From Methanosarcinales archaeon (GTDB lineage Archaea; Halobacteriota; UBA148; JAUWXC01), in NCBI GenBank assembly GCA_026016205.1, contig CP061209.1, positions 33,685-97,684 of the forward strand: a DNA stretch of 64,000 nt. Direction: 5' to 3'. The notes below the pieces were generated by a model. It made no database searches and was not told the origin of the DNA. It was given only the letters and a program-made list of their open reading frames with translations. Positions 1-64,000 of the stretch are shown here, one piece after another (within the stretch, counting starts at the first letter, position 1; every line of letters starts with the position of its first letter). A program made the position numbers and the translations under genes.

Positions 1-671
1 GACAATATTAATAGTTCATTTCTATCGTGCGTCTGCCTCGTTACATATCCGAGCATCATTCCTATCAATATGCCCAACACGATAGCTCCACCTATCTCCA
101 TCAAAGGCACGCTCATGACGGTGATGAAAGAAATCTGTTCGTGTCCACTGATAGACATCTTGGCAAATGCAGAGGCAAACCCATAGATGATGATGGCGAT
201 GGCGTCATCCAAGGCCACCACTGCAAATACCGTGGACGTAAGAGGTCCTGCAGTCTTATATTCTCTCAGAACGTCTACCGTGGCTGCAGGTGCGGTGGCG
301 CAGGCCAGTGCACCGAATATCAAGGCTATATATAATTTGCGCGTCAACAAAAGAACGGCTAATGTAACCAATGCGAATGCACCAAACGACTCCAAAAGGG
401 TAATACAACCGACGCTCTTCCCCAACTTTTTTAAGACATCTAAGGAGAGCTCCCCACCTATATCAAATCCGATTAATGCCAAGGCCAAATAATTGATTAT
501 ATTCAGTTTGTCCACTAAATCCGGCTGGAATACGCCGAGAACTGAAGTACCCAAAATGACGCCCATCAAAATATATCCAACCACCAGTGGGGATCCTAAT
601 TTTTTACCAGACTTCCCGCCGCCCAATCCAAGAAGTATTGCCAGTCCCAAAAGTAACAAGATATCTATCAT
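1..671 (-). CDS. Cation:proton antiporter (CPA2 / Kef-type Na+/H+ exchanger family), N-terminal part; the gene runs off the left edge of the window
   Basis: Absent from the ORF track because it stays open to position 1. My reverse-strand translation from the ATG (complement of 669-671) reads MIDILLLLGLAILLGLGGGKSGKKLGSPLVVGYILMGVILGTSVLGVFQPDLVDKLNIINYLALALIGFDIGGELSL... It shows successive hydrophobic helices and the 'P-x-VVGY-x-L-x-G-x-x-LG' pattern typical of CPA2 exchangers. The + strand ORFs at 27-807 are shadows of this gene. Confidence 0.6.
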   Translation of the reverse strand, partial: MIDILLLLGLAILLGLGGGKSGKKLGSPLVVGYILMGVILGTSVLGVFQPDLVDKLNIINYLALALIGFDIGGELSLDVLKKLGKSVGCITLLESFGAFALVTLAVLLLTRKLYIALIFGALACATAPAATVDVLREYKTAGPLTSTVFAVVALDDAIAIIIYGFASAFAKMSISGHEQISFITVMSVPLMEIGGAIVLGILIGMMLGYVTRQTHDRNELLIL

Positions 672-749
672 GTATGCGCCAACATGTATTGTCGAACAAG
701 TCTTAAAAACCTTTTTAAGGAATGGATGTAAACCAGTGGTTGAGATACT

Positions 750-1220
750 ATGGCTACAAAGTACCAGAAGTTCAAAATGCTCGATAAACAGCAGTATGCT
801 GAAGTAACTCGTTTTTTGAAGAAGCATACACATTTAACCGCGAGAGAGTGGGCGATTGCGCGCCTATGCGCAGATTTCAGGACTGCAACAAATCATGCCG
901 AGATGACCTGGATTGGCGCACATCTGCCAGAGCTCGTGCCGTTTATGAACGAGCCGTATTCGCGCCAGGCAGTTGCTGCAGCGCATGCAGCATTCAAGGA
1001 CAAAGTTCGCAGGTCTGGCACGACATTCTTCTATGCGTATTATTCCGGGTTGCTCTCCATGGAAGATGCCGTCGATATGATTCATCAGATTGCAGAAAAC
1101 ATAGGGCATCTTCTCAGCGCCGGGGAGGGAAAGGCGCCGAAAGGAGACGTAGATGCCGAGGTTCAACAAAAGGTTGCAGAGGTGCTGCGGCAGATTACCC
1201 ACAACCTTCAAAAAGATTGA
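750..1220 (+). CDS. Hypothetical protein (156 aa), helical, no recognisable motif
   Basis: Longest ORF in this interval. The overlapping ORFs (848-1240 +, 864-1211 -) have Arg/Cys-rich, low-complexity translations typical of off-frame reads. Confidence 0.4.
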   Translation: MATKYQKFKMLDKQQYAEVTRFLKKHTHLTAREWAIARLCADFRTATNHAEMTWIGAHLPELVPFMNEPYSRQAVAAAHAAFKDKVRRSGTTFFYAYYSGLLSMEDAVDMIHQIAENIGHLLSAGEGKAPKGDVDAEVQQKVAEVLRQITHNLQKD

Positions 1221-1221
1221 A

Positions 1222-1326
1222 CGGACGTGACGGGATTTGAACCCGCGACCTACAGCTTAGGAGGCACGCGGACAATTGAGGATGTCTCAAATGTTTGCCG
1301 CCCTATCCAAACTAGGCCACACGCCC
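1222..1326 (-). tRNA. tRNA-Arg(CCU) with a ~30-nt intron at a non-canonical position inside the anticodon stem (about 29/30)
   Basis: The reverse complement reads GGGCGTG-TG-GCCT-AGTTTGGATA-GGGC-G-GCA[AACATTTGAGACATCCTCAATTGTCCGCGT]GC-CTCCTAA-GCTGT-AGGTC-GCGGG-TTCAAAT-CCCGT-CACGTCC-G. Removing 1266-1295 gives a 75-nt cloverleaf. The acceptor stem is 7 bp with one G-U. The D-loop has GG. The anticodon stem GCAGC/GCTGT is 5 bp including one G-U pair. The anticodon loop is CU-CCU-AA and the T-loop is TTCAAAT. Confidence 0.6.
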
Positions 1327-1479
1327 GAAGACGTATTGTTTACGATTCCATCTTTAATGTATCGATTGGTGTAGGTGATAAATGATATGGTTGACAAATG
1401 ATGATGACATGATGATGTGTCAATAGGTATTTAAGCAACGAGTGATATTTTGATATTTAATAGATAGCGGGATGATGTA

Positions 1480-2262
1480 ATGGCTAAGAAGAGCGTGGCT
1501 AAGAAGGAAGCGCCCAGTATAAAAAAACAAGAACGAGTGCTTACTGGAATACCTGGATTTGATGAGTTGTGTCATGGAGGGCTTATCAGAAACAGGACCT
1601 ATCTGCTTTCTGGAACATCTGGCGCTGGCAAAAGCATCTTCGCGTTACAATATTTGTACAACGGGGCTATTAAATACAACGAACCGGGCATTTATGTTGC
1701 CACAGAGGAAAGGCCAGCAGAAATACGGCAGAATGCGCTTAACTTTGGATGGGATTTGAAGGCGTTAGAAGATGAAAATAAGCTGGCGCTAATCGATGCC
1801 TGTGCCGCCAAAATCGGCGTCCCCTCTAAGGAAAAGTACGTTGATGTCAGACCTCTTGACATGCGCTCTATGATGGACCAGCTTATCACGATACAGGAAA
1901 AAATTAATGCAAAAAGAGCGGTAGTAGACTCTTCTACATCGATTGGCTTTTACCTTATGCAGGATCTGGGCAAAATAAGGCTTGAACTGCTCAAACTGAG
2001 CACTACGCTGGAAATCTTGGGATTAACATCGTTACTAACCTGTGAGGTTATTGATGGCTCACAGATAAGCCGATTTGATGTGGAGAACTTCGTGACCGAG
2101 GGTACCATTGCAATATATTACAAGAGGAGTGAAAACGTGCGAACCAGGAGCATAGAGGTATACAAGATGAGGGGCACAGACCACAGCCATAAGATACATC
2201 CATTTGAAATTACTCCCAAGGGAATAGTAGTTCATCCCAAGGAAGAGGTCTTTGATTTTTAG
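1480..2262 (+). CDS. KaiC-like RecA-superfamily ATPase (single domain)
   Basis: N-terminal 'TGIPGFDELCHGGL' and an intact Walker A 'LLSGTSGAGKS'. The C-terminal 'IEVYKMRGTDHS...HPFEITPKGIVV' is typical of archaeal KaiC/RadA-like proteins. Confidence 0.85.
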   Translation: MAKKSVAKKEAPSIKKQERVLTGIPGFDELCHGGLIRNRTYLLSGTSGAGKSIFALQYLYNGAIKYNEPGIYVATEERPAEIRQNALNFGWDLKALEDENKLALIDACAAKIGVPSKEKYVDVRPLDMRSMMDQLITIQEKINAKRAVVDSSTSIGFYLMQDLGKIRLELLKLSTTLEILGLTSLLTCEVIDGSQISRFDVENFVTEGTIAIYYKRSENVRTRSIEVYKMRGTDHSHKIHPFEITPKGIVVHPKEEVFDF

Positions 2263-2393
2263 TCTACACCAGTTTCGTGCCCACAGTTCGGGCACTTGAA
2301 CACACGTCGCTTGGCGTTGCGTTTATAGATATCTATTAGCCTGCGCCTCCAAGGAAACATTCTTGCGCCGCATTTCGGGCATATTTTATCCAT
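2259..2393 (-). CDS. Small zinc-ribbon protein (44 aa), not in the ORF track
   Basis: My translation is MDKICPKCGARMFPWRRRLIDIYKRNAKRRVFKCPNCGHETGVD. It has two CPxCG knuckles (a four-Cys zinc ribbon) and sits between the kaiC-like gene and the PIN/KH ATPase gene. Confidence 0.5.
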   Translation of the reverse strand: MDKICPKCGARMFPWRRRLIDIYKRNAKRRVFKCPNCGHETGVD

Positions 2394-2405
2394 CTCGTTT
2401 GCCTC

Positions 2406-3992
2406 TCATGGGCGGTGGCGCACATCAATGCCAATACCTAAGGTGCGCTCAATACTGCCAATTCTCTTGCCGCCCTTGCCCAAGACCTTTGGTATGTCGC
2501 GCTGATCGAGGTAGACTACTGCCTTTGAGTCTGACATCATCTCCACGTCTACAGGTCCGCGCACATGCCTGCTAATCTCCTTCTGGACCTCTTTTTCTGC
2601 CAGTTTCCATACGCTTCGCTTAAGCGCACGTATTGGCTTCCCCGCCTCGCTAACTGGCATGACCACGACCTGCTCGCCGTATGTGTAAACTTCATATTCG
2701 GGCTGCCCGGTTTCAAAGTTAATCACATCTATAACCGGGCGCGACAGGTCCTGCTCAATCATCCCAGATGGAACCTTCACAGTGAATTTTATGTTGTACA
2801 CAAGGGAAACTTCGCCCTTGTCGATGAACACGATGGTATCGACCACCTGCGGTATCACCCCTAACTCTATCCTGCCTATCAATCGCTGCAGGGCATCTAT
2901 CGCCCTGTTGGCATGCACCACCCCAACCATTCCAACGCCTGCCAATCTCATGTCTGCAAATACCTGGAAGTCAGAGGTCTTGCGCAGTTCATCATATATT
3001 GTGTAATCAGGTCTAACCAGGAGGAGGATGTTGGCCGTACTCGCCATACTGCCTCCCAGGGGAGAATACTGCGTGATGGCATCCGATACCTGTAAATCTC
3101 TGGGTGACTCCATGGTTTTTACCACGTACCCCTCCTTTTGCAAAAATTCTGCTACGCTGGCGGCAAAAGTGGACTTTCCTGCACCAGGAGAGCCTGCGAT
3201 GAGAACTCCCCTCTGCTTCTCACTCAGTCTTGCTTTCAGCTCTTCACTGAGTTTGTAGCTGTCCAGACTTACCTTTGCAATGGGGCGTACTGCTGTGATT
3301 TCGATTCCGTCTGAAAATGGCGGGCGTGCTATCGCAATTCTCATGAGGCCAAGTTGAACTACGGTCGCACCTTTTCTGTCGAATTCTATGAAGCCTTCCG
3401 GATCCCGTTTTGCCCTCTCTGTGATCTCGTGCGCCATATCGTGCAATTCTTTTTCCGTACAGTGTTTTTTTCTTATCTTCATCAACTGCATTTTGCCGAC
3501 AGTACCCCTCTTCGCCATAGGGGGTACCTTTTCCTTCAGATGCACGGACATCGTATCCTTGGTGAAGTAGGAGTCAATGCTTAGCGATTTCAACTCCTCT
3601 ATTTCTGGGTAAAGATAGATAACCTCCAATCCCTTTGCCCTTGCAACCTCTGACTGAACAATATCGCTGGTTACAAATACTGCATCCTGCTGAATCGCTA
3701 CAGATCTGATTATGGAATCGATTTCGCCACCGGAGGCCAATTTAATCTGCTCAAGCGTAGGGCGCTTGCCTACATACTTTAATGAAATCTTCTTATCCTT
3801 CGCCATCTCGTTCAGTTTTTTAAGCTCTTTCAGGCCATTAAAGCCAATTTCGCGTCCCTGATTTGCCTGCGCCTCCAGTTCGGATATGACGGCCTCCGGA
3901 ATGATAATTTCAGCGCATTCAAACTCGCCGCTCTTGACCTTTGCGGTAATCCTGCCATCTATTATGACGCTTGTATCAGGGACGAGTTTCAT
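2406..3992 (-). CDS. PIN-domain / PilT-type ATPase / KH-domain protein (COG1855-type)
   Basis: The likely start is at [15 protein letters not shown] (PIN N-terminus). Walker A is '[11 protein letters not shown]'. The C-terminal KH-like motif is '[17 protein letters not shown]'. The upstream extension to 4043 would overlap hisI by 68 nt. Confidence 0.8.
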
Positions 3993-4350
3993 GCCCATAC
4001 ACCTTTTCTGGATTAAACACCTTTTCGGCGAGAATTTTTCCATTCATATCTCTATAGAAGCACGATCTGTATCCCATATGGCACGCGCCCCTGATTTGCT
4101 CCACTTTCAAGAGAACAGCATCAGCATCACAATCAACGAGAATCTCGTGTACAATCTGCTCGTTGCCGGAGACCTCACCCTTCTTCCAGATGCGCTCTTT
4201 GCTCCTGCTCCAGTAGTGTGCCCTCTTGGTCTCAAGGGTTTTTTTGAGGGCGCCTAAATTCATGTGAGCGAGCATTAATACCTCTCCGGTTCTATAATCC
4301 TGTGCGATAGCATGAATCAAGCCATCTTTAAATTTCAACTCTCGTAGCAT
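3976..4350 (-). CDS. hisI: Phosphoribosyl-AMP cyclohydrolase
   Basis: 124 aa. '[22 protein letters not shown]', '[20 protein letters not shown]' and '[26 protein letters not shown]' match the conserved HisI pattern, including the Cys/His metal ligands. Confidence 0.85.
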
Positions 4351-4410
4351 AGAATCCCTTATTTCTATATACTATAATTGCATTAAAACATTTGTAAGGT
4401 TTTGATAACA

Positions 4411-5172
4411 ATGGAAGCCAATCAGAAAACCAAGGAAAAACTGGTCACGACTGGCATAAAGGGTTTGGATGCCCAGCTGGGCGGCGGTATGTTGCCTGGG
4501 ACGACGTTATTATTAGTGGGCGAACCCGGAGTCGGCTCTGAGGTATTTGCACATCAGTTCGTCTCCGGCGGTCTGGAGGGCGACGAGCGTGTCTTCTACT
4601 TTTCGACAGACCACCCCATCAACGAGCTCAGGGACAACATGCATAGATTGGGAATCGAGGCCGATAAGTACGAGAAAAAAGAAAAACTGCTCTTCATCGA
4701 TGCATACACGCCCAGGTTTATCAGCATATTGCCGCCAGAGTTACGCAAGGAAGTATCTGACAAGGAACTTCTGCAGAAAGGCGTCGACTCACTCAACCAG
4801 CTCAAAATGGCGATAGAGGCAGATTACGGAAAAAACTACAGGGGCGTGATTGACTCGCTCTCATTCTTCTTGAGGAATTATAGTGTAAAAGACATCAGCG
4901 ATACAATCGAGGTCACGTCCTCCATTGGGAAGATGGCTGGCGGCTCGCATCTGCTCTTGATGGCCAAGGGCATGCATGATGAGACAACGGAAAATGCCAT
5001 GAAGCACCTGGCAGATGGGGTTATCGAGCTTTTTTTCAAGGAAAGGGGCAATGAATTAGAGCGAATGCTTGTCGTTAGGAAGATGAGGGGCATGTTAACT
5101 CCAAACAAGATGATGCCCTTCACCATTGGTCCGAAAGGGATTGATTTGGAAGTGATAACCAGGGTTCTGTAG
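4411..5172 (+). CDS. KaiC-like protein with a degenerate Walker A (probably a non-catalytic paralogue)
   Basis: It has the 'TGIKGLDAQLGGGMLPG' N-terminus and a 'VVRKMRG...PFTIGPKGI' C-terminus, as in KaiC-like proteins. The P-loop position reads 'LLVGEPGVGSE', with no Lys-Ser/Thr. The ATG at 4411 is preferred over the TTG at 4402. Confidence 0.75.
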   Translation: MEANQKTKEKLVTTGIKGLDAQLGGGMLPGTTLLLVGEPGVGSEVFAHQFVSGGLEGDERVFYFSTDHPINELRDNMHRLGIEADKYEKKEKLLFIDAYTPRFISILPPELRKEVSDKELLQKGVDSLNQLKMAIEADYGKNYRGVIDSLSFFLRNYSVKDISDTIEVTSSIGKMAGGSHLLLMAKGMHDETTENAMKHLADGVIELFFKERGNELERMLVVRKMRGMLTPNKMMPFTIGPKGIDLEVITRVL

Positions 5173-5174
5173 TT

Positions 5175-6074
5175 TTAGCGTTTCTTGATTTCCCGCATCA
5201 TTTCTTTGTGGAATAGTGCGAGCATGTCACATAGAAGGCCAAAGATGAACATCTGAACGCCGGTTATGACCAGCAGTGTGGAGAGAATTGTCAGCGGAAT
5301 GTGCTCTATTCCTTTGAACCAGTCCAGTATGACGTAGATTCCAATAATAGCGCCCAGTATCGTGAAAGCGACTCCAAGCAGACCGAAGTACAGCAGGGGG
5401 TTATGCGTCTTGGTGAGCTGATACATGGTGTGACCAATCTTTAAACCATCTCTAATTGGATTAAGCTTTGTGGCAGCTCTCTTATGCCTTGGTAAATATG
5501 TGACCGGCACTTCTACGATTTCTTGGTCTCTTTTTATGCCCTCTATGGTGATCTCCGCATCGGTCTCAAACCCGGTCTTGTTCAGCTCTAATTCTTTGAT
5601 GGACTTTCTGCTGAAAGCCCTGTATCCTGATAAAACATCCGTAATCCAGGCACCGTACGCAAGACCAAATGCCTTGCCCAGGATTTTATTGCCGAACCGA
5701 TTCAACGTAGTAAATGCCCCTCTCTGGGGCGATGCAAACCTGTTGCCGATGACGTGGTCGGCGTTGCTTTTTTCTATTGGCTCCAGCAACCTGTTGACCT
5801 CTTCTGGGAGATACGTCCCGTCGCCGTCTATCATCACGATGACGTCTTTGTCAATCATGTTAAAGGCCTGCTGAAGCGCCTGACCTTTGCCTTTTCCATC
5901 TTGGATAATAACCCTTGCGCCTGCACCCTCTGCTATTTTGACCGTATCATCCGTGCTATGCCCGTCGATGACCAGGATGTCAGAAAATCCCATGGACTTG
6001 AATTTGTGGACTATGTCACCTATGGTGGGCGCCTCGTTCAACGTTGGAATTAAAATGCAGACGTTATCTTTCAT
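5175..6074 (-). CDS. GT2 glycosyltransferase, dolichyl-phosphate hexose synthase-like (Dpm1/AglD-type) with C-terminal TM helices
   Basis: 'VCILIPTLNEAPTIGDIV', 'VIDGHSTDDT' and 'MIDGDGTY' (DxD) are present. The C-terminal hydrophobic segments are 'LLYFGLLGVAFTILGAIIGIYVIL' and 'LLVITGVQMFIFGLL'. Confidence 0.8.
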   Translation of the reverse strand: MKDNVCILIPTLNEAPTIGDIVHKFKSMGFSDILVIDGHSTDDTVKIAEGAGARVIIQDGKGKGQALQQAFNMIDKDVIVMIDGDGTYLPEEVNRLLEPIEKSNADHVIGNRFASPQRGAFTTLNRFGNKILGKAFGLAYGAWITDVLSGYRAFSRKSIKELELNKTGFETDAEITIEGIKRDQEIVEVPVTYLPRHKRAATKLNPIRDGLKIGHTMYQLTKTHNPLLYFGLLGVAFTILGAIIGIYVILDWFKGIEHIPLTILSTLLVITGVQMFIFGLLCDMLALFHKEMMREIKKR

Positions 6075-6162
6075 TTGATGTCACCTAAAATCTTTCTTTT
6101 CACAAGATCGTCTCCTTAATTTTCTCTACACTACTGTTTCTTCTCAACAATTCGACAAGTCA

Positions 6163-6360
6163 TTAAAACTTCACGTCCTTTAATCTATGTTTTCTGGTCT
6201 CAATCATCACCTCTTCAATGTTGTCTGCCAGTTCCTCGTCGGGCTCAATTGACCTAACATATCTTAGAAGATCCTTTTTTGCCGCCATGTGCATCACATT
6301 GTATGTGTGTATATAGTATTTTTGTCTTATACCTTTTCCACCATACTGCCATTCATTCAA
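6163..6360 (-). CDS. Small hypothetical protein (65 aa, or 43 aa from an internal Met)
   Basis: ORF only, with no motif recognised. It lies in an otherwise non-coding 400-bp gap. Confidence 0.25.
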   Translation of the reverse strand: MNEWQYGGKGIRQKYYIHTYNVMHMAAKKDLLRYVRSIEPDEELADNIEEVMIETRKHRLKDVKF

Positions 6361-6475
6361 CGCTTTCTTGAGAGATATTTTTCAATGATCTTAAGGATTT
6401 CATCTTTTTGCTTTGGATTAATGAGAGACTTCTAAGCTATATTTATATAAACATACTCTTCCTTGTTGAGTATGT

Positions 6476-6820
6476 ATGAGCGATAAAACATTATTCTTAA
6501 AATTTTTTGGAACTGAAACCCCTATATTAAAGATCATAGATTTCCTGGTAGACAATGAGGCATTCGATCACTCGAAAACAGACATAGCAAAGGGTGCGGG
6601 TATTAGCAGAGCAACTCTTTTCAACATATGGGGCATCTTAGAGAGAAATCACATCGTGACCAAGACCAGAGAGATTGGGAGAGCCGAGATGTATAAATTA
6701 AACACGTCAAATCCAATCATAAAGAAGCTGATGGATTTGGATGATGCAATATCCAACTACTATGCAGAGCAATCACTCATGAGTAAAAGGATCATGCCAA
6801 TAAAAGTACCGCAGATGTAA
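6476..6820 (+). CDS. Winged-helix DNA-binding transcriptional regulator
   Basis: 'ILKIIDFLVDNEAFDHSKTDIAKGAGISRATLFNIWGILERNHIVTKTREIGRAEMYKLN' is a typical archaeal wHTH (helix-turn-helix plus beta wing). Confidence 0.6.
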   Translation: MSDKTLFLKFFGTETPILKIIDFLVDNEAFDHSKTDIAKGAGISRATLFNIWGILERNHIVTKTREIGRAEMYKLNTSNPIIKKLMDLDDAISNYYAEQSLMSKRIMPIKVPQM

Positions 6821-6902
6821 TCATAACTGTGTTATATTTGTCCCACATTTTCTGGACATAAATCAAATTCCCACTTATCACATCATCTTCCATGACCTTG
6901 CG

Positions 6903-9302
6903 TTAGGGAACGTACTCGAATATCTTCACATATCTGATTTCTCTGCCCTCTATCGTGCCAACTGTCGTGGGCGACTCGTAAACAAGTCGATAATGCTCTA
7001 AAGGCTCGATTTGATCTCCATATGGTGATGTGTAATTCTCTCCGTTAAAGAAGTGAAGTCTTACGATCATGGTTTTATAGTACTCAGGTCCCCAGCCCGC
7101 GCTCCCATCTGGTAGGACAACCTGATATTTCGCCCAGTATTTGTTGACGTCCCCTCCCGCTGCAAACGTACCCATCGCCCAGAACTTGCCGGTTGCCATC
7201 TCGATGTCTATGACGACGTATTTAGTGCCAAGTTCATCGAGTATCCAGTTGGCAGTGGACTCGTCCGTGGCTGTGAAGAACATGCATGCGCCCGGGACGA
7301 TCGTATCATTCGGTCCAGGACCGCCTATTCCAGACTGGAATGGATTGGCATTCGGTATCCTATGCGCGATGCGCGTGATCCAGTGGCCATAGTCCCACCA
7401 GCTCATCACGCCGTAAGCGGAATCAGGATATTGATATGCCTCTCCAGGTGCTGGTGCTTCGTACAATGCATAATAATCGAGACCTGGGTCAGGTGTATTA
7501 TATCTCATCCAGTCCAACGAATTATACCAGTCCATGTTGGGTCCGCCAGTCCACTTCGCTGCACCTGGACCAGACCCCATCGTTATGGCTGCATTCGGAT
7601 AGACGAGTAACAATATAACCAGTACTACAGCAAGTACATGACCGAGTTTGACATATCTGGAAACGAAATAACCAACATCACTCGCATCCGTTACCCTTCT
7701 CTTGAAGTTCTCGTGCAATTTACCTAGTCCCCCCCACTCTAACATTTTAACGCCGAAATAACCAGAAAGAATCGCGACATTCACCACAAAATAATACGCA
7801 AATCTGTTTTGACCAATGGTGGCGAAGAGCATGATAGCACTCCACACTACAAGCAGCATGTCCTCAGGTCTCCATTCTTTGATGACCCTATATCCGACCA
7901 TCAAAAGGGCGATAACTGCAACATAAAAGCATGTCGTGAAGTTATACCATACAGTCTCCAGGGTGAACTGCCCGCCTTTGTAGAAGATCGATGAAACCTC
8001 TGCGATGGTCAGTGCGCCGCCGGTCGGGCGGAAGACGTTGAATGAATTTAACATTGTGTTAAGTAGGGTGGGAGCAACCAATCCTATAGCAGCTAAGCCC
8101 AGCGTACCAACTCCGATCAATGTTAACGGATAATATATTCGCTCGAGATTTCTGCGGTTCGCCTCCTTTGAGATACCACTTAATACCAAAAATGCCAAGA
8201 TTCCCAATGTAAATACTGATACATGCAGCCATGAATACCGGAACGTTGCAAAACCAAAACGTGACTCAACACATGGCAAGATCATAATTAATGGCATCAC
8301 GAATGTGATTGCGCCCACAACACACAGATAATCAAGAGATTTGCCTCTCATATGGTCTACAATGCATTGTAGTGCCACGTACACAGCGATCACAAAGGCA
8401 AATAATAAGGCGCCGACCCAGCACAGCAGATAACACCCAAGCATGAATCCAGCCAACGTTGAATAGATTACTGGGGACTTCAGAACCTTCCAATTCTTCT
8501 TCAAAAGATGCTCAAATGTTAGCTCCTGCTTGCCCGCTCTTTTAATTGCAATTATAAAGAACATGATCGTTAGCGTGCTGAAAAGCGTTTCAGCTACATG
8601 GTGATCTGTGAACCCTAATACTGAACGAGATAGGAACTGTCCTGGCATAATAGCCACCAAGAGAGCGGAGAATATGCCAACTCGTTTATCGAATATCTCT
8701 CTTCCGATGACGTATACTGGGATGACGACCAATGTCCCCAGGGCGGCTGGGAAGTATGCGCCCACCACTTCTATCGTATGCTGGCTGGGCGAGCCAAATC
8801 CGACGAGCAGTGCCAAAAATGCGACGGTCTGATCGAACAACGGTCCAAAATGAAGACTGTTACCAACAGGGAAGTTTGTGAAGGGATCGAACATAATCCT
8901 ATGCGGGAAATTGTGAATCGTATTCTCTACCAGACGCATGTGGTACCAGGGATCATTGCCACCAAACCTTACAATATCGCCGATAAAGACGCTGCCCTGC
9001 GGTAAAATTGCCCTGATGTAAAAAGCGAGCGCTAAAATGAGGATTAGCAGGATGTTGTAAATCGATACTTTTTCGAAAAAGGATGGCTGCTCGAGTTTCC
9101 TGATTTTTGTTTCGTATTCTGCCTTCAATTGTCCATATATTACCTTGGTGGCCCTACCTTGTTTGTATTCTCTTTCCAACTTGTCTATCGATGCCCTTAT
9201 CTTGGCGATTTTTATGTCCTTGCCTGACAATTCTGGCGTTGCTGCCTTCGGTTGCTTTGGTCTATGTTGTGCCTTGAACTTCTTTTTCCTCTTCCTTCCC
9301 AC
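6903..9302 (-). CDS. aglB: Archaeal oligosaccharyltransferase AglB (STT3 family)
   Basis: 799 aa with many TM helices and the catalytic 'WWDYGHW' motif (in MSWWDYGHWITRIAHR). The C-terminal domain is soluble. An unusual ~75-aa basic N-terminal extension is present. Confidence 0.9.
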   Translation of the reverse strand: MGRKRKKKFKAQHRPKQPKAATPELSGKDIKIAKIRASIDKLEREYKQGRATKVIYGQLKAEYETKIRKLEQPSFFEKVSIYNILLILILALAFYIRAILPQGSVFIGDIVRFGGNDPWYHMRLVENTIHNFPHRIMFDPFTNFPVGNSLHFGPLFDQTVAFLALLVGFGSPSQHTIEVVGAYFPAALGTLVVIPVYVIGREIFDKRVGIFSALLVAIMPGQFLSRSVLGFTDHHVAETLFSTLTIMFFIIAIKRAGKQELTFEHLLKKNWKVLKSPVIYSTLAGFMLGCYLLCWVGALLFAFVIAVYVALQCIVDHMRGKSLDYLCVVGAITFVMPLIMILPCVESRFGFATFRYSWLHVSVFTLGILAFLVLSGISKEANRRNLERIYYPLTLIGVGTLGLAAIGLVAPTLLNTMLNSFNVFRPTGGALTIAEVSSIFYKGGQFTLETVWYNFTTCFYVAVIALLMVGYRVIKEWRPEDMLLVVWSAIMLFATIGQNRFAYYFVVNVAILSGYFGVKMLEWGGLGKLHENFKRRVTDASDVGYFVSRYVKLGHVLAVVLVILLLVYPNAAITMGSGPGAAKWTGGPNMDWYNSLDWMRYNTPDPGLDYYALYEAPAPGEAYQYPDSAYGVMSWWDYGHWITRIAHRIPNANPFQSGIGGPGPNDTIVPGACMFFTATDESTANWILDELGTKYVVIDIEMATGKFWAMGTFAAGGDVNKYWAKYQVVLPDGSAGWGPEYYKTMIVRLHFFNGENYTSPYGDQIEPLEHYRLVYESPTTVGTIEGREIRYVKIFEYVP

Positions 9303-9366
9303 TGGACATCCCTTCTCCTTTAAGCATTAAACACTGTATCACACAACATAAATCTTTTTGAAGATG

Positions 9367-10524
9367 CTATTTGTTGCCGATTCCATCTATTATATCACTG
9401 TACTTGGATGCAATTGCATCCCAGCCAAGTTCTGCCAAATCACATTTGACCTCTATTGGTCGTTCATAACATTTAATGAGTGCCCTTGTAATTGCATCTG
9501 CATCGCCGGGCGGAACGAAAATTGTGCCGCTATACTTGGCCATGGACTCTTCCAATCCGCCAACCTTGGAGCCGATGATGGGTTTTTTGTAGCACATTGC
9601 TATGTGGGCTGCGCCGCTCTGCGACGCCCTTGTGTATGGGAAAACGATTACATCTGCAGCCGAGAAGTACAGCGGAACTTCATCATCAGAAACGTATCTT
9701 GGCATCAGTGTTATCTGGTCCCTGCGCTTTGACGTTGCAACCCGTTCAACCACTTCATCTCCACCTTCCCAGAGTTCTCCAACGATGAACAATCTCGCAT
9801 TCTTCGCTATTTCTTCTGGCAATCGTTCGAATGCATCGATGAGGTATGGAATGCCCTTGTATCTCCTGACCAATCCAAAATGCAAAATGACGAATTTCTC
9901 CTTGATTTTCAGTGTAGATTTGGCTTTTTTCCTGTCGATTTGTTTGTAGTGGTCGTAGAGCCCATGTGGGATGACGTGTATTTTTTCTACATCCAGATGG
10001 TATTTGGATGCGATCTGTTTCTTGTCGAAGTTGGAGTGTACAACGTATGCATCTGCTTTGCACGTTAGCAAACGTCCGGCTATGCGTGAGTATAACCTAA
10101 TAGGTAGAATCGCCTCCTCTAACGGGTCAACAACCTCGTGAAATTCAATGATGAGTTTTGATTTCAGAGATAGCGCATTTAACATCTTTAAAATCAAGTG
10201 CATGTGCGCCACCGATGATGTCCACCACTGCAGTATGATGACATCAGGCTTCTGCTTTTTGATAAAGCGAAACGCCCCGTTCCAGCTCAATGGTGAATTG
10301 TAATCCATGCCATCATAAACCGCGACATTCGATGAAAATTCAAGGTCCGATATCTTTTTTCCCACGTGCTCTTTTCCCGGAAACAAAAATTGGGGCAACA
10401 ATTTTCTCAAACAGACTACTGACACGTTATTCGATATCGCCAGTGCGTTAGCAAGGCGAATCGTGTAGTAGCTCAGCCCGCTTAAAAATCGTTTTGACGG
10501 TCCAACGATGCATATATTCCTCAT
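9367..10524 (-). CDS. GT4-family glycosyltransferase
   Basis: GT-B pattern. The C-terminal half reads 'FGLVRRYKGIPYLIDAF...' then 'FPYTRASQSGAAHIAMCYKKPIIGSKVGGLEE' (an E-x7-E-like region). Confidence 0.8.
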   Translation of the reverse strand: MRNICIVGPSKRFLSGLSYYTIRLANALAISNNVSVVCLRKLLPQFLFPGKEHVGKKISDLEFSSNVAVYDGMDYNSPLSWNGAFRFIKKQKPDVIILQWWTSSVAHMHLILKMLNALSLKSKLIIEFHEVVDPLEEAILPIRLYSRIAGRLLTCKADAYVVHSNFDKKQIASKYHLDVEKIHVIPHGLYDHYKQIDRKKAKSTLKIKEKFVILHFGLVRRYKGIPYLIDAFERLPEEIAKNARLFIVGELWEGGDEVVERVATSKRRDQITLMPRYVSDDEVPLYFSAADVIVFPYTRASQSGAAHIAMCYKKPIIGSKVGGLEESMAKYSGTIFVPPGDADAITRALIKCYERPIEVKCDLAELGWDAIASKYSDIIDGIGNK

Positions 10525-10591
10525 TGTAACAACTAATGAGGTAGTGAGGATTTATAAATAGTTCTGGAATAATGGACAAGAGGTTAGTCAA

Positions 10592-11650
10592 TTGAAAATA
10601 GCACAGGTTTGCCCCAGATATCATCCAGATGTAGGCGGCGTGGAGACGCATGTAAGGGAGATCAGCGAGCGATTGGTGCAGAAAAGATTTGACGTTGAAG
10701 TTATTACTACCGATCCTTCAGGCAAACTCCACGATGAAGTAATCAATAGAGTGAATGTAACACGATTCAAGTCAATCGCACCCAACGATGCCTTCTTCTT
10801 TGCCCCCGGGATATACGGTTATCTCAAAGATCGAGACTACGACATAATTCATGCGCATAACTACCATGCGTTTCCTGCGTTATTTGCTGCCTTTGCCAAA
10901 AAGGATAGGAATTTTGTCTTCACATCTCATTATCATGGACTTGGACACACTTTTATTCGAAATCTACTCCTCAAGCCATATCGCCCGCTTGGAGCGAAAA
11001 TATTTAAAAAAGCAGACAAGGTGATATGCGTATCGCAGTTTGAGTTGAATTTAATAAAGGATCACTTCAACGTTCCTGCATCCAAGTTAATTAACATTCC
11101 CAATGGCATAAATTTGGACGAATTCAGGGACATCAAACCACTTGAAAGAGAACATAAAACGATTCTATTTGTGGGGCGACTTGAGAAGTATAAAGGCGTG
11201 CAGCACATCATCCAAGCGTTGCCATTACTGGCAGAGTATCGTTTTGAAATCGTGGGAACGGGTCCTTGTGAACAAGAATTGAAACAATTGGCAGGCAACC
11301 TTGGCATAAGCGAGAGGATTAACTGGATAAAAGAGTTATCGAGAGTGGAACTATTGCAGCACTACAAGTCCGCAGATGTTTTTGTCATACTTTCTGGGCA
11401 CGAGGCATATGGGATAGTAGTAGCAGAGGCACTTGCGAGCGGAACGCCGTGTATCGTCGCTGATACCGGTGCATTAAGCGAGTTTGTGGATGATAAAATG
11501 TGCTTTGGGATTGCATTGCCTGTAGAAGCGAATGAACTGGCTGAAATGATAGAACGCGCAGCATCAGTGAAACAAGCCAAATACGACAGAAATTTGATGG
11601 GCTGGGACGAAGTCGTAGAACGTTTGATTGATGTGTATGAGAGGATATGA
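10592..11650 (+). CDS. GT4-family glycosyltransferase
   Basis: 'GGVETHVREISERL', 'VGRLEKYKGVQHII' and 'EAYGIVVAEALASGTPCIVADTGALSEFV' are present. The start codon is TTG, as in the ORF track. Confidence 0.8.
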   Translation: MKIAQVCPRYHPDVGGVETHVREISERLVQKRFDVEVITTDPSGKLHDEVINRVNVTRFKSIAPNDAFFFAPGIYGYLKDRDYDIIHAHNYHAFPALFAAFAKKDRNFVFTSHYHGLGHTFIRNLLLKPYRPLGAKIFKKADKVICVSQFELNLIKDHFNVPASKLINIPNGINLDEFRDIKPLEREHKTILFVGRLEKYKGVQHIIQALPLLAEYRFEIVGTGPCEQELKQLAGNLGISERINWIKELSRVELLQHYKSADVFVILSGHEAYGIVVAEALASGTPCIVADTGALSEFVDDKMCFGIALPVEANELAEMIERAASVKQAKYDRNLMGWDEVVERLIDVYERI

Positions 11651-12792
11651 TGAAGATCTGCATCGTTGTGCCTTTTTTCACGCCCTTCGTGAGGGGTAAT
11701 GAGTTTGGGCTTGCACAGAGCCTCATAGAGTTGGGAAACGATGTAACGATTCTTACTTCCACTGCAAAAGCTCCCAGGGAGGAGATGATAAGAGGAAAAG
11801 ACTACAACTTTTATTCCTACGATTTTAAGGTAAAGTATCTCCCAACACCCTTGAATGTAGGGGAGAATCCAATCGTTCCTTCTGTTTTTACTCATATTCT
11901 CAAAAATGGTTATGATGTAGTGCTCCTGCAAGAGGACTACCCCATCATCTGTCATCTTGCTTATTTTGCAGCAAGGTTGAAGCGAACGCCCACGGTATTG
12001 TCTACGGAGAGAACATATTATCCAGAGGATCTTACAAAGAAAACTTCGTTGAAAATTCTTGACAAAACAGCCAACAAAATCATGAGAAATGGGGTTGATG
12101 TGATGACGGCGCACTGCACTGCCGCCAAGGAATTTATGATAAAAGAAGTGGGAGTAAAAAGGGAGATAAAAATCATTCCTGTTGGCGTGGACACGAAATT
12201 GTTCAAGCAGATGAAAAGCAAAGAACAACATCTCACATCAGGCGAACTAAAGATACTAACGGTTGCGAGATTGCACAAATACAAGGGATTAAATTACCTA
12301 ATAAATGCGATGAAAACCGTGCACGAAGAAATACCAGATGCAAGACTCTACATCTTGGGAAAAGGTCCAGAAGAGCGAAATCTCGGAAATTTGGTGAAAA
12401 ATCTTGCTTTGGAGGACGTGATCGAGTTCATAAAAACGCCTATTCCCAATCATAAAATGCCAGAATTATATGCGGAATGCGACGTTTACGTGCAGCCAAG
12501 CATAGTTGAACCTTTTGGAATTGCTGTGCTTGAGGCAATGGCTTGCGGTAAGCCCGTTATCGGCACGAAGGTAGGAGGAATGATAGATACGATCGTCGAC
12601 GGTGAAACTGGATTCTTGGTGAACCCCAAGGACTCAAAGGAATTGGCTGAGCGGATAATAATGCTTAAGGACGAAAAGCCGAGGAAGAAATTAGGTAAAA
12701 ACGCAAGAGAGAGGGCAGTAAAGCATTTCGATTGGAAAGAGATAGGGCTGGAATACCAGAAACTATTGAAGCCTTCAAATCTTGGGGGTTAA
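11647..12792 (+). CDS. GT4-family glycosyltransferase
   Basis: 'VARLHKYKGLNYLINAM' and 'PSIVEPFGIAVLEAMACGKPVIGTKVGGMIDTIVDGETGFLV' are present. It overlaps the upstream gene by 4 nt, indicating an operon. Confidence 0.85.
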   Translation: MMKICIVVPFFTPFVRGNEFGLAQSLIELGNDVTILTSTAKAPREEMIRGKDYNFYSYDFKVKYLPTPLNVGENPIVPSVFTHILKNGYDVVLLQEDYPIICHLAYFAARLKRTPTVLSTERTYYPEDLTKKTSLKILDKTANKIMRNGVDVMTAHCTAAKEFMIKEVGVKREIKIIPVGVDTKLFKQMKSKEQHLTSGELKILTVARLHKYKGLNYLINAMKTVHEEIPDARLYILGKGPEERNLGNLVKNLALEDVIEFIKTPIPNHKMPELYAECDVYVQPSIVEPFGIAVLEAMACGKPVIGTKVGGMIDTIVDGETGFLVNPKDSKELAERIIMLKDEKPRKKLGKNARERAVKHFDWKEIGLEYQKLLKPSNLGG

Positions 12793-12794
12793 TC

Positions 12795-14024
12795 ATGCCG
12801 GATAATAACCTGAACATATGCTATGTCGCACCAGACATACCTGTGCCACATACAGGCACTTTTGTCGGCGGCTCCACCCATGTTCTTAAAATCGCTGAAG
12901 GTCTGGCAAAAAGGGGAAATAATGTCTACATCCTATCAAGGCGAGTGAACAAAGGACAGAAAAGATTCGAGAAACTGGGCGAGAATCTGTTCACACACAG
13001 GGTATACAGAGGAATAATATGTCCTATTGAGAGAACTGCGTCCCGAAAATTAAACGCTCCTAAAGAACGTAAAGGCATATCCAGCATACTTGAGTCGATA
13101 TATTTTCTAACCGTCTATCGTCTAGCCTTGATGATTATTGTGGCAAGGATAATACGAAAACATAACATCCACATCGTACTTGAAAGAAACTCCTCGAAGG
13201 GGGCGGGAGTACTCACCGGAGCCATCTTTGGTATCCCATCTGTGGTCGAAGTAATAGATCCAGATTACAGTAACTTGGCACTAAAACTTGCTAAAAGGGT
13301 GTTTGTGTATACGAGCAAGATTTTAGATCCCAGTTTTCCAAAGGATAAAGTTGTGTTAACGAGTGCTGGAGTGGATACAGAAATATTCAACCCAGACGCA
13401 GATGGCGATAGTATCCGAGATGCCTACGAGCTTCATGATAAAGACGTAGTCGTCTACGTCGGCGAGATGAGTGCATGGCATGGTGCTGAGAATCTTGTGC
13501 ACGTTGCAAGTAAGTTGGATCAAAACATTGGATCAAAACACCAGATTCTCATGGTCGGAAAAAATGTGGAATCGTTAAAAGAGGTGGCAGAAAAAAATGG
13601 TGTTTTAGACAAATTCGTTTTTGCAGGCTTTGTCAAGCATGAAGACGTTCCCAAGTACATCACAGCCGCAGACGTTGCGGTTGCACCGTACAATCCAAAG
13701 GGATTCAAGTATATGGAAAAATATGGATTTTACTTCTCGCCAATTAAAATCTTTGAGTACATGGCTTGCGCCAAACCGATTGTAACTACTAATATCGAGA
13801 TTGTTAAGGACATTATCGAGAAGAATCAATGCGGCATATTGGTAGAGCCCGGGAACATTGATGAAATAGCGCATGCAATAGATTATTTGTTCAAGAACAA
13901 AAAGAAAGCGAGAGAGATGGGAAGAAACGGAAGAAGCGCTGTGTTGAAAAGTTATTCATGGGACAAGGTATCAGGTCAGATATATGAAAGTATGATGGAA
14001 ATACTTGAAGGTGGAAACGAATGA
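12795..14024 (+). CDS. GT4-family glycosyltransferase
   Basis: Start taken at MPDNNLNICYVAPD, immediately after the upstream stop. 'GGSTHVLKIAEGLAKRGNNV' and 'KIFEYMACAKPIVTTNIEIVKDIIEKNQCGILVEPGN' are present. Confidence 0.8.
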   Translation: MPDNNLNICYVAPDIPVPHTGTFVGGSTHVLKIAEGLAKRGNNVYILSRRVNKGQKRFEKLGENLFTHRVYRGIICPIERTASRKLNAPKERKGISSILESIYFLTVYRLALMIIVARIIRKHNIHIVLERNSSKGAGVLTGAIFGIPSVVEVIDPDYSNLALKLAKRVFVYTSKILDPSFPKDKVVLTSAGVDTEIFNPDADGDSIRDAYELHDKDVVVYVGEMSAWHGAENLVHVASKLDQNIGSKHQILMVGKNVESLKEVAEKNGVLDKFVFAGFVKHEDVPKYITAADVAVAPYNPKGFKYMEKYGFYFSPIKIFEYMACAKPIVTTNIEIVKDIIEKNQCGILVEPGNIDEIAHAIDYLFKNKKKAREMGRNGRSAVLKSYSWDKVSGQIYESMMEILEGGNE

Positions 14025-14136
14025 AGGGTAATATGAAGTAATTATAAATGGAGGAAAAGTAGGGTAGTATGGGGAGAAAAAGTTGAGGCCGAAGATAAAT
14101 TTGAGAGAGCGTATAGAGAACTAAAAGGTTTGCAAC

Positions 14137-15192
14137 ATGAGAGTTTGTTATTTTGGCTCATATAACAGAAACTATTCCAGAAACAGGGTAATAATTAAAG
14201 GATTAAAGCAAAACGATGTAGATGTTATTGAGTGTCAGGATGCGTCGATATTTTGGGCTCGCTGTTTTAAGTTGTTTTGGAAATATCTTCAGACAAAAAA
14301 GCACGATGCGATCATAGTTGGTGCGCAAGGGCATGCAAATGTCCTGATTGCATGGTTTTTATCAAGAGTCTTTAATAGAAGGCTTGTGTTCGATCCGTTT
14401 ATTTCTTTATACGACACAGCTGTATTTGACAGAAAGGAGGTTGATAGAAAGTCTATGAAGGCAAAGTATTACTACTACTTAGACAAAATTTCATGTAAAC
14501 TTGCCGATGTGGTTATCGCGGATACCAAACAACACGCAAAGTATTTTTCTAAAGGATTTGCCATCCCTAAAGAGAAGATTAAAGTAATTTATATAGGCGC
14601 TGATGATGGAGTATTCTACCCAAGAGAAGTAAGTAGACAAAATAATAAGTGTATAGTTGAATTTCACGGATCGTTTGTCCCTCTGCAGGGTGTGCCGTAT
14701 ATCATAAAGGCGGCAAAGATTTTGGAAAAGGAGAATATCATATTCAAAATCATTGGGAAAGGGCAAACATATGGAGAAGTCTTGAAGTTATCAAAGGGAT
14801 TAAAGGTAAAAAATGTGTCGTTTTTGGGGTGGGTAAACTATGAAAACCTCCCAAATTACATTGCTGAAGCGGACGTTTGCTTAGGGATATTTGGAGATAC
14901 AGAGAAGGCAAAAAGAGTAATTCCAAATAAGGCGTTTGAAATACTTGCTATGAGAAAACCATTGATAACTAGTGATTCGTCTGCGGTTAGAGAGGTGCTA
15001 ACGCATGAAGAAAATACATTGCTGTGTGAAATGGCAGATCCCGAATCTTTAGCCGAGGCGATATTAACGCTAAAAGACGATGAAATATTGAGAAGCAAAA
15101 TTGCTGAAAAAGGATACAGACTCTATAAAGAACGTTTTACACCACTCAAAATAGGAGAAGAAGTTAAAGGAATCGTTGAAGAAATATGCTAG
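14137..15192 (+). CDS. Glycosyltransferase (GT-B fold, GT4-like)
   Basis: 'FHGSFVPLQGVPYIIKAAKIL' and 'IPNKAFEILAMRKPLITSDSSAVREVL' are present. This is the first gene of the AT-rich block. Confidence 0.7.
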   Translation: MRVCYFGSYNRNYSRNRVIIKGLKQNDVDVIECQDASIFWARCFKLFWKYLQTKKHDAIIVGAQGHANVLIAWFLSRVFNRRLVFDPFISLYDTAVFDRKEVDRKSMKAKYYYYLDKISCKLADVVIADTKQHAKYFSKGFAIPKEKIKVIYIGADDGVFYPREVSRQNNKCIVEFHGSFVPLQGVPYIIKAAKILEKENIIFKIIGKGQTYGEVLKLSKGLKVKNVSFLGWVNYENLPNYIAEADVCLGIFGDTEKAKRVIPNKAFEILAMRKPLITSDSSAVREVLTHEENTLLCEMADPESLAEAILTLKDDEILRSKIAEKGYRLYKERFTPLKIGEEVKGIVEEIC

Positions 15193-15722
15193 TTTGCTTA
15201 AATATAGGTTGTGGATTAAGGAAAAAAGAGGGACATATAGGAGTTGACATTGTAAAAGTAGAGGGAATTGGTGTTGTCGCCAGAGTTGAAAACTTACCAT
15301 TTAAAATTAATTCCGTAGATAAAATTTATACGAGACATACACTTGAGCATGTAAGCGATTTTGAGAGAGCAATAAAAGAAATGTGGAGAGTTTGTAAGCC
15401 AAATGCTATTGTAGAGATCATTGTGCCTTTTTGGGCACATTCAAGCGCACATAATGATCCGCTACATAAGAGATTTTTCGGTTATTTTTCTTTTGACAAT
15501 TACTCTATACAAAAAGTTGATAAAACCTATATACCAAATAATGCTGTAAAATTCTATATTGAAGATAGAAAATATATATTTCCACGAAGACGAGTTCCAT
15601 TCTCTCTTCTGGATGCGTTGCTCGAATGGTTTGCAAATAAACACTACAATACATATGAATCTGCTTTAGCGAATATTTTCCCTGCATATGAAATTTATTT
15701 TAAATTACGGGTGGTTAAATGA
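15186..15722 (+). CDS. Class I SAM-dependent methyltransferase
   Basis: Motif I is 'LNIGCGLRKKEGHIGVD', followed by 'LEHVSDFERAIKEMWRVCKPNAIVEIIVP'. Confidence 0.75.
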   Translation: MLVCLNIGCGLRKKEGHIGVDIVKVEGIGVVARVENLPFKINSVDKIYTRHTLEHVSDFERAIKEMWRVCKPNAIVEIIVPFWAHSSAHNDPLHKRFFGYFSFDNYSIQKVDKTYIPNNAVKFYIEDRKYIFPRRRVPFSLLDALLEWFANKHYNTYESALANIFPAYEIYFKLRVVK

Positions 15723-15777
15723 ACATCTGCATGTTTGCAAAGGGCTTGCTGGTGCATATTACTGGTGGAGAAGAAAT

Positions 15778-16146
15778 ATGAACGCCCCAAAGGTTTCTGT
15801 AATAGTTTTAAACTATAATGGTAAAAGGTACTTAAGAGATTGTTTTGAAGCAATAAGGAAGAACACTAAGTACCTAAATTATGAAGCTGTAATGGTCGAT
15901 AATAACTCAACAGATGGAAGTGTGGATTTTGTTAAAAGTACTTTTCCCGGGGTTAAAATAATCGAAACTGGTGAAAACTGGGGATTTGCAGCTGGAAATA
16001 ATATAGGTATCAAAAAGACAAATAGCAAGTATGTCTTTCTGCTGAACAACGATACAATAGTTCAACCATATTGGCTTTCAAAAGTAGTTGAAACAGTTAA
16101 CTCAACCCGCCAATATTTGGTAAGTATCAATCACACACTAATGTAA
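15778..16146 (+). pseudogene. GT2 glycosyltransferase, N-terminal fragment only (about 122 aa); probably truncated
   Basis: 'VSVIVLNYNGKRYLRDCFEAIRKNT...VMVDNNSTDGS...GFAAGNNIGIKKTNSKYVFLLNNDT' is the first half of a GT-A fold. The ORF then stops at the point where the + and - strand glycan operons converge (16146/16174). Full-length relatives are about 300 aa. Confidence 0.5.
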
Positions 16147-16173
16147 TATTCATAGCTATCCGCCCCCCAGCAA

Positions 16174-17181
16174 TCATTTCGGAGCTCGCTTTAAAGTGAT
16201 GTTATCTAAAAGCCCTGTAACAAACCCAACAAAAGTCCATAATGACTTATAATAGACAATGAATGGAAGTAAAATAATTTCCCATGTGATGACCTCTCTC
16301 GCAATCGCCCGACTAGTCATATATGCAAATAATCCGATCACTGGAATGGATGCCAACACGATCTGCCCAACAGGGTATCCGTATATCAACATTCCTAAAA
16401 TCACAAAAGGAAACACAATGATATAAGCGGCCCCAATTATCGCGATGAGATTCATTTTTAGGGCACTCTTCAAATACTTCATATTTGCCCATGACTTTCC
16501 ATACCAGATACATCGTTTCCAGTATTCAGAGAACGTTTGTCCTTGTTTCTCCTCAACTGTAGTAGTATCAACAACTGGAAACAAGTAACCTTTCGCTTCT
16601 AGGTCTTTTTTAATTTTTTCCAATTTTTTATTATACACAACGTCCTCTCCTACTTCTAAGTCGGTATCGATTCCACCAATCATCCTCCAGACCTCTTTTC
16701 TGACCGCCCCAAGACCGATATGTCCGAATTTATAAGGTGGACGTGACATCATGATATTCTCATATAGAACTACCAATCTTGAAAAAAGTGTATTCGAAGA
16801 TGACTTTACTATCCTTTTTGTGTACACCCCCATCACTTTGTCTGAATCATTGAACGGCTCTGCAATTTTCTTTATGAAATCCACTGGAATAAAAACATCT
16901 ACATCGACCCCGAGGATAATATCTCCTTTTGCATTCACTAACCCAGCGTTTCGTGCAGCACCAACTCCTTTTGGCTCTTGATATATTATCCTGAACGGAA
17001 ATTTAGATTTGTCTTGATATTCCTCGATGATCTTTTCTGCCCCATCATCAGAGCTGTCCACCACAACAACTTCTATGTTAGGATAAGTTTGGCTTAATAT
17101 GCTGTTTAAGCATCTTCTTACCGTGTTCTTTGCATTTCTGCTGACTACAATTACTGAAACAAGTTTTTTATTTATGCCCAT
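16174..17181 (-). CDS. GT2 glycosyltransferase with C-terminal TM helices
   Basis: 'VSVIVVSRNAKNTVRRCLNSILSQTYPNIEVVVVDSSDDG' and 'GVDVDVF' (DxD) are present, with hydrophobic C-terminal segments. Start taken at MGINKK. Confidence 0.8.
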   Translation of the reverse strand: MGINKKLVSVIVVSRNAKNTVRRCLNSILSQTYPNIEVVVVDSSDDGAEKIIEEYQDKSKFPFRIIYQEPKGVGAARNAGLVNAKGDIILGVDVDVFIPVDFIKKIAEPFNDSDKVMGVYTKRIVKSSSNTLFSRLVVLYENIMMSRPPYKFGHIGLGAVRKEVWRMIGGIDTDLEVGEDVVYNKKLEKIKKDLEAKGYLFPVVDTTTVEEKQGQTFSEYWKRCIWYGKSWANMKYLKSALKMNLIAIIGAAYIIVFPFVILGMLIYGYPVGQIVLASIPVIGLFAYMTSRAIAREVITWEIILLPFIVYYKSLWTFVGFVTGLLDNITLKRAPK

Positions 17182-18055
17182 GTGTACTCTTCCTATTTGC
17201 GGGTTTAAAACATCTAACAATTAAATTATTGTAGAGCCATTTACTGAACAAACTATTAGAATATTTTTCATCGATTTTTAATAGTTTATCGTAATCTAAA
17301 GGTAGTTTAACTCCGATATTTGACAACATTTTGTTATTTGCTTTTGTAATCTCGTCAATTATTAGCCCCCGTTCTTCCAAAAATTGAGTCAATTCGCTTT
17401 CTCTAAACTCAAAAATATGTCGTGCTCCCGCATAGTCTGGCATTTCAAGCTCATATCTCAATTCACTTGGTAAGAATCGATTTTCCAGCTCTCTTTCAGT
17501 ATCTTTAACAGACGAATATTTAGGCGCTTTATTAAAATTTATGTTCTCTCTATTAGGTGTAGACAGAACAATCGTTCCCCCCTCTTTTAAAACTCTTTTT
17601 ATTTCATCTATACCCTCACTTGGGCTATCTAAATGTTCTATCATCTCTGTAGCTACAACACAATCAAATACTTCATCTTTGAAAGGCAAATCAAGTGCAT
17701 TAGCAACAATGGAGCACGACTTTAACTTATTCGTCTTAGCTTTCTTATTACACCATCCAAGAACATTCTGCTTAATATCCACTGAGTATACGTCAAATCC
17801 ATGGAAGATTAGTGGCAGTGATATATTCCCACTAGCGCAACCCAAATCAAGAATTTTCGATTTATGCGGCAAATTTGATTCTAAAATCAACTTTATTATC
17901 TTTTTAACTCTGCTTTCATAATAAAATCTATTTTTTGAGTTTGTATCCGCATATAGCTCATTTTTTTCACCTTTTAAGAATTTTTCAAATCCATTTGAAG
18001 GTGATGGGAGCCCAAATCTGAGCTTTATATGGTTTGTATTCTCTGATTCTTTCAT
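17168..18055 (-). CDS. Class I SAM-dependent methyltransferase
   Basis: 'ILDLGCASGNISLPLIFHGFDVYSVD' is motif I, followed by 'FDCVVATEMIEHLDSPSEGIDEIKRVLKEGGTIVLSTPN'. Confidence 0.8.
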   Translation of the reverse strand: MKESENTNHIKLRFGLPSPSNGFEKFLKGEKNELYADTNSKNRFYYESRVKKIIKLILESNLPHKSKILDLGCASGNISLPLIFHGFDVYSVDIKQNVLGWCNKKAKTNKLKSCSIVANALDLPFKDEVFDCVVATEMIEHLDSPSEGIDEIKRVLKEGGTIVLSTPNRENINFNKAPKYSSVKDTERELENRFLPSELRYELEMPDYAGARHIFEFRESELTQFLEERGLIIDEITKANNKMLSNIGVKLPLDYDKLLKIDEKYSNSLFSKWLYNNLIVRCFKPANRKSTHGHK

Positions 18056-19032
18056 TTCCTCTGCCTCCCTGTAATAAATCCTTTCCAGAAGTAAAATACA
18101 TCTAAGAAGTAATCTAAAAGTTTTACTGGAGGGACCAACATAAAAACTTTCAGGTCTTTCATAACTTTGAAAGCCCTTACGGCATTTCCAAATACTATTG
18201 TAGCGATATAAAGCGCTCCAAATATGCGAATGAAATTTGAGGGAATGAATAGTACGATGACTGCAAGTGTTTTGAAGATTTGGTTATTTATATCCCACGC
18301 CCTGAATCTATACTTTCTGAATAAAACGCCTTGTCCTTCCGCCAAGCGAGGTCTGTATTCAAATAATATCCTTGAAAGTTTAGCCACACGAGAAGAATGC
18401 AGATGATACACGGGCGTCGGAACCGACACCATCTTATATCCTACTTTAAACAATTTTATGCTCAAATCCACATCTTCACAAGCCGCTCTATATGTCTCTC
18501 CATCTAACCCCCAAAACTTTAAAAAAGTATCTTTCTTGAAAATAACGTTTTTGAGATCACTATATCCGTCTGTGCAAATTTCCACAGAGTTTTCATAATC
18601 TTCTTTCAAATCCCACGAGAATAAAGCTTTTTCCCAGAATCCAAACTTCTCGTAAATTTCTTTTGACAATATCACAGGTGAAGAGACTAACGCAACTTCG
18701 TCATCCTTGAGATAAGGGACTAATTTCTTGAACCATTCATTTTCAGCCAATAATATATCCTCATGAATCACGGAAACAATATCATTCTTTGAGGCTTTTA
18801 CACCCTTGTTTACCGAGCGAGCAAATCCCAGATTCGTATCATTGTTTATTATCTTTATGGGATATTGCTGCACAACTTTTAATGTGTCATCAATGGAGCA
18901 ATCATTAACAACAATTATGTCAAGTTCTCCATCATATTTCTGGTTCAAGATGGATTCTATCGTTTTGCCTATTGTCTTCTCGCCATTATATGTCGGTATT
19001 ACTACGCTTATTCCCGGATACTTATCACTCAT
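18052..19032 (-). CDS. GT2 glycosyltransferase
   Basis: 'ISVVIPTYNGEKTIGKTIESILNQKYDGELDIIVVNDCSIDDT' and 'SVIHEDILL' are present. Start taken at MSDKYPG, abutting the rfbB stop. Confidence 0.8.
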   Translation of the reverse strand: MSDKYPGISVVIPTYNGEKTIGKTIESILNQKYDGELDIIVVNDCSIDDTLKVVQQYPIKIINNDTNLGFARSVNKGVKASKNDIVSVIHEDILLAENEWFKKLVPYLKDDEVALVSSPVILSKEIYEKFGFWEKALFSWDLKEDYENSVEICTDGYSDLKNVIFKKDTFLKFWGLDGETYRAACEDVDLSIKLFKVGYKMVSVPTPVYHLHSSRVAKLSRILFEYRPRLAEGQGVLFRKYRFRAWDINNQIFKTLAVIVLFIPSNFIRIFGALYIATIVFGNAVRAFKVMKDLKVFMLVPPVKLLDYFLDVFYFWKGFITGRQRK

Positions 19033-19979
19033 TACTGCAATAATGGCTCCCACCACCATCTATTTTCAACATACCATTTAATAGTTCTCTTAATCCCTTC
19101 TTCAAACCGTACTTTGGGTTTCCAACCAAGCTGTTTTATCTTCCCCGTATCCAAAGAGTATCTAAAATCATGCCCCGGCCTATCCGTTACAAATTCTATC
19201 AAGCTCTCAGGTTTGTTTAACTCCTTGAGAATCATATTTACAATTTCTATGTTTTGTTTTTCATTTCCACTTGCGATATTATAAATTTCTCCTATTTTTC
19301 CTTTCCTAAATACCACATCTATTGCCTCGCAATTATCCAAAACGTAAATCCAATCTCTAACATTTCCCCCTTCTCCATAGATAGGGAGAGGTTTGTCATG
19401 TAAAGCATTTAAAATGAGAACGGGAATTAGCTTCTCTGGATATTGGTAAGGACCAAAATTGTTTGAACTACGAGTTATTAATACTGGCAAGCCATAAGTC
19501 TTGTAGTAGGCTTTAACTAACAAATCCGCTCCCGCTTTGCTAGCTGAGTAAGGAGAAGACGGGTCTAACATATCTTCTTCTTTAAAAGAGCCTTTTTCTA
19601 TCGAACCATATATTTCATCCGTGCTTATTTGGATGTATTTTCCAATGTTATGCTTCCTTGCATACTCTAAGAGATTATAGGTTCCAAGAACGTCTGTTTT
19701 TACAAATATGCCTGCATCTATTATCGAACGGTCAACATGCGTCTCTGCTGCAAAGTTGAATATAACATCGCATTCTTTTACTTTTTCAACATCTTTCCTG
19801 TCGCAAATATCTCCTTTGATGAACTTTATTTTATCCATCACGTCTTGTAAATTCTCTATTCTGCCAGCATAAGTCAGTTTATCTAAGACTACAATCTCTT
19901 CATCAGGATACTTCTTTAGCATATATCGAACAAAATTGCACCCTATAAAGCCCGCACCACCTGTTATTAATATTTTCAT
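19032..19979 (-). CDS. rfbB: dTDP-glucose 4,6-dehydratase
   Basis: '[19 protein letters not shown]', 'FAAETHVDRSI', 'ISTDEIYG' and 'YSASKAGADLLVKAY' (the YxxxK catalytic motif) match the RmlB signature order. Confidence 0.85.
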   Translation of the reverse strand: MKILITGGAGFIGCNFVRYMLKKYPDEEIVVLDKLTYAGRIENLQDVMDKIKFIKGDICDRKDVEKVKECDVIFNFAAETHVDRSIIDAGIFVKTDVLGTYNLLEYARKHNIGKYIQISTDEIYGSIEKGSFKEEDMLDPSSPYSASKAGADLLVKAYYKTYGLPVLITRSSNNFGPYQYPEKLIPVLILNALHDKPLPIYGEGGNVRDWIYVLDNCEAIDVVFRKGKIGEIYNIASGNEKQNIEIVNMILKELNKPESLIEFVTDRPGHDFRYSLDTGKIKQLGWKPKVRFEEGIKRTIKWYVENRWWWEPLLQ

Positions 19980-19980
19980 T

Positions 19981-21252
19981 TCAGATCACATTGGGTTCTG
20001 GAATTGGTAGAATGAATTTCCCACCTCTTTTCATATATTCACTCTCTTTTTGTAAAATCTCATCGGCATAGTTCCAAGCCAAGAGGAGAGAGTAATCGGG
20101 GGGGTCTTCATGAAACTTTTCCTCAGGAAATACAGGAATGTGCATACCTGGTGTGTAGCGCCCTTGCTTGAAAGGTGTTGTATCACTAATATAGTCCAAA
20201 ATATCTGTGCCAATTTTGCAGTAGTTTAATAAAGTATTTCCCTTAGCTGTAGCTCCATAACCTGTTATTCTAGCTCCTTCCTTTTTCAGTATTTTCAAGA
20301 TACATACTAACTTTTCTTTCACTAAAGCCACTTTTTCAGCAAATTCCAGATACGTCTTAAGAGAGCAGAGTCCAGATTTACGTTCTCTAAACAGCAACTC
20401 TGTTACAGCTGGAGACTGTTGCTTCGCTGATTTTTGTACAAATATGCGAATTGATCCCCCATGAACAGGGATCTGTTTTAAATCTACAATCTCCATACCA
20501 AATTTTCGAAACAGGTAAACCAAAGGATGAAGGGCAAAATAAGAGAGATGTTCATGGTATATTGTATCGAACTCTGTATTGTTTAATAAATTTAGGAGAT
20601 AGGGAACCTCAATAATAAAAACCCCGTTTTTCGAAAGTAAATGATTTATACCGTGTAAGAAGCTTTCCAAGTTGTCTACATGGGCGAAAACGTTGGTCGC
20701 CAGAATAACGTTCGCATGACCATATTTTTCGCAAATCTTCATAGCACATTCCTCGCTGAAAAAGTCATTTATAGCCTGAATGCCGTTTGCCTCTGCCAAT
20801 TTTGCAATATTAGAGGCAGGCTCGATACCTAATGTCTGCAAACCGACCTTTGAAAAGCACTGGAGCAAGGTTCCATCATTGCTCCCGATGTCTACTACCA
20901 AACTGTTTTTGTTTGGTCTGAAATTCTGGATTACATCTTTTGCGAGTCCAGCAAAATGAGTCTGCATCGGTTTAGAAGCGCCAGTTAAATATGTATATTT
21001 TTCGAACATGACTTTAGGGGAGACTACATCTAAGAGTTGAACGAGGTAACAATTACTACAAAAGTACATGTCGAGTGGGTAAACATATTCAATATCATCC
21101 AATTGATTTCGCTTTAAAAATCTATTAGGTAGGGGCATATTGCCCAGTGAGAGAAATTTATGCAGATTTTTGCATCCACAGACTCGGCATTTATTATTGG
21201 ATACAAAATCGCCAAGTTTTGTTTTGCTATTATCGGGGTTTATTCCAGCCAT
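19981..21252 (-). CDS. NDP-hexose C-methyltransferase family protein (TylCIII-like) with an N-terminal zinc ribbon
   Basis: 'CRVCGC...' and 'CSNCYLVQL' form a Cys4 N-terminal domain. 'VVDIGSNDGTLLQCF' is the SAM-binding motif. 'ATNVFAHVDNLESFLHGINHLLSKNGVFIIEVPY' and the C-terminal 'GYGATAKGNTLLNYC' are as in sugar C3/C5-methyltransferases. Confidence 0.7.
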   Translation of the reverse strand: MAGINPDNSKTKLGDFVSNNKCRVCGCKNLHKFLSLGNMPLPNRFLKRNQLDDIEYVYPLDMYFCSNCYLVQLLDVVSPKVMFEKYTYLTGASKPMQTHFAGLAKDVIQNFRPNKNSLVVDIGSNDGTLLQCFSKVGLQTLGIEPASNIAKLAEANGIQAINDFFSEECAMKICEKYGHANVILATNVFAHVDNLESFLHGINHLLSKNGVFIIEVPYLLNLLNNTEFDTIYHEHLSYFALHPLVYLFRKFGMEIVDLKQIPVHGGSIRIFVQKSAKQQSPAVTELLFRERKSGLCSLKTYLEFAEKVALVKEKLVCILKILKKEGARITGYGATAKGNTLLNYCKIGTDILDYISDTTPFKQGRYTPGMHIPVFPEEKFHEDPPDYSLLLAWNYADEILQKESEYMKRGGKFILPIPEPNVI

Positions 21253-21715
21253 ATGGTTCACCACTTCTTGGATCAATTATTGAAGAATCATCCCACAGCC
21301 TTCTTTCTTCGTCAGGATCTTCATAATCGTAAAGCTTTGTTACTAGGTAAAGGACTAAAGAAGGCTCGTTTCCTATGCATTTTGCCCCATGCCAGTAAAA
21401 ACCAGGAATTCTAACAATTTGCGGTTTTTCGCTAGTTATAACAATTTCGTCTAATTGCCCTTTTGTTTCAGAAGTCTTCCTATCATCATATGCACAAACC
21501 ATAACAGCCCCTTTTACAACACAGATATAGTCAACTTGACCTCTTGAATGGCGATGCCATGCCCTGATTATTCCAGGATAGCTCATTGAAAGATTTACTT
21601 GCGCAATATTATCTCCTTTAAGAAAGTCGCCCCAATCTACTCTGAACAGTTCTGCAAAAAACCCCCGTTCATCAGGAATCTTTTTTATATCGTAAACTTT
21701 CACTCCTGGTAACAT
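21230..21715 (-). CDS. dTDP-4-dehydrorhamnose 3,5-epimerase-like cupin (RmlC family)
   Basis: 'DERGFFAELFR' and 'QVNLSMSYPGIIRAWHRH' carry the RmlC-type His. The protein is a short cupin of 161 aa. Confidence 0.7.
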   Translation of the reverse strand: MLPGVKVYDIKKIPDERGFFAELFRVDWGDFLKGDNIAQVNLSMSYPGIIRAWHRHSRGQVDYICVVKGAVMVCAYDDRKTSETKGQLDEIVITSEKPQIVRIPGFYWHGAKCIGNEPSLVLYLVTKLYDYEDPDEERRLWDDSSIIDPRSGEPYGWNKPR

Positions 21716-21731
21716 GAGGATACACCTTCTT

Positions 21732-22592
21732 TTACCCGATAATTTTGTAATACCCTTTCTCTCTCAAGTAATCTGCTAAAGCATCTTCCCAACTTCTCAT
21801 TCTGAGCCCAAAGTTATTTAATTTTGTACTTTCAAGCGCAGAGAACTTCGGTCTTCTCGCTTTTCTGTTAAGCTCATCAGATTTTATCGGCAAAAGTTTT
21901 GCATCGATATCTAAGAATTCAAAAATTTTTTTGGCAAATTCAAACCAACTACAGTACCCTTGATTAGTGACATGATAGATACCATATGGAAGTTCTCTCT
22001 CAATTATATTTTTTATTATATTGGCAGCGTCTTTTGTATAAGTTGGAGACATTACAACATCGTCTACTACTTTAATTATTTCATTATTACTCGCTTTCTT
22101 AATCATCCACTCAACGAAATTTCCACCCTTTCCTCTTGCACCCTTACTCCCAAAGAGACTCGCAGATCGGATAATATAGAATCTCCTGCAATAGTTTCTT
22201 GTAAGGATTTCCCCTGCATATTTACTTAATCCGTAAATGTTAATCGGATTTATATTGTCATTTTCATGATAAGGTTCTTCCTTTTCCCCATCGAATATAA
22301 AATCCGTGCTTATATAAACATTTTTCATTCGTTTTTCATTGCATACCAATGCCACATTTCTCGCCCCGATTGCATTTACCATAAAAGCCTCCTCCGGATG
22401 ATCTTCGCTATCATCCACTCTTACATACGCAGCACAATTTATCACGGCATCAACACCTTTTAAAACTCTTCTACAACTAGTAATATCTTTTACCTCTATC
22501 TCATCATGTGAGAGGGGTAAAGCTTCCTCTCCAAATACATCTAAAATATCACTCCCAAGCTGACCAGTTGACCCAATAATAGCCACTTTCAT
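21732..22592 (-). CDS. rfbD: dTDP-4-dehydrorhamnose reductase
   Basis: 'MKVAIIGSTGQLGSD', 'NCAAYVRVDDSE', 'YGLSKYAGE' (YxxxK) and 'SPTYTKDAA' are present, as in RmlD. Confidence 0.8.
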   Translation of the reverse strand: MKVAIIGSTGQLGSDILDVFGEEALPLSHDEIEVKDITSCRRVLKGVDAVINCAAYVRVDDSEDHPEEAFMVNAIGARNVALVCNEKRMKNVYISTDFIFDGEKEEPYHENDNINPINIYGLSKYAGEILTRNYCRRFYIIRSASLFGSKGARGKGGNFVEWMIKKASNNEIIKVVDDVVMSPTYTKDAANIIKNIIERELPYGIYHVTNQGYCSWFEFAKKIFEFLDIDAKLLPIKSDELNRKARRPKFSALESTKLNNFGLRMRSWEDALADYLREKGYYKIIG

Positions 22593-22629
22593 TTTTAACC
22601 CTAATTTTTATGAGTTTGTTTTGACTCTA

Positions 22630-23694
22630 TTATAATTCTACCTGAGAACTATCTCCAATGACAAGTCTATGACCCTTTGGTAATTGGTCACGATCTGAGA
22701 TCTTTACTTCCTTCCCAATTAAGCTATCAACGATCTTCTTATTACAATTAATCTTTGTACCGTCCATTATAATGGAGGATTCTATCTCGCCATTTATGAC
22801 TTCACAATTGTCTCCTATGCTTGTATATGGGCCGATATAAGTATTTGGGCCTATCTTACAACTTTTTCCTATTATAACTGGGCCTTTAATCACAGATCCA
22901 CTTTTTATAACTGTATTCTCCCCAATACTAACCCTTCCCTTGATTATTACCTTATCTTCCAGAACTCCCCTATTATATGGCTCTAGTTCATCCAAAACGA
23001 GTTGATTTGCTTCTATAATATCTTCTGGTTTTCCAGTATCCTTCCACCATCCAGTAACTATTTCTGAATTCACTTTAAGATTATTATCAATCAAATACTG
23101 TATAGCATCTGTTATCTCAAGCTCATCTCTCCAAGAGGGTTTTATGTTTTTAACAGCTTCAAATATCGGAGGTCTGAACATATATATCCCAACTAAAACA
23201 AGATCAGAAGGCGGTTTTTTGGGCTTTTCTATTAATCTTTTAATAGAGCCATCTTCATTAAGCTCTGCACATCCAAACAGGCCTGGATTCTCATAGTGAG
23301 TTAAAAGTATGCTGGCGTCCATATCGCCTTTTTCGAAGCGTTTAACATGTCGTATTATTCCACCTTTTATTATGTTATCACCCAAGTACACAACGAATGG
23401 CTTATCGCCTATAAAATCCTCAGAGATTTTTACAGCATGTGCAATACCTAATGGTGCTTCTTGTTCTATGAAAGATATCTCTGCATCAAAATAGGCATTA
23501 TTTACAGCTTCCACGACCCTATCTTTATTTGGTCCAACTATGATACCAATGTCTTTTATTCCGGCTTCTATAACGTCTTCTATTGCATAGAACAGAATTG
23601 GTTTGTTTGCAACCGGTATCAATTGCTTTTGCTGCGAATATGTGATTGGGCGAAGTCTTACTCCATGCCCCCCTGATAGTATTAGTCCCTTCAT
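22630..23694 (-). CDS. Glucose-1-phosphate thymidylyltransferase-like nucleotidyltransferase (long form with a left-handed beta-helix C-terminus)
   Basis: 'MKGLILSGGHGVRLRPITYSQQKQLIPVANKP' is the G-x-G-x-R-L signature. The C-terminal hexapeptide repeats read 'IGENTVIKSGSVIKGPVIIGKSCKIGPNTYIGPYTSIGDNCEV'. Confidence 0.8.
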   Translation of the reverse strand: MKGLILSGGHGVRLRPITYSQQKQLIPVANKPILFYAIEDVIEAGIKDIGIIVGPNKDRVVEAVNNAYFDAEISFIEQEAPLGIAHAVKISEDFIGDKPFVVYLGDNIIKGGIIRHVKRFEKGDMDASILLTHYENPGLFGCAELNEDGSIKRLIEKPKKPPSDLVLVGIYMFRPPIFEAVKNIKPSWRDELEITDAIQYLIDNNLKVNSEIVTGWWKDTGKPEDIIEANQLVLDELEPYNRGVLEDKVIIKGRVSIGENTVIKSGSVIKGPVIIGKSCKIGPNTYIGPYTSIGDNCEVINGEIESSIIMDGTKINCNKKIVDSLIGKEVKISDRDQLPKGHRLVIGDSSQVEL

Positions 23695-23724
23695 AGAGAT
23701 CACTTTAATTCTTGATGCTATTCT

Positions 23725-24249
23725 TTAAAAATATTTTCCCTCTCCATTTTCCAACACCCAAACTATGTGAGGCTTCAAATTACCACCTAAAAAGTGCTCT
23801 GCAAATTCAGGCCTCAAATTCACTATCTTTTCAAGCAAGCCACACCACTTGTTCTTGAGTATTATTCGCCTGCTGATAATCTTAAATCTTGCCTTGCTGT
23901 AGTAACTAAATCCAGAATTTACCGTGAAATAGTTCATCGTTGCGATTGTGAAGAAATTCTTATGCGTTGGGTCTCTAAAAGCATCCAATCCCTTAACATG
24001 TGGCACTTCAATTATCACTCTCCCTCCCCATTTTAATACACGATTAATTTCTTCCATCGCCTTAATTAAATCGTCAACGTGTTCTAAGAGTTGATAACAC
24101 AGAATTTTGTCTACACTTTGGTCTTTGAATGGCAAATACTGTATATCAGCAATAACATCTGCTCCTTTTGTTCTTCTGATGTCCACACCTACGGAATTTG
24201 GTATTTTTCCCGGTCCGCAGCCGATGTCAAGGGTTATCATTTCAATCAT
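23725..24249 (-). CDS. Class I SAM-dependent methyltransferase
   Basis: 'LDIGCGPGKIPNSVGVD' and 'LLEHVDDLIKAMEEINRVLKWGGRVIIEVPH' are present. It is a paralogue of the 15186-15722 product, with a similar motif layout. Confidence 0.75.
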   Translation of the reverse strand: MIEMITLDIGCGPGKIPNSVGVDIRRTKGADVIADIQYLPFKDQSVDKILCYQLLEHVDDLIKAMEEINRVLKWGGRVIIEVPHVKGLDAFRDPTHKNFFTIATMNYFTVNSGFSYYSKARFKIISRRIILKNKWCGLLEKIVNLRPEFAEHFLGGNLKPHIVWVLENGEGKYF

Positions 24250-25306
24250 TTATGACATCCCACCACTTCTTTGCAATCACTTCAACATCATATCGACTTA
24301 CTGCCTTCTCACGACCTTTCCCCCCCATCTTTTTCCTTAATTTTCCATCATTGACGAGAACTTTTAATTTATTTAATAAAATATTTTTATCTTTCCGTGG
24401 CATGATAAATCCATCCACCCCATCATTTATTATATCTCTAGGACCAACACTGTCAACTGAAATAACTGGTAAGCCGCAGGCCATAGCCTCGATCAATACT
24501 ATCCCAAACAACTCTCTTGAAGGAAGTACAAAGATGTCTGCCTTGCTATATATCTTCGCAAGTTCTTCTCTATCACTAATAAACCCAAAATGCTTCACTG
24601 GATATTTTCTCTCCATTTCCTCAACATTTTTAGCCAGTTTGCCTTTGCCAACAAACCAGAACTCAACTTCTCTTGGATCAAAATTTTTTGCTATATCCAG
24701 CAAATCCAACACACCCTTTGACTCAACCATGTATCCAACAAATAGTATCTTTACTCGTTCATCCTCATCAACTTCATTAAGTGTCGGTTTAAAGATTCTT
24801 GTATCAACTGGATGTGGTATGTGGTATCCTTTTGCACCGAGTCGCTCAACTTCTTCGTTTGCACGTTTTGTCACTGAAATAGCTTTTACCCCATCCAAAA
24901 ATCGCTCCCACATAGTTATTTGATTGGAAAAATACGGTTTTTTTACATACTTTTCCCCATTCCAATATGGCCATGAATTGTGGTAGATTATGTTGTTGTG
25001 TTTTTTTAGATGTAATAAATATGGTATGCTCATACTATATGGTGCAACGCCCACAATGATATTTAGATCTGAGCATAGTGGTAGGTTAATTATACCATGT
25101 ACATATCTCAACGCATCTAGTGAGTTCTTGATAAATGTCTTATGTACGATTCCTTCACCAACATGACGTGGGACGGAATATAGAATTCGATTTATATTGT
25201 TTATGTATCCTTTTTCTTTTAAATGATATACTGGATCGTCATGTCTTCTAGTACCACATTGCCGTAATATAGTAATGTCCACCATTTTTACAGTCCTCTT
25301 AATCAT
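24242..25306 (-). CDS. GT4-family glycosyltransferase
   Basis: 'FVGYMVESKGVLDLLDIA' and 'PSRELFGIVLIEAMACGLPVISVDSVGPRDIINDGVDGFI' are present. Confidence 0.8.
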   Translation of the reverse strand: MIKRTVKMVDITILRQCGTRRHDDPVYHLKEKGYINNINRILYSVPRHVGEGIVHKTFIKNSLDALRYVHGIINLPLCSDLNIIVGVAPYSMSIPYLLHLKKHNNIIYHNSWPYWNGEKYVKKPYFSNQITMWERFLDGVKAISVTKRANEEVERLGAKGYHIPHPVDTRIFKPTLNEVDEDERVKILFVGYMVESKGVLDLLDIAKNFDPREVEFWFVGKGKLAKNVEEMERKYPVKHFGFISDREELAKIYSKADIFVLPSRELFGIVLIEAMACGLPVISVDSVGPRDIINDGVDGFIMPRKDKNILLNKLKVLVNDGKLRKKMGGKGREKAVSRYDVEVIAKKWWDVIND

Positions 25307-25310
25307 CTAC

Positions 25311-26747
25311 CTACGGTTTCACTTTAAAAATTCCCTTAAACATATTTATATCCTCTTTGGATAGGCTTCCAACTAGATAGATTATAGAAAAATAGACCAT
25401 GGCTGCTAAAATGACTACTAATATCACATTGAAGTCTCTTAACATGTAAACACAGCCCCCCATCAATAAGGCGGCAACTATAGGTTTCTTGCAAATTCTA
25501 TATAATGGTAATGTGCCAACTGGTATCGAAACGGAATTGAAATAAAAAAGAAACATAATGCCTTCTGTGACGACCGTTGCAATACTTGCTCCAATTAGAC
25601 TTAGGTACGGTATCAAAATGATATTCAATGCAATGTTAACCCCTGCTCCAATTGTAGCCACTTTCGCCATTACTATTTGTTTTTCAATAGCACCTAAGAC
25701 TGTCTTAAAGACAGCATTAAAGGAGAGGATTAAGAAAGCCCATATCAGTATCTGAAGAGCAAGTATGGAGTTTGAGAACTCAATCGTGTAGATACCCCAG
25801 ATGATTTTGTCTGCCAGAAGGGTTGTACCTATTGTGATTGGTAACACTAGAATGAATAGATACTTGAACGATTTTTCATATGCGGTATATAATGCCGTTT
25901 TCGAGGTTTTGAAGAACACGGATACCACCGGGAATACAGAAGTCATGAAGGCCGCTGGGATGAAGACCAGTGCAGCAATTAAGCTATATGAAGCATTGTA
26001 CCATCCTGTAACCGCATCCCCCTTCATCATAGAGAGCATGACAACGTCTATGTAAAAATAAATCGGAGCAAAAATACCGTAAATCCAGAATGGAATAGAT
26101 TGCTTCAATAAACTTTTCCAGAAATCGATATCTATTTCGAATTTTGGTCGAGGAAATTTCTTGTAAATGATTAAAATGCAACAAAATACACTAAAAACGC
26201 TCCCCACTAAGAACGCAGAAACCACTTCAATCAAACCATAGCCTGCAAGCAAGACAGAGATGCCCAAGGAAACAACTACCACTTTTTCAATGATGCGCAC
26301 AAATGCGTTGTATTCCATTTTTTCGAAAGCATTAAATAAAAATTTGAAGGAGTTGGAAAATGCACCCAGCGTTAAACTGAGGCCAATGACATATACTGCT
26401 AAGGTCGTTATTGGTGGATAAGACATTATATTAATCATAATGAAAATTAATCCAAACATCAATATGGACAAAATCAGTTTGATTGGAATGAGGTTACCCA
26501 AGTACTTGCTGGCTTTTGATTTATCTCTGGCAACATCCCGTACCGCTAACGTCCCAAGCCCAAGATCACCCATAATAAGGAACAGGCTGCAAAAAGCGAA
26601 TGCGAAAGAGTACCTGCCAAAACCAACATCACCTAGATATCTCGCGATGTAAACGACGAGCATCAAGGATAGAACCCTAGTGATGATATCGGCAAGAGTT
26701 AGTACTAATGTGTTCTTTGCAATCCTTCTTACAGTGCTCAATGTCAT
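25311..26747 (-). CDS. Wzx-like oligosaccharide flippase (MOP / polysaccharide biosynthesis protein family)
   Basis: 478 aa with about 12-14 hydrophobic helices. The N-terminal 'RIAKNTLVLTLADIITRVLSLMLVVYIARYLG...GFGRYSFAF' is characteristic of the Wzx/RfbX family. Confidence 0.75.
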   Translation of the reverse strand: MTLSTVRRIAKNTLVLTLADIITRVLSLMLVVYIARYLGDVGFGRYSFAFAFCSLFLIMGDLGLGTLAVRDVARDKSKASKYLGNLIPIKLILSILMFGLIFIMINIMSYPPITTLAVYVIGLSLTLGAFSNSFKFLFNAFEKMEYNAFVRIIEKVVVVSLGISVLLAGYGLIEVVSAFLVGSVFSVFCCILIIYKKFPRPKFEIDIDFWKSLLKQSIPFWIYGIFAPIYFYIDVVMLSMMKGDAVTGWYNASYSLIAALVFIPAAFMTSVFPVVSVFFKTSKTALYTAYEKSFKYLFILVLPITIGTTLLADKIIWGIYTIEFSNSILALQILIWAFLILSFNAVFKTVLGAIEKQIVMAKVATIGAGVNIALNIILIPYLSLIGASIATVVTEGIMFLFYFNSVSIPVGTLPLYRICKKPIVAALLMGGCVYMLRDFNVILVVILAAMVYFSIIYLVGSLSKEDINMFKGIFKVKP

Positions 26748-26779
26748 TCACCACGATCCGACAATTTTTGGGGAAAGAT

Positions 26780-27889
26780 TTACTGCTCCACTAGTCCCTT
26801 GCTTACGAGCTCCCTATGTGCCTCTTCAAACCTATCAACAGCCTCTTGGGATTCGCCCCATTCGACCAACTCTTTCATACCCTGCTCAAAACTGATTTGG
26901 GGTTTAAATCCTAACTTTTTAATCTTGGATACATCAGCATAACAGTGTCGTATGTCTCCAGAACGATACTTGTTGACTATTTCTGGCTTTAGTGCTTTGC
27001 CATATAATCTAATCAAGGTGTCGGCGATGCTCAATATAGATATCGGAGATCCTGTCCCAACATTAAACGACCCATAATTCATCCTAGAATTCTCCATGGC
27101 GAGTAGATTCGCTTGAGCTATGTCCTTCACGCTGACAAAATCCCTCGTTTGTAAACCATCTTCAAAGATTAATGGAGGTTTATCGTTTTTGATTCTAGAA
27201 GAAAAGATGGCACACACTCCGGTGTAAGGATTTGACAAACTCTGTCTAGGTCCATAGACATTGAAATATCGTAGCGCAACTGTTGGAATTCCATATGTTC
27301 GTCCTGTCAATAGACACATTTCTTCCTGATCTTTTTTGGTGATGGCGTAGATCGATGTCGGCTGCAGGGGCTTGTTTTCATCAGTAGACACTGGTCTTAC
27401 GATTTTTCCACAGTTTGGACATATCATCTCCCATTCTCTGTTTTTTAGTTGTTCTTCTGGTCTTAACTTTGGATAAACGATGCCACAATCCTCGCATTCA
27501 TATTTGCCCTCGCCGTAGATGCTCATGGATGATGCCACGATTAACTTTTTTACATCATGCTCCTCGTTAGCTAAAATATCCAATAATTTTGCAGTTCCTA
27601 ATGTGTTCACGTCGACATATTTCTCAATCTGATACATCGATTGTCCGACGCCAACCATGGCTGCCTGATGAAAGATTACATCCGCATCTTCTACAACTTC
27701 TTTGAGATTGTTCCTGTCTCTAATATCCCCCCTAACGAAATCTGCACTTTGATTCAAGTAATCCGGCTGTTTTGCATGAACCTGTGGCTCGAGGTAATCG
27801 TACATCGTTACATCATGATCTTTTTCTATAAGGGCGTCGACTAGATGTGAGCCTATGAATCCTACGCCGCCGGTTACTAATATCTTCAT
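26780..27889 (-). CDS. NAD-dependent sugar epimerase/dehydratase (extended SDR) with an inserted zinc ribbon
   Basis: Start taken at MKILVTGGVGFIGSHLV. The YxxxK motif is at 'SIYAITK'. Between the Ser strand ('ASSMSIYG') and YxxxK lies 'KYECEDCGIVYPKLRPEEQLKNREWEMICPNCGKIV' (CxxC...CxxC). Confidence 0.8.
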   Translation of the reverse strand: MKILVTGGVGFIGSHLVDALIEKDHDVTMYDYLEPQVHAKQPDYLNQSADFVRGDIRDRNNLKEVVEDADVIFHQAAMVGVGQSMYQIEKYVDVNTLGTAKLLDILANEEHDVKKLIVASSMSIYGEGKYECEDCGIVYPKLRPEEQLKNREWEMICPNCGKIVRPVSTDENKPLQPTSIYAITKKDQEEMCLLTGRTYGIPTVALRYFNVYGPRQSLSNPYTGVCAIFSSRIKNDKPPLIFEDGLQTRDFVSVKDIAQANLLAMENSRMNYGSFNVGTGSPISILSIADTLIRLYGKALKPEIVNKYRSGDIRHCYADVSKIKKLGFKPQISFEQGMKELVEWGESQEAVDRFEEAHRELVSKGLVEQ

Positions 27890-27970
27890 TTTATTATCTC
27901 TCCAAACCACTCTATCGTCTTATTCAAGCCTGCGCCTAAATTAACCTTTGGCTCCCAATTCAAAATCTCT
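27886..27970 (-). pseudogene. 3'-terminal remnant of an SDR (UXS-like) gene
   Basis: The reverse-strand frame reads ...[31 protein letters not shown]. Compare the intact UXS C-terminus [21 protein letters not shown] at 29668. The remnant stop overlaps the ATG of the downstream SDR gene (ATGA). There is no upstream body: an in-frame stop lies about 45 codons up. Confidence 0.7.
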
Positions 27971-28040
27971 CCGTTTTCTCCAGAATTTATTGTTACTTCG
28001 TAGAAAATTTTATAAGCATAATACCTTAATATGGTATAAT

Positions 28041-28832
28041 GTGAGCAAAAATATCTATTTAAGCAAACAAGAACAGATGATATTCAACGTGATATCGTCC
28101 ATTGACATAGTTCATACTGACGATATTGGTGGGCTTTTTCCAAATTTAAAACTCCATCAAATAAACAAAATTTGCTCCAACCTCTCTTCAAAAGGCTATC
28201 TTTACAGGCTGAAAAAGGGAGTCTACCTGATTCAAAAGAAGCCATCCACTGTTCCTGTAATAAAAAATCCTTACAACATTGCTTTAGCATTATTTAACGG
28301 TTATATCGGTTTTTCTTCGGCACTTAGGATTTATGATCTCTTAGATTATGAACCCTTCACTATATTCATCGTAACCCCAAACAAATCCATGGAGAAAAGG
28401 ATAGGAGAGTACACGTTCAAATCGGTGGCGATGGGCAAGAAAGCCACAGGAATAACATTCTACAAAGGCATTTATATTTCCACTTTAGAGAAGACATTCT
28501 TTGATTGCTTTTATAAACCGCAGTATGGAGGAGGTTATTCGACGATAACCAAAGCGTTATATGATGCAGATCTGGATTGGGACGAATTTACAAAATATTT
28601 TAAACTCGCATCCGACTCTTTGTGCCAGAGAACCGGATACGTTTTGGAGCTGTTAAGGAAAGAGACCGGCAAAAAACCTTCAAAAGATGTTTTACATTAC
28701 TTCAGAAAAAGGGTTAAAAACAACACAAAATTATTGCCCTCTGGACAGGCAAGAGGAGAATACATAAAAGAATGGATGGTATTGGACAACCTTGGAAAAG
28801 AAAACATATTATCATGGTGGTATCATGGCTGA
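28041..28832 (+). CDS. abiEi: AbiEi-family antitoxin / transcriptional regulator (type IV TA)
   Basis: 'LSKQEQMIFNVISS...IVHTDDI' and 'LSSKGYLYRLKKGVYLI' form an N-terminal wHTH. 'ALALFNGYIGFSSALRIYDL' is as in COG5340/AbiEi proteins. It is paired with a downstream AbiEii gene with an 8-nt overlap. The GTG start at 28041 was chosen because the upstream part of the ORF covers the SDR remnant. Confidence 0.7.
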   Translation: MSKNIYLSKQEQMIFNVISSIDIVHTDDIGGLFPNLKLHQINKICSNLSSKGYLYRLKKGVYLIQKKPSTVPVIKNPYNIALALFNGYIGFSSALRIYDLLDYEPFTIFIVTPNKSMEKRIGEYTFKSVAMGKKATGITFYKGIYISTLEKTFFDCFYKPQYGGGYSTITKALYDADLDWDEFTKYFKLASDSLCQRTGYVLELLRKETGKKPSKDVLHYFRKRVKNNTKLLPSGQARGEYIKEWMVLDNLGKENILSWWYHG

Positions 28833-29613
28833 TCTAGAGATTTTAAGGCATATATCTGCAAAGACGGGTCTCGGTCTAAAGTATCTGTCAAAGGATGAGA
28901 AGATTTCAATCGTTCTGGAACAACTAGGGGATTTGTTCCCGGAGGTGATTTTAAAAGGGGGAACCGCTTTAAACAGGGTGTATCTGGCGAAATTGGGGGT
29001 TAGCAGATTTTCAGAAGATATAGACTTGGATTTCATCTCAAATAAGAATTTGAATGAAAAAATCTCTGCAATTAAAGAGAGGGCTGTGGGAATAAAAGGG
29101 TTTGATATAGAGGGTCCAAGAATTCTCCATAGAACCTTGAGGTTCGATTGTTACTATATGAATGAATTTGATGAAAGAGACCGGATAATGATAGAGTTCT
29201 ATCTCACCAAGACCAAATCCCTGAAGACAGAAGATATCTTGGTGAAATCCCCATTTATAGAGACGCATCCAGTTATCTTCAAGGTTTATTCTCTGGAAGA
29301 TTTAATGGCACGAAAGTTCATCGCTCTGTATAACAGGATGGAAAGAAAAGACATCTATGATATGTTTTACTGCTTGGATTTGAATTTTGATACGAAGGAT
29401 TTGCTCAAAGCGTTAAATCTCATGCTGGATTTTTACAAGGTAAATCGCCAGGGTTTTCTGAATGAACTTTTGCTGAGATTAAAAGAAGCAAGAAAAAATG
29501 CTTATTATATAGGAAATTCGACCAATCACTTCATACCCAGAAACATAAGGCCGGATTGGAGAGTCTTTATCGATACGTTAATGCTAAAAACTGAGAGGGT
29601 ACTCAAAGAGTAG
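28825..29613 (+). CDS. abiEii: AbiEii/AbiGii-family nucleotidyltransferase toxin (DUF1814)
   Basis: 'ILKGGTALNRVYL...RFSEDIDLDF' is the GG/DxD nucleotidyltransferase motif of AbiEii. 'LEDLMARKFIALYNRMERKDIYD' is also present. Confidence 0.8.
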   Translation: MADLEILRHISAKTGLGLKYLSKDEKISIVLEQLGDLFPEVILKGGTALNRVYLAKLGVSRFSEDIDLDFISNKNLNEKISAIKERAVGIKGFDIEGPRILHRTLRFDCYYMNEFDERDRIMIEFYLTKTKSLKTEDILVKSPFIETHPVIFKVYSLEDLMARKFIALYNRMERKDIYDMFYCLDLNFDTKDLLKALNLMLDFYKVNRQGFLNELLLRLKEARKNAYYIGNSTNHFIPRNIRPDWRVFIDTLMLKTERVLKE

Positions 29614-29667
29614 CAACTCTATTATTATTTAAAATATCTAAATTTTTATAGACTTCTTATTCATAAA

Positions 29668-30588
29668 TCACTTTATCGTCTTATTCAATCCTGCATCTAA
29701 ATCAACCTTTGGCTCCCAATTCAGGATTTCTTTTGCCTTAAAAATATCCGGGCATCTGCGCTTGGGGTCATCTTGTGGTAGTGCTTTGAAGGCTATTTCT
29801 GAATCAGAGTTAATGAGTTTCTTGACCTTTTCGGCTAACTCGCGTATTGTTACTTCATCTGGATTACCCAGATTGATGACCTCGCCCTCTGCACCGTTAG
29901 AGAACATTGCTCTGCATATGCCATCTACCATGTCAGAGATGTAACAAAAACTTCTCGTTTGAGAGCCATCGCCGTAGACCGTAATCGGCTCATTGGCTAG
30001 GGCTTGAGTGATGAAATTAGGGATAGCCCTACCATCCTCTTTTCTCATCCTCGGCCCATAGGTGTTGAATATTCTTGCAATTCTCACATCCAAGCCATGC
30101 TTGCGATGATATGCCATCGTCAACGCCTCCGCGAACCGTTTCGCCTCGTCATAGCAACTTCTTGGACCAATTGGATTAACGTTCCCCCAGTAGGACTCTG
30201 GTTGTGGATGGATAGTTGGATCGCCATAAACCTCAGACGATGATGCCAGCAGAAATGTGGCATCTTTTTCTTTAGCCAGTTCCAAAGCGTTGTGCGTTCC
30301 AGATGAGCCAGTTAGCAACGTCTCTACTGGCAATCGCTGATAATCCACTGGGCTGGCAGGGCTTGCCAGGTGAAAGAGGTAATCGATTTCCTCCTTGGTC
30401 GTCAATGGCTTGATTATGTCGTGTTGCAGATAGGTGAAATTTTTGTTGTTTGACAAGTGGGCGATGTTTTCGCTCGTTCCCGTGCACAAATTGTCCAGAC
30501 AGATGACCCTGTGGCCATCATTTAGCAATTTTTCACACAGATGTGAGCCTATGAATCCTGCACCGCCCGTAACCATTATTTTAGCCAT
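29668..30588 (-). CDS. UDP-glucuronate decarboxylase (UDP-xylose synthase)-like SDR
   Basis: '[42 protein letters not shown]', '[11 protein letters not shown]', 'SSSEVYGDP' and '[11 protein letters not shown]' (YxxxK) follow the UXS-type pattern. A Ugd gene lies at 33590-34873. Confidence 0.75.
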
Positions 30589-30627
30589 TGTTTGCCGCCT
30601 TTGGAAATTTGGGATAAATTGGGGATA

Positions 30628-31134
30628 TCATTTGAGAACGTAGTAAGCACCTTTTTTCTCTATCAAGTTAAGTTTAACTAGTTTGCTCAAGTCCAATCTG
30701 GCAGTTTCGCTGGAAACATTTAGGAACAATGCTTTTAAGTCAGCATTTGTGATTTTCTTATTTCTTTTAAGAAACTCGATGGCTTTAATCTGCCTTTCAT
30801 TTAATCCCAAATCTCTTAAGTATTCTTCAGTTAATTTTCCAACAAATGTTACAGCCAAATGCCCCTCTCCTTTTGACATCTTCATTTTGTCTCGCCAAAA
30901 CTCGCCAAAACTCGCCAAAACATAGTGAGTCCCTGGACCCCTGCCCCTCTTTTCAATCAATTTCTTATTAACTAAACCATTTAATTCTCTGTTAGCGGTT
31001 CTCTCAGAGACGCTATAAAGTTTCTCGTATTCTGCCCTTGTAATTTTGCCATATTTTTCAATGTGCTTAATAGATTTCTCCTGTCCTTCGCCATTGGTAA
31101 TTATAGATAAGATTGCATCGCCCAAATTATTCAT
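30628..31134 (-). CDS. Protein with two tandem winged-helix DNA-binding domains
   Basis: Two copies of the pattern 'I(T)RAEYEKL..VSERTANRELNGLVNKKLIEKRGRGPGTHYVL' and 'ITNADLKALFLNVSSETARLDLSKLVKLNLIEKKGAYYVLK'. The junction is encoded by a 10-bp x3 tandem repeat. Confidence 0.55.
   Translation of the reverse strand: MNNLGDAILSIITNGEGQEKSIKHIEKYGKITRAEYEKLYSVSERTANRELNGLVNKKLIEKRGRGPGTHYVLASFGEFWRDKMKMSKGEGHLAVTFVGKLTEEYLRDLGLNERQIKAIEFLKRNKKITNADLKALFLNVSSETARLDLSKLVKLNLIEKKGAYYVLK
30891..30920. repeat. Perfect tandem repeat, 3 x 10 bp (ctcgccaaaa)
   Basis: Read directly: ctcgccaaaa ctcgccaaaa ctcgccaaaa. It lies inside the wHTH gene and encodes VLASFGEFWR on the - strand. Confidence 0.95.
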
Positions 31135-31211
31135 ATCTTCCCCACTACTAATTTATCTACTACATGGCCTTCAATAAATCCTGCACCGCCCGTTACGAGT
31201 GTCGTTTTCAT
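31131..31211 (-). pseudogene. 5'-terminal remnant (26 codons) of an NAD-dependent epimerase/dehydratase gene
   Basis: The reverse strand reads ATG AAA ACG ... = [26 protein letters not shown]. This is a Rossmann GxxGxxG N-terminus that terminates after 26 aa. Its stop overlaps the ATG of the wHTH gene. Confidence 0.65.
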
Positions 31212-31338
31212 CAGGTGGCTATATCCCATTATTCGTATATTAAACCAACTTCCTCGCAATGTGGATACTTATTCAAGTAAGACTTAAATAAGATAACCTT
31301 CTTACTTTGTAAAGGTGATAAGGTTGGCTACAGTTAAG

Positions 31339-31587
31339 ATGTCTTCCAGGGGGCAGGTAGTGATACCAAAGCAACTACGAGACGATCTTGGCCTGGTTGA
31401 AGGTTGCAAATTAAAGGTGTTTCGAGAAGGAAAAAAGATGGTTATGATAACAGAGCCCGAAAGCAAACCAGAAGAATTATTTGTAGCCGCCAAGAAGGAT
31501 GCCACAAAAGAGGCCATGGAAGTCTCACATGAAGTCGATGAGACAAAACTGAGAAAACTCCTGAAAGAAGTCGGTGTTGAAGCGTGA
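31339..31587 (+). CDS. vapB: AbrB/SpoVT-family antitoxin (VapB-like)
   Basis: 'MSSRGQVVIPKQLRDDLGLVEGCKLKVF' is the swapped-hairpin AbrB/MazE motif. It overlaps the downstream PIN gene by 4 nt. Confidence 0.75.
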   Translation: MSSRGQVVIPKQLRDDLGLVEGCKLKVFREGKKMVMITEPESKPEELFVAAKKDATKEAMEVSHEVDETKLRKLLKEVGVEA

Positions 31588-32042
31588 GCAAGGTCGTATT
31601 GGATGCCGGGGTATGGGTGGAGTACATCAACAAAAACGGCAGATACCATGCCCAAGCTAAAACGATTGTCGACCGAATAAATAATGATGCAATAGTTGCA
31701 GCAGTCAGTCCAATAACCCTAAGCGAGATTTATTATGTTTCTGAGAGGGTCTACAAAGAAGTATTTGGGGCAAGCTTGGCAAAACAAAAAGCTGAAAAGC
31801 TTTATAATTTCATCTACTATCACCCGAACACAGAAGTTGTGTCCATCGACCATAAACTGGGTCTGAGGGCTGGAGAGATAAAATCAGAATATAACATCGC
31901 CATATCTGACTGCTACTCACTTGCTTTATCTGAAAAAGGTGGTGTACCAGTAGTATTCAGGCATGTGGAAAATGAGATGATGCCACGTTTGAAAGATATT
32001 AAAAAAGACTTCAATATAATATTCCTTGAAGAATACGTTTAG
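31584..32042 (+). CDS. vapC: PIN-domain toxin (VapC-like)
   Basis: GTG start. 'VVLDAGVWVEYI' carries the first acidic residue, 'ITLSEIYYV' follows, and 'ISDCYSLALSEKGGVPVV' carries a later acidic residue. The size (152 aa) and the pairing with an AbrB antitoxin fit VapC. Confidence 0.7.
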   Translation: MSKVVLDAGVWVEYINKNGRYHAQAKTIVDRINNDAIVAAVSPITLSEIYYVSERVYKEVFGASLAKQKAEKLYNFIYYHPNTEVVSIDHKLGLRAGEIKSEYNIAISDCYSLALSEKGGVPVVFRHVENEMMPRLKDIKKDFNIIFLEEYV

Positions 32043-32136
32043 GGTAGCATGATGAAGTAAAAATTTTAAATATAAAAAATAATAGATGCAGATTTTTAGG
32101 ATACTTTATAGAAAATGAAATCAACGTGGGTGAAAC

Positions 32137-32559
32137 ATGAGGAAAATTAACATATTCGACAAATCAATTCCAATGATAGCGATCATAGCAATGGTACTCA
32201 TGGTAGGTATGGCCGGAGCTATAACTTATCACTACTCCCTAATCGGGGGCACAGTCAAGGTCGAAGAGCCTGTGATAACTACGTCTCCACAGGATAGTTA
32301 CACAATAACCATGGATGCATCTTCCATCGAGACAAAGAGCATAACGATTACCAGCACCTTGGATAAAACCGCGTATATAACTACTCTTCCTGGAGATGAG
32401 ACAACGCTGAAGGAATGGGGGAAAGATTTGATCGTTTATCCTAACAATGAGTCCGTAACACTAACCGCTGGCGTGGGGTACAGGGTGACGATCTTCCATT
32501 ATGCAAGTGAAGATTTGCCAGCAGGGGAGTATCATATTAGAGTAGAGGTATCATATTAG
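32137..32559 (+). CDS. Membrane-anchored or secreted hypothetical protein (beta-rich)
   Basis: The N-terminal hydrophobic segment is 'IPMIAIIAMVLMVGMAGAI', followed by a Thr/Ser-rich sequence predicted to be beta-rich. No motif was recognised. Confidence 0.45.
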   Translation: MRKINIFDKSIPMIAIIAMVLMVGMAGAITYHYSLIGGTVKVEEPVITTSPQDSYTITMDASSIETKSITITSTLDKTAYITTLPGDETTLKEWGKDLIVYPNNESVTLTAGVGYRVTIFHYASEDLPAGEYHIRVEVSY

Positions 32560-32589
32560 GGCAGTGCCGCTTAAACCAAACGCGAGGTG

Positions 32590-33585
32590 CTAAAACTCAA
32601 TCGTCGACGAATCGCCTATATTGAGCGATTTTGATTTGCCGGTGAGATTGACCTTATCGCCGATGATGCTCGATTTGAGGCTCATGTTGACGATATCCGC
32701 TCCTGCACCGATGATGCTGTCCTCGATAATCGAATTTTTGATGACGGTGTTATCGGCGACCGACACGTTAGGGCCAATAACTGAGTTGATGAGCTTCGCA
32801 CTAGGACCGATGGCAATTGGTTGTATTATGATAGAGTTGGTAGATTTGACGTCATTCTCGCCTTTTTCTGCCAATAGCACTCTATTTGCTTCCAGTAACG
32901 TATCAGCCCTGCCGCAGTCATACCAATCATGCACGGGAAACGTTTTCAGCTCTGCATCAGCATCCACCATGAGCTGAAGCGCATCCGTGAGTTGATATTC
33001 GCCTTTTTTGCTGCCTTTGGTCAGTTTGCTCAGCGATTCAAATAAAAGCGGCATATCCTCTATGATGTAGATACCTGCAATCGCGCGATTTGAGGTCGAG
33101 CTGGATGGCTTTTCAATGAGTTTGGTGATTGTACCATCTTTCACGTATACAATGCCGTAGTGTTCTGGCGCATCCACGGTCTTAACTCCGATGGAACCGG
33201 CACATTCGCCATTGCTCCTGTGCCTGGCCAGAAACTCGCTATACCCTGCCTTAAAGATCATGTCGCCCAGTGCTATCATCACCGGCGCATCTCCGACAAC
33301 ATCCTTCGTGACGTATATCGCATGCCCCAAGCCCAACGGCTCATCCTGGGTGATGTATGTGATTTTGTCGAATTTGCCGGCATAATTTGCGTCTATATAC
33401 GAAATCGTCTTGCTTTTCATCTGCCCGACGACGATGACAACCTCTTCTGGATGGACGTCGATTAATCGGTCAAGAATGTGCCCTATAATCGGCTTGCCAG
33501 CTACGAACACCATCGGTTTTGGCTTAGTGTGCGTATGGGGATACAGTCTCTTGCCAACGCCCGCCGCAGGTATGATTACTTTCAT
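32590..33585 (-). CDS. Sugar-1-phosphate nucleotidyltransferase with a hexapeptide-repeat C-terminus
   Basis: Start taken at MKVIIPAAGVGKRLYPHTHTKPKPMV (the GxGxRL signature). The C-terminal left-handed beta-helix repeats read 'IGPNVSVADNTVIKNSIIEDSIIGAGADI'. Confidence 0.8.
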   Translation of the reverse strand: MKVIIPAAGVGKRLYPHTHTKPKPMVFVAGKPIIGHILDRLIDVHPEEVVIVVGQMKSKTISYIDANYAGKFDKITYITQDEPLGLGHAIYVTKDVVGDAPVMIALGDMIFKAGYSEFLARHRSNGECAGSIGVKTVDAPEHYGIVYVKDGTITKLIEKPSSSTSNRAIAGIYIIEDMPLLFESLSKLTKGSKKGEYQLTDALQLMVDADAELKTFPVHDWYDCGRADTLLEANRVLLAEKGENDVKSTNSIIIQPIAIGPSAKLINSVIGPNVSVADNTVIKNSIIEDSIIGAGADIVNMSLKSSIIGDKVNLTGKSKSLNIGDSSTIEF

Positions 33586-33589
33586 CGAA

Positions 33590-34873
33590 TCACCAGCATA
33601 ATCCTTCATAATCGATATCTTTTCTGGGAGTAATTACCTTCCGCCCATCGATGACGATTTTGTTTTTCATTACATTGAACTCGTCGCCCAGTTTTTTAAA
33701 CTCTTCCCATTCGGTCATCACAAGGCATGCATCCGCATCTTTCAGTGCATCCTTTGCGCTGTGACAATATTCGACATCAGGAAAGATGGCACGCATGTTT
33801 TCATTTGCCAGTGGGTCGTATGTAGATACATTGCCCCCCTTCTCCAATAACATCCTTATGGCCGGAATCGCCCTTGATTCTCTGATATCATCGGTATCGT
33901 TCTTAAAAGCAAGCCCGAGTACCGCGATTTTTTTGCCTGAGATATTCCCTGCTCTTCGTTCAAGCAGGCAAATCATTCTTTCTGGCTGCTCCTCATTTAC
34001 GTCCATCACGGATTTTAGTACTTTTGGCTGATATCCAAGCATCTCTGCCTTATGAATCAGTGCCTTCACATCCTTTGGGAAACAGCTGCCGCCAAAGCCA
34101 ACGCCGGCTTGCAGAAAGTGGGGAGAGATTCGCTGGTCCAGTCCAACTGCACGCATGACATCATACACATCGATGCCCAGCATCTTGCACATGTTTCCAA
34201 TCTCGTTGGAGAAGGATATCTTCGTCGCGAGAAATGCGTTGGACGCATACTTAATCATCTCGGCGGTTTTTAAGTCAATCCTAATCATCGGCGCGTTCAA
34301 ATCCTTATACAACTGTGCTACAATCTCGCCAGACCGCTCATCCAACTCGCCGATAACAACCCTGTCAGGGTGCATGAAATCATGAATCGCATTGCCCTCT
34401 CTGAGAAACTCGGGGTTCATGACGATGCCGAAGTCAGCCCCTGCCTTTTTTTGAGAATGCTCTTCAATAATCGGTATTATGACGTTTTGGGTAGTTTCTG
34501 GAACTACTGTACTCTTGACTGCGATTACATGATAATTTTCACTATTTTTTAGCGTTATGCCAACGCTCTTGCTTGCAGCTTTAATGAGCGACAAATCAAT
34601 CTCGCCGTTCGGACCAGAAGGGGTGCCCACGCAGATGAAGCAAACGTCAGAGTCCGCGATAGTATCATAATCAGTAGTAGCTCTCAACCGTTTGCCAACA
34701 TGCTTCTGGAGTAATTCTTTCAAGCAGTCTTCGTGGATAGGTGGGCTTCCTGCATTAATCTTGTCTACTTTTTCTTCGTCGATGTCAATGCAACACACAT
34801 TATGCCCCAATTCAGCGAGGCACGCTGCCGTGGTCGCTCCGACATAACCAGCTCCAATAACACAAACCTTCAT
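33590..34873 (-). CDS. ugd: UDP-glucose 6-dehydrogenase
   Basis: 'MKVCVIGAGYVGATTAACLAELGH' and 'GFGGSCFPKD' (catalytic Cys motif) are present, with the C-terminal 'GLAFKNDTDDIRESRA'. Confidence 0.9.
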   Translation of the reverse strand: MKVCVIGAGYVGATTAACLAELGHNVCCIDIDEEKVDKINAGSPPIHEDCLKELLQKHVGKRLRATTDYDTIADSDVCFICVGTPSGPNGEIDLSLIKAASKSVGITLKNSENYHVIAVKSTVVPETTQNVIIPIIEEHSQKKAGADFGIVMNPEFLREGNAIHDFMHPDRVVIGELDERSGEIVAQLYKDLNAPMIRIDLKTAEMIKYASNAFLATKISFSNEIGNMCKMLGIDVYDVMRAVGLDQRISPHFLQAGVGFGGSCFPKDVKALIHKAEMLGYQPKVLKSVMDVNEEQPERMICLLERRAGNISGKKIAVLGLAFKNDTDDIRESRAIPAIRMLLEKGGNVSTYDPLANENMRAIFPDVEYCHSAKDALKDADACLVMTEWEEFKKLGDEFNVMKNKIVIDGRKVITPRKDIDYEGLCW

Positions 34874-34886
34874 AATTCTCACTCAA

Positions 34887-35882
34887 TCATCGCACCTTAT
34901 AATAATCCTTTATCCTTACAACATCCTCTGGATGCGGCGTAGAAACCTCGTGGATAATCGCATTCTCTTCTGCAACGATGGTATGCGGCGTGTTCGGCTC
35001 TATCCTGATTGCATCTCCCTTCTTAAATCTTTCCTTCCTATCCTCAAATTCTATATAACCCGAACCGCTCACGATGTGCATCGTTTCATCTCTCTTCTCG
35101 TGGTAGTGGTATGATGTTTGATAGCTGCCCTTGATGAACAACTCCTTTCTCAGCTCCTCGCTTGTGAGTGACAGAACCTTTTCATACCCCCATGGCTTAT
35201 CCGTCCTGTTTGCGTACTCTTTCCTGATTTCCTCCAAATCTTTGCTCGTGTCAATCGACGTCCAGAGACAATCTTCTGCATAATAGCCCAGTTTGCCCTC
35301 CTTTGCAAGCGCTGGAAAGACGGTATCCTCTATGGCGCCTGTTTCAAAGTCCTCAAAGAATGCCAGACAGGCATTATCGAGACAATAAACGCCCCCATTA
35401 ATGTAGTGGTCCAGGACGGGTTTTTCCTTAAAGGATTTAATCCGCTCCTCGTTCAACACCACGATTCCATACGGGCTTCTCAGCCTGGTGACGAGCATAG
35501 TCGCCAGGAAGTCAGAGTCATTAAACTCGGAGACCATCTTTCTCAGGTTGAGGTCTGTGACGACATCTCCATTTCTTACGACTGCATCTTTGCCGACAAA
35601 TTCCATGCCCCTGCGTATGGCATTCAACGTTCCCAGCGGCGCATCCTCGATTAGATATCTAAGTTTCATGCCCTTGTATTCGGGGCCGTAGCGCCCCTCA
35701 ATTTTCTCGCCAAGGTAACCAGTCAGCAGGATAACCTCATCGATACCTGCGGAGGCAAAATCAAGCATTTGTTTATCTAAAATCGTGTACCCTTCCTTGA
35801 GCTCGACAAGGGATTTTGGGGTGTTGGACGTCACTGGGCGCAGGCGCTTGCCCTGTCCACCACATAGAACTATGCCAATCAT
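34887..35882 (-). CDS. Bifunctional-type nucleotidyltransferase with a C-terminal cupin (mannose-1-P guanylyltransferase / phosphomannose isomerase type II-like)
   Basis: The N-terminus is '[23 protein letters not shown]'. The C-terminal cupin is '[25 protein letters not shown]...IRIEPNTPH'. Confidence 0.7.
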
Positions 35883-35971
35883 GATGATACCTCTACATCA
35901 TATTTTACAATAATATATATAGTATCGGTGCATATGGTGCATGCTTCTCTTGAGAGAAGTAAAAATAAGAG

Positions 35972-36388
35972 ATGTGTGATACAATGGAGCATAAGACTGT
36001 AGATTTAAAGATTAAGGATTTGAATGTGAACTCAAAGAACATTAATGCACTTGTTAAGGTGCTTGAGGTGGGAGAGCCCAAAGATATCCCATCAAGATTT
36101 GGAGACAAAAAAGTTTCAGAAGTGAAAGTGGGCGACGAAACTGGCTGCATCCTAATGTCGCTCTGGAATGACCAGATTGGCAAGGTAAACGTCGGTGACG
36201 TTATCTCTATCGAAAATGGATATATTTCGGTCGTTAGAAACTCGATGAGACTGAACATCGGCAAATACGGAAAAATGCTGATCTCAGAAGAAGAACTGAA
36301 GGATGTTAATGAAGAAGTCAACATATCCGACCAGCACGTCGAAGGAGCACAAAAGCGGGGATTTGGTGGCGGACGGAGAAGGTACTGA
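35972..36388 (+). CDS. Single OB-fold ssDNA-binding protein with an RGG tail
   Basis: 'INALVKVLEVGEPKDIPSRFGDKKVSEVKVGDETGCILMSLWNDQIGKVNVGDVISIENGYISVVRNSMRLNIGKYG' is an OB-fold pattern like SOSS-B/archaeal short RPA. The C-terminus is 'RGFGGGRRRY'. Confidence 0.65.
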   Translation: MCDTMEHKTVDLKIKDLNVNSKNINALVKVLEVGEPKDIPSRFGDKKVSEVKVGDETGCILMSLWNDQIGKVNVGDVISIENGYISVVRNSMRLNIGKYGKMLISEEELKDVNEEVNISDQHVEGAQKRGFGGGRRRY

Positions 36389-36396
36389 TACCTTCT

Positions 36397-36822
36397 CTAA
36401 TCTTTTTTATTTTTCTTTTTATACAGGTAGAATACAGCGCTTTTGTAGTTTACTACGGACTCATTAAAACACTCGCTAAGGTCTGCCTTTTCTGACCCAA
36501 GCGGCCTGATGATTACGTCGGCTCTAACCTGCTTTGCAACAGATGCGATTGCATGTTGCATCTCCAGAGGAGCCCTGATCGAGTAGAGCAGGCTTGCACC
36601 TTCATATATCTGCAGTTCTGGTTTGAATATGTCATCTTTGACAAAAGGAACATCTACATCCTGCCCTGCAATATCGGTTCCGATTACATTTACGTGGTCC
36701 TTGAGCAGAAGCGCCACTTCCGGGTGCTTTCCTATGCCAACCTCTATGACCTTGCCCTTGTAGTGCCTGGCGATGTACTCCGCCAAATCTTTATGACCTC
36801 TAACTTTTATAGATTCTTCCAT
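36397..36822 (-). CDS. UPF0146-family protein (Rossmann-like, MTH1000-type)
   Basis: Start taken at MEESIKVRGHKDLAEYIARHYKGKVIEVGIGKHPEVALLL. 'GTDI' and 'LLYSIRAPLEM' fit UPF0146. The upstream 38 codons of the ORF overlap amzA and look non-coding. Confidence 0.6.
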   Translation of the reverse strand: MEESIKVRGHKDLAEYIARHYKGKVIEVGIGKHPEVALLLKDHVNVIGTDIAGQDVDVPFVKDDIFKPELQIYEGASLLYSIRAPLEMQHAIASVAKQVRADVIIRPLGSEKADLSECFNESVVNYKSAVFYLYKKKNKKD

Positions 36823-37315
36823 GCACATAGGCGTAATCCCGGTAGGCAGAATTGATACGAAGATACTTAAATGCGTCTGCGATGCGCTACACGAGGTTTT
36901 TGGCATCTCTGCTGAAATTAAGGATGCACAGCCCATTCCGGATGGCGCTTATATTGAAGAAAGAGGGCAATATCTTGCATTTGCCTTTGTATCAGTCGCT
37001 TCTGTAGGCGAATGCGATAAAAATATCGTTATAACAGATGTGGACGTCTACTCGCCAGAGCTGAACTTCGTGTTCGGGCAGGCGGAGTTGGGCGGAAACG
37101 GCTGCATGATTTCGATTCACAGGCTTCAATCCAATGAGAGTAACCTTCTAGAGGAGAGGGCTAAAAAGGAAGCTGTACACGAAATTGGGCATACATTGGG
37201 TTTATCTCATTGTCAGGATAAAAAGTGCGTTATGTCATATTCGCCAAGCATAAATGATGTGGACTATAAAGGGCGAACACTATGTCCAAGGTGTGAAAGG
37301 ATATGCTCTTGCTAA
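36821..37315 (+). CDS. amzA: Archaemetzincin (zinc metallopeptidase)
   Basis: 'HEIGHTLGLSHCQDKKCVMSY...CPRCERIC' is the HExxHxxGxxHC...C...CxxC archaemetzincin signature. Confidence 0.9.
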   Translation: MHIGVIPVGRIDTKILKCVCDALHEVFGISAEIKDAQPIPDGAYIEERGQYLAFAFVSVASVGECDKNIVITDVDVYSPELNFVFGQAELGGNGCMISIHRLQSNESNLLEERAKKEAVHEIGHTLGLSHCQDKKCVMSYSPSINDVDYKGRTLCPRCERICSC

Positions 37316-37830
37316 GAAAGTTTCAACCTGCGGATTTTCAGCAGGTGATGATGATAGAGGAGGAGGTATTTAGCGACCACAATCCGTTGGTATATATGCG
37401 ATTGTATGAACTGAATCCCGACGGATTTCTAGTTGCTGAAAAGGACGGCACCATAGTGGGCTTTGTGGTTGGCATTTTAGTCTCAGAGAATACAGGACGT
37501 GTGCTTTCCCTTGCCATTGCTAACGAGTACAGGAGGTCCGGCGTTGCCACGCAATTGGTGAATAAGATATTGAAGATATTCGCTGAAGGTGGAGTTGAGA
37601 GCGTGCGCTTGGAGGTACGAAAGAGCAATACTGGCGCACAGCACTTTTATCAAGGATTGGGGTTTATGGTCAATGGAAGTGCTCCACAATACTATTCGGA
37701 TGGGGAGGACGCAACCATAATGGTAAAGGTATTAGGTAAAGGAGTTGATACAGATGGAAGTGGACGAATTTATTCAGATGCTGCAATCTCTTGCAGAAAA
37801 AGAACTCAGCATAGGCCTGCAAAACTGTGA
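37303..37830 (+). CDS. rimI: GNAT N-acetyltransferase (RimI-like)
   Basis: 'IVGFVVG...VLSLAIANEYRRSGVATQLVNKIL' is the Q/RxxGxA acetyl-CoA motif, followed by 'LEVRKSNTGAQHFYQGLGF'. The C-terminal ~30 aa may be read-through. Confidence 0.75.
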   Translation: MLLLRKFQPADFQQVMMIEEEVFSDHNPLVYMRLYELNPDGFLVAEKDGTIVGFVVGILVSENTGRVLSLAIANEYRRSGVATQLVNKILKIFAEGGVESVRLEVRKSNTGAQHFYQGLGFMVNGSAPQYYSDGEDATIMVKVLGKGVDTDGSGRIYSDAAISCRKRTQHRPAKL

Positions 37831-38194
37831 AGTGAAGACAAAAAATCTTCAGCTTGCGGCCAATGGGGTGTTGACAGTGAGCTCTGCAGAAGAGGTGCGC
37901 GACCTTGAGCTTAGTGGACAGCTAACTGTCAGGAGTTCAGACAAGCAACTCGTTGAACTTTCCGTTGTTGACCAGAGCATCATCGTTGATATCAAGAGCC
38001 TTACAGTCGCTAAACTCATCAACTTGGGCAAGGGTGAAGGTAAAAAAGAAGGCAAGGGAAAGAATGAAGTATTTGCTATCCTAGAGGCGCTACAACATAA
38101 GGGCTACCCTATCCTAATAAAATATAAAGGAATTACAGTTGTGAAAGACATCTCGAATATCCTGAAGTGGCTATCAGGGCATGCAGAGCGATAG
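37745..38194 (+). CDS. Hypothetical protein (149 aa)
   Basis: ORF with ordinary composition. No motif was recognised, and the start is uncertain (37745 or 37754). Confidence 0.4.
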   Translation: MIQMEVDEFIQMLQSLAEKELSIGLQNCEVKTKNLQLAANGVLTVSSAEEVRDLELSGQLTVRSSDKQLVELSVVDQSIIVDIKSLTVAKLINLGKGEGKKEGKGKNEVFAILEALQHKGYPILIKYKGITVVKDISNILKWLSGHAER

Positions 38195-38209
38195 GTTGTG
38201 ATGAGCGGT

Positions 38210-38491
38210 CTAGTGAACCGGGAGTTCTATCTTATCTGCCAGCTCCTTCATTCTCACAGAAATCCTTCCTGGACCCGAAAAATCATCTTCAGCGATGACA
38301 GAGGCCAGCTCGTTGCCAAGTATGAATATTGCTTTTTTATGCTCCGCCTTGCTCCTGTGCACGTGAACCGGACTTATCTGTAGTGATTGATATCCCTGGA
38401 AGTCGCCCCTATATCCAGTGTCCTCAAAGAACTTCTTTACCTGCACCAGTAAGGTGTGAAGATGTATCAGTTCTTCCTTATGCATGTACAA
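38210..38491 (-). CDS. UPF0058-family small protein
   Basis: 'MHKEELIHLHTLLVQVKKFFE' and 'ISPVHVHRSKAEHKKAIFILG' are typical of the archaeal UPF0058 (MJ1132-like) family. Confidence 0.6.
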   Translation of the reverse strand: MYMHKEELIHLHTLLVQVKKFFEDTGYRGDFQGYQSLQISPVHVHRSKAEHKKAIFILGNELASVIAEDDFSGPGRISVRMKELADKIELPVH

Positions 38492-38571
38492 CCCCTGCCA
38501 AGAAGGGCCATGGCCCCGCCTCTTAAGATGGGGGTTAACTACTACTAAAGTTTTCGGTCGCTTGACTCAGC

Positions 38572-39759
38572 CTAAAGCTCTTCAGCAAGCAGGATTTTCA
38601 CTGACTGCGGCTTCTTGACAATGTTGCCCAACTTCACGCCTACCAGGTATTCTAACTTCTTCTCTGCAGCGATGTCCATGATTCTCTGGGTAATTACGCC
38701 ATCGAAGACCACGCCTTTGACATTGCTGTTGCTCTCCTTAAGAGTTTTAGCAAGATCTCTGACCGCGACCTCCTTGACGACCTTTTTATTTTTGTCGAGC
38801 AACTTAGCGCTTAGGGTACCGCTAAGCTCCGTGGCACACGCCTTGAGATCGCTTGCTTGGGGCGCTTCTTTCTTTGGCGCTTCCTCTTTCACCCTCTTTT
38901 TTATGCCGATATTTCGCCTTAGAATCTTATGTCTTCTTGACACCTCTGTGGCTTGGTCTGCTGGTATTTTATTGCGTAATGCCTTAACGACCTCTTTTTG
39001 CCCCAGGTCCTCAACGCTTTGGCCATGAGGAGCACGCGCAACGTAATCAATATCTGCAATTTGTAGCAATTCCTTCAGCAGAAGATCTCCCCCCCTATCT
39101 CCATCCACGAAGGCTGTAACGGTCTTCTTTTTGCTCAACTCTCCAATCGTCAGTGGAATGTTCGTTCCTTCAACGGCAATCGTGTTTTTAATTCCATAGC
39201 GCAATAGGTTCAGAACGTCAGCCCTGCCCTCAACTACAAGTATCGCATCGGACTCAAGCACGTTTGGACCTGCGGGTAACTTTTCCTCCCCATAAGAAGT
39301 AATGTCCCCCACACGTACTGCCTGCTTTACGGACTCGGTTATCTCATGGCTTTCAGGAATGGATTCATCAAACTTCCCTGTAAGAATCTCCTTCGCCCTG
39401 TCTATGACCTCTCTCCGCTTTGATGCCCTGACATCCTCTACCTTAGATACAGTAATCTTAGCGCTACATGGGCCGATTCTATCGATGGTCTCCAGTGATG
39501 CTGCTAGAATTGATGTCTCGACCTTATCCAGTGAAGAAGGGATTGAGATCATTCCAGTAGACTTGCCGCTCTTTGATTCGATGCGAACCTCGATTCTACC
39601 CACCCTCCCAGCTTTCTGAAGATCTCTGAGGTCAAGGTCGTCACCGAGCAATCCCTCGGTTTGCCCGAAGATTGCTCCAACTACATCGGGCTTCTCAACA
39701 ACGCCATCGGCGTTAATGTTGGCCCTAATTACATATTTTGTGGTATCGGAATTTTGCAT
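38572..39759 (-). CDS. dnaG: Archaeal DnaG (Toprim primase-like, exosome-associated)
   Basis: '[51 protein letters not shown]' is the conserved archaeal DnaG N-terminus. The Toprim region reads '[26 protein letters not shown]' and '[12 protein letters not shown]'. Confidence 0.9.
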
Positions 39760-40035
39760 AGTAATGCCTCCCATCAACTAAAAATAGCCCTAAAAGTATC
39801 CGTTTCGAAGCACTCTAATCTAGTTGCTTACTTGAATATGGAATGTGCAGTGTCTTCCTTAAATTTATACATTAAATATGACATTGAATCCTATATTTCG
39901 ATTATAGTCCTCGGTGATTTGTTGTGATTAACCTAATTACTTCATCTACTTGAGCTATTTCTAATTTATTCATTTTTTCGAATTATATTGTAAACTAATA
40001 TATCACATTGGGATGTAATAAACTTATTGTAAGAC

Positions 40036-40467
40036 TCAGTGCTCGTGAACCTTATACCTGAGTGTCCTGACGTATCTGCTTAGCCCTTCGACATCCTTTA
40101 TTTCTTTCTGCACCAGTTTTCTAAGTTTGCCCCTGAGTCGAAGGTCGGGTTTTAATCCATAGGACCGCAGATATGTTGACATTTTCTTGGCCAGCATTTT
40201 TCCCTTGGAATCCCAGTCAGTCATGATGATTGCTGCATTGGCTTTCCTGGAAATGCTCTCTGCAAAGTTAAATAAAGGCGGATGTGATGCTAGCAGAATC
40301 TCACCTGAAATGCCCAACTCGTTCAGCGCTGCCCTATCTTTTCGCCCCTCTACGATGATTAGTGCTCCCTCATCGGCGAGCTCCTGGATTTCTTCCAGAA
40401 TTCGCTCAATTCTTTGCAATCGTTCAGCGTCTTGCATTTTAACCAATCTTTGACTCAATTCTTTCAA
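40036..40467 (-). CDS. Toprim-domain protein (UPF0292 / RNase M5-like)
   Basis: 'LIIVEGRKDRAALNELGISGEILL' and 'AAIIMTDWDSKGKML' carry the Toprim E and DxD motifs. Confidence 0.7.
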   Translation of the reverse strand: MKELSQRLVKMQDAERLQRIERILEEIQELADEGALIIVEGRKDRAALNELGISGEILLASHPPLFNFAESISRKANAAIIMTDWDSKGKMLAKKMSTYLRSYGLKPDLRLRGKLRKLVQKEIKDVEGLSRYVRTLRYKVHEH

Positions 40468-40759
40468 TCACATCATCAGCGCTAACACCAACGATTTTCA
40501 CCGTTTTTCTGCCGGATTTCGCGCCTGCAGCGATACTTATGGCATTAGAATCTATATCGAACAGCTGCGCCAGGCATGAGATTAGTTCCTTGTTAGCCTT
40601 TCCATCCCGTGCTGGCTGGGACATCTTGACCTCAATCCTCTTCCGCCACTGGTTGTACCCGCTTGGAATCTGCGTTTTCTTTGCGCCGGGCACAACCTCG
40701 ACATCAATCATAATGCCATCTTTGGCGGGATGAATGGCATCTGTGAAAGGCATTGACAA
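40439..40759 (-). CDS. DUF167 (YggU / UPF0235) family protein
   Basis: 'DGIMIDVEVVPGAKKTQI', 'IEVKMSQPARDGKANKELISCLAQLF' and 'IAAGAKSGRKTVKIVG' fit the YggU pattern. Confidence 0.7.
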   Translation of the reverse strand: MSMPFTDAIHPAKDGIMIDVEVVPGAKKTQIPSGYNQWRKRIEVKMSQPARDGKANKELISCLAQLFDIDSNAISIAAGAKSGRKTVKIVGVSADDVIERIESKIG

Positions 40760-40780
40760 AATGTAGGTTCGATAGAATAT

Positions 40781-41014
40781 AAAATGTCCCCTGACGCACT
40801 AACTCCGAGAGATCACCCTATTGGAAGATCCGCTGTCCCTCTCAGTTACCCTCGTGCCAGGGGTTTGTTCCGCATTGGGGTTGGCTGTACGGTCATAGAT
40901 AGGCTTTGCCAGTAACTCCCGCAAGGACCTATACAATGCGCAATGTTGCCCCCATTTTGCTCCGGTGCTCACAGTATCTATAAAGACTCTCACACCAGTC
41001 CTCGTAGAGGGCAC
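40781..41014 (-). ncRNA. Candidate structured non-coding RNA of unknown class (about 230 nt)
   Basis: This intergenic stretch between two - strand genes is visibly more GC-rich than its surroundings. On the - strand, 'CTATATATAAATG' (41031-43) lies about 25 nt upstream of GTGCCCTCTACG. The 5' segment CCCTCTACG...TGAGAG can pair with the 3' segment CTCTCG...CGTCAGGGG. Internal helices include CGCATTG/CAATGCG, ATAGG/CCTAT and TTGC/GCAA. It ends in a TTTTAT run. The only ORF here (40799-41014) has an implausible composition. Confidence 0.35.
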
Positions 41015-41017
41015 TAT

Positions 41018-42337
41018 TCATTTGCCCTCATTTATATATAGATTTGTCGCCCCCTCACCCGGAATGAAACGTCCGTATCCTTTTTCGCCCACGACCTCTC
41101 CATCAAACACGATTCCCCCTCTAATCATCGTCATCTTTGGAAAAATTGCGTCCATGCCCTCAAAAGGCGTCCATCCTGCCTTGCTGTGCATGTCATCGGC
41201 TTTGATGGGTGTTACATTCTTGAAATCGACGAATACCAAATCGGCATCGTTTCCCACCTTGATATCGCCTTTTCCATTCAATCCAAAAACCCTTGCCGGG
41301 TTAATCGCCATGCGCTCTACCAAACACTGAAGCGAGATATGCCCTGCCTTCACGGCGTGCAGCATCAATGGTAGCGACGTCTCAACCCCCGGAACACCGG
41401 GAGGGGCACTCCATATATCCTGTTCCTTTTCCTCAAGTGCGTGCGGAGCATGGTCAGAAGCAATCATATCAATGCGATTCAAACCTGCCCAGAGCGCCTG
41501 CCTGTCCCCCTCGCTCCTCAGTGGCGGATTCACCTTGCCGAGGGTACCAAGTCTATCCCAGTCTTTTTCGGTGAAGAATAGATGATGTGGTGTGACCTCA
41601 CATGTCACATTTTTCTCGAGGAGGCGCAAACCCTCCTTTGTGCTGATATGGCATATGTGTAACTTGCATTCTGCTGTGCTGGCAGACTCAGTCGCCTTCG
41701 TGATGGCGTTCGCCTCGGATTCATTTGGCCTGGATGATGAGTATGCGCTGGGATCGGTTTTATTCATTAACTTCTCGGTTCGCTCCTTTATGATGCGCTC
41801 GTCCTCCGCGTGGATGCATGCAATGCCGTCCAATTGGGCGATGGTCTTGAGCGCATTGGATAATGCATCATCGTCAACGCACATTTTTCCCATGGATTCT
41901 GCCATGTAGATTTCGCCAAAGGCTGTTATGCCTGCCTTCCATAACGCCTCGAGTTCTGCCCCATCTACCACGCCTGCATTGATGCCGAAGTCCACGATTG
42001 ACTTCTTTGCAGCATTCAGCTTAACTTCGAATGATTTTAGGGTTGTAGTGGGGGGTACTGTGTTGGGGTGGTCTATGACTGTGGTCACGCCACCCGCTGC
42101 GGCAGCACATGAACCAGAATACCAGTCCTCCTTGTGCGTCATACCAGGGTCGCGGAAGTGCACGTGTACATCAATCACTCCAGGCAAAACGAGCGAACCG
42201 TGTGCATCGAGTATATTGTCCCCACCAATGTCCTTTGCGATCTTGGTTATCCTGCCGTCAGTTATCGCTAACTCTGCTTCCTGCACCTTTCCTTCGAGGA
42301 ATAATTTTGCATTTTTGATGACTACGTCAAACATCAA
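41018..42337 (-). CDS. pyrC: Dihydroorotase
   Basis: 'LPGVIDVHVHFRDPG' is the HxH metal site. The amidohydrolase layout includes 'HICHISTKEG' and 'MIASDHAPH'. Confidence 0.85.
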   Translation of the reverse strand: MMFDVVIKNAKLFLEGKVQEAELAITDGRITKIAKDIGGDNILDAHGSLVLPGVIDVHVHFRDPGMTHKEDWYSGSCAAAAGGVTTVIDHPNTVPPTTTLKSFEVKLNAAKKSIVDFGINAGVVDGAELEALWKAGITAFGEIYMAESMGKMCVDDDALSNALKTIAQLDGIACIHAEDERIIKERTEKLMNKTDPSAYSSSRPNESEANAITKATESASTAECKLHICHISTKEGLRLLEKNVTCEVTPHHLFFTEKDWDRLGTLGKVNPPLRSEGDRQALWAGLNRIDMIASDHAPHALEEKEQDIWSAPPGVPGVETSLPLMLHAVKAGHISLQCLVERMAINPARVFGLNGKGDIKVGNDADLVFVDFKNVTPIKADDMHSKAGWTPFEGMDAIFPKMTMIRGGIVFDGEVVGEKGYGRFIPGEGATNLYINEGK

Positions 42338-42342
42338 AACCT

Positions 42343-42930
42343 CTAGGACAAACTCTTCTCAATGACTGCTCCGCTTGGTTCAATCTCGGCAAAAATCTGT
42401 CCTTCAAATATATATGCTTCCGCTTCCTCATCCAGCCACATGTCTGGCGTCAGCCCTGCCTTGATACATGTCTGGGATAAAAACTCCTCTGCATCCCAAT
42501 TATATTCAGTTGCCACTTGAGGGAGCAACAAACCCGAAACTAGACCAAACTTTACGATCAATCCATGCTTGCCGATTTGCATCTTCTTGGGACGCTCGCT
42601 TGCCTTGCCCTCTATCAATTTGGGCGGTGTGAGTATCGTGACCTCTATTGTGATAGCATCTAATTCTTCTATCTGAACCGGGGGGAATCGTGGATCTCCG
42701 GTTGCGGCTGATATGGCAGAATCTACGATAGCATCACTGAGGAACATATCTGGATATGGGTGACCGATGCAACCCCGCAATCCATCCTTTTTGAGCGTCA
42801 CGAACACGCCTCTTCTCTCTTTAAATGTTCCGCCCAGCCGGGGAGCAATCCTACTATGGTCGCCTAAGAACGCAACAATCGCCTCCCTGGCGAGCCTAAC
42901 GGCGCGTTCACCCTCTTCAAGACTTAACAT
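42343..42930 (-). CDS. AMMECR1-domain protein
   Basis: '[21 protein letters not shown]' is the conserved LRGCIG motif. 'DPRFPPV' and '[17 protein letters not shown]' are also present. Confidence 0.85.
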
Positions 42931-42985
42931 GTTACATTCTTTATTATGCGAAAGATATATGATTCTTCTGGAGAATAATATAATT

Positions 42986-43301
42986 GTGAGAGAGGAGGAG
43001 GCGGCTTCCGCAACTTTTGGTCAAGCTTTTGCTTGCAAAAGGTTGCGAGGAAAGTCCCCCCACCGCTGAACATACGAGTGCGTGCAAGCGCACAGGGCGA
43101 GAGTCCTGGCTCTGGCGCAGAAACGATACCACGCTGCGTGAATACAATGATACATTAATGTTGAGGCTGCGCAGATTGTGGGTGAAACGGCGAATCCTCG
43201 TAGGTGCAAGCCAAAAGATGGGCAAAAGTTCAGCTAATGCCCTGGTATGGCGCTTAGACGAATGCCGTCGAAACCAAAGGGGGCTTACCCTCCCCACTCA
43301 C
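42986..43301 (+). ncRNA. rnpB: RNase P RNA
   Basis: CR-I is 'GCGAGGAAAGTCCCCCC' (43044-60). 'GCGCAGAAACGATACCACG', 'GTGGGTGAAACGGCG' and the CR-V-like 'AAGGGGGCTTAC' are present. The 5' GTGAGAGAGGAGG can pair with the 3' CCCTCCCCACTCAC (P1). An upstream 'GAAAGATATATGA' TATA-like box lies about 27 nt before 42986. The ORFs across this region are mutually overlapping on both strands. Confidence 0.85.
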
Positions 43302-43392
43302 TATCATATCCTTGATTAAATGTGAATCTTTTATACAATAAAACGACAAATCTACATATGTGTTGATACCAACGGTTGAAAGGCGAAGCGTG

Positions 43393-44097
43393 ATGACGAA
43401 ATATGATCTGGGTATACCAGAGCTGGACAAGGCATTGGGAGGGATTCAAAGTGGCACAAACGTGGTGCTTGTAGGTCCTCCGATGTGTGGAAAAGACATA
43501 CTCGTCAAGCAAATTCTCCATGCTGGTTTGAGGGATGGGGACGGAGTTATCCTTGTATCTACTGGGGAGCCCGGCGAAAGCATATTCAAATGGTGCGAAC
43601 AGCACAAATTGGGTATAGAAAACTATAAAAATCGGTTTGGAATTGTGGATTGCGTCTCGAAAACGCTTGGCATGGATGTTTCTGATACGCAAAATATAAA
43701 ACGTGCATCTAGTCCGGTTGACTTGACCGGGATCGGTGTCAAAATAAGCCAGTTTTTTGAGCAGTTCTATGTCAAGGATAAGCTTTCAAAGGCCAGACTG
43801 GCTGTAGACTCCCTATCGACGATGCTGATGTACTCCAATCTGCAGACTGTTTTTAGATTCTTGCATGTTTTCACCGGCAGGATTAAAGCCGCAGATGCCC
43901 TTGGCATCTACGTGCTCGAAGCCGGTATGCATGATGATAAAACCGTTGCAACGCTCAAGAAATTGTTTGACGGTGTGATTGAAATCAAAGAAGAAAATGG
44001 CGAATTCTTCATTAAAACCGCGGGGATGGGTTCAACACCAGGAAAATGGATGAAGTATGAAATTACCGGCCCTAAAATCGTCATAAAAGGTGATTAA
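43393..44097 (+). CDS. KaiC-like ATPase (single domain, Walker A 'GPPMCGKD')
   Basis: 'LGIPELDKALGGIQSGTNVVLVGPPMCGKDILV' is present, with the C-terminal 'GVIEIKEENGEFFIKTAGMG..PGKWMKYEITGPKIV'. This is the first gene of a tightly packed three-gene operon. Confidence 0.75.
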   Translation: MTKYDLGIPELDKALGGIQSGTNVVLVGPPMCGKDILVKQILHAGLRDGDGVILVSTGEPGESIFKWCEQHKLGIENYKNRFGIVDCVSKTLGMDVSDTQNIKRASSPVDLTGIGVKISQFFEQFYVKDKLSKARLAVDSLSTMLMYSNLQTVFRFLHVFTGRIKAADALGIYVLEAGMHDDKTVATLKKLFDGVIEIKEENGEFFIKTAGMGSTPGKWMKYEITGPKIVIKGD

Positions 44098-44100
44098 AAG

Positions 44101-45267
44101 ATGTTTGAGACAGGCATTCCAAAATTGGATGATTATCTGAGTGGCGGCATACCATCTGGTAAATCACTGATATACCATACCCAACCCGGTGTTGAGGGCG
44201 ATATATTTGGTATGCAGACATTGTATTGGAATTTGCACAAAGGGCACAAAGGCGTATACGTAGCCTCGAACTCCGCCCCATATGCCGTAAAGGGGCGGTT
44301 TAAGGAGTTTGGCTGGAATGTCGAGAAATTTGACCAGCTTTCCATCGTTGATTGTTTCTCAGCGCTAATGGGGGCAGATTCTAGCGAGCGCTATGTGGTG
44401 TCCAATCCAGAGGACATCGTGGCGATAGATGATGCCATATCAAAGGCAATGGAAAATGCGGCAGGCGGTGTAATCGTATTTGAATCGCTCTCAACCATCA
44501 TGGACCATTGTGGTGAAAAAGAAACGCTGAAGTATATGGAGAAATGGAAAAAATATAGCACAGCGTACGACAACGTCGTAATTTGCAATTTTACCGCCTG
44601 GCCTTATGCCAAAAGTACGCTGAAACGGATAAAAGAACTATTTGATGCTGTAATAACCATCAGTGGAATCGCAAAGAGGGTTATTTTTGGGCAGTACTAT
44701 GGGGTTTCAAAAGTGAACTGGGTAGCCAAATCACAGAAGCGCTCAATATCCTTCAAGGTGCTCCGTCCTGGTGGCGTAAAGATTTTCATACCAAAGGTCC
44801 TCGTAACAGGACCCTATAATGCTGGCAAATCATCATTCATTCATGCAATATCAAGCAGAGCGATATCCGTAGACCGGTTGGGAACAACCGTTGCGATGGA
44901 CCATGACTTTATAGACCATAAAGGCTTCACGGCTGATATATTTGGGACGCCCGGGCAGGAGAGATTTGATCCCTTGCTCAGGATGCTCAGCGGCGAGGCG
45001 ATGGGGGTATTCTTGTTAATCGATTCAACTAAGCCTAGTACCTTCCCTAGGGCTAAAAAGATGCTGGAGATGACCAGAGCACATGGGCTTCCTTATCTGG
45101 TCGTAGCGAACAAACAAGATTTGCCAGACGCCTTAAGCGTAAATGCAATACGGAAAAAGATGAAGATTCCAGAATCAGTGCCGATTATCTCTGCCAGCGT
45201 AGCCAAGAAGCAGGGCGTGTTCGAGGCGTTCGAGACACTAATCGATATGATAACCAAGGCAATATAG
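44101..45267 (+). CDS. Fusion protein: N-terminal KaiC-like domain with a degenerate P-loop, plus a C-terminal Ras-superfamily small GTPase
   Basis: The N-terminus 'TGIPKLDDYLSGGIPSGKSLIYHTQPGVEGDIFG' has KaiC-like architecture but no GK[ST]. From about aa 231 the GTPase motifs appear in order: G1 'GPYNAGKS', G3 'DIFGTPGQERF', G4 'VVANKQDL' and G5 'ISASVAKK'. Confidence 0.8.
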   Translation: MFETGIPKLDDYLSGGIPSGKSLIYHTQPGVEGDIFGMQTLYWNLHKGHKGVYVASNSAPYAVKGRFKEFGWNVEKFDQLSIVDCFSALMGADSSERYVVSNPEDIVAIDDAISKAMENAAGGVIVFESLSTIMDHCGEKETLKYMEKWKKYSTAYDNVVICNFTAWPYAKSTLKRIKELFDAVITISGIAKRVIFGQYYGVSKVNWVAKSQKRSISFKVLRPGGVKIFIPKVLVTGPYNAGKSSFIHAISSRAISVDRLGTTVAMDHDFIDHKGFTADIFGTPGQERFDPLLRMLSGEAMGVFLLIDSTKPSTFPRAKKMLEMTRAHGLPYLVVANKQDLPDALSVNAIRKKMKIPESVPIISASVAKKQGVFEAFETLIDMITKAI

Positions 45268-45639
45268 ATGGTGAAAGATACGATTGTTGGGATGCTGGAA
45301 AAGGTGCTGACTGACTTGAGGCGCACCGGTGACATAGAAGCCTCCGCCATCGTGTCACGAGATGGGCTTCTGATGGCATCTGATATTGCTGAAGGCATTC
45401 ATGCCGAGACATTTGCCGCGATGTCTGCAACCATGCTGGGCGCTGCAGAGACTGCGATATCAGAATTGAACAAGGGAATTCCAGACAGGGTCATCGTAGA
45501 GTCAAAGAAGGGAAAGGTTATCACCACGGGAGCAGGTCCGAAGGCGTTGCTGGTGGTCATGACACCTCCCGAGGCAGGATTGGGGCTGATTCTCGTCGAA
45601 ATGGAGAAGGCTGCGGATAAGGCAAAGAAACTGTTATGA
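45268..45639 (+). CDS. Roadblock/LC7 (MglB-like) domain protein
   Basis: 'LTDLRRTGDIEASAIVSRDGLLMASDI....AETFAAMSATMLGAAETAISEL' is the typical Roadblock/LC7 pattern. Its ATG follows the GTPase stop by 1 nt. Confidence 0.8.
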   Translation: MVKDTIVGMLEKVLTDLRRTGDIEASAIVSRDGLLMASDIAEGIHAETFAAMSATMLGAAETAISELNKGIPDRVIVESKKGKVITTGAGPKALLVVMTPPEAGLGLILVEMEKAADKAKKLL

Positions 45640-45666
45640 CGCTTCGTAAGTTTTCTAAAAACATCG

Positions 45667-45804
45667 TCACTCAACATTTTCACTCTTGTGTGGCCGCTTT
45701 GATATCTTTAAATCGTCTAGATTCTCTTCTATCAGCTTTTTATCCACTTCTTCCTGCTTCTTTATGCCTTTTCGCTCGACATGCCTTTTCTTGTAGTCTG
45801 ACAT
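45667..45804 (-). CDS. Possible small basic protein (45 aa), not in the ORF track
   Basis: My translation is MSDYKKRHVERKGIKKQEEVDKKLIEENLDDLKISKRPHKSENVE. It occupies an otherwise empty 200-bp gap. There is no motif, so support is weak. Confidence 0.25.
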   Translation of the reverse strand: MSDYKKRHVERKGIKKQEEVDKKLIEENLDDLKISKRPHKSENVE

Positions 45805-45856
45805 CTTAGATAACATAACACGACAACTATTTAAATTTTTGAACTTACATAGTCAT

Positions 45857-45942
45857 GCCGGGGTGGCAGAGTGGACTAACGCGGCAGGCTCGAGACCTGT
45901 TGTTCCTTCGGGAACACTTGGGTTCAAATCCCAACCCCGGCG
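45857..45942 (+). tRNA. tRNA-Ser(CGA), class II with a long variable arm, no intron
   Basis: GCCGGGG-TG-...-GCAGG-CTCGAGA-CCTGT-[TGTTCCTTCGGGAACACT]-TGGG-TTCAAAT-CCCA-A-CCCCGGC-G. The acceptor stem is a perfect 7 bp and the anticodon loop is CU-CGA-GA. Confidence 0.9.
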
Positions 45943-46011
45943 CTCACTTCGTTCGCTTGAAGTTTTGTTATCCCAATAGGTTTTAGTAAACAGGGGAACA
46001 ACTAGAAGAAT

Positions 46012-47202
46012 ATGCCTGAAGTGGGGGTTTACAAGAGAAGAGGGCTGGAGATCTGGCTTGAAGTCGCTGAGGATAACATCGAGCTCAAGTCATCGGGTGC
46101 GCTCTCTAAATTGACTTCTCCTTTGTTGAATAGAGTAAATAAGATGTTGAGGGACGAGAAGCCAATCAAGGCGACAGAGGAAGAAGTGGTTTTAAGCACA
46201 TGGTTTCCTCCGATTCCAAGCGGGCCATTCCAAAGAGCTATAAAAGCTGAGATGGACATCTTGCTGAAGAGAAAATTCACTCCACAGGCTGTTTCAATGA
46301 ATATTTCTGATTGCACACTCAATTGTAGTGAGTGCAACATAGTCGAGCATGAGGGAGAGCTCAAAACGAAAGAGGTGAAGGATTTTATAGTGCAAGTCCA
46401 GGACCTTGGGGCGATTACAATTGGATTTGCGGAAGGAGACCCCCTCTTAAGGGAAGACCTTTCTGAACTTATAGATTGCATAGACAAGAAAAAATCCATT
46501 ACGAGCGTTTTCACGCCTGGCCCCCTATTGACAGATAAGGTTGCTGCGGAATTGAAAGAGCATGGAGTATATGCGGTAATGACAGGGATTAAAAGCTCAA
46601 TCCCGCGGGAGCATGATGCTGCGAGAGGGCTAAAAGGGGCATTTGACAAAGCTGTAACAGGCATGAAAAACGCGGTAGAGAATGGACTCTACGTCTCCAT
46701 GCATACACATGTAGCTCCAAAACTTGTGGAGAGCGGGGAGCTTGCCAAAATCTACAAACTCGCCTCGAAGATTGGAGTTCATGAGTTGACCATCTGGGAA
46801 GCGCATCCAACCTGGAAATATAAAGATAAAAAAGAGTTGATTTTGGATGATGGGCATAGAAAGGAGATTATGGAACTGTACAGGAAAGCAAACACTTCCA
46901 AAGAAGGTCCAAGAATATTCTACAACGCTGTCTTTGAATCTCCAGAGCTCTTTGGCTGTATGGCAGGCAGGAGATGGCTGAACTTGATACACTCGGGTGA
47001 TTTGACTCCTTGTACATACGTCCCAATATCATTTGGAAACATTAGAGAAGAAAGCGTGGAGAAGATCTGGAGAAGGATGTGTAAATTTAATGAATTCAGG
47101 AGGAAGAGATTCTGCGTGATGCTCGATGAGAAATTCAGGTCGAAATATATCGATCCGTTCTCCGTATCTGACCTGCCCATCAGCTACAAGGATGTTGTTT
47201 GA
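46012..47202 (+). CDS. Radical-SAM enzyme with a C-terminal auxiliary-cluster (SPASM/twitch-like) region and a ~100-aa N-terminal extension (paralogue 1)
   Basis: The CX3CX2C motif is 'DCTLNCSECNIV'. The 'GFAEGDPLL' GGE-like motif is present. The C-terminus reads 'GCMAGRRWLNLIHSGDLTPCTYVPISFGNIREESVEKIW'. The N-terminal motif is 'STWFPPIPSGPFQRAIKAEM'. Confidence 0.8.
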   Translation: MPEVGVYKRRGLEIWLEVAEDNIELKSSGALSKLTSPLLNRVNKMLRDEKPIKATEEEVVLSTWFPPIPSGPFQRAIKAEMDILLKRKFTPQAVSMNISDCTLNCSECNIVEHEGELKTKEVKDFIVQVQDLGAITIGFAEGDPLLREDLSELIDCIDKKKSITSVFTPGPLLTDKVAAELKEHGVYAVMTGIKSSIPREHDAARGLKGAFDKAVTGMKNAVENGLYVSMHTHVAPKLVESGELAKIYKLASKIGVHELTIWEAHPTWKYKDKKELILDDGHRKEIMELYRKANTSKEGPRIFYNAVFESPELFGCMAGRRWLNLIHSGDLTPCTYVPISFGNIREESVEKIWRRMCKFNEFRRKRFCVMLDEKFRSKYIDPFSVSDLPISYKDVV

Positions 47203-47218
47203 TTTGAAGGTGTGAACT

Positions 47219-48409
47219 ATGGAATTTGTTGCATATGATTCAATTCTGCTCAAACTCATTTTGGAAGTCATGGACAACAGGACAAGGATGCAGACTAAAG
47301 GCCCTCTCTCCCCCTTCTTAGGAAAAGTGGAGCAGAAGTTTGGTGCATATCTAAAAAATCTACCGACTGAAATCAGAGGGGACACACTCTACCTTTCAAC
47401 CGCCTTTCCGCCCGTTCCAAGCAAGCCTTTTAAACGACTTGTAACCTCTCAGATAAAAAGAGCTCTTGGCTTTCATAATCCTGATAACCTGACAATTATG
47501 GTTACGGAAGACTGCCAGTGTCATTGCGAGCACTGTCTGGCACATAAAATGGGCCAGGGCGAAGAACTCTCCAAGAACGAGATATTCGATGTGATTGACC
47601 AAGCTCTGGAGCTTGGCGTGTCTCAAATCACTTTTGAAGGCGGCGAGCCGACTTTGAGAAAAGACCTCCCTGAACTCATTGAGCACGTTGACAAAAGCAA
47701 GGCCACTACAATGGTCGTGACAAATGGCCAGTATCTAACCAAGGATTACATTCAGACGCTCAAGAAGTCCGGATTGGACTACATAAATGTAAGTATAGAC
47801 AGCCCATGCCCAGAGGAGCATGACACGTTTAGAGGGGTTTCAGGACTTTTCGAGGATGCTACCAAAGGGATAAAAAATTCTGTAGACGCGGGAATTCTAA
47901 CCGGTGTTTTATACATTGCGAGGCCGGGGAATTGTGACAGGAAAACCTTAGAAAAGATGGTAAACTACTGCGAAGAGCTCGGTGTTTTTGAACTTATGAT
48001 CGATAAAATTGTCCCAAGTGGGAGATGGATGGGCAAGGATGTCTTGAGCGAAGAACAGGAGGAAGAGATAATCAGGTTCCAGAAAGAGATAGCCGAGGAG
48101 AAGGGAAAGAACTTGGTCACGAACTTTTTCCAGTTAAGGAGGCCTGATTTTTTTGGATGTTTTGCAGGCAGAATGTGGTGCTATGTTTCTCCTAGTGGAG
48201 AGGTAATGCCGTGCATGCATGTTCCCATCTCCTTTGGAAATGTGCGGAAGGAGAAATTATCAAAGATATGGAAAAAAATAAGAAGGCACCCCCTCTTCAA
48301 CAAAAAACCAGAAACGTGTGTATATGAAGGCCCCCTATATAAGGAAAAATATCTTGGGCACATGCCAGAAGATGCCCCTCTTCCATATCCTATTGAGAAA
48401 CTTGATTGA
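47219..48409 (+). CDS. Radical-SAM enzyme, SPASM/twitch-like, with the N-terminal extension (paralogue 2)
   Basis: The CX3CX2C motif is 'DCQCHCEHCLAH'. 'TFEGGEPTL' and 'GCFAGRMWCYVSPSGEVMPCMHVPISFGNVRKEKLSKIWKKIRRHPLFNKKPETC' are present. The N-terminal motif is 'STAFPPVPSKPFKRLVTSQIKR'. Confidence 0.85.
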   Translation: MEFVAYDSILLKLILEVMDNRTRMQTKGPLSPFLGKVEQKFGAYLKNLPTEIRGDTLYLSTAFPPVPSKPFKRLVTSQIKRALGFHNPDNLTIMVTEDCQCHCEHCLAHKMGQGEELSKNEIFDVIDQALELGVSQITFEGGEPTLRKDLPELIEHVDKSKATTMVVTNGQYLTKDYIQTLKKSGLDYINVSIDSPCPEEHDTFRGVSGLFEDATKGIKNSVDAGILTGVLYIARPGNCDRKTLEKMVNYCEELGVFELMIDKIVPSGRWMGKDVLSEEQEEEIIRFQKEIAEEKGKNLVTNFFQLRRPDFFGCFAGRMWCYVSPSGEVMPCMHVPISFGNVRKEKLSKIWKKIRRHPLFNKKPETCVYEGPLYKEKYLGHMPEDAPLPYPIEKLD

Positions 48410-48410
48410 C

Positions 48411-49394
48411 ATGAAGGCGCTTACTATTCCATTAAAGGCCCTATGGCAGTTGAAGGTAAAAAACAGACCCATTATTCTTTCTCATGGAATTAATTCGAGA
48501 TGCAACCTGCACTGCAAATTTTGCCCATACTGGAAAGAAGACAGGGGCGAGATGAGCAAAGAGGACATATTCAAACTCCTTGAAGAAGCCAGGTCTTTCG
48601 GAATAATGCTTTACAACGCATGGACCACAGAACCCCTCCTGAGGGAGGATCTTCCAGAAATCCTTAGGTATGCTCATCACCTTGGGATGATGACATCTCT
48701 TGTAACCAATGGAGTCCTGCTGAAGAAGAGAGCCAGAGAACTCTCAGACCTTGATTATCTCTCGATTTCTGTAGACGGTATTAAGTCCTATGAGGCGATG
48801 AGAGGTGTCAAGCTGGATAAGGTGCTGGATGGAATCAGGGAGGCAAGGGACAGGGGAATCACCACCTTAATCAACTGCGTCATCAGCGGAAAAAATCTGG
48901 ACGAGATCGAGGAGCTAATACATCTAGCCCAAGAGTTGGGGGCGTGGATTTCATTTGAGCCCCTCTATGAATACGAAGACATCCCACAAGAGGTGTGGGA
49001 AGATATAGGGATAAGGGATATGGGAAGGTACGAGAAGACCATTGACAGGATAATTGAATTAAAAGAAGAAAGCTATCCTATTATCAACTCCAAAACTTAT
49101 CTCAGAATGATAAAGAATCTGCGCCCAGATTTCAGATGTCATGCCAGTGACATTGTGCTCGATGTTACATCGGACGGTAGGATAGAAAACTGCAGAGTTC
49201 ACAGAGAAAGCATGGGCGATATCAAGGATGGACTGGATAATGCCTGGAGTGCTTCAAAAGCGAGGAGGAAAAAAATACCGATGGGATGTAAAGGGTGTCT
49301 GTTTTTTGGATATGCTGAATTAAGTCTCCTCTATTCTTTTAAACCTGAAGTAATACTAAATGGTATCAGGATACTAAATGGCATTAGGCCCTAA
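48411..49394 (+). CDS. Radical-SAM enzyme (distinct, shorter type with no N-terminal extension)
   Basis: Start taken at MKALTIPL, 1 nt after the upstream stop. The CX3CX2C motif is 'SRCNLHCKFCPYW' at about aa 30. The C-terminal Cys residues are in 'RCHASDIVLDVTSDGRIENCRVH' and 'MGCKGCLFFGY'. Confidence 0.8.
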   Translation: MKALTIPLKALWQLKVKNRPIILSHGINSRCNLHCKFCPYWKEDRGEMSKEDIFKLLEEARSFGIMLYNAWTTEPLLREDLPEILRYAHHLGMMTSLVTNGVLLKKRARELSDLDYLSISVDGIKSYEAMRGVKLDKVLDGIREARDRGITTLINCVISGKNLDEIEELIHLAQELGAWISFEPLYEYEDIPQEVWEDIGIRDMGRYEKTIDRIIELKEESYPIINSKTYLRMIKNLRPDFRCHASDIVLDVTSDGRIENCRVHRESMGDIKDGLDNAWSASKARRKKIPMGCKGCLFFGYAELSLLYSFKPEVILNGIRILNGIRP

Positions 49395-50530
49395 AGGATA
49401 TATTTTGCAAATCTTATCAACTTTGGATTCTTCCACAGAAGAAGGAGCCCCGTGCTCAGGGAGTTCAGAATAACATTATCATGCTTTGAGAGCTGTTTGG
49501 ATATGTCCACGCCCTCTAAAGCCCTCATTGCTTCATCAAGCTCTGCATCCGACATCTTTTCTATGGTCTTTAATCCAAAACGCCCCGTCCTGTACTGATT
49601 TAAAAATCTCTTCTTCCACTGCTTCTCGTACTTAGAAAGGAATCTTTTAGAGCCATCCTTCTCCTTCACCGCTTCCGCAGCAACCTCTCCACAAAGCATG
49701 CCAGCAGCCATTCCATAGGCAATACCTGCCTGCCCAGCAGCTCCACCTACAACCATCAGCCTATCGCTTACTAACTCGTTAGGCATTGTGATTATTTGGT
49801 CTGCCCCCTCTGATATGCTAAGAATTTTGGCTTTGCTGAACATATCTCGCTGCAGAAATCTATCAAAATACTCCTTTGGGCTTTTCCCTCTAACAAACGC
49901 TCCCACGCTTGTCTTGCCATCTCCTTTTGGGGAAATTGTGGTCTTCCAGCCTGGTGCAACTTCTTTGCCTAGGAAATAATGGAAATAATTTTCGTTCACC
50001 TCTACGCCCTCCATCTCGGCCTGGATTGCGTATGCAAGGTCTTCCGGGTACTTCATCGTTTTCAATCCTGTTTCCTTAACGATTTCAGAGTTTACTCCCG
50101 GGGCGAGTACAAAAACCTCTCCATTGTACATCTTCTTGTTTTCCCCCTCTTTTACAACAACCTCTCCCTCATTGAGAGCTATGGCATCGAAGCTCATTTT
50201 GATCTCTGCGCCAGCATCTCTTGCCATCTCAGCATAATACGCATCAAACTTCTTCCTATCAATCGAGAATCCTGGTGCATCTATTGTTATGGTCGTTCCG
50301 AGCGGAGAGATTATATTCATCCCTTTGACCTTGTGAATGATGTATTTCTCTTCAGGCTCAAGTCCAATCATCTTAAAAAAACCATCAAAAGAAGTATCTG
50401 CAGGGCTTGGAGCAGAATCAAAACTCTCTCTTTTCTCCAAGAGTAAAACATTAGCTCCTCCTTCTGCTGCCTTCCATGCTGCCATTAAACCAGCAGGACT
50501 TGCACCTATCACTATTACATCGTATTTCAT
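49391..50530 (-). CDS. FAD-dependent geranylgeranyl reductase-family oxidoreductase
   Basis: 'MKYDVIVIGASPAGLMAAWKAAEGGANVLLLEK' is the dinucleotide-binding GxGxxG motif. 'RLMVVGGAAGQAGIAYG' is the second FAD motif position. The length and layout match archaeal GGR/ChlP-type enzymes. Confidence 0.75.
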   Translation of the reverse strand: MKYDVIVIGASPAGLMAAWKAAEGGANVLLLEKRESFDSAPSPADTSFDGFFKMIGLEPEEKYIIHKVKGMNIISPLGTTITIDAPGFSIDRKKFDAYYAEMARDAGAEIKMSFDAIALNEGEVVVKEGENKKMYNGEVFVLAPGVNSEIVKETGLKTMKYPEDLAYAIQAEMEGVEVNENYFHYFLGKEVAPGWKTTISPKGDGKTSVGAFVRGKSPKEYFDRFLQRDMFSKAKILSISEGADQIITMPNELVSDRLMVVGGAAGQAGIAYGMAAGMLCGEVAAEAVKEKDGSKRFLSKYEKQWKKRFLNQYRTGRFGLKTIEKMSDAELDEAMRALEGVDISKQLSKHDNVILNSLSTGLLLLWKNPKLIRFAKYIL

Positions 50531-51732
50531 TCTTCTACCCGGTATGGCAATCTTTCCTCTTCAATTGCATTTCTAATACAGCCGAAATAATTATCCCTGT
50601 ATTGAGGATCTCTCCATGCGCATGTTTCTGGTTTTTTCTTAAACAAAGGATGCCTTCTTATTTTTTTCCAGGCACTCTCTAAGCTTATATCGCGCACATT
50701 GCCAAAGGAGAGCGGAATGTGCAGACAGGGCATGATCTCACCAGTCGGCGATATCCATACCCATCTTCTTCCTGCAAAGCATCCCATGATATTGGGATCT
50801 CTGTAGGAGTAAGAAGAAGATACCCTGGGGCCGTCTCTCCTCTTATTTGCCTCATTTTGAAACGCAGCTAACCTCTCATAATCTTCCTTCGTTAAGAGGT
50901 TGTCATCATGATATTCCCATCTCCCTCCGGGAACCACCTCATCAATCAAAATCTCATGTACACCAAGAGAACTGCAATGTTTGTATAAATCCTCTAATCT
51001 TTTCAAATCAGAGTTATAGGGAGTAGCCGTGTATTCGACTATTCCTATCAACCCTTCTTCAACACCATACTTAACGCCTGCAGAGGCTTTTTCAAAAACC
51101 CCTTCAACCCCCCTGAACATATCGTGTTCCTTCGGGTATGGGCTATCGAGGCTGACATGTAGATATACAAGTCCTGCATTCTTCAGCCTCTGTACATAGT
51201 CTCTTGTCAGGCGGAGCCCGTTTGTTATCAGATGCGTAGAAGCTTTGCTCTTATCAACATGCTTAATCAAATCGAATATATCATCCCTGAGCGTTGGCTC
51301 CCCCCCTTCAAAGCTTACATGGTAAGCTCCAAGTTCAAGGGCCTGGTCTATCACATGGTAAAGCTCCTTAGTGGGGATGTGTGGCTCCTTTTTCATTCCA
51401 TGTACTATACAGTGCTTGCATTTACATTGGCATCTGCCCGTGGTTAACAACATCAGGCTCTCAGGCATGGATTTACGCAAAAGGAGGCGTTTTATCTGGT
51501 TTTCTACGAGCCTGTTAAAAGGTCCACTGGGGGCGGGCGGCATAAAATTGGATATTATGACCTGCCCTTCTCGGACTGCCGCTACCTTTTCCAGTGCAGC
51601 ATGCGCATTAAACCCCTCTGCGATGTGCATTACAAATCTCGAGAGTGGACCTTTCACCACCATCTGTGCGCTTCTGCCGTTCACATCAAATAGAATCTCA
51701 AAGCCTAGGCCCTTGTAAATCGATAGTTCCAA
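50527..51732 (-). CDS. Radical-SAM enzyme, SPASM/twitch-like, with the N-terminal extension (paralogue 3, closest to paralogue 2)
   Basis: The CX3CX2C motif is 'GRCQCKCKHCIVH'. 'SFEGGEPTL' and 'GCFAGRRWVWISPTGEIMPCLHIPLSFGNVRDISLESAWKKIRRHPLFKKKPETC' are present. The N-terminal motif is 'SNFMPPAPSGPFNRLVENQIKR'. Confidence 0.85.
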   Translation of the reverse strand: MELSIYKGLGFEILFDVNGRSAQMVVKGPLSRFVMHIAEGFNAHAALEKVAAVREGQVIISNFMPPAPSGPFNRLVENQIKRLLLRKSMPESLMLLTTGRCQCKCKHCIVHGMKKEPHIPTKELYHVIDQALELGAYHVSFEGGEPTLRDDIFDLIKHVDKSKASTHLITNGLRLTRDYVQRLKNAGLVYLHVSLDSPYPKEHDMFRGVEGVFEKASAGVKYGVEEGLIGIVEYTATPYNSDLKRLEDLYKHCSSLGVHEILIDEVVPGGRWEYHDDNLLTKEDYERLAAFQNEANKRRDGPRVSSSYSYRDPNIMGCFAGRRWVWISPTGEIMPCLHIPLSFGNVRDISLESAWKKIRRHPLFKKKPETCAWRDPQYRDNYFGCIRNAIEEERLPYRVEE

Positions 51733-51754
51733 ACTACTCCCTCCTCTAATTCTG

Positions 51755-52681
51755 TTATATATGGTTAAGAATATTATACGCTGCAGCCATGCTGATTATG
51801 CCAAGCATTATAGTATAGTTTATGACGCCAACATGTGTAAGCTTTATGTGGGCTTTGTGCTCATCTGAATGGGCATAGGCATGGAAAAGTGCCCTGATTT
51901 TGAAGATAGCTAATCCAAAGTAGAGTGTTAAAAATATCCAGTTCAGGGCAAAAGTCTGCCAGAGCACTATAAGCCATAGGTATTCCAATATACTCATCAC
52001 AACCGTGAATGATATCGTTCCCCTTGATGTTAGCGGTGTAAAGCGCATCGAATCTTTATCATGGTAGGCCAGACAGCCTACTATAACTGCCAGAGACGCT
52101 ACAACAGACTCCCACGAGAGTATTTTTTCAGGAGCAACCATGGCGATGCCACCCAGGACTATGAGCCCACTCAGGGAGCGGTAAATGCGCCTTTGGAGCT
52201 CTGTCAGTTTTTTCAATGGCGGGCTTGCGGAATACGTCACTCCCCATATAAGCATGAGAAACCCCATCAAAAAGCACGTTGGATTGAATATAAAGTAGGC
52301 AACCCACAGGCAGAATATCGTCTCAACTACCATGAAGAAGATCACGGTTTTGGGTGAGAGAAGCCCGGTTACAAGGGGGAGGGTTGAATTCGGCGGGCCA
52401 AGACCCTCGTCCTCTCCAGTCCACCAGTCATATAACATATCTGCTTGAGAGATAACTCTTGTGAGCAGCCCTGCTGCGAAGAGACCTAAAATAAGCTTCC
52501 ATAACGGAAGAACTGGGGCACCAAGCGCCATAAATAAAAGTGCTCCGGTGCCAGCGCACAAAGCGCCCCAGGGAAGCCACAGCACACGATGAACGCAAAG
52601 GATTGCGAGAATCTTGGCCTTTAATCCTTTACCTCTCGGTCCTGCTACGCCAAACCCTATATCTATAAGAGAAGGCTTCAT
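51755..52681 (-). CDS. Polytopic membrane protein, divergent UbiA-prenyltransferase-like
   Basis: About 8-9 hydrophobic helices in 308 aa. An Asp-rich loop 'SQADMLYDWWTGEDEG' (DxxxD) follows helix 2. A second acidic loop is 'AYHDKDSMRF'. The 'YSASPPLKKL' loop resembles the UbiA 'Y..PP.R.K' segment. The assignment is from pattern only. Confidence 0.5.
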   Translation of the reverse strand: MKPSLIDIGFGVAGPRGKGLKAKILAILCVHRVLWLPWGALCAGTGALLFMALGAPVLPLWKLILGLFAAGLLTRVISQADMLYDWWTGEDEGLGPPNSTLPLVTGLLSPKTVIFFMVVETIFCLWVAYFIFNPTCFLMGFLMLIWGVTYSASPPLKKLTELQRRIYRSLSGLIVLGGIAMVAPEKILSWESVVASLAVIVGCLAYHDKDSMRFTPLTSRGTISFTVVMSILEYLWLIVLWQTFALNWIFLTLYFGLAIFKIRALFHAYAHSDEHKAHIKLTHVGVINYTIMLGIISMAAAYNILNHI

Positions 52682-52687
52682 AACAAC

Positions 52688-53569
52688 TTATCCCGATTTA
52701 GCCATTGCCTTTTCAAGTAGTTCAAAATTGCAAAAGTCCTGGGGCATCGTTTTAATATAATCCAGCTCTTTCATCAGTCTTACAATTCGCATCATCGCAT
52801 CCATGCTGCCGGTTATGTCAACATGTGGTTGGTTATATCTTAGGGCTTCTCTTATAATCATGGCAGGGATTCCGATGTATTTGGAACTGATTTTTGCGGC
52901 ATCATCCGGCTCTCTATTGCAAAATGCCTCTGCTTTTAGAATTGCATTTAAAAAATTTAACGCTACATCGGAATGATTTTGAAGAAACTCATCAGTGGTA
53001 GTAATGCTGCAACCTGGTGTTTTTGGAACCACATCTTTGCCTCTGGCAATTATTTTTCCTATCCCCACCTCAACTGCCATTGTGGCATAGGGCTCTACAT
53101 TGGTTGTGGCATCTACCCTGCCACTTAGCAGGGCAAGCATGGCCGCATCCCCGCTCGGAAGCCGTATAATCTCTGTGTTTTCCGGAGTTATATCATATTT
53201 TTTGAACAGGACTTGAGATGTCAGGTCTTTCATACCACCTGCAACTGGAAGTGAAATTCTTTTTCCCTTTAATTCGGAAAGGTCGTTTATCCCTGAGTCT
53301 TTTCGAACCACTGTAGCCGGCTCTTCATAACCGGAGCCAGCGATTACGACCATGTTGTTTCCATTATCTCTCGCACTCACCGTCCGCGTCCAAGGTAGTA
53401 TGCCAAAGGAAATTTTGCCAGAAATAAGTTTATTGGGCAACAGCCAAGCTGTTGGATCAATAGAATATGATATCTCTAATCCCTGCTCTTTGAAAAATCC
53501 CTTCTCATACGCTATGTATGCAGGCATCTGGCATATGCCCCTGATAAGTCCAATATTAATTTTTAACAA
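52688..53569 (-). CDS. NMT1/SsuA-like periplasmic-binding-protein-fold protein lacking a signal peptide
   Basis: 'INIGLIRGICQMPAYIAYEKGFFKEQGLEI', 'LISGKISFGILPW' and 'LKGKRISLPVAGGMKD' fit the NitT/TauT/NMT1 type-2 PBP pattern. There is no N-terminal hydrophobic leader and no lipobox. No ABC permease or ATPase lies nearby. Confidence 0.6.
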   Translation of the reverse strand: MLKINIGLIRGICQMPAYIAYEKGFFKEQGLEISYSIDPTAWLLPNKLISGKISFGILPWTRTVSARDNGNNMVVIAGSGYEEPATVVRKDSGINDLSELKGKRISLPVAGGMKDLTSQVLFKKYDITPENTEIIRLPSGDAAMLALLSGRVDATTNVEPYATMAVEVGIGKIIARGKDVVPKTPGCSITTTDEFLQNHSDVALNFLNAILKAEAFCNREPDDAAKISSKYIGIPAMIIREALRYNQPHVDITGSMDAMMRIVRLMKELDYIKTMPQDFCNFELLEKAMAKSG

Positions 53570-53683
53570 AGTAGCATCCTCCTTCTAACTAATGGTTAGA
53601 ACCAATTGAACTTTTACTTTAAAAATCTACTGATATAAGCAAAAGCTTATTTTAACATTGATGCATGGGATACATGCCATCAT

Positions 53684-53801
53684 GGCCGGGGTGGGGTAAC
53701 GGCTATCCTTTGGGACTGTGGCACAAACTTTTTAATAAAAAGTTTGACCAAAAAGGTTGTGCAGAGATCCCATGACCCGGGTTCGACTCCCGGTCCCGGC
53801 C
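53684..53801 (+). tRNA. tRNA-His(GUG) with an encoded G-1 and a 45-nt intron at the canonical 37/38 position (53722-53766)
   Basis: G(-1)-GCCGGGG-TG-GGGT-AACGGCTA-TCCT-T-TGGGA-CTGTGG[intron]A-TCCCA-TGAC-CCGGG-TTCGACT-CCCGG-TCCCGGC-C. G-1 opposite C73 is the tRNA-His identity feature. Confidence 0.85.
53724..53756 (+). repeat. Palindromic A/T hairpin motif (copy 1, inside the tRNA-His intron)
   Basis: CAAACTTTTTAATAAAAAGTTTGACCAAAAAGG. The arms CAAACTTTTT/AAAAAGTTTG are self-complementary. It is near-identical to 55741-55772. Confidence 0.9.
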
Positions 53802-53981
53802 CTTATCTCTACCACAAGCATTAAATATAGATTAGGCTATAAGAAAGGAGGCGCCAAAGGCAAATAGCATTTATGCTATCCGAATTTAGAGAGCAACATA
53901 ATTAAATAGTGATAATTGCATATAATATTAGTTTGATTAGATTATAGATGGAGACGTGAGAACTTTCACGTCTGACGTTCG

Positions 53982-54020
53982 CTCTGACAGTTCGGTTAAT
54001 TTTGATTGGTTGTTTCCCTT
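53982..54020 (+). other. 16S rRNA processing-stem 5' arm (pairs with 55535-55570)
   Basis: CTCTGACAGTT...TGATTGGTTGTTTCCCTT is complementary to AAGGGATAACCAATCGA...AACTGTCAGAG downstream of the 16S. Such long flanking helices are the bulge-helix-bulge processing substrates in archaea. Confidence 0.75.
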
Positions 54021-54043
54021 CCAACATATGTTTGTGCAGAATA

Positions 54044-55516
<1,473 letters not shown>

Positions 55517-55607
55517 AACGAAATTAAAGCCTTTAAGGGATAACCAATCGAAGCTGAAAAACTGTCAGAGTAACATTCATATAGGTTCGCTGGGCCAATC
55601 CTATAAA

Positions 55608-55739
55608 GGGCTCGTAGCTCAGTTGGAAGAGCGTCGCCTTTGCGATGCATGCGGTTCGAAGAAGCGCCGTGCATTAGAAAACCAGCAGGTTTTCGCACAA
55701 AATAGGCGAAGGCCCTGGGTTCAACTCCCAGCGAGTCCA
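55608..55739 (+). tRNA. tRNA-Ala(UGC) in the 16S-23S spacer, with a 59-nt intron at 37/38 (55645-55703)
   Basis: GGGCTCG-TA-GCTC-AGTTGGAAGA-GAGC-G-TCGCC-TTTGCG[intron]A-GGCGA-AGGCC-CTGGG-TTCAACT-CCCAG-CGAGTCC-A. The G3:U70 Ala identity pair is present. The intron contains the hairpins ATGCA..TGCAT and GAAAACC-AGCA-GGTTTTC. Confidence 0.85.
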
Positions 55740-55740
55740 T

Positions 55741-55772
55741 CAAACTTTTAAAAAAAGTTTGATCAAAAACGG
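55741..55772 (+). repeat. Palindromic A/T hairpin motif (copy 2, starting 2 nt after tRNA-Ala)
   Basis: CAAACTTTTAAAAAAAGTTTGATCAAAAACGG. Compare copy 1 at 53724-53756. Confidence 0.9.
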
Positions 55773-55896
55773 AAAAAGTGCATCCGAAGTGGTGCAATTA
55801 CGATCAACTCCTTTAAGGGTTGTAGTGCACTTGGCGAAGCAATTCGTCAGGGAAGGGCAGATGGCAGATTAATTAGACTCATAATCTAGCCAAGTG

Positions 55897-55930
55897 AAAC
55901 CATGTAGATGGCAAATTCGAAAGAATACAG
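55897..55930 (+). other. 23S rRNA processing-stem 5' arm (pairs with 58921-58955)
   Basis: AAACCATGTAGATGGCAAATTCGAAAGAATACAG matches the reverse complement of 58921-58955 (AAACCATATAGATGGCAAATTCTAGAGAATACATG). The two are near-perfectly complementary, with a short internal mismatch block. Confidence 0.8.
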
Positions 55931-55961
55931 GTGATCCGGACGCTCACTGAGTTTAGTAAAA

Positions 55962-58892
<2,931 letters not shown>

Positions 58893-58970
58893 AATCTGAG
58901 CTCAGGCGATATTTGGGTCGCATGTATTCTCTAGAATTTGCCATCTATATGGTTTAAATGCCGTCTTCGC

Positions 58971-59057
58971 GCCAAGGTGGCGGAATGGCTAACGCAGCCG
59001 CCTGCAGACGAATAGGAAGAGAGCGGCTTTTTGCCGGTTCAATTCCGGTCCTTGGCT
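58971..59057 (+). tRNA. tRNA-Cys(GCA) between 23S and 5S, with a ~14-nt intron (59008-59021)
   Basis: GCCAAGG-TG-GCGG-AATGGCTA-ACGC-A-GCCGC-CTGCAG[ACGAATAGGAAGAG]A-GCGGC-TTTTT-GCCGG-TTCAATT-CCGGT-CCTTGGC-T. The discriminator is U73, as expected for Cys. Confidence 0.8.
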
Positions 59058-59154
59058 TCCGAGACTACGAGCGAAGCGAGTAGTTGAGGTCTAGAAAATC
59101 CCTTCTGGATTTTCGGCGCAGATTTTGAGCAAAGAATTAGATTCATATGTGTGT

Positions 59155-59281
59155 GGTCATGACGGCCATAGCTGCGGGGAAACTCCTGGTCTCATCCCGA
59201 ACCCAGAAGATAAGCCCGCACACGTTCCATGTGGTACTAAAGTGCGCGAGCCTTTGGGAAGCACGGATCGCTGTCATGACC
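59155..59281 (+). rRNA. 5S rRNA
   Basis: GGTCATGACGGCCATAGC...CCTGGTCTCATCCCGAACCCAGAAGATAAGCCC...GTACTAAAGTGCGCGAGCCTTTGGGAAGC...GCTGTCATGACC. The terminal helix is complementary and the archaeal loop motifs are conserved. Confidence 0.9.
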
Positions 59282-59342
59282 ATTCCCCCTTACTCGAAAG
59301 CTATAACCACTATAATGCAATAGAATAGTTCTAGGTGTTAGT

Positions 59343-60521
59343 TTGAAGGCATGCATTATGTGTGGCGGGGTTGGCACCAGGCTGCGCCCACTCACATTTG
59401 AGAGGCCCAAGCCCAATATTCCTCTTTTGAACAAACCATCGATAGGGCATTTAGTCGAGCAGTTATCTGCCAAGGGATTTGATGACATAGTGATAACCTT
59501 GGGCTATCTTGGGGAAAAAATTGAAGAATATCTTGGAGATGGTTCGATTTTTGGCGTGTCAATCAAGTACGTATACGAGAAAGAAAGACTTGGTACTGCT
59601 GGCAGCGTTAGGAACGCGAAGAAGCATTTAGAGGATGCACCTTTTTTAATCGTTGGAGGAGATCACGTACTCGACTTGAATCTGCGAGAATTCTATCATT
59701 TTCACAAGCAGCATGGCGGTGTCATCACGATAGGCCTTCTTCCCATCGACGATCCCAAGGAATACGGCATTGCAAGCATAGATGTGGGCAACAGGGTCAC
59801 AAGATTCAGGGAGAAACCACCTTCAGGGCAAATCTTCAGCAATTTAGCGAGTACGGGAATCTATGTATGTGATTCAGAGGTATTTGACTGGATACCGGCA
59901 GTGGGACGATACGATTTTGCCAAAGACCTGTTTCCAGCTTTGTTGCAAGCCAACGAACCCGTCTATGGGTGGCTGGCAAGGGGGCCCTGGACGGATCTTG
60001 GAAATCCAAGGGATTATAGAGCAGCATCTAAATGGATGCTCGAAAATCTGCAGGGTACCGAGATAGCAGGGGATTTGCATCTTGAGAAGGCGAGGCTGAT
60101 GGGGCCAATGGTGCTAAAGCATAACGTCTCGCTTGGGCAAAATTCTGCCATTATCGGACCGGTAGTGATTGGCGAGAATACGAAGATTGGGGCCAACGTT
60201 TTAATTGGACCCTATACCACGATTGGAGATAATTGTGAGATTCAGGATAACTCCCAGGTTTTATCGTCGTACATCTATAATGATGTTAAGGTCGGGAGCA
60301 GCACGTCTGTATGTGGCGCGATAATTGATAATGACACTGTCATAGGAAACAAGTGTACGCTTGAAAATGGAACTGTTATCGGCCCCAGGGCTAAGGTTCA
60401 GGATAAAGTGACCATTCATTCAGATGTCCTACTCTGGCCCGAAGTCGTCATAGAATCCGGAGCAGAGATCCTAAAAGATGTATTGAACAAGGCATTCGAA
60501 ACTTCTACGACCGGGTCATAG
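59343..60521 (+). CDS. Sugar-1-phosphate nucleotidyltransferase with a left-handed beta-helix C-terminus (GlmU / NDP-sugar pyrophosphorylase-like)
   Basis: 'MKACIMCGGVGTRLRPLTFERPKPNIPLLNKP' is present. The C-terminal hexapeptide repeats read 'IGPVVIGENTKIGANVLIGPYTTIGDNCEIQDNSQV'. The start codon is TTG, as in the track. Confidence 0.8.
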   Translation: MKACIMCGGVGTRLRPLTFERPKPNIPLLNKPSIGHLVEQLSAKGFDDIVITLGYLGEKIEEYLGDGSIFGVSIKYVYEKERLGTAGSVRNAKKHLEDAPFLIVGGDHVLDLNLREFYHFHKQHGGVITIGLLPIDDPKEYGIASIDVGNRVTRFREKPPSGQIFSNLASTGIYVCDSEVFDWIPAVGRYDFAKDLFPALLQANEPVYGWLARGPWTDLGNPRDYRAASKWMLENLQGTEIAGDLHLEKARLMGPMVLKHNVSLGQNSAIIGPVVIGENTKIGANVLIGPYTTIGDNCEIQDNSQVLSSYIYNDVKVGSSTSVCGAIIDNDTVIGNKCTLENGTVIGPRAKVQDKVTIHSDVLLWPEVVIESGAEILKDVLNKAFETSTTGS

Positions 60522-60956
60522 GTCTACAATAGAGTGTTTTATTTCGTCTTTGTTCACTGCAGCTGCGTCGATCACGCTCTTTTTCACCCTTATTTTCGCA
60601 TCCGCCCGGAGCGCTAATGCGATACAATCGCTTGGTCTTGCATCCAATTCTTTCTTATTTCCATCCACTTGGACGATTAAACGTGCATAATAAATTCCAT
60701 CCTCTAGGTCATCAATTACAACGCCGTCAATCTTGGCATTCAGCTTTTTCAACAGCGAAATCACGAGGTCATGGGTCATCGGTCTTGGTGTGGTTTCATT
60801 GTGCAGTGCACCACCGATTGCGATAGCCTCACCAATTCCGACATAAATGGGCAGCATTTTATTCTCATATCCAAGCATAACTACAGGTGCAGCTCCGGGG
60901 GGAGAGGGCACCATATACACACCTTCAACAGTGACTGGAACCGTGTCGCTCATCAC
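60516..60956 (-). CDS. Bifunctional nuclease family protein (DUF151 / BFN)
   Basis: 'VVMLGYENKMLPIYVGIGEAIAIGGAL....PRPMTHDLVISLL' and 'IYYARLIV......ELDARPSDCIALALRADAKI' fit the BFN pattern. Confidence 0.75.
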   Translation of the reverse strand: MMSDTVPVTVEGVYMVPSPPGAAPVVMLGYENKMLPIYVGIGEAIAIGGALHNETTPRPMTHDLVISLLKKLNAKIDGVVIDDLEDGIYYARLIVQVDGNKKELDARPSDCIALALRADAKIRVKKSVIDAAAVNKDEIKHSIVDL

Positions 60957-61043
60957 TTGTTTATGGTGTTATCTGGGTATATTAATCTGTTCCACATCTG
61001 AAAATTTTAAGCCATCCTGAATCGTTGTGATATTGGTGATAAA

Positions 61044-61559
61044 ATGTCCAAAGTGCTCATACTCATAGCCCCCAAGGATTTCAGGGATGAAGAGTTTCAG
61101 GAGTCATTTGATGCGTGCAAAAATGCAGGATTTGATGTGACGGTTGCGAGCCTGACAACTGATGTATGCGTTGGCATGTTTGGAGTCAGAGTCACACCCG
61201 ATTGCGGCATAGACGAGGTAGATGCAAGCCAATTTGATGCAATTATTGTCGTCGGTGGTTCTGGCACTCCTGTTCTGAAGCAGTATCCTAAGGTGCTACA
61301 AATTATCCAAAATGCGGCAGCGCAAAACAAGATTCTGGCAGCAATCTGTCTTGGGCCGATTGTATTTGCCAAGGCAGGCGTGCTAAGAGGGAAGAGGGCA
61401 ACGGTATTTTCGTCTGGTGTTTCTGAGATTAAAAGTGGCGGAGCAGAATATGTGCCGGAACCCGTTGTCATCGATGGAAATCTGATAACTGCCGACGGCC
61501 CAGATGCGGCTGCCAGGTTCGGAGAAACAGTCGTTAAAGCGCTTACAAACAAGTCATGA
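61044..61559 (+). CDS. DJ-1/PfpI-family protein
   Basis: 'DAIIVVGGSG' and 'ILAAICLGPIVFAKAGVLRGKRAT' (nucleophile-elbow Cys) are present, followed by 'VIDGNLITADGPDAA'. Confidence 0.8.
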   Translation: MSKVLILIAPKDFRDEEFQESFDACKNAGFDVTVASLTTDVCVGMFGVRVTPDCGIDEVDASQFDAIIVVGGSGTPVLKQYPKVLQIIQNAAAQNKILAAICLGPIVFAKAGVLRGKRATVFSSGVSEIKSGGAEYVPEPVVIDGNLITADGPDAAARFGETVVKALTNKS

Positions 61560-62579
61560 TTCCAGTGAACTCTCTATCAATCTCGTATCCCTGAGTATCT
61601 TCAGGCTGATGATGCCACCTACTACTATGTTCAAATAATATGTCATGGCCCTCCAGGCAATCACGAATATGCCAAGGATGGATAATTTGACAAACATCGT
61701 GTATAGTGAGACTATGCCCAGCTCTACGAGGCCACTGCTTCCTGGGGTGAGCGGGAGCATTATGATTATCATCAGGACAAACTGCGCCATGATGGAAAAC
61801 ATCCATATTGGATTTGCGCCCAGTCCCAGAAGGATGAGGGACGGAATCATAAACTCCAAAAGCCAGAAGGCAACGGTGCATACCATGGCAAGAGAAAGTG
61901 CAACTCTTCCTTCTTGGATAAACGTCCATAGGCTGTCGTGAAAGTGGTCAATTTCATCGTAGATTCTTTCTATGATATGGTCGACTGACTTGCTGGTGAA
62001 TTTGGGTATGATGGCTTTGATACGGGAGGCCCAGCTCTTGACATTATCAGGACAATACATGGCATAGGCTGTAAAGCCAAATACAGCACAGAACAACACT
62101 CCTGCGAGTGCAAAGGTTATGCTCAATGGCAGATTGTGCCTCATCACATCTTTGAACATGAACAGGGCAATTGGTGCAGCCAATCCCAAAAGCAGTGCAT
62201 CTAATAGTCGCTCCCCAAAAACAACTGCGGTAGCATCTCCAATCGTTATGCCGTTCCTGCTCAACAAATGTATTCTGACCGGCTCGCCTCCTGCATGGGA
62301 AGGGGTCACGGCAGCAGCAAGTAGGTTGGAAATGACAATCTCAGTGGACCTCCACAGGCTGATTTTACCGCCCAGCGATTCTGTTAGCAGTTTCATGCGC
62401 AAACCCCAAACAAACCACGAGAGAACATGGACGCCAATCGCGATGAAAAGGTAGATGGGCTGGATTTGTCTCAAACTATTGGCCGTTTCACTGTCTACGG
62501 TGAAAATTAAAATTAATAAGGCCGAGATAATACTGATTGCAAGCCCTATCGTCAACCATCTTCTTAGTCTTTCCATCAC
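61554..62579 (-). CDS. Flippase-like membrane protein (lysyl-PG synthase TM-region / UPF0104 family)
   Basis: 341 aa with about 8 TM helices. 'VISNLLAAAVTPSHAGGEPVRIHLL' and 'LPLTPGSSGLVELG' are characteristic of the family. It is adjacent to a GT2 gene, as is usual. Confidence 0.65.
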   Translation of the reverse strand: MMERLRRWLTIGLAISIISALLILIFTVDSETANSLRQIQPIYLFIAIGVHVLSWFVWGLRMKLLTESLGGKISLWRSTEIVISNLLAAAVTPSHAGGEPVRIHLLSRNGITIGDATAVVFGERLLDALLLGLAAPIALFMFKDVMRHNLPLSITFALAGVLFCAVFGFTAYAMYCPDNVKSWASRIKAIIPKFTSKSVDHIIERIYDEIDHFHDSLWTFIQEGRVALSLAMVCTVAFWLLEFMIPSLILLGLGANPIWMFSIMAQFVLMIIIMLPLTPGSSGLVELGIVSLYTMFVKLSILGIFVIAWRAMTYYLNIVVGGIISLKILRDTRLIESSLES

Positions 62580-62584
62580 GACAC

Positions 62585-63556
62585 CTACACGTTAGACCGA
62601 TGCATTTCTTTCCACTTTATACTCATATTAAATAATTGTGCGTATAACACTGCCAAGCCGCATATTTGCAGTATCCATGCATGCATAATCAATCCAAACA
62701 ATTTGATCGTAAAATCCCTTGTACCATTAGATAACTGCCACAAGCGTATGCCATATAATATCACAAGAGGGCAGAACAGGGATATGAAAAAGGGTATTAT
62801 CATTGCAGAAAACCATGTTATTTTGCCGCTCATGGGAATTTTTGCCCGTTTAAATTTAGAGAAATTCCTCAATCCCTCATAAGCTCCAGCTAGCCATCTT
62901 ACCCTTTGGTGATAATAGTCGCGTATATAAATAGGGGACTGCTCGCCTACACGTGTAGTATCTACGAAGGCTGCGGTTTTTCCCTCTAAATAGAGCTCCT
63001 GCATCAGGTCTATATCCTCACAGGCCGCAGACTCATTCAGTCGTCTGTCCGTAAAGATTCTTGCATCCAAGATGCCAATTAAACCGTTGAACTGCTTGAA
63101 TCCGTCACAGCGCTCAAGTAATCTGTACAAATCGCTCAGTATATTGTACTCTGCTGATACGATTCTCGCGGTTACGCTCGCTTCTGGATTTGTGACGTAT
63201 CTTGGCGCACTGGCGATTACAACATCATCTCTTAATGCCTTGGTACACTCAATCAGAAAATCCCTTTCTGGGCGGCTATCAACATCAAAGAAGGCAAGAT
63301 AATCGGTTTCGTATATTGAATCCAGCGCATCGTTGATTGCGCCTGCACGCCTCCCGCGCCTGCTAGGCCTGGCAATTATGTTAACATTCTTGCTTTGTAG
63401 AAACTCTACACGTGGGTCCTTGCCTGAGACATCGATGACGTAGGTCATGTGTACGTTTAGATTTCCGTGTTCTAATTGGGATAGTGATTCAAAAGACTTC
63501 TCTACCAGTGATAGCGGCTCATGCGGCGACACGGGAACGATGATATCCAATTTCAT
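62585..63556 (-). CDS. GT2 glycosyltransferase of the processive (QxxRW) type with C-terminal TM helices
   Basis: 'LDIIVPVSPHEP', 'FDVDSRP' (DxD), 'ACEDIDL' and 'QRVRWLAG' (the Q-x-x-R-W motif) are present. The C-terminus is hydrophobic. Confidence 0.75.
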   Translation of the reverse strand: MKLDIIVPVSPHEPLSLVEKSFESLSQLEHGNLNVHMTYVIDVSGKDPRVEFLQSKNVNIIARPSRRGRRAGAINDALDSIYETDYLAFFDVDSRPERDFLIECTKALRDDVVIASAPRYVTNPEASVTARIVSAEYNILSDLYRLLERCDGFKQFNGLIGILDARIFTDRRLNESAACEDIDLMQELYLEGKTAAFVDTTRVGEQSPIYIRDYYHQRVRWLAGAYEGLRNFSKFKRAKIPMSGKITWFSAMIIPFFISLFCPLVILYGIRLWQLSNGTRDFTIKLFGLIMHAWILQICGLAVLYAQLFNMSIKWKEMHRSNV

Positions 63557-63558
63557 AG

Positions 63559-63873
63559 TCAGAGCCCAAGTTGAGAGAGTATCAGGGTTACAAGGTCTGT
63601 TCCCATGCGTGCATTGGTTACCAAATTCAGGACGATTCCAATTATCGCTCCACTGATAAGGCTGCTGATGATCCTGATCTTGATTATGAGAACTGCCGCT
63701 ACGACCAGCGAAACTATCAGCGTTGCCCCGGAGCTGAGTGCTGAGAGGGTTTCAACAGAGTTTTGGAGCAGGCCTAAGAGCGTGGTGACTGCACTCACTC
63801 CAAACAATACACCAACAACCACCCCTATTGCAGTAAACAACGTATCCTTCATTTTACCATCCCCATATGTCAA
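63559..63873 (-). CDS. Small membrane protein (3 predicted TM helices)
   Basis: 104 aa with the hydrophobic stretches 'LFTAIGVVVGVLFGVSAVTTLLGLL', 'LIVSLVVAAVLIIKI' and 'ISGAIIGIVLNLV'. Its stop abuts the GT2 start. Confidence 0.5.
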   Translation of the reverse strand: MTYGDGKMKDTLFTAIGVVVGVLFGVSAVTTLLGLLQNSVETLSALSSGATLIVSLVVAAVLIIKIRIISSLISGAIIGIVLNLVTNARMGTDLVTLILSQLGL

Positions 63874-63952
63874 TTACATAGCAGGGATATTTACTTTGTG
63901 ATGCTAGGTAGGAAAGATATATCTTCTACCTTGCAGTAACTTTGCTGATACG

Positions 63953-64000
63953 ATGGTGACTATAGTTCTCCCTACCAAAAACGAGGAAAAGAGCATAGGC
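63953..64000 (+). CDS. GT2 glycosyltransferase, first 16 codons only (runs off the right edge)
   Basis: ATG at 63953 gives MVTIVLPTKNEEKSIG, the canonical GT2 N-terminal strand ('V.PT.NEE..I'). Confidence 0.5.
   Translation, partial: MVTIVLPTKNEEKSIG

Follow-up and report, generated by a model that had tools for sequence, protein, structure and literature searches.

Probable insertion of an AbiE toxin-antitoxin cassette, with a long target duplication, at the 3' end of a UXS gene in an uncultured archaeon

We describe an AbiEi/AbiEii toxin-antitoxin cassette that has probably been inserted at the 3' end of a UXS (UDP-glucuronate decarboxylase) gene with a long duplication of its target, next to a separate and probably older stub of a gene 5' end. 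A known mode of insertion is extended here from bacterial restriction-modification genes to a toxin-antitoxin pair in an archaeon. The entry of toxin-antitoxin and small defence modules into chromosomes without a mobility gene has so far been poorly explained, and this locus serves as a worked example, in which the site can be seen both empty and occupied and the cassette also occurs elsewhere with a long target duplication.

Background

AbiE is reportedly a type IV toxin-antitoxin and abortive infection system, in which AbiEi is an antitoxin and repressor and AbiEii is a nucleotidyltransferase. The toxin arrests growth, the antitoxin neutralises it without binding the toxin, and the pair confers abortive infection against phages and viruses. 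Homology-facilitated illegitimate recombination has reportedly been described in transformable bacteria. Insertion with long target duplication is known for restriction-modification gene complexes (Nobusato et al. 2000, Gene 259:99; Furuta, Abe & Kobayashi 2010, PMC2853133), and according to the latter paper no archaeal case was left after the authors' screen. Within the portions of the literature returned by a search for both terms together, no toxin-antitoxin case of long target duplication was found.

Methods

The window is the whole 64,000-nt stretch of DNA that was analysed, taken from contig CP061209.1 of an uncultured archaeon (Methanosarcinales archaeon; genome 987 kb, G+C 46.2%), and all coordinates refer to it. 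X1 denotes the source run of the assembly and X2-X4 denote other sequencing runs, with the structures in X3 and X4 known from short Logan contigs. Membership criteria for long target duplication were taken from Furuta et al. 2010 (PMC2853133).

Results

The locus contains the following features, given with window coordinates and strand.

26780..27889, minus: zinc-ribbon extended-SDR gene, 369 aa, the downstream partner of UXS (Pfam Epimerase, E 3.5e-53).
27886..27970, minus: 3' stub, read as the displaced original UXS 3' end, made up of repeat copy 27904-27970 and its own tail, GEIIK and stop, overlapping the SDR start.
27971..27984, no strand: filler of 14 nt at the left junction, without homology to UXS or cassette.
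27985..29601, plus: AbiEi/AbiEii cassette of 1,617 bp (shared nucleotide homology; PADLOC and Pfam AbiE matches).
28001-28062, plus: conserved non-coding stretch, putative promoter/operator of the cassette.
28077-28832, plus: AbiEi (PADLOC AbiEi, E 3.2e-62).
28828-29613, plus: AbiEii (PF08843, E 1.4e-26), its last four codons lying beyond the shared part.
29618..29663, minus: UXS tail (last codons MNKKSIKI and stop) with a 20-nt spacer, which probably arrived with the cassette (missing in L119; homologous to G010).
29638..30588, minus: resident UXS gene (synteny, Pfam, structure match, L119 alignment).
30628..31134, minus: wHTH ORF, in which what remains of the 3' end of an AlbA_2/HATPase_c_4-type regulator (the final ~85 of ~460 aa) is fused to a second wHTH ORF (long form in L119).
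31131..31248, minus: 5' stub of 26 codons (31211-31131) with a promoter-like region (31212-31248; match to G004).
31315..32042, plus: VapB (AbrB/MazE-fold)/VapC (PIN) pair, another cassette, located upstream of the 5' stub (Pfam).

Over 26000-32600 there are zero differences from an independent Logan assembly of source run X1 (76-kb contig), and the stub-cassette junction is also present in another sample, X3, with 2 differences in 162 nt. Repeats of 67 nt are able to mislead short-read assemblers, and the repeat-bounded structure might be a chimeric join in a metagenome-assembled genome, but both of these agreements speak against such an artefact, which we regard as extremely improbable. Every feature described in the original prediction was found in its place.

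The 3' stub (27970-27886, minus strand) encodes 27 residues, and its stop codon shares an ATGA with the start codon of the zinc-ribbon SDR gene (369 aa). A recount of its resemblance to UXS returned the predicted 54 of 62 positions for 27908-27969 versus 29669-29730, and the similarity survived proper alignment, extending to 58/67 (87%) for 27904-27970 versus the upstream copy within UXS at 29665-29731; the next best ungapped 67-nt match in the whole 987-kb genome is 38/67. The near-identical repeats expected of a simple recent duplication were not found, and two stub positions that are conserved as VDLD in 4/4 UXS genes compared read N and G. The stub stands at similar distances from the resident UXS (58/70), the G010 UXS (55/70) and the G004 UXS (54/70). 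Given the 87% repeat identity and this equidistance, either the event is old or the stub comes from another lineage; the changes at the VDLD positions, taken with the repeat identity, would be compatible with an old event or with donor-derived sequence in one copy.

The uninterrupted state is seen in metagenome contig L119, in which the regulator gene is followed by the second wHTH gene, UXS and the zinc-ribbon SDR gene (protein 90% identical), the last three being contiguous and UXS being ATGA-coupled straight to the SDR gene, with neither AbiE nor the 3' stub; the contig ends before the position of the 5' stub. Window 31089-29664 aligns with L119 877-2312 (88.5%) and window 27962-26785 with L119 2253-3430 (86.8%), the 3' stub joining the alignment from 2253 on and running unbroken into the SDR gene. 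Since L119 2253-2312 is aligned by two window segments, 29723-29664 and 27962-27903, the piece 29663-27971 is extra. Compared with L119, the insert is one 1.69-kb piece containing 46 nt of foreign UXS tail, the 1,617-bp cassette and 14 nt of filler, and the target duplication at the UXS 3' end is ~60-67 nt. A single cassette of 3.2 kb, as had been proposed, does not agree with the contiguous wHTH, UXS and SDR genes of L119. As an alternative to the ancestral state, L119 could be a revertant, formed by deletion through the repeats.

With respect to the class criteria, the direct repeats around the insert exceed 30 bp, and both align to one copy in the insert-free relative. The insert is under 20 kb and forms a complete module, with AbiEi and AbiEii as its only long ORFs and no recombinase or other mobile-element gene among them.

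The cassette has a G+C content of 36.5% versus 46.2% for the genome. Its homology spans 27985-29601 in L121 (93%) and 27985-29599 in G008 (89%), the L122 cassette (96.6%) has the same left end, and ~60 further metagenome loci match across roughly 28000-29600. The two AbiE ORFs overlap at 28828-28832 with AbiEi directly upstream, which is the AbiE gene order. AbiEi starts at 28077 (or at GTG 28041), outside the 3' stub, and its matches to Pfam AbiEi_1 and AbiEi_4 are weak and under cut-off. From family membership, AbiEii would be expected to be a nucleotidyltransferase toxin checked by AbiEi, which would also repress the conserved promoter. The cassette ends are equally sharp in four other contexts, two of which also have long target duplications. 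In the X3 and X4 contigs, 27986 is followed by CCCC and a second copy of 29618-29666, so that this sequence flanks the cassette on both sides, and then by 30 nt identical to the DNA after UXS in G010; in L121, ~85-100 nt of the end of a surface-protein gene are duplicated at the cassette. An X3 contig with the same stub-cassette junction as the window has different DNA beyond 27904. The 14-nt filler shows no homology to UXS or, across the other contexts compared, to the cassette.

UXS is the original resident gene of the locus and was not imported, because the order NT-cupin, Ugd, NTase, (variable genes), UXS is conserved with G004, G010, G005, G007 and G012, its identities to relatives (80, 78 and 72-73%) track those of the neighbouring genes, and its G+C content (45.3%) is close to that of the genome (46.2%). 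The same facts speak against the claim that the cassette had brought its own UXS copy. Full-length similarity to characterised UXS, with human UDP-glucuronate decarboxylase as best solved-structure match (UXS1 chains, E 4e-111, residues 3-305), and a Ugd gene upstream in the locus identify the family, and nucleotide identity to the L119 UXS is 88.5%. The gene had been called intact, but it contains an in-frame TGA at 29670-29668 that is TGG in three other runs (X2-X4). This nonsense codon of the window strain lies 10 codons ahead of the natural stop at 29640-29638, where the protein ends in NKTIKWFMNKKSIKI with the same tail as in the relative G010; UXS has therefore not been truncated by AbiE. 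Positions 29618-29663 are not present in the L119 alignment, and the UXS tail and spacer of G010 are homologous to those of the window (88.5% over 122 nt), beginning exactly at 29618. Comparison of short Logan contigs indicates that ~80 nt of the UXS 3' end (29618-29699) moves with the cassette.

The 5' stub (31211-31131, minus strand, 26 residues) was likewise found as predicted, and its TGA overlaps the ATG of the wHTH ORF. Its good match to the UXS start is limited to 23 nt (21/23), its ATG plus 38 nt show 82% identity to the starts of working UXS genes in family f3, and window 31248-31176 matches G004 over 73 nt (82%, E 6e-15), a stretch that includes the 37 nt ahead of the ATG. The G004 and G010 stubs, which precede other toxin-antitoxin cassettes and have no AbiE there, have the promoter and the first 12 codons in common with it, and codons 13-26 have no assigned match. 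SDR 5' stubs adjoin PIN, HepT/MNT, DUF2283 and AF2212-like cassettes in L059, L063/L069, L070, L114, G004 and G010, and in L059, L063 and L069 there are 53-54-nt repeats (91-93%) beginning at the ATG. The VapB/VapC pair is missing at the equivalent G010 site, and a 79-81% homologue lies elsewhere on the same G010 contig. In the window, the 5' stub is fused to the 3' remnant of the long regulator gene; homology to the long form in L119 begins at 31089 (nucleotide) or 31125 (protein), and no other parts of the regulator were found elsewhere in the genome. The wHTH ORF, which had been taken for a cassette-borne DNA-binding protein, is instead a fragment of this truncated regulator.

According to the original prediction, the two stubs are the ends of what was once a single SDR gene, whose middle part was exchanged in one event for the 3.2-kb block. 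The stubs are indeed correctly ordered and oriented, and both look UXS/SDR-derived, but this replacement is very unlikely: L119 has the inner genes, wHTH and UXS, with neither AbiE nor a 3' stub, UXS agrees with its neighbours in synteny and identity, G004 and G010 also have the 5' stub ahead of other cassettes, the wHTH ORF derives from a truncated regulator gene, and the 1.6-kb AbiE cassette travels by itself. Judged from these comparisons, the 5' stub is a relic separate from the UXS 3' event. A foreign origin of UXS found no support, nor did descent of both stubs from one gene and one event (synteny, G+C, G004/G010, L119).

The sharp cassette ends, reproducible at 27985 and 29601 across several contexts, would suit a dedicated trans-acting enzyme (a site-specific recombinase or cassette-mobilising protein) that recognises SDR gene ends and cassette ends, resembling integron cassettes or the islands that target tRNA genes and rebuild their 3' ends. 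Several 5' stubs, moreover, break directly after GGATTT(ATH) (G004, both G010 stubs and L070), and stubs punctuate the cassette arrays. We nevertheless consider such an enzyme quite unlikely. Duplications vary in length and position (49, ~67 and ~85-100 nt; coding or spacer DNA), the targets are unrelated (UXS end, UXS tail, surface-protein gene end), the junctions examined lack conserved inverted repeats or a shared core, and 5' junctions are scattered from codon 12 to codon 79. The integrase or recombinase genes that the original prediction proposed to look for are absent from the locus: no recombinase lies in or near the insert, and the genome's two tyrosine recombinases are at 194 kb and 819 kb, with the locus at 61-65 kb and the nearest of them >125 kb off. 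No circular or excised form of the cassette was seen.

Discussion

The preferred history is that of an AbiE insertion at the UXS 3' end. The ancestral locus would have been L119-like, with the regulator and the second wHTH gene followed by UXS and the zinc-ribbon SDR gene in translational coupling (ATGA). A compact 1.6-kb AbiEi/AbiEii cassette with no recombinase of its own would then have entered the UXS 3' end, carrying ~46 nt of UXS tail and spacer from an earlier insertion site (a G010-type UXS), and ~60-67 nt of target would have been duplicated on insertion. From the anatomy of the junctions, we infer host homologous recombination and an illegitimate join as the mechanism: DNA of a related strain may have paired homologously in the conserved UXS 3' coding sequence, while the other side was joined illegitimately, leaving the 14-nt filler. 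A single crossover by a circular cassette with a short copy of the UXS end would be equivalent. UXS would thereby have gained a new tail, and its old end (EILNW...TIEWFGEIIK and stop) would have been left as a non-coding stub that may still give the SDR gene its ribosome-binding context and start overlap. The 5' stub would represent the promoter and first codons of an SDR/UXS-type gene at the operon head, common to related genomes and of older history; small toxin-antitoxin cassettes appear to have been placed repeatedly behind it in those genomes, and in this one a deletion probably joined it to the terminal portion of the regulator gene. Two elements of the original prediction are thus retained, namely that an AbiE addiction or defence module came into a glycan locus through recombination inside a sugar gene, at its conserved 3' end, and that the 3' stub is a displaced gene end still coupled to the next SDR gene; the 3.2-kb block, the imported UXS, the paired stubs and the wHTH cargo are given up.

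If the polarity were reversed, UXS and AbiE would have been resident, as in X3/X4, and the stub, the SDR gene and an AT-rich glycan block would have been imported later from a donor with coupled UXS-SDR, the imported end lying 85 nt inside the donor UXS and being joined illegitimately to the left end of the cassette. A G+C content under the 46.2% of the genome is found in the SDR gene (41.9%), in the gene for the flippase (38.3%) and across 14137-26747 (36.8%), and the SDR protein has 72-76% identity with proteins bearing the labels Methanoperedens, ANME-2 and Archaeoglobales, a level similar to that seen with same-order relatives. The cassette, furthermore, stands beside UXS without the SDR gene in X3 and X4, and the X3 stub has another downstream flank. 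In L119, however, wHTH, UXS and SDR are contiguous, and since its identity to the window differs little between the two sides of the insert (88.5% against 86.8%), the simplest history is one in which both flanks were already together; the UXS tail at the cassette, missing in L119 and of G010/X4 type, also fits import with the cassette. Reverse polarity is therefore unlikely in our view, although with the low G+C content from the SDR gene downstream (36.8-41.9%) and the other flank of the X3 stub, the direction of the event cannot be fixed by the data.

The AbiE insertion resembles restriction-modification long target duplications in that a small self-stabilising unit without transposase or integrase, lower in G+C than the genome average, has direct repeats of >30 bp on either side, matched by just one copy in a relative with the empty site; in both, repeats are of variable length and often overlap a gene 3' end. 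It differs in its cargo, a type IV toxin-antitoxin pair instead of R and M genes, in its archaeal host, in repeats that are only 87% identical and in a cassette that brought along a piece of its previous target. As in other AbiE systems, there are two overlapping genes (AbiEi profile E 3e-62; AbiEii PF08843 1.4e-26), a GGT...DIDLD nucleotidyltransferase motif and a conserved upstream non-coding stretch that would be consistent with autoregulation; this is an archaeal version, with putative toxicity, neutralisation and anti-virus effect. Homology-facilitated illegitimate recombination similarly anchors one end in conserved sequence, here the UXS 3' end, and needs no homology to join the other, where a few bases of filler and a local duplication arise; there the evidence is experimental and from bacteria, while here the process would be deduced from how the junctions of an archaeal locus are built. 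Small promoter-less or self-regulated cassettes behind one promoter, with short repeated sequences between them, recall integron arrays, and a target gene that stays intact with a newly supplied end recalls islands in the 3' ends of tRNA and protein genes. Unlike these, the locus has no integrase in or near it, no attC-like structure and no fixed crossover; at its cassette borders lie duplicated ends of host genes, with break points that differ from case to case.

Where surface-glycan loci contain short stubs of gene ends, these may accordingly be read as insertion scars and not as remains of lost biosynthetic genes, which bears on annotation and on the inference of glycan pathways. The findings suggest that conserved sugar-gene ends are recombination hot spots at which selfish modules and glycan gene blocks are exchanged. 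More tentatively, SDR gene ends (the Rossmann-motif coding start and the UXS tail) could act as recombinase-free landing pads, a toxin-antitoxin cassette with a short copy of such an end looping out and using the host's homologous recombination to re-enter any genome that has a similar gene. The glycan loci of archaea would in this way acquire cassette arrays punctuated by stubs, an integron-like platform without an integrase, in which the stubs would also offer transferable homology arms for the exchange of neighbouring glycan genes. For this genome the consequence is small: the UXS tail is altered and slightly shortened, and the next SDR gene is uncoupled from UXS.

Gene content of the locus

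On re-reading the sequence, both gene pieces of the original prediction were found to be real and to overlap the next gene, stop codon to start codon:

31211-31131, - strand: 5' stub (26 residues), stop overlapping the start codon (ATG) of a 168-aa wHTH ORF
27970-27886, - strand: 3' stub (27 residues), stop overlapping the start codon (ATG) of a 369-aa SDR gene that has a zinc-ribbon insert

Between the stubs lie the wHTH ORF, which has two domains, UXS (human UXS1 match, 4e-111) and the AbiEi/AbiEii pair (PADLOC AbiEi, 3e-62; Pfam PF08843, 1.4e-26). AbiEii carries the GGT...DIDLD nucleotidyltransferase signature; from family membership, AbiEii is presumably toxic and AbiEi presumably a repressor. 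The 3' stub keeps a Shine-Dalgarno-like GGAGAG together with the start overlap for the zinc-ribbon SDR gene. The genome is archaeal, a single contig of 987 kb with 46.2% G+C, in a phylum that includes a genome whose protein NCBI labels Methanocella. An independent Logan assembly of the source run was identical across 26000-32600, with no differences.

The repeat shared by the 3' stub and UXS was confirmed at 54 of 62 positions (27908-27969 against 29669-29730) and could be extended to 58 of 67 (27904-27970 against 29665-29731), the runner-up among 67-nt matches across the 987-kb genome being 38 of 67. A resemblance of 27981-28008 to 32089-32116 was considered as a second cassette end and rejected, the latter being the conserved promoter of a 140-aa ORF.

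The locus without the insert

The uninterrupted state, sought in relatives, was found on a JGI metagenome contig (L119) that carries the closest relative (90% identity) of the zinc-ribbon SDR protein. Here a 313-aa UXS (..TIKWFREASK*) is directly ATGA-coupled to the SDR gene; upstream, it is preceded by a long regulator ORF of AlbA_2/HATPase_c_4 type and by a second wHTH ORF. The alignment to L119 falls into two parts, window 31089-29664 with 877-2312 (88.5%) and window 27962-26785 with 2253-3430 (86.8%), so that 2253-2312 is matched twice and window 29663-27971 (1.69 kb) is extra. Three elements make up this extra DNA: UXS tail and spacer of the G010 type (46 nt; G010 being a related genome), the AbiE cassette and 14 nt of filler. 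It places 1.7 kb, with the cassette in antisense orientation, between UXS and the SDR gene. Of the 3.2-kb block first proposed as an insert, the AbiE part is therefore additional relative to L119, whereas wHTH and UXS are not, both being present in this AbiE-free locus. Three genomes of the same genus (G001-G003) provide no empty site, since they are without UXS, the zinc-ribbon SDR gene and AbiE.

The 67-nt segment is too short for a tree and was compared by pairwise counts only. The 3' stub matches the resident UXS at 58 of 70 positions, that of G010 at 55 of 70 and that of G004, another relative, at 54 of 70; two positions that read VDLD throughout the compared set of four UXS genes are changed in it. 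At 87% repeat identity, either the event would be old or one copy would be donor-derived.

The zinc-ribbon SDR protein (26780-27889) is 72-76% identical to proteins labelled Methanoperedens, ANME-2, Archaeoglobales and Methanosarcinales and equally close to same-order relatives, a hint of possible horizontal spread of the gene. The starts of UXS and this SDR gene (30539-30582 and 27843-27886) share 44 nt at 84%, including 21 identical bases (GGATTCATAGGCTCACATCT..), while overall protein identity is only ~25-34%; the 44-nt likeness suggests that sequence may have been exchanged between SDR gene starts.

UXS is native to its slot

The gene order NT-cupin, Ugd, NTase, variable small genes, UXS is found in the same-order relatives G004, G005, G007, G010 and G012. 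Identities of UXS and its neighbors are as follows.

Identity of window genes to G004, G010 and family f3
UXS: 80%, 78%, 72-73%
NTase: 76%, 82%, 70-72%
Ugd: 76%, 69%, 60%

G+C content is 45.3% in UXS, 36.5% in AbiE and 36.3% in the wHTH ORF. The synteny, the identities in step with NTase and Ugd, and a G+C content near that of the genome make UXS the resident gene of the slot, contrary to the proposal that the cassette had brought it.

Nor is UXS truncated by AbiE; the window strain instead has a nonsense codon late in the gene, a TGA at 29670-29668 where contigs from three other sequencing runs show TGG (29668 T>C). Read past TGA, the protein ends ..NKTIKWFMNKKSIKI at 29638, with the same tail as the G010 UXS (..TIEWYMNKKSIKI). 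As the stop lies 10 codons before the natural one, UXS of the window strain ends at NKTIK and is without 10 C-terminal residues. Nucleotide homology to G010 extends across the 20-nt spacer after UXS and halts exactly at 29618.

In G004, UXS is flanked on both sides by other toxin-antitoxin pairs, with a PIN gene plus a DUF2283 pair on the upstream side and a second PIN pair on the downstream side; between UXS and the latter is a pair that reads, by sequence alone, as nucleotidyltransferase/HEPN. Directly upstream of the UXS start, contigs of the runs X2 and X3 differ from the window by an 11-nt indel at 30604-30611 (AAATTTGGGAT), which looks like the gain or loss of one short tandem repeat unit.

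The AbiE cassette as a discrete unit

The AbiE cassette forms a discrete mobile unit. It has nucleotide homologues in G008 (89%), L121 (93%), L122 (96.6%) and ~60 metagenome loci (73-81% for nearer ones, ~64-66% for more distant ones), and in all of these homology starts at 27985-28002 and stops at 29590-29603. Non-coding 28001-62 is conserved even among distant relatives. The surroundings of the cassette vary:

L122: behind a DUF4143 ATPase gene
L121 and L040 (in G008): behind a surface-protein gene, the last 85-100 nt of which are duplicated on the far side
X3 and X4 (short contigs): 27986 joined via CCCC to 29618-29666, present as a second copy
X3, second form (short contig): the window's stub-cassette junction with 2 differences in 162 nt, and other DNA beyond 27904

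The duplicated surface-protein 3' end and terminator lie at 8790-8908 and 10675-10780 in L121 and at 7100-7232 and 8960-9000 in L040; in the G008 lineage the right side carries ~150 nt of extra DNA. In the short X3 and X4 contigs, the 30 nt after the second copy are the same as those at the beginning of the ATPase gene after UXS in G010, and at a neighboring site this joint would represent a target duplication of 49 nt. The X3 joint, which goes back into this sequence, had suggested a circular or tandem cassette. This was rejected because the contig departs from cassette sequence at 29618 and enters G010-type DNA. Identity between the window and the short X4 contig is high from the cassette to ~29699 and then falls, so ~80 nt of the UXS end would move with the cassette.

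No recombinase gene is present in the insert, and the two tyrosine recombinases of the genome are far away. In G031, whose AbiEi homologue NCBI labels Methanocella, the SDR gene beside the AbiE homologue is not UXS, and the adjacency was taken as coincidence. One metagenome contig (L093) carries a distant AbiE cassette in two copies, 4683-6280 and 8347-9944, 3.66 kb apart.

UXS 3'-end sequence occurs three times in G010 (L052 5355-5393, 6584-6611 and 7914-8035). Two UXS tail and spacer copies (39 nt at 95% and beyond) bound a 2.5-kb block with an apparently frameshifted DUF4143 ATPase gene, a 237-aa ORF and a 91-aa ORF, and a 28-nt UXS fragment is placed between these cargo genes. The copies look like nested insertions at one hot spot.

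Mode of insertion

On record are an empty and an occupied site, target duplications of 49, ~67 and ~85-100 nt, sharp cassette ends and a recombinase-free unit. Entry may have relied on host recombination that was anchored in the short conserved end of a gene, the other side being closed by an illegitimate join or by single crossover of a circle; the cassette would afterwards retain a piece of its previous target. Recombination within a conserved sugar gene, as originally proposed, is thus retained for AbiE at the UXS 3' end and abandoned for a block with its own UXS and wHTH. The closest described phenomenon is insertion with long target duplication as known for restriction-modification units, in a study that reports no archaeal case as surviving (PMC2853133). 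The window insert shows the published features of that mode, except that repeat identity is only 87%; it also differs in its toxin-antitoxin cargo and archaeal host. No toxin-antitoxin case was found in the collection of papers searched, where, beside 'toxin-antitoxin', the phrase was met in reference lists only. The locus would extend this known restriction-modification insertion mode to a toxin-antitoxin pair in an archaeon.

Probable separate history of the 5' side

The two stubs are probably not the ends of one replaced gene: stubs like the 5' stub stand ahead of other cassettes in G004 and G010, and L119 has UXS without AbiE. The promoter-like region upstream of the 5' stub and its first 12 codons match a G004 stub (73 nt, 82%, E 6e-15) that reads MKTMLITGGAGF and precedes a DUF2283-type pair. 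G010 shares this stub, likewise ahead of the DUF2283-type pair, and a second one (12 residues recorded) ahead of an AF2212-like gene, before UXS. Over 38 nt from its ATG, the 5' stub shares 82% identity with the starts of working UXS genes in family f3 (MKTVLVTGG). For codons 13-26 no source gene was accepted, identity being 50-67% to every candidate; a 79% match to a G002 SDR start was dismissed as ordinary SDR conservation. The history of the 5' side is probably separate from the 3' event.

The 5' stub is fused directly to a regulator remnant. Of the L119 regulator, the wHTH ORF, formerly read as a cassette-borne DNA-binding gene, retains only the last ~85 residues, to which the second wHTH ORF is joined; a search of the window's genome found the remainder of the regulator absent. 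Homologue searches of species genomes gave two partial matches only, the domain belonging to long AlbA_2/HATPase_c_4 regulators; a search of 40 related genomes gave no full-length relative of the L119 regulator adjoining UXS.

Among metagenome loci chosen solely for carrying AbiE, the stub-plus-cassette architecture recurs:

L070: stub, HepT/MNT, AbiE, further pairs; next SDR gene ~8 kb on
L063 and L069: PIN pair, stub, PIN pair, SDR gene
L059: 79-codon SDR fragment, PIN pair, stub
L114: stub, one further ORF

L059, L063 and L069 contain 53-54-nt repeats of 91-93% identity that begin at ATG.

At the joint of the wHTH domains is a 10-bp repeat (ggcgagtttt) in three copies (window 30850-30925; also L119 1040-1110). 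L119 is 2 nt shorter just downstream, so its domains are in separate ORFs and those of the window are fused; X2 and X3 contigs show a 1-nt difference from the window at 30866. Between the 140-aa ORF and the 5' stub, a VapB/VapC pair (31278-32058) is an insertion relative to G010, where a homologue (79-81%) is found at another place on the contig and a stretch of 27 nt upstream of it is 96% conserved.

Follow-up and report, generated by a model that had tools for sequence, protein, structure and literature searches.

Within the 64,000-nt stretch of Methanosarcinales archaeon DNA analyzed here (contig CP061209.1; hereafter the window), three adjoining genes appear to encode an MglA/MglB-type GTPase switch scaffolded on a hetero-oligomer of KaiC-like proteins, a reading to which we assign a probability of roughly 60%. 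The module itself is best read as a variant of the known MglA/MglB-type switch, and it is real, old, and pan-archaeal. A relative of its central gene, which joins a KaiC-like domain to a small GTPase, was confirmed in no fewer than 574 species genomes of archaea, ranging from Methanosarcinales to DPANN lineages and Bathyarchaeota. An earlier reading of the letters and their open reading frames (the sequence-only reading) had asked how widespread this KaiC-like::GTPase fusion is; with 1757 homologues among database proteins, it is not rare. The window locus is an ordinary member of the module, i.e., a clean and minimal example that adds little more.

As read from the open reading frames of the window sequence, the three genes lie in series on the + strand, preceded by a possible promoter:

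43330..43335, + strand: TTTATA, a TATA-box-like candidate archaeal operon promoter (direct sequence reading)
43393..44097, + strand: gene 1, stand-alone KaiC/RecA-fold protein (DUF7504 family) with a deviant P-loop; 234 aa from ATG
44101..45267, + strand: gene 2, KaiC-like::GTPase fusion; 388 aa
45268..45639, + strand: gene 3, Roadblock/LC7 (MglB-like) protein; 123 aa, Pfam Robl_LC7

Genes 1 and 2 are separated by 3 nt (AAG) and genes 2 and 3 by 0 nt, the TAG stop of gene 2 abutting the ATG of gene 3 at 45267/45268, and an SD-like AGGTGA is found 7 nt 5' of the gene 2 ATG at 44101. This arrangement, in which the coordinates agree with the three-gene operon of the sequence-only reading, supports the view that genes 1 to 3 form a single operon with probable translational coupling. 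A GTG at 43360 would be an alternative start for gene 1, adding 11 aa. The TTTATA is located ~58 nt upstream of the gene 1 ATG at 43393 and just past the RNase P RNA end at 43299. The operon neighbors in the window are RNase P RNA (whose gene ends 93 nt upstream of the operon), AMMECR1, tRNA-Ser (217 nt downstream), and radical SAM genes. The motifs GPPMCGKD, QPGVEGDI, GPYNAGKS, DIFGTPGQE, and NKQD were all located by translating the bases given for them in the window, and conservation was counted in a set of 85 full-length fusions recovered from the fetched loci.

The N-terminal domain of the fusion would provide one part of the scaffold. Its features are as follows:

44101..44790, + strand: gene 2 residues 1-230, a complete but apparently inactivated KaiC-like (iKaiC) domain (Pfam KaiC, Foldseek, hhalign)
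44143..44166, + strand: GGIPSGKS, KaiC entry motif before strand 1, matching the pattern GxxxxGK[ST]
44182..44205, + strand: QPGVEGDI, a pseudo-P-loop occupying the true Walker A site, with Lys replaced by Gly and Thr by Asp (aligned to PH0284 GPGTGKTI)
44665..44697, + strand: beta-hairpin GIAKRVIFGQY with basic tip residue R193, a candidate trans-acting finger (conservation and structure model)

At the level of fold, this domain belongs to the KaiC/RecA-like superfamily. It matches Pfam KaiC (PF06745) over residues 3-154 (6e-17; 62.2 bits versus a gathering score of 26.6) and aligns by Foldseek with PH0284 (2dr3) over 229 columns, with a TMt of 0.85 and an rmsd of 2.4; the thermo_KaiC_1 model scores 80 bits versus a cut-off of 307. 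In addition, hhalign gave 97.6% for its comparison with the gene 1 family, which indicates that the two RecA-like families are paralogues. The sequence QPGVEGDI also aligns to GPPMsGKd of the gene 1 family, and the pseudo-P-loop variants listed for the 85 fusions (PGVEG, PGVEC, PEVEG, among others) are all devoid of lysine. Walker B reads VFESL in the window, with G, E, N, or D at the aspartate position across the family, and the position of the catalytic glutamate pair reads ASNSAP or SSxxP. Judged by these signatures, neither the Walker A lysine nor the Walker B aspartate survives in the domain, and the catalytic glutamate pair is missing too; in this respect it does not resemble an active KaiC-like ATPase. 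We considered GGIPSGKS as a second P-loop and rejected it, since it precedes model strand 22-27, aligns to GGIPERNV of PH0284, and is not conserved, with the GxxxxGK[ST] pattern occurring at this site in only 36 of the 85 fusions. In the structure model of the fusion (pLDDT 87.5, pTM 0.79), the R193 hairpin comprises strands 183-191 and 196-205 and a tip (192-194) of low confidence; position 193 is R or K in 70 of the 85 fusions (82%).

Gene 1 would supply the other part. It matches DUF7504 (9.4e-31), DUF7090 (9e-18), and KaiC (1.6e-15) in Pfam, has 1854 homologues, and yields an AF2 model (pLDDT 90.2) that aligns with PH0284 (2dr3) at Foldseek TM values of 0.83/0.84. Two of its sites deserve attention:

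43474..43497, + strand: gene 1 Walker A GPPMCGKD, lysine retained, Asp in place of Ser/Thr (aligned to GePGTGKT of SSO2452)
43801..43818, + strand: gene 1 Walker B region AVDSLS, with Asp here and Asn in most orthologues of this clade

The P-loop lysine is retained by 85 of the 90 KaiC-like partners that adjoin fusions, and these alignments indicate that gene 1 encodes a paralogous stand-alone KaiC-like protein in which this lysine is kept nearly always across the family. The genome carries a second gene 1 paralogue (P0130), located outside the window, which hints at a second cassette.

Given the retained lysine, gene 1 might be an active KaiC-like ATPase or autokinase whose rounds of ATP hydrolysis power or gate the gene 2 GTPase, a possibility that we regard as unlikely. 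The window protein has K34, which is unchanged in all of 20 orthologues, as well as the Walker B aspartate and one glutamate of the KaiC pair (STGEP), and in a second clade (Methanobacteriaceae plus a second ANME-2 copy) the partners display a canonical GPPKTGKS together with the Walker B aspartate. However, the Mg2+-binding Ser/Thr after the lysine is always D, E, or N in the clade of the window, most orthologues from Methanosarcinales and Methanoperedens have Asn at Walker B, and Gly or Arg stands in for the first glutamate of the KaiC pair. Moreover, the curated archaeal KaiC/ArlH models all score far below their cut-offs for gene 1, and no kaiB-like gene is adjacent to the operon in the window. 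Nucleotide binding without turnover appears to fit this residue pattern better than an active ATPase. The sequence-only reading was thus right about the P-loop lysine of the separate KaiC-like protein, but the gating role that it suggested is not established, given the aspartate at the Ser/Thr position and the single glutamate.

Neither KaiC-like protein is a circadian KaiC, as circ_KaiC scores 21.6 bits versus a cut-off of 546 and PRK09302 29-31 versus 408, and each of the gene 1 and gene 2 proteins has a single KaiC-like domain versus two in tandem in circadian KaiC. In some public records, orthologues bear the name "circadian clock protein kinase KaiC," which the hallmarks of circadian KaiC do not support. 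Likewise, an ArlH/FlaH identity was not found for gene 1 or the fusion (NF052589, 23-24 bits versus a cut-off of 215), and there are no archaellum genes near the operon.

The C-terminal domain of gene 2 carries the GTPase, with the following features:

44791..45267, + strand: gene 2 residues 231-388, predicted MglA-type small GTPase domain, plus stop codon (Pfam, NCBIfam, and PDB matches)
44809..44832, + strand: G1/P-loop GPYNAGKS; G237, G242, and K243 each 100% in the 85 fusions
44869..44892, + strand: switch I/G2 VDRLGTTV with the TT pair; R259 98% conserved
44935..44961, + strand: G3 DIFGTPGQE, GTPGQ replacing DxxGQ; G282 100%, P284 96%, G285 99%, Q286 98%
45109..45120, + strand: G4 NKQD, for guanine specificity; N337 and K338 100%, D340 98%

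Over residues 232-385, Pfam returned Arf (1.5e-13) and Ras (2.5e-12); NCBIfam small_GTP (TIGR00231) scored 48.3 bits versus a cut-off of 42.5, and Arl1 was matched in the PDB (1.3e-10). The two threonines of G2 are conserved in 92% and 98% of the 85 fusions, and GTPGQ is present in all but a few of them. The domain possesses the G1, the G2 threonine, and the G4 of the Ras superfamily but not the canonical aspartate of G3, as the invariant G282 aligns with the Asp of DTAGQ in Rab27B. Such a deviation at the Asp defines the MglA family, and GTPGQ together with the TT pair and coupling to mglB (within four genes) marks its groups 2-5 (PMC4316618). Because of its GTPGQ in G3 and TT in G2, the GTPase is better described as MglA-type than as generically Ras-like; the sequence-only reading had called it Ras-like, which holds to the extent that the profile searches did align it with the superfamily. 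By its motifs, it falls within groups 2-5, having GTPGQ, a Thr that replaces the group 1 Arg, and an adjoining Roadblock gene; it has no arginine finger of the kind intrinsic to group 1 MglA. The archaeal group 4 is reported almost solely from methanogenic Euryarchaeota (Wuichet and Sogaard-Andersen 2014, PMC4316618), and the fusion, at 388 aa, lies outside the 150-240 aa that define single-domain members of that group. The same census left out sequences longer than 240 aa and reported no conserved neighbors for group 4 (PMC4316618).

Gene 3 is by its profile match a Roadblock/LC7 protein (Pfam Robl_LC7, 3.7e-16; 59.1 bits versus a gathering score of 23). Its PDB matches include the Roadblock structures 7f8m (4.5e-16), 9jue (8e-16), and 7yh1 (9e-11), the last of which is among the Asgard structure deposits of PMC10933270, as well as CvnB5 (3leq; 2e-8) and, weakly, MglB (E 0.04). 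Collectively, the Pfam domains, the alignment of the pseudo-P-loop, and the conservation of the GTPase motifs uphold what the sequence-only reading had made of these proteins, i.e., a covalent KaiC-like::GTPase fusion with a lost P-loop, a complete small GTPase built on GPYNAGKS, DIFGTPGQE, and NKQD, and a Roadblock/LC7 partner of the MglB kind.

We postulate that the KaiC-like domain of gene 2 does not hydrolyze ATP and instead serves as an oligomerization or docking module, pairing with gene 1 in a RecA-like hetero-oligomer on which the GTPase domains would be displayed. A Roadblock dimer could then bind the GTPase and control whether it holds GTP or GDP, serving as a GAP and perhaps as a GEF too, by analogy with MglB, which acts on MglA as both GAP and GEF (PMC11016934). 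Assembly may be modulated when gene 1 binds nucleotide, and the basic hairpin tip (R193) of the fusion might conceivably reach the gene 1 nucleotide site. No effector gene is conserved beside the module. In its most specific form, which is speculative and distinctly improbable in full detail, genes 1 and 2 would alternate in a hetero-hexameric ring after the fashion of KaiC-like hexamers, with nucleotide only at gene 1 sites, R193 as a trans finger, and a crown of GTPases switched by Roadblock dimers; the 2dr3 entry of PH0284, the fold match of the gene 2 N-terminal domain, holds six chains. Were such a ring to exist, a sensor of adenine nucleotides and a guanine-nucleotide switch would be physically coupled in it, and it would represent an archaeal platform with a logic like that of Rag-Ragulator or the conservon but built of RecA-fold subunits.

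Several known systems share parts of this design. Like MglA/MglB groups 2-5 (PMC4316618), the module combines GTPGQ in G3, TT in G2, and an adjoining single-domain Roadblock/LC7 gene, but its GTPase forms one protein with an inactivated KaiC-like domain of 230 residues, and a second KaiC-like gene lies alongside. The iKaiC domains of the proposed archaeal KaiC signaling hubs (Makarova, Galperin, and Koonin 2017, cited in PMC5847659), a concept to which the sequence-only reading had alluded, likewise have a destroyed ATPase site and are fused or linked to signaling domains. PH0284 (2dr3), SSO2452 (2w0m), and ArlH/FlaH have the fold of gene 1 and the fusion N-terminal domain (TM 0.83-0.85), although these proteins carry a canonical GxxGxGKT, in contrast to PGVEG in the fusion domain and GK-D in gene 1. 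The Streptomyces conservon (CvnA-D) also places an MglA-group GTPase (CvnD) and a Roadblock protein (CvnB) in one operon; the window, however, has neither a CvnA-type histidine kinase nor a CvnC-like gene, with KaiC-like proteins instead of these accessory components. Rag-Ragulator and other Roadblock/longin platforms offer an analogy, as small GTPases act there on a multi-subunit platform with regulation by a Roadblock-fold dimer, but the platform here would consist of RecA/KaiC-fold subunits, and no scaffold homology is implied.

In eukaryotes, small GTPases with Roadblock regulators have a central part in membrane and nutrient signaling, as they do in polarity in bacteria. To our knowledge, the use of Roadblock-regulated GTPases in non-Asgard archaea is experimentally almost blank. 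The module joins two archaeal signaling elements proposed from genomics, KaiC-like proteins and MglA/MglB pairs, and their fusion in a single protein naturally points to joint action of the KaiC-like and MglA-type parts. Makarova, Galperin, and Koonin (2017, mBio) reportedly introduced inactivated KaiC domains and may describe this exact fusion and triad. Our literature search, outside which that paper lay, found no experimental study of the module, in line with the earlier impression that no archaeal example had been characterized.

With the aim of placing the fusion in its genomic context, we considered the 61 fusions flanked on either side by 1.3 kb or more of sequence. A Roadblock gene occurs within 2.5 kb in 57 of them, a KaiC-like gene in 58, and both in 54; gene order follows the tree (17 changes versus 42 with shuffled labels). 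The Roadblock gene is next to the fusion in almost every lineage. One or the other is missing at a few loci (L009, L010, L029, and L073), from which it follows that neither the Roadblock gene nor the KaiC-like partner is strictly obligatory. Clustering of all flanking ORFs revealed no other neighbor that recurs above the level of 13 of 84 loci. Heading the flanking families are YhbY, a TPR protein, and a PAS-GAF histidine kinase, the last of which is limited to 13 of 84 loci, with its scanned member on the opposite strand. Flanks are entirely different between orders. A defense-system identity was rejected, since the PADLOC models gave only a weak generic P-loop match for gene 1 (mad8, 1.3e-4) and none for genes 2 and 3.

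These neighborhoods also bear on two functional proposals. The first, which assigns the module a dedicated regulatory role in type IV pili, the archaellum, or motility, like that of MglA/MglB in Myxococcus, looked promising at the Thermoplasmata locus L008, where the triad lies directly upstream of T2SSE and T2SSF genes; arCOG02603 Roadblock genes are often encoded in archaeal T4P loci (PMC4858521), and gene 1 and the fusion do show the weak ArlH/FlaH matches given above. Yet a T2SSE-type ATPase was found in 4 loci only (L053 and L007 being two views of one contig end), none lies within 5 kb of the operon in the window, and those ArlH scores fall far short of the cut-off. We consequently rejected a family-wide link to type IV pili and hold such a dedicated role to be very improbable.

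The second proposal, a role in RNA or ribosome biogenesis, would draw on the RNase P RNA and tRNA-Ser genes that flank the operon here and on YhbY, S19e, and PDCD5-like genes elsewhere. In Methanoperedens, a YhbY gene follows the Roadblock gene with a 4-nt overlap, and a YhbY-containing cluster occurs in 13 of the 84 loci. That linkage, however, was observed in Methanoperedens and Methanosarcinaceae loci only, the window has no yhbY gene at that place, and the flanks change wholly from one order to the next; we hold this role, too, to be very improbable. A GTPase switch on a KaiC-like scaffold remains our preferred reading of the module.

That the 388-aa ORF is two genes merged by a sequencing or assembly error found no evidence in its favor and has a negligible chance of being true, as contigs from other runs cross 43941-45346 with substitutions only, homologues are of matching length, relatives occur in the many species genomes noted above, and in the structure model a single beta strand (225-236) runs on from the KaiC-like domain into GTPase strand 1. 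More specifically, at the junction (~44785), no indels were seen in contigs of runs X1, X2, and X3, and none of the frameshifts that the sequence-only reading had warned of near 44780 was present. The X1 contig is identical across the junction, and X1 may be the source sample; the X2 and X3 contigs derive from a close strain, with 17-18 substitutions and 0 gaps. The best 120 of the 1757 fusion homologues are nearly all 386-395 aa long at 99-100% coverage, and of the 113 representative clusters found at E<=1e-30, those listed mostly measure 370-415 aa, with a match that spans almost the entire query. The alignments thus indicate a real and conserved fusion whose MglA-type GTPase part keeps G1-G4 intact.

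With only three genes involved, in vitro reconstitution is feasible, and the small size of the module, together with the existence of cultured carriers, makes the idea directly testable. Among cultured organisms, Methanocella sp. MCL-LM carries the fusion and the Roadblock gene; an orthologue of gene 1, at the least, is also present in Methanosalsum zhilinae DSM 4017.

The sequence-only reading described an operon in which a KaiC-like gene is followed by a gene fusing a KaiC-like domain to a small GTPase and by a Roadblock/LC7 gene. ORFs, spacers, and domain matches confirm this arrangement, and all of the motifs quoted in that reading were found on translating the exact bases. The operon and its immediate surroundings comprise the following features:

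42988-43299, + strand: archaeal RNase P RNA gene (200 bits), ending 93 nt upstream of the gene 1 start codon
43330-43335: TTTATA box, ~58 nt upstream of the gene 1 start and shortly 3' of the RNase P RNA gene end
43393-44097, + strand: gene 1, stand-alone KaiC-like protein, 234 aa counted from ATG
44101-45267, + strand: gene 2, the fusion, 388 aa
45268-45639, + strand: gene 3, Roadblock/LC7 protein, 123 aa
45670-45804, - strand: putative gene, a short Lys/Glu-rich ORF of ~45 aa (MSDYKKRHVERKGIKK...) between the Roadblock gene and tRNA-Ser
45857-45943: tRNA-Ser(CGA), downstream of the operon

The spacers measure 3 nt (genes 1 and 2) and 0 nt (genes 2 and 3), and an SD-like AGGTGA lies 7 nt upstream of the gene 2 start codon. 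Starting gene 1 at the in-frame GTG (43360) would lengthen it by 11 residues, but orthologue starts match the ATG instead. Upstream of the RNase P RNA gene, the synteny of protein genes is identical in the closest relative (L001).

Gene 1 matches the Pfam families DUF7504 (9e-31), DUF7090, and KaiC. In the fusion, a KaiC match covers residues 3-154 (ArlH-type models stretch it to ~residue 230), whereas residues 232-385 match Arf, Ras, and small_GTP, with TIGR00231 above its curated cut-off, placing the GTPase motifs in the Ras superfamily by profile search. Gene 3 contains a Robl_LC7 domain (59 bits versus a cut-off of 23). AF2 gave confident predicted models for the fusion (pLDDT 87.5, pTM 0.79) and for gene 1 (pLDDT 90.2, pTM 0.88). 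The modeled RecA-like parts of both superimpose on PH0284, an archaeal single-domain KaiC-like protein of known structure (TM 0.83-0.85), and in the fusion model a single beta strand (225-236) leads from the KaiC-like domain into GTPase strand 1 without a linker.

The fusion is real. A frameshift or sequencing error joining two separate genes is dismissed by other assemblies that cross the junction without gaps, and by full-length homologues. An identical contig from sequencing run X1, which may be the source sample of the window, spans 43959-45600, and runs X2 and X3 contain contigs from a closely related strain that extend over 43941/43983-45346 with 17-18 substitutions and 0 gaps. A large protein collection holds 1757 homologues of the fusion; the best 120 of these are nearly all 386-395 aa long, align over 99-100% of the query, and have both sets of domains. 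The 50%-identity representatives gave 113 clusters at E<=1e-30, and most of the clusters listed are 370-415 aa long and align with nearly all of the fusion query, at identities down to ~25%. Relatives were confirmed in at least 574 stretches (one genome per species), from which 80 loci were retained. Their sources are Methanosarcinales, Methanoperedens, ANME-2, Methanocellales, Archaeoglobaceae, Alkanophaga, and Hydrothermarchaeales, together with Thermoplasmata, Methanobacteriaceae, Halobacteriales, Altiarchaeota, Woese-, Nano-, Micr- and Aenigmatarchaeota, and Bathyarchaeota. The module is not a rarity of the window's genome, and the window copy is one clean, minimal example within a widespread family.

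In HMM alignments, QPGVEGDI of the fusion lines up with GPGTGKTI of PH0284 and with GPPMsGKd from the gene 1 family; therefore, the Walker A Lys is replaced by Gly and the Thr by Asp. The fetched loci yielded 85 fusions. None of the pseudo-P-loop variants listed for them (PGVEG, PGVEC, PEVEG, PGVAS, and others) has the lysine; the Walker B position is occupied by G, E, N, or D, and the Glu-Glu pair is missing. The Walker A-like match GGIPSGKS (residues 15-22) is misleading: located ahead of strand 1, it corresponds to the KaiC entry motif. The GTPase of the same 85 fusions is intact, with G237, G242, K243, G282, N337, and K338 conserved in 100% and G285, Q286, and D340 in 98-99%. The hairpin tip of the fusion, R or K in 70 of the 85 sequences, might be a candidate trans-acting finger.

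To find partners, ORFs were called in all loci and searched with profiles from the window's three proteins. Linkage was counted for the 61 fusions flanked by at least 1.3 kb of sequence on each side. Within 2.5 kb, 57 have a Roadblock gene, 58 a stand-alone KaiC-like gene, and 54 both. The commonest orders are KaiC-fusion-Roadblock, as in the window (n = 30), and Roadblock-fusion-KaiC (n = 19), and gene order tracks the fusion tree. In the maximum-likelihood tree, the window falls within a well-supported clade (100/99) of Methanosarcinales, Methanoperedens, Archaeoglobaceae, Hydrothermarchaeales, Methanocellales, and one Thermoplasmata subclade; a second clade (100/100) unites Methanobacteriaceae with a second paralogue of ANME-2 genomes. 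The P-loop lysine is kept by 85 of 90 KaiC-like partners, only 42 of which have a canonical P-loop. Partners in the window's clade read GPPM[SC]GK[DEN], with a Walker B that is mostly Asn (Asp is kept in the window); those in the second clade read GPPKTGKS, with a Walker B Asp. Since nearly all partners keep the lysine that the fused domains lack, the pattern is constant, with one RecA-like subunit probably still able to bind nucleotide and the other not.

The module is a widespread variant of the MglA/MglB switch. The fused GTPase has GTPGQ in G3 and a TT pair in G2, exactly the traits common to MglA groups 2-5 (Wuichet and Sogaard-Andersen, PMC4316618). In that census, group 4 is almost exclusive to methanogenic Euryarchaeota and has no conserved neighbours; proteins of >240 aa were discarded, so the 388-aa fused form lay outside it. 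Our analysis establishes the composition, conservation pattern, and operon structure of the module. As to its working, the dead KaiC-like domain would join gene 1 in a RecA-like hetero-oligomer and so anchor the GTPase there, and a Roadblock dimer may regulate the GTP/GDP state, by analogy with MglB acting on MglA (PMC11016934). The sequence-only reading proposed an "ATPase-gated" GTPase switch, with the gene 1 ATPase controlling the fused GTPase. Of that interpretation, the fusion, the operon, and the Roadblock partner are supported; the gating is possible, although the deviant catalytic residues of the window's clade weaken the case for it, and gene 1 would more likely be a nucleotide sensor or binder than the driver of a hydrolysis cycle.

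Gene context does not reveal the output of the switch. Beyond the KaiC-like and Roadblock genes, neighbour families reach at most 13 of 84 loci (YhbY; PAS-GAF histidine kinase), and a TPR protein comes next (10/84). A type IV pilus ATPase adjoins the triad in a Thermoplasmata locus (L008) and occurs in only 4 loci overall, and defence-system models gave no match to the module. In the window, the operon is flanked by housekeeping genes: DnaG-like Toprim proteins, AMMECR1, RNase P RNA, tRNA-Ser, radical SAM/SPASM genes, and a 439-aa ORF whose L001 orthologue matches dihydroorotase/amidohydrolase families.

As far as we found in the full-text literature, the fusion and the triad are without experimental study; Makarova et al. 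2017 may already list the family. That work is the source of the concept that inactivated KaiC domains serve in archaeal signalling (cited in PMC5847659). Public records name the proteins "ATPase domain-containing protein", "GTP-binding protein", or "RAD55 family ATPase". An ANME-2 orthologue of the fusion, KAF5411993.1, bears the name 'Circadian clock protein kinase KaiC', which is wrong: the family fails every bona fide KaiC test applied.

Several further observations concern copies of the module. Contigs of four runs branch at 43808-44012 and 45291-45621, and a gene 1 paralogue (P0130), recorded on a contig of matching length (987 kb), shows 90-93% identity over residues 151-210 and ~55% elsewhere. 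Together these observations suggest that the genome has a second cassette and that gene conversion has acted between the copies. A Halobacteriota MAG (L017, 7288-13173) carries two cassettes nearly in tandem: first KaiC-fusion-Roadblock, then a second fusion that is preceded by two additional Roadblock genes and followed by one more. An archaeal triad also occurs in a contig binned as 'Anaerolineales bacterium' (L021, JAIWAT010000091.1); its tree neighbour, on very short branches, is a Methanosarcinales locus (L016), and binning contamination is most likely, rather than a bacterial copy.

Elsewhere in the window, radical SAM/SPASM paralogue-like ORFs lie at 46012-47202, 47219-48409, and 48318-49394 (+) and 50527-51732 (-); the first, the only one scanned, matches Radical_SAM (3e-12) and SPASM (1e-9), and some Methanosarcinaceae loci have a similar gene near the triad (cluster 18). 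Two more KaiC-like genes at 1480-2262 (+) and 4402-5172 (+) (Pfam KaiC 8.5e-73 and 2.6e-33) flank a PIN + T2SSE-like ATPase protein at 2406-4043 (-), and 1480-5172 is a separate KaiC-family cluster. Within the rRNA operon, Rfam identifies tRNAs at 58971-59057 (+), for which ARAGORN gives a four-base anticodon (tgca), and at 55608-55739 (+; 132 nt), which ARAGORN missed; both are probably intron-containing archaeal tRNAs.

Follow-up and report, generated by a model that had tools for sequence, protein, structure and literature searches.

A conserved seven-gene radical-SAM, GGR-like and UbiA-fold cluster in a Methanosarcinales archaeon: a candidate pathway for a prenylated membrane electron carrier

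Seven adjacent genes in the window, the 64,000-nucleotide stretch of contig CP061209.1 that was analyzed, form one conserved biosynthetic unit, whose likeliest product, in a reading that we advance tentatively, is a non-quinone, lipid-soluble electron carrier of the methanophenazine type; the substrate, product and order of steps given below are those that we infer. The preliminary description had proposed an uncharacterized isoprenoid or prenylated-cofactor pathway, and this proposal is supported on two counts. None of the proteins reaches a curated equivalog cut-off in comparisons with AhbC/D, NirJ, MoaA, HpnH, Tes, PqqE, THI5-type and SsuA families (best NCBIfam scores 120–140 bits, cut-offs 306–500), and the genes co-occur in related and distant genomes.

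All seven reading frames of the preliminary description were recovered (Table 1), together with their tight packing. Translation of rSAM_C probably begins at M32, because its orthologues begin at that residue, which leaves 1 nt between rSAM_B and rSAM_C; the spacings within the cluster are 16, 1, 22 and 6 nt, the GGR-like and rSAM_D genes overlap by 4 nt, and a further 4-nt overlap (49391–49394) marks the convergent junction. Both flanking tRNA genes are also real, tRNA-His being an intron-containing gene that default tRNA scans did not detect.

Table 1 Features of the cluster and its flanks (window coordinates)
Feature	Position	Strand	Counterpart (arCOG / Met12)	Remark
tRNA-Ser	45857-45943			
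rSAM_A	46012-47202	+	arCOG00943 / ATZ61235	
rSAM_B	47219-48409	+	arCOG00941 / ATZ61236	
rSAM_C	48318-49394	+	arCOG00938 / ATZ61237	longest ORF; likely start 48411 (M32)
GGR-like flavoprotein	49391-50530	-	arCOG00570 / ATZ61238	
rSAM_D	50527-51732	-	arCOG00942 / ATZ61239	
UbiA-like membrane protein	51755-52681	-	Met12 ATZ61240	counterpart a singleton
NMT1-like protein	52688-53569	-		
tRNA-His	53685-53802			intron-containing; ARAGORN with intron option

All four radical-SAM proteins pass the Pfam Radical_SAM gathering score and retain the CX3CX2C motif noted earlier (CTLNCSEC, CQCHCEHC, CNLHCKFC and CQCKCKHC in rSAM_A to rSAM_D). SPASM passes in rSAM_A, rSAM_B and rSAM_D in the Pfam scan; the auxiliary-cluster region described for three of the four proteins stands as a Cys region, but not as a complete SPASM domain. 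A 34-sequence family alignment shows invariant cluster cysteines (C101, C105, C108) and C-terminal cysteines (C318, C336, C371), while the CX2CX5CX3C part of the full SPASM domain is missing; the C-terminal domain is therefore twitch-like. In rSAM_A it follows an N-terminal β-rich domain with a PPxPSxPF motif. rSAM_B and rSAM_D are paralogues (46% identical), and rSAM_C is a MoaA/PTO1314/HpnH-like enzyme that scores 140 bits against TIGR03961 (cut-off 306) and matches DUF3463 weakly.

The AlphaFold model of rSAM_D (pLDDT 91.7) matched SkfB, SuiB, CteB, BlsE, PqqE and MoaA, with SkfB, SuiB and CteB first over about 400 aligned columns that include the N-terminal domain; SkfB and PqqE likewise topped the profile search. 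These RiPP maturases share the three-part architecture, and rSAM_A, rSAM_B and rSAM_D could by this token introduce cross-links into a ribosomal peptide, in the manner of PQQ or mycofactocin formation, for subsequent prenylation into a membrane-anchored product; an isoprenylcysteine-methyltransferase-like gene in one variant locus (L009) would suit such a scheme. We consider it very unlikely. Sequence identity of rSAM_D to the maturases is 16–19%, the RMSDs of the fold matches are 9–14 Å, and the N-terminal domain is predicted as β3-α-β2, unlike the three-helix winged helix of a typical RRE. A search for a precursor peptide, within the cluster and at its edges, yielded candidate small ORFs unrelated to one another and none that is conserved; a peptidase or exporter is not present either, and the genomic partners are instead prenyl-handling enzymes.

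For prenyl chemistry, the UbiA-fold membrane protein is accompanied by a GGR-family flavoprotein. The latter belongs to the GGR family by fold and sequence, with FAD binding, a match to the GGR catalytic-domain Pfam family and the previously reported YDVIVIGASPAGL motif. It shares the FAD-binding fold of archaeal GGRs (Thermoplasma 3OZ2, with 108 bits over residues 3–335; Sulfolobus 3ATQ) and of MenJ/ChlP, but its GGR-type label needs qualification: the catalytic Cys aligns to Pro, K-T-T-I-S-P stands in place of YxWxFP, and its score against the NCBIfam GGR subfamily is 123 (cut-off 158.8). Neither canonical feature occurs in its clade, where PSPADTSF and PGWKxTxSP replace the catalytic Cys and GWxFP.

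The UbiA assignment of the membrane protein rests on its fold, not its sequence. The Pfam scan returned no UbiA match, and the sequence is almost an orphan (4 matches among 1.84 billion representatives). The AlphaFold model (pLDDT 88.5) of this highly divergent nine-helix protein has a UbiA fold, and the top of the PDB fold search consisted of UbiA-superfamily structures only. The Asp-rich motifs reported earlier (D81xxxD85 with E90-D91, and H207-D208-K-D210) are positioned as they are in UbiA enzymes, at the ends of TM2 and TM6.

Two readings other than a carrier draw on these proteins. In the first, the radical-SAM enzymes would act on archaeol or tetraether isoprenoid chains by cross-linking, cyclization or hydroxylation-type chemistry, with the UbiA-fold protein as a DGGGP-synthase-like paralogue and the GGR-like enzyme adjusting chain saturation. 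The structures that best match the UbiA-like model in fold include DGGGP synthases (6m31, 7bpu), Tes (GDGT-MAS) is related to the radical-SAM proteins by sequence and fold, rSAM_C has the weak HpnH/DUF3463 similarity, and a Nitrospinae homologue, encoded immediately after lpxL-fabZ-lpxA in a lipid A operon, hints at a lipid as the substrate of that branch. Such lipid tailoring is nevertheless unlikely, as scores are far below the cut-offs (Tes 45 against 450; HpnH 53–59 against 225), a separate canonical GGR exists (cluster570), no role suggests itself for the soluble protein with a small-molecule-binding fold, and Methanocella and Methanoperedens make ordinary archaeal lipids without the set.

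In the second, a macrocycle derived from haem or sirohaem would have its side chains remodelled by AhbD/NirJ-like enzymes, its prenyl group added by a haem-O-synthase-like UbiA and the tail saturated by a ChlP-like reductase, by analogy with ChlG/ChlP or CtaB. AhbC, AhbD and NirJ, which likewise combine a radical-SAM core with a Cys-rich auxiliary domain, are the best-scoring curated families for rSAM_A, rSAM_B and rSAM_D, with AhbD and NirJ2 as the best NCBIfam matches; KEGG labels the Met12 UbiA-like protein COX10, haem O synthase is among the top-scoring families for the closest UbiA relatives that could be detected (P0145 and L009:7225-8142), and all carrier lineages have cytochromes. However, the three families give 61–136 bits against cut-offs of 500–650 (AhbD/NirJ2, 120–136 against 500), the auxiliary domain falls short of a full SPASM domain and an N-terminal domain is added, and Met12 holds a separate canonical ahbD with ahbAB. 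The set is also absent from the cytochrome-rich Methanoperedens and Syntrophoarchaeum, and haem A/O-type cofactors serve oxidases, with no need for them known to us in these strict anaerobes. A prenylated tetrapyrrole is thus quite improbable.

The remaining protein is, as described earlier, cytoplasmic and of the NMT1/THI5/SsuA binding-protein fold (Pfam NMT1, 96 bits; signal peptide not found). It shares fold and Pfam domain with THI5/NMT1 HMP-P synthase and SsuA-type solute-binding proteins, but is 30–60 residues shorter than transport proteins and scores under the SsuA family cut-off; in THI5, its best solved relative, the catalytic residues K62 and H66 correspond to L and R. Its bacterial relatives (37–48% identical) lie in glycosyltransferase clusters beside a CapK/PaaK-like ligase, the window carries an N-glycosylation island at 5 to 35 kb (AglB, a flippase, many glycosyltransferases and dTDP-sugar genes), and the UbiA superfamily includes polyprenyl-phosphate phosphoribosyltransferases, one of which (8j8j) is among the fold matches. 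The pathway might accordingly modify a dolichol-like polyprenyl-phosphate carrier, or place a small molecule on a lipid-linked glycan. We regard this as most improbable: between island and cluster lie a KaiC-GTPase-Roadblock trio and genes for tRNA and RNase P, the glycosylation context is not kept in Methanonatronarchaeia, where the set adjoins thermosome, TiaS and other genes, and a function that all dolichol-making archaea should need is at odds with so narrow a distribution.

Relatives of the non-methanogenic ‘Ca. Serpentinarchaeum’ (Met12) share the seven-gene order. Four loci have the identical order (L002, L005, L008, L012), with proteins 66–97% identical to those of the window, and two a rearranged version (L004, L009). 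The NMT1-UbiA-rSAM_D trio is found in 13 of 13 genome loci, both the NMT1-like and rSAM_D genes adjoining the UbiA-fold gene in every case. Ca. Methanohalarchaeum, of a different class, has all seven orthologues (rSAM_A 57%, rSAM_B 48%, the flavoprotein 44%, and rSAM_C 47% identical from residue 39), split between a NMT1-UbiA-rSAM_D locus and one in which rSAM_A-B-C converges with GGR. Lone homologues do exist, such as those of ANME (L017) and Methanotrichaceae (L019), as would be expected of unrelated genes that happen to be adjacent, but order conserved at such identities, and a full set in another class, place the arrangement far beyond chance. Three families moreover have identical presence patterns, and a genome of 1.07 Mb has kept the set and expresses it. 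We give incidental adjacency almost no credence; the conservation data already contradict it.

Phylogenetic profiles were taken from the 21-genome orthologue table in the supplement of PMC11176372. The rSAM_A, rSAM_D and GGR-like clusters share one pattern, being present in Met12 and all Methanosarcinales/Methanotrichales (Methermicoccus, Methanosarcina ×2, Methanohalobium, Methanosalsum, Methanococcoides, Methanohalophilus, Methanomethylovorans, Methanolobus ×2 and Methanothrix/Methanosaeta ×3) and absent from Methanoflorens, Methanocella ×3, Syntrophoarchaeum ×2 and Methanoperedens. Together with the presence of the set in Methanonatronarchaeia, described with methanophenazine-like carriers, HdrDE and cytochrome b (PMC9796771), this pattern favours a methanophenazine-type prenylated redox carrier. 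The distribution thus suggests a membrane electron carrier, and favours it among the three products first proposed (quinone-like carrier, modified tetrapyrrole, membrane lipid). The profile fits the lineages taken as methanophenazine users, as against quinone or no-carrier lineages (Methanoperedens, Methanocella). Also counted in favour are HypD and a TAT-signal membrane [NiFe] hydrogenase as neighbours of the L009 variant, the in situ transcription of the Met12 orthologues at about the genome median level, and a related Methanosarcinaceae operon. The literature that we found contains no identified methanophenazine pathway and names the seven genes nowhere.

Several observations count against the electron carrier. 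Met12 is reported to have no HdrDE, Fpo or VhtC-type cytochrome b, and the only obvious partner of a methanophenazine pool would therefore be Rnf with a multihaem cytochrome. In Methanosarcinales, no orthologue was found of either the UbiA-fold or the NMT1-fold protein, which may mean a different head group or acceptor; the two are a lineage-specific pair, while the radical-SAM and GGR-like genes are common to the cluster and Methanosarcinales. The profile covers 21 genomes, could also be caused by vertical descent and one transfer, and includes an rSAM_B orthologue in Methanocella and an rSAM_C orthologue in Methanoflorens. The rSAM_D homologue search returned Methanococcoides, Methanothrix and ANME proteins, and no named Methanosarcina protein. 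The peptide-maturase fold matches of rSAM_D, the lipid A operon homologue and the glycosylation island weigh on the same side.

In the carrier pathway that we propose, the product would be a prenylated, membrane-embedded small molecule. The three paralogues rSAM_A, rSAM_B and rSAM_D and the MoaA-like rSAM_C may build or tailor a redox-active head group by radical C–C/C–N chemistry, in a step analogous to those of MqnC/MqnE (menaquinone) and CofG/CofH (F420). The NMT1-fold protein would bind or present a polar (hetero)aromatic precursor in the cytoplasm, the divergent UbiA-fold enzyme would couple it to a polyprenyl diphosphate, and the atypical flavoprotein may saturate one particular side-chain double bond. 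In methanophenazine, just one isoprene unit is saturated.

The futalosine pathway has a similar cast, with a binding-protein fold in MqnA/MqnD, radical-SAM enzymes MqnC/MqnE that build the aromatic head group, the UbiA-family MqnP and a membrane redox carrier as product. In contrast, the NMT1-like protein has no match to VitK2_biosynth, the family of MqnA/D, the cluster's radical-SAM proteins, of twitch type and with an N-terminal domain, show no CofH/MqnC C-terminal domain, the best scores of related UbiA proteins against MqnP are far under the cut-off, and menaquinone-using lineages lack the set.

The uncharacterized Methanosarcinaceae operon has one radical-SAM gene against rSAM_D and the A-B-C block of the window, a canonical UbiA (NDxxDxxxD, Pfam match) and no NMT1-like gene. 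Methanococcoides and 6 of 11 Methanosarcinaceae-type metagenome loci have its UbiA, GGR-like and radical-SAM genes side by side; its radical-SAM protein is 33–37% identical over the full length, including the N-terminal domain, and its GGR-like protein (Methanococcoides) has the clade-specific motifs in common with that of the window, at 40% identity.

ORF calling recovered the seven genes exactly where the preliminary description had placed them, with spacings of 16, 1, 22 and 6 nt and two 4-nt overlaps as claimed (Table); the 1-nt gap between rSAM_B and rSAM_C follows from an assumed rSAM_C start at Met32 (nt 48411), the start of its orthologues. The genes encode four radical-SAM proteins (A to D), a GGR-like flavoprotein, a UbiA-like membrane protein and an NMT1-like binding-fold protein. 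Their G+C content of 44–46%, against 44–50% in the protein-coding flanks, gave no indication of recent transfer. None of the seven proteins reached a curated equivalog cut-off, in keeping with the earlier remark that no characterised pathway with this gene content was known. We file the locus among biosynthetic clusters whose products are prenylated cofactors or lipids. The presence together of a UbiA-fold enzyme and a GGR-family reductase points to a prenylated product that is partly or fully saturated, and the cluster probably specifies the dedicated synthesis of a prenylated, lipid-soluble compound. A methanophenazine-type carrier is a possible, if tentative, candidate for that product.

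Features of the cluster and its surroundings in the window (positions in nt)
Feature	Position	Strand	Remark
tRNA match	1222-1326	-	105 nt
KaiC-family gene	1480-2262
KaiC-family gene	4402-5172
N-glycosylation/surface-polysaccharide island	about 5175-35882		large
AglB/STT3 oligosaccharyltransferase	6903-9302		glycosylation island
Flippase	25311-26747		glycosylation island
Unannotated 294-aa ORF	27948-28832		adjoins AbiEii-type gene
AbiEii-type nucleotidyltransferase toxin gene	28792-29613	+	inside glycosylation island
KaiC-like and Roadblock/LC7 genes	43360-45639	+	immediately upstream of tRNA-Ser
rSAM_A	46012-47202	+
rSAM_B	47219-48409	+
rSAM_C	48411-49394	+	longest ORF from 48318
GGR-like flavoprotein	49391-50530	-
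rSAM_D	50527-51732	-
UbiA-like membrane protein	51755-52681	-
NMT1-like protein	52688-53569	-
tRNA-His	53685-53802	+	45-nt intron
16S rRNA	54044-55516		complete rRNA operon
tRNA	55608-55739	+	132 nt; 16S-23S spacer
23S rRNA	55957-58895		complete rRNA operon
tRNA	58971-59057	+	between 23S and 5S
5S rRNA	59158-59279		complete rRNA operon
Further sugar genes	59343-63556		3' of rRNA operon

All four proteins described as radical-SAM enzymes with CX3CX2C motifs passed the PF04055 gathering score (47–84 bits against 29.5). In an alignment of 34 homologues, C101, C105 and C108 and the C-terminal C318, C336 and C371 were invariant, and a strongly conserved N-terminal domain ended in a PPxPSxPF motif. 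B and D are 46% identical to each other and A is 32–33% identical to both; these three also passed the Pfam SPASM gathering score (31–39 bits against 21.5). The auxiliary-cluster region attributed to them was upheld in part: set against the seven-Cys SPASM signature CX9-15GX4C ... CX2CX5CX3C ... C, they conserve CX13GX4C and one later Cys but lack CX2CX5CX3C, and since the second half of the signature is missing, the domain is termed twitch-like.

The best curated matches of A, B and D were AhbD and NirJ2, at 115–136 bits against a cut-off of 500. AhbD itself (TIGR04545) was rejected at 120–136 bits against 500, with a separate canonical ahbD present in Met12 ('Ca. Serpentinarchaeum'), a relative carrying the same seven genes, and AhbC was rejected for the radical-SAM genes at 61–104 bits against 650. 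Scores for AhbC/AhbD, NirJ, MoaA, PqqE, HpnH and Tes were all far under the curated cut-offs. A prenylated tetrapyrrole as the product is given a lower probability: canonical ahbD and ahbAB lie elsewhere in Met12, and the gene set is absent from the cytochrome-rich Methanoperedens. MqnC, MqnE and CofH were discarded because the CofH/MqnC C-terminal domain PF19288 had no match in any of the four proteins; by contrast, the UBA148 locus L004 does encode a true CofH/MqnC-type protein. rSAM_C scored highest against PTO1314, an uncharacterised family (140 bits, cut-off 306), and next against MoaA, and assignments to PTO1314, archaeal MoaA (103 against 325), HpnH (59 against 225) and Tes (45 against 450) were all rejected. 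No Phz family of the bacterial pathway (PhzA/B, D, E, F, G) occurred among the best 25 Pfam/NCBIfam matches listed per protein.

The AlphaFold model of rSAM_D was confident (pLDDT 91.7), and fold and profile searches gave SkfB, SuiB and CteB as its nearest solved structures, followed by BlsE, PqqE and MoaA. Its closest neighbours are thus RiPP maturases, as a peptide-derived product would lead one to expect. That reading is nevertheless assigned a lower probability, as the N-terminal domain is predicted to fold in a way untypical of RREs and no conserved precursor-peptide ORF was found beside the homologues, whose adjoining small ORFs are mutually unrelated.

The membrane protein is a near-orphan: 24 relatives turned up when 5.8 billion proteins were searched by word index, and four matches when a full HMMER profile was run against 1.84 billion representatives. 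It had no Pfam match to PF01040 and scored 16 bits in NCBIfam; some orthologues carry a precomputed PF01040 match. Its model is a nine-helix bundle (pLDDT 88.5), and the top 15 PDB fold matches, with query-normalised TM-scores of 0.46–0.65, all belong to the UbiA superfamily. The Asp-rich loops reported earlier correspond to the invariant motifs D81xxxD85/E90-D91 and H207-D208-K-D210. These are degenerate versions of NDxxDxxxD and DxxxD and lie at the TM2 and TM6 ends, the site of Mg-diphosphate binding in UbiA enzymes. On the predicted nine-helix fold and the two motifs, the protein is placed in the UbiA superfamily.

The closest solved relative of the flavoprotein is the Thermoplasma GGR 3OZ2 (108 bits). 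Its designation as GGR-type stands at the level of the domain (Pfam GGR_cat, 34.4 against 27) but not of the catalytic motifs, as the catalytic Cys (RCGEG) aligns to Pro and YxWxFP (YIWVFP) to KTTISP. The replacement motifs PSPADTSF and PGWKxTxSP are kept across the flavoprotein clade, and a canonical GGR paralogue in locus L009 retains the catalytic Cys and YxWxFP. Membership of the standard geranylgeranyl reductase subfamily was rejected (TIGR02032, 123.1 bits against 158.8).

The NMT1-like protein has a clear NMT1 domain and no signal peptide. It was rejected as a THI5/NMT1 HMP-P synthase, whose PLP-binding Lys62 and substrate His66 align to Leu and Arg here, though fold and domain are present, and as a SsuA/TauA-type binding protein (TIGR01728, 111 bits against 163.5). 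Its orthologues, at 279–301 aa compared with 319–361 aa in true substrate-binding proteins, lack the N-terminal extension, and no ABC transporter genes lie beside the gene at any locus examined. Bacterial relatives occur in glycan clusters with a CapK-like ligase, which would accord with modification of a glycan carrier, a reading of lower probability; these clusters hold no UbiA or radical-SAM gene and therefore leave the archaeal trio of NMT1-like, UbiA-like and rSAM_D genes unexplained. Three such relatives (42–44% identity; L021 10001-12461, L023 2830-5287, L024 10001-13284) lie within glycosyltransferase clusters and are followed directly (L021, L023) or two short ORFs later (L024) by a soluble protein of about 500 aa that lacks a Pfam match and carries an adenylation-type motif, TSG(S/T)R, like that of CapK/PaaK.

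Co-localisation in related genomes, by which the preliminary description had proposed to judge the functional unit, was observed as a conserved trio and seven-gene order. In the closest genome locus, 'Methanocellales archaeon CSMAG_2511', the seven proteins are 94–98% identical to those of the window, and in Met12 the UbiA-like and NMT1-like proteins are 82–85% identical. The trio was present in 13/13 genome loci recovered with the UbiA-like profile, including Ca. Methanohalarchaeum, archaeon SCG-AAA382B04 and a Methanonatronarchaeia-like MAG. The complete order was found again in four loci and was rearranged in L004 and L009; in Ca. Methanohalarchaeum the remaining four genes lie about 75 kb from the trio on the same contig with their internal order kept (A 57%, B 48%, C 47% and the convergent GGR-like gene 44% identical to the window). 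No additional conserved neighbour accompanied the set across the loci compared. The L009 variant (5902-20423) has a canonical GGR, a second, more canonical UbiA and an isoprenylcysteine-methyltransferase-like membrane protein inserted between the NMT1-like and UbiA-like genes, then HypD and a TAT-signal membrane [NiFe] hydrogenase, with no cytochrome b within 500 nt after the hydrogenase.

Homologues of rSAM_D with 33–37% identity were found in Methanococcoides, Methanothrix, Methanotrichaceae and ANME. Methanococcoides orientis has a three-gene operon: the gene for a canonical UbiA comes first, then that for a GGR-like protein sharing 40% identity and the atypical motifs with its counterpart in the window, and last the rSAM_D homologue. 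Scanning metagenomes with the GGR-like profile gave 11 loci, six with this UbiA/GGR-like/radical-SAM operon and a seventh with UbiA and GGR-like genes. In a neighbour-joining tree, B and D form sister clades confined to the window's lineage and Methanonatronarchaeia, A clusters with Methanotrichaceae proteins, and the Methanosarcinales operon gene falls in a separate sister clade. An archaeal-type contig (L028 5192-9239) holds a further uncharacterised cluster of three successive radical-SAM genes, which encode a BchE/HpnJ-like B12-binding enzyme, a 476-aa SPASM protein of AhbD/TIGR04053-like type and an A/B/D family member; the neighbour was considered as Tes and found instead to be AhbD-like, in an ambiguous context with the B12 enzyme. 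A Nitrospinae bacterium (L025-L027, 5687-9188) encodes a rSAM_D homologue (36% identity) directly after lpxL-like, fabZ-like and lpxA genes, which suggests a lipid A-associated radical-SAM enzyme.

In a 21-genome table (PMC11176372), rSAM_A, rSAM_D and the GGR-like protein belong to orthologue clusters with one identical pattern: present in Met12, Methermicoccus, both Methanosarcina, Methanohalobium, Methanosalsum, Methanococcoides, Methanohalophilus, Methanomethylovorans, both Methanolobus and all three Methanothrix/Methanosaeta, and absent from Methanoflorens, three Methanocella, two Syntrophoarchaeum and Methanoperedens. rSAM_C adds Methanoflorens to this pattern and rSAM_B adds Methanocella, and the UbiA-like gene is a singleton. 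The NMT1-like protein is listed as 'core', apparently through lumping with true SsuA-type proteins; the homologue search returned no close Methanosarcinales relative of it. The conserved hypothetical cluster1083 (arCOG04388) has exactly the rSAM_A/rSAM_D/GGR-like pattern in the supplement and may belong to the same pathway. Met12, a non-methanogenic Methanocellales member with a 1.07-Mb genome, lacks Mcr, Hdr and Fpo but possesses Rnf together with a multihaem cytochrome that is highly expressed; its genes 747-753 are the same seven genes, with mRNA/DNA ratios of 0.6–1.3 against a genome median of 0.94 (PMC11176372).

This distribution fits the presumed methanophenazine users and leaves out menaquinone users and the carrier-less Methanocella, hence the proposal of methanophenazine. 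Methanonatronarchaeia also carry the gene set, and methanophenazine-like carriers with HdrDE and cytochrome b have been described for them (PMC9796771). By analogy with MqnC/MqnE and CofG/CofH, the radical-SAM enzymes would make or tailor the head group, by a route to a phenazine-type structure unrelated to the bacterial Phz enzymes; the UbiA-fold enzyme would then join a polyprenyl chain to it, and the atypical GGR would reduce one bond. Methanophenazine, the membrane electron carrier of cytochrome-containing methanogens and marine methane-oxidising archaea, has one saturated isoprene unit, as might be expected from a reductase whose active-site motifs have changed. Serpentinarchaeum-like non-methanogens and Methanonatronarchaeia might form a variant carrier through their private pair of divergent UbiA and NMT1-fold proteins. 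The publications consulted either describe the methanophenazine pathway as unidentified or take geranylfarnesyl diphosphate synthase as their only marker; the side-chain synthase was the only methanophenazine biosynthetic gene identified in them, and the literature searches returned no assignment of the present genes or of head-group or prenylation genes.

Several observations argue against methanophenazine. The complexes known to depend on it are missing from Met12, the UbiA/NMT1 pair occurs in two lineages alone, and the profile covers 21 genomes. In structure, rSAM_D comes closest to peptide maturases; the Nitrospinae homologue follows lpxL-fabZ-lpxA, the bacterial NMT1-like relatives lie beside a CapK-like ligase in glycan clusters, and the cluster's surroundings in the window form an N-glycosylation island. 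These observations keep lipid tailoring, itself of lower probability, in play alongside the tetrapyrrole, peptide and glycan-carrier readings. That the gene set and its Methanosarcinales counterpart constitute the methanophenazine biosynthetic pathway is a real possibility, though less likely than not.

The genes are concrete candidates for methanophenazine synthesis, and orthologues in the genetically tractable Methanosarcina acetivorans make the question directly testable. If the assignment is true, they would provide a genomic marker predicting carrier-dependent electron transport in uncultured archaea, and their presence and expression in a tiny non-methanogenic 'Methanocellales' genome would revise the electron-uptake model published for it. 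The components fall in known superfamilies, and their combination is uncharacterised, as are the orphan UbiA-fold branch, the GGR clade in which other motifs replace the catalytic ones, and the radical-SAM/twitch subfamily with its new N-terminal domain; these are families that the cluster would still define if its product were a lipid or tetrapyrrole.

The window, which is archaeal, also encodes RNase P RNA and tRNAs. The tRNA-His gene named earlier as a neighbour is real: it was reported by ARAGORN in intron mode and missed by default ARAGORN and Rfam gathering-threshold scans. ARAGORN typed it as Tyr(GTA); canonical 37/38 splicing yields the anticodon GTG, hence the assignment to His, which the G-1/C73 pair fits. 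For the tRNA between 23S and 5S, ARAGORN gave a four-base anticodon, 'tgca', without an amino acid, and the spacer tRNA, detected by Rfam only, presumably contains an intron. Upstream of tRNA-Ser lie genes for a KaiC-like/DUF7504 ATPase, a KaiC-like/Ras-Arf-type small GTPase fusion and a Roadblock/LC7 protein. The glycosylation island also holds about ten GT1/GT2/GT4 glycosyltransferases, dTDP-rhamnose-type genes, a sugar C-methyltransferase and a UDP-glucose dehydrogenase.
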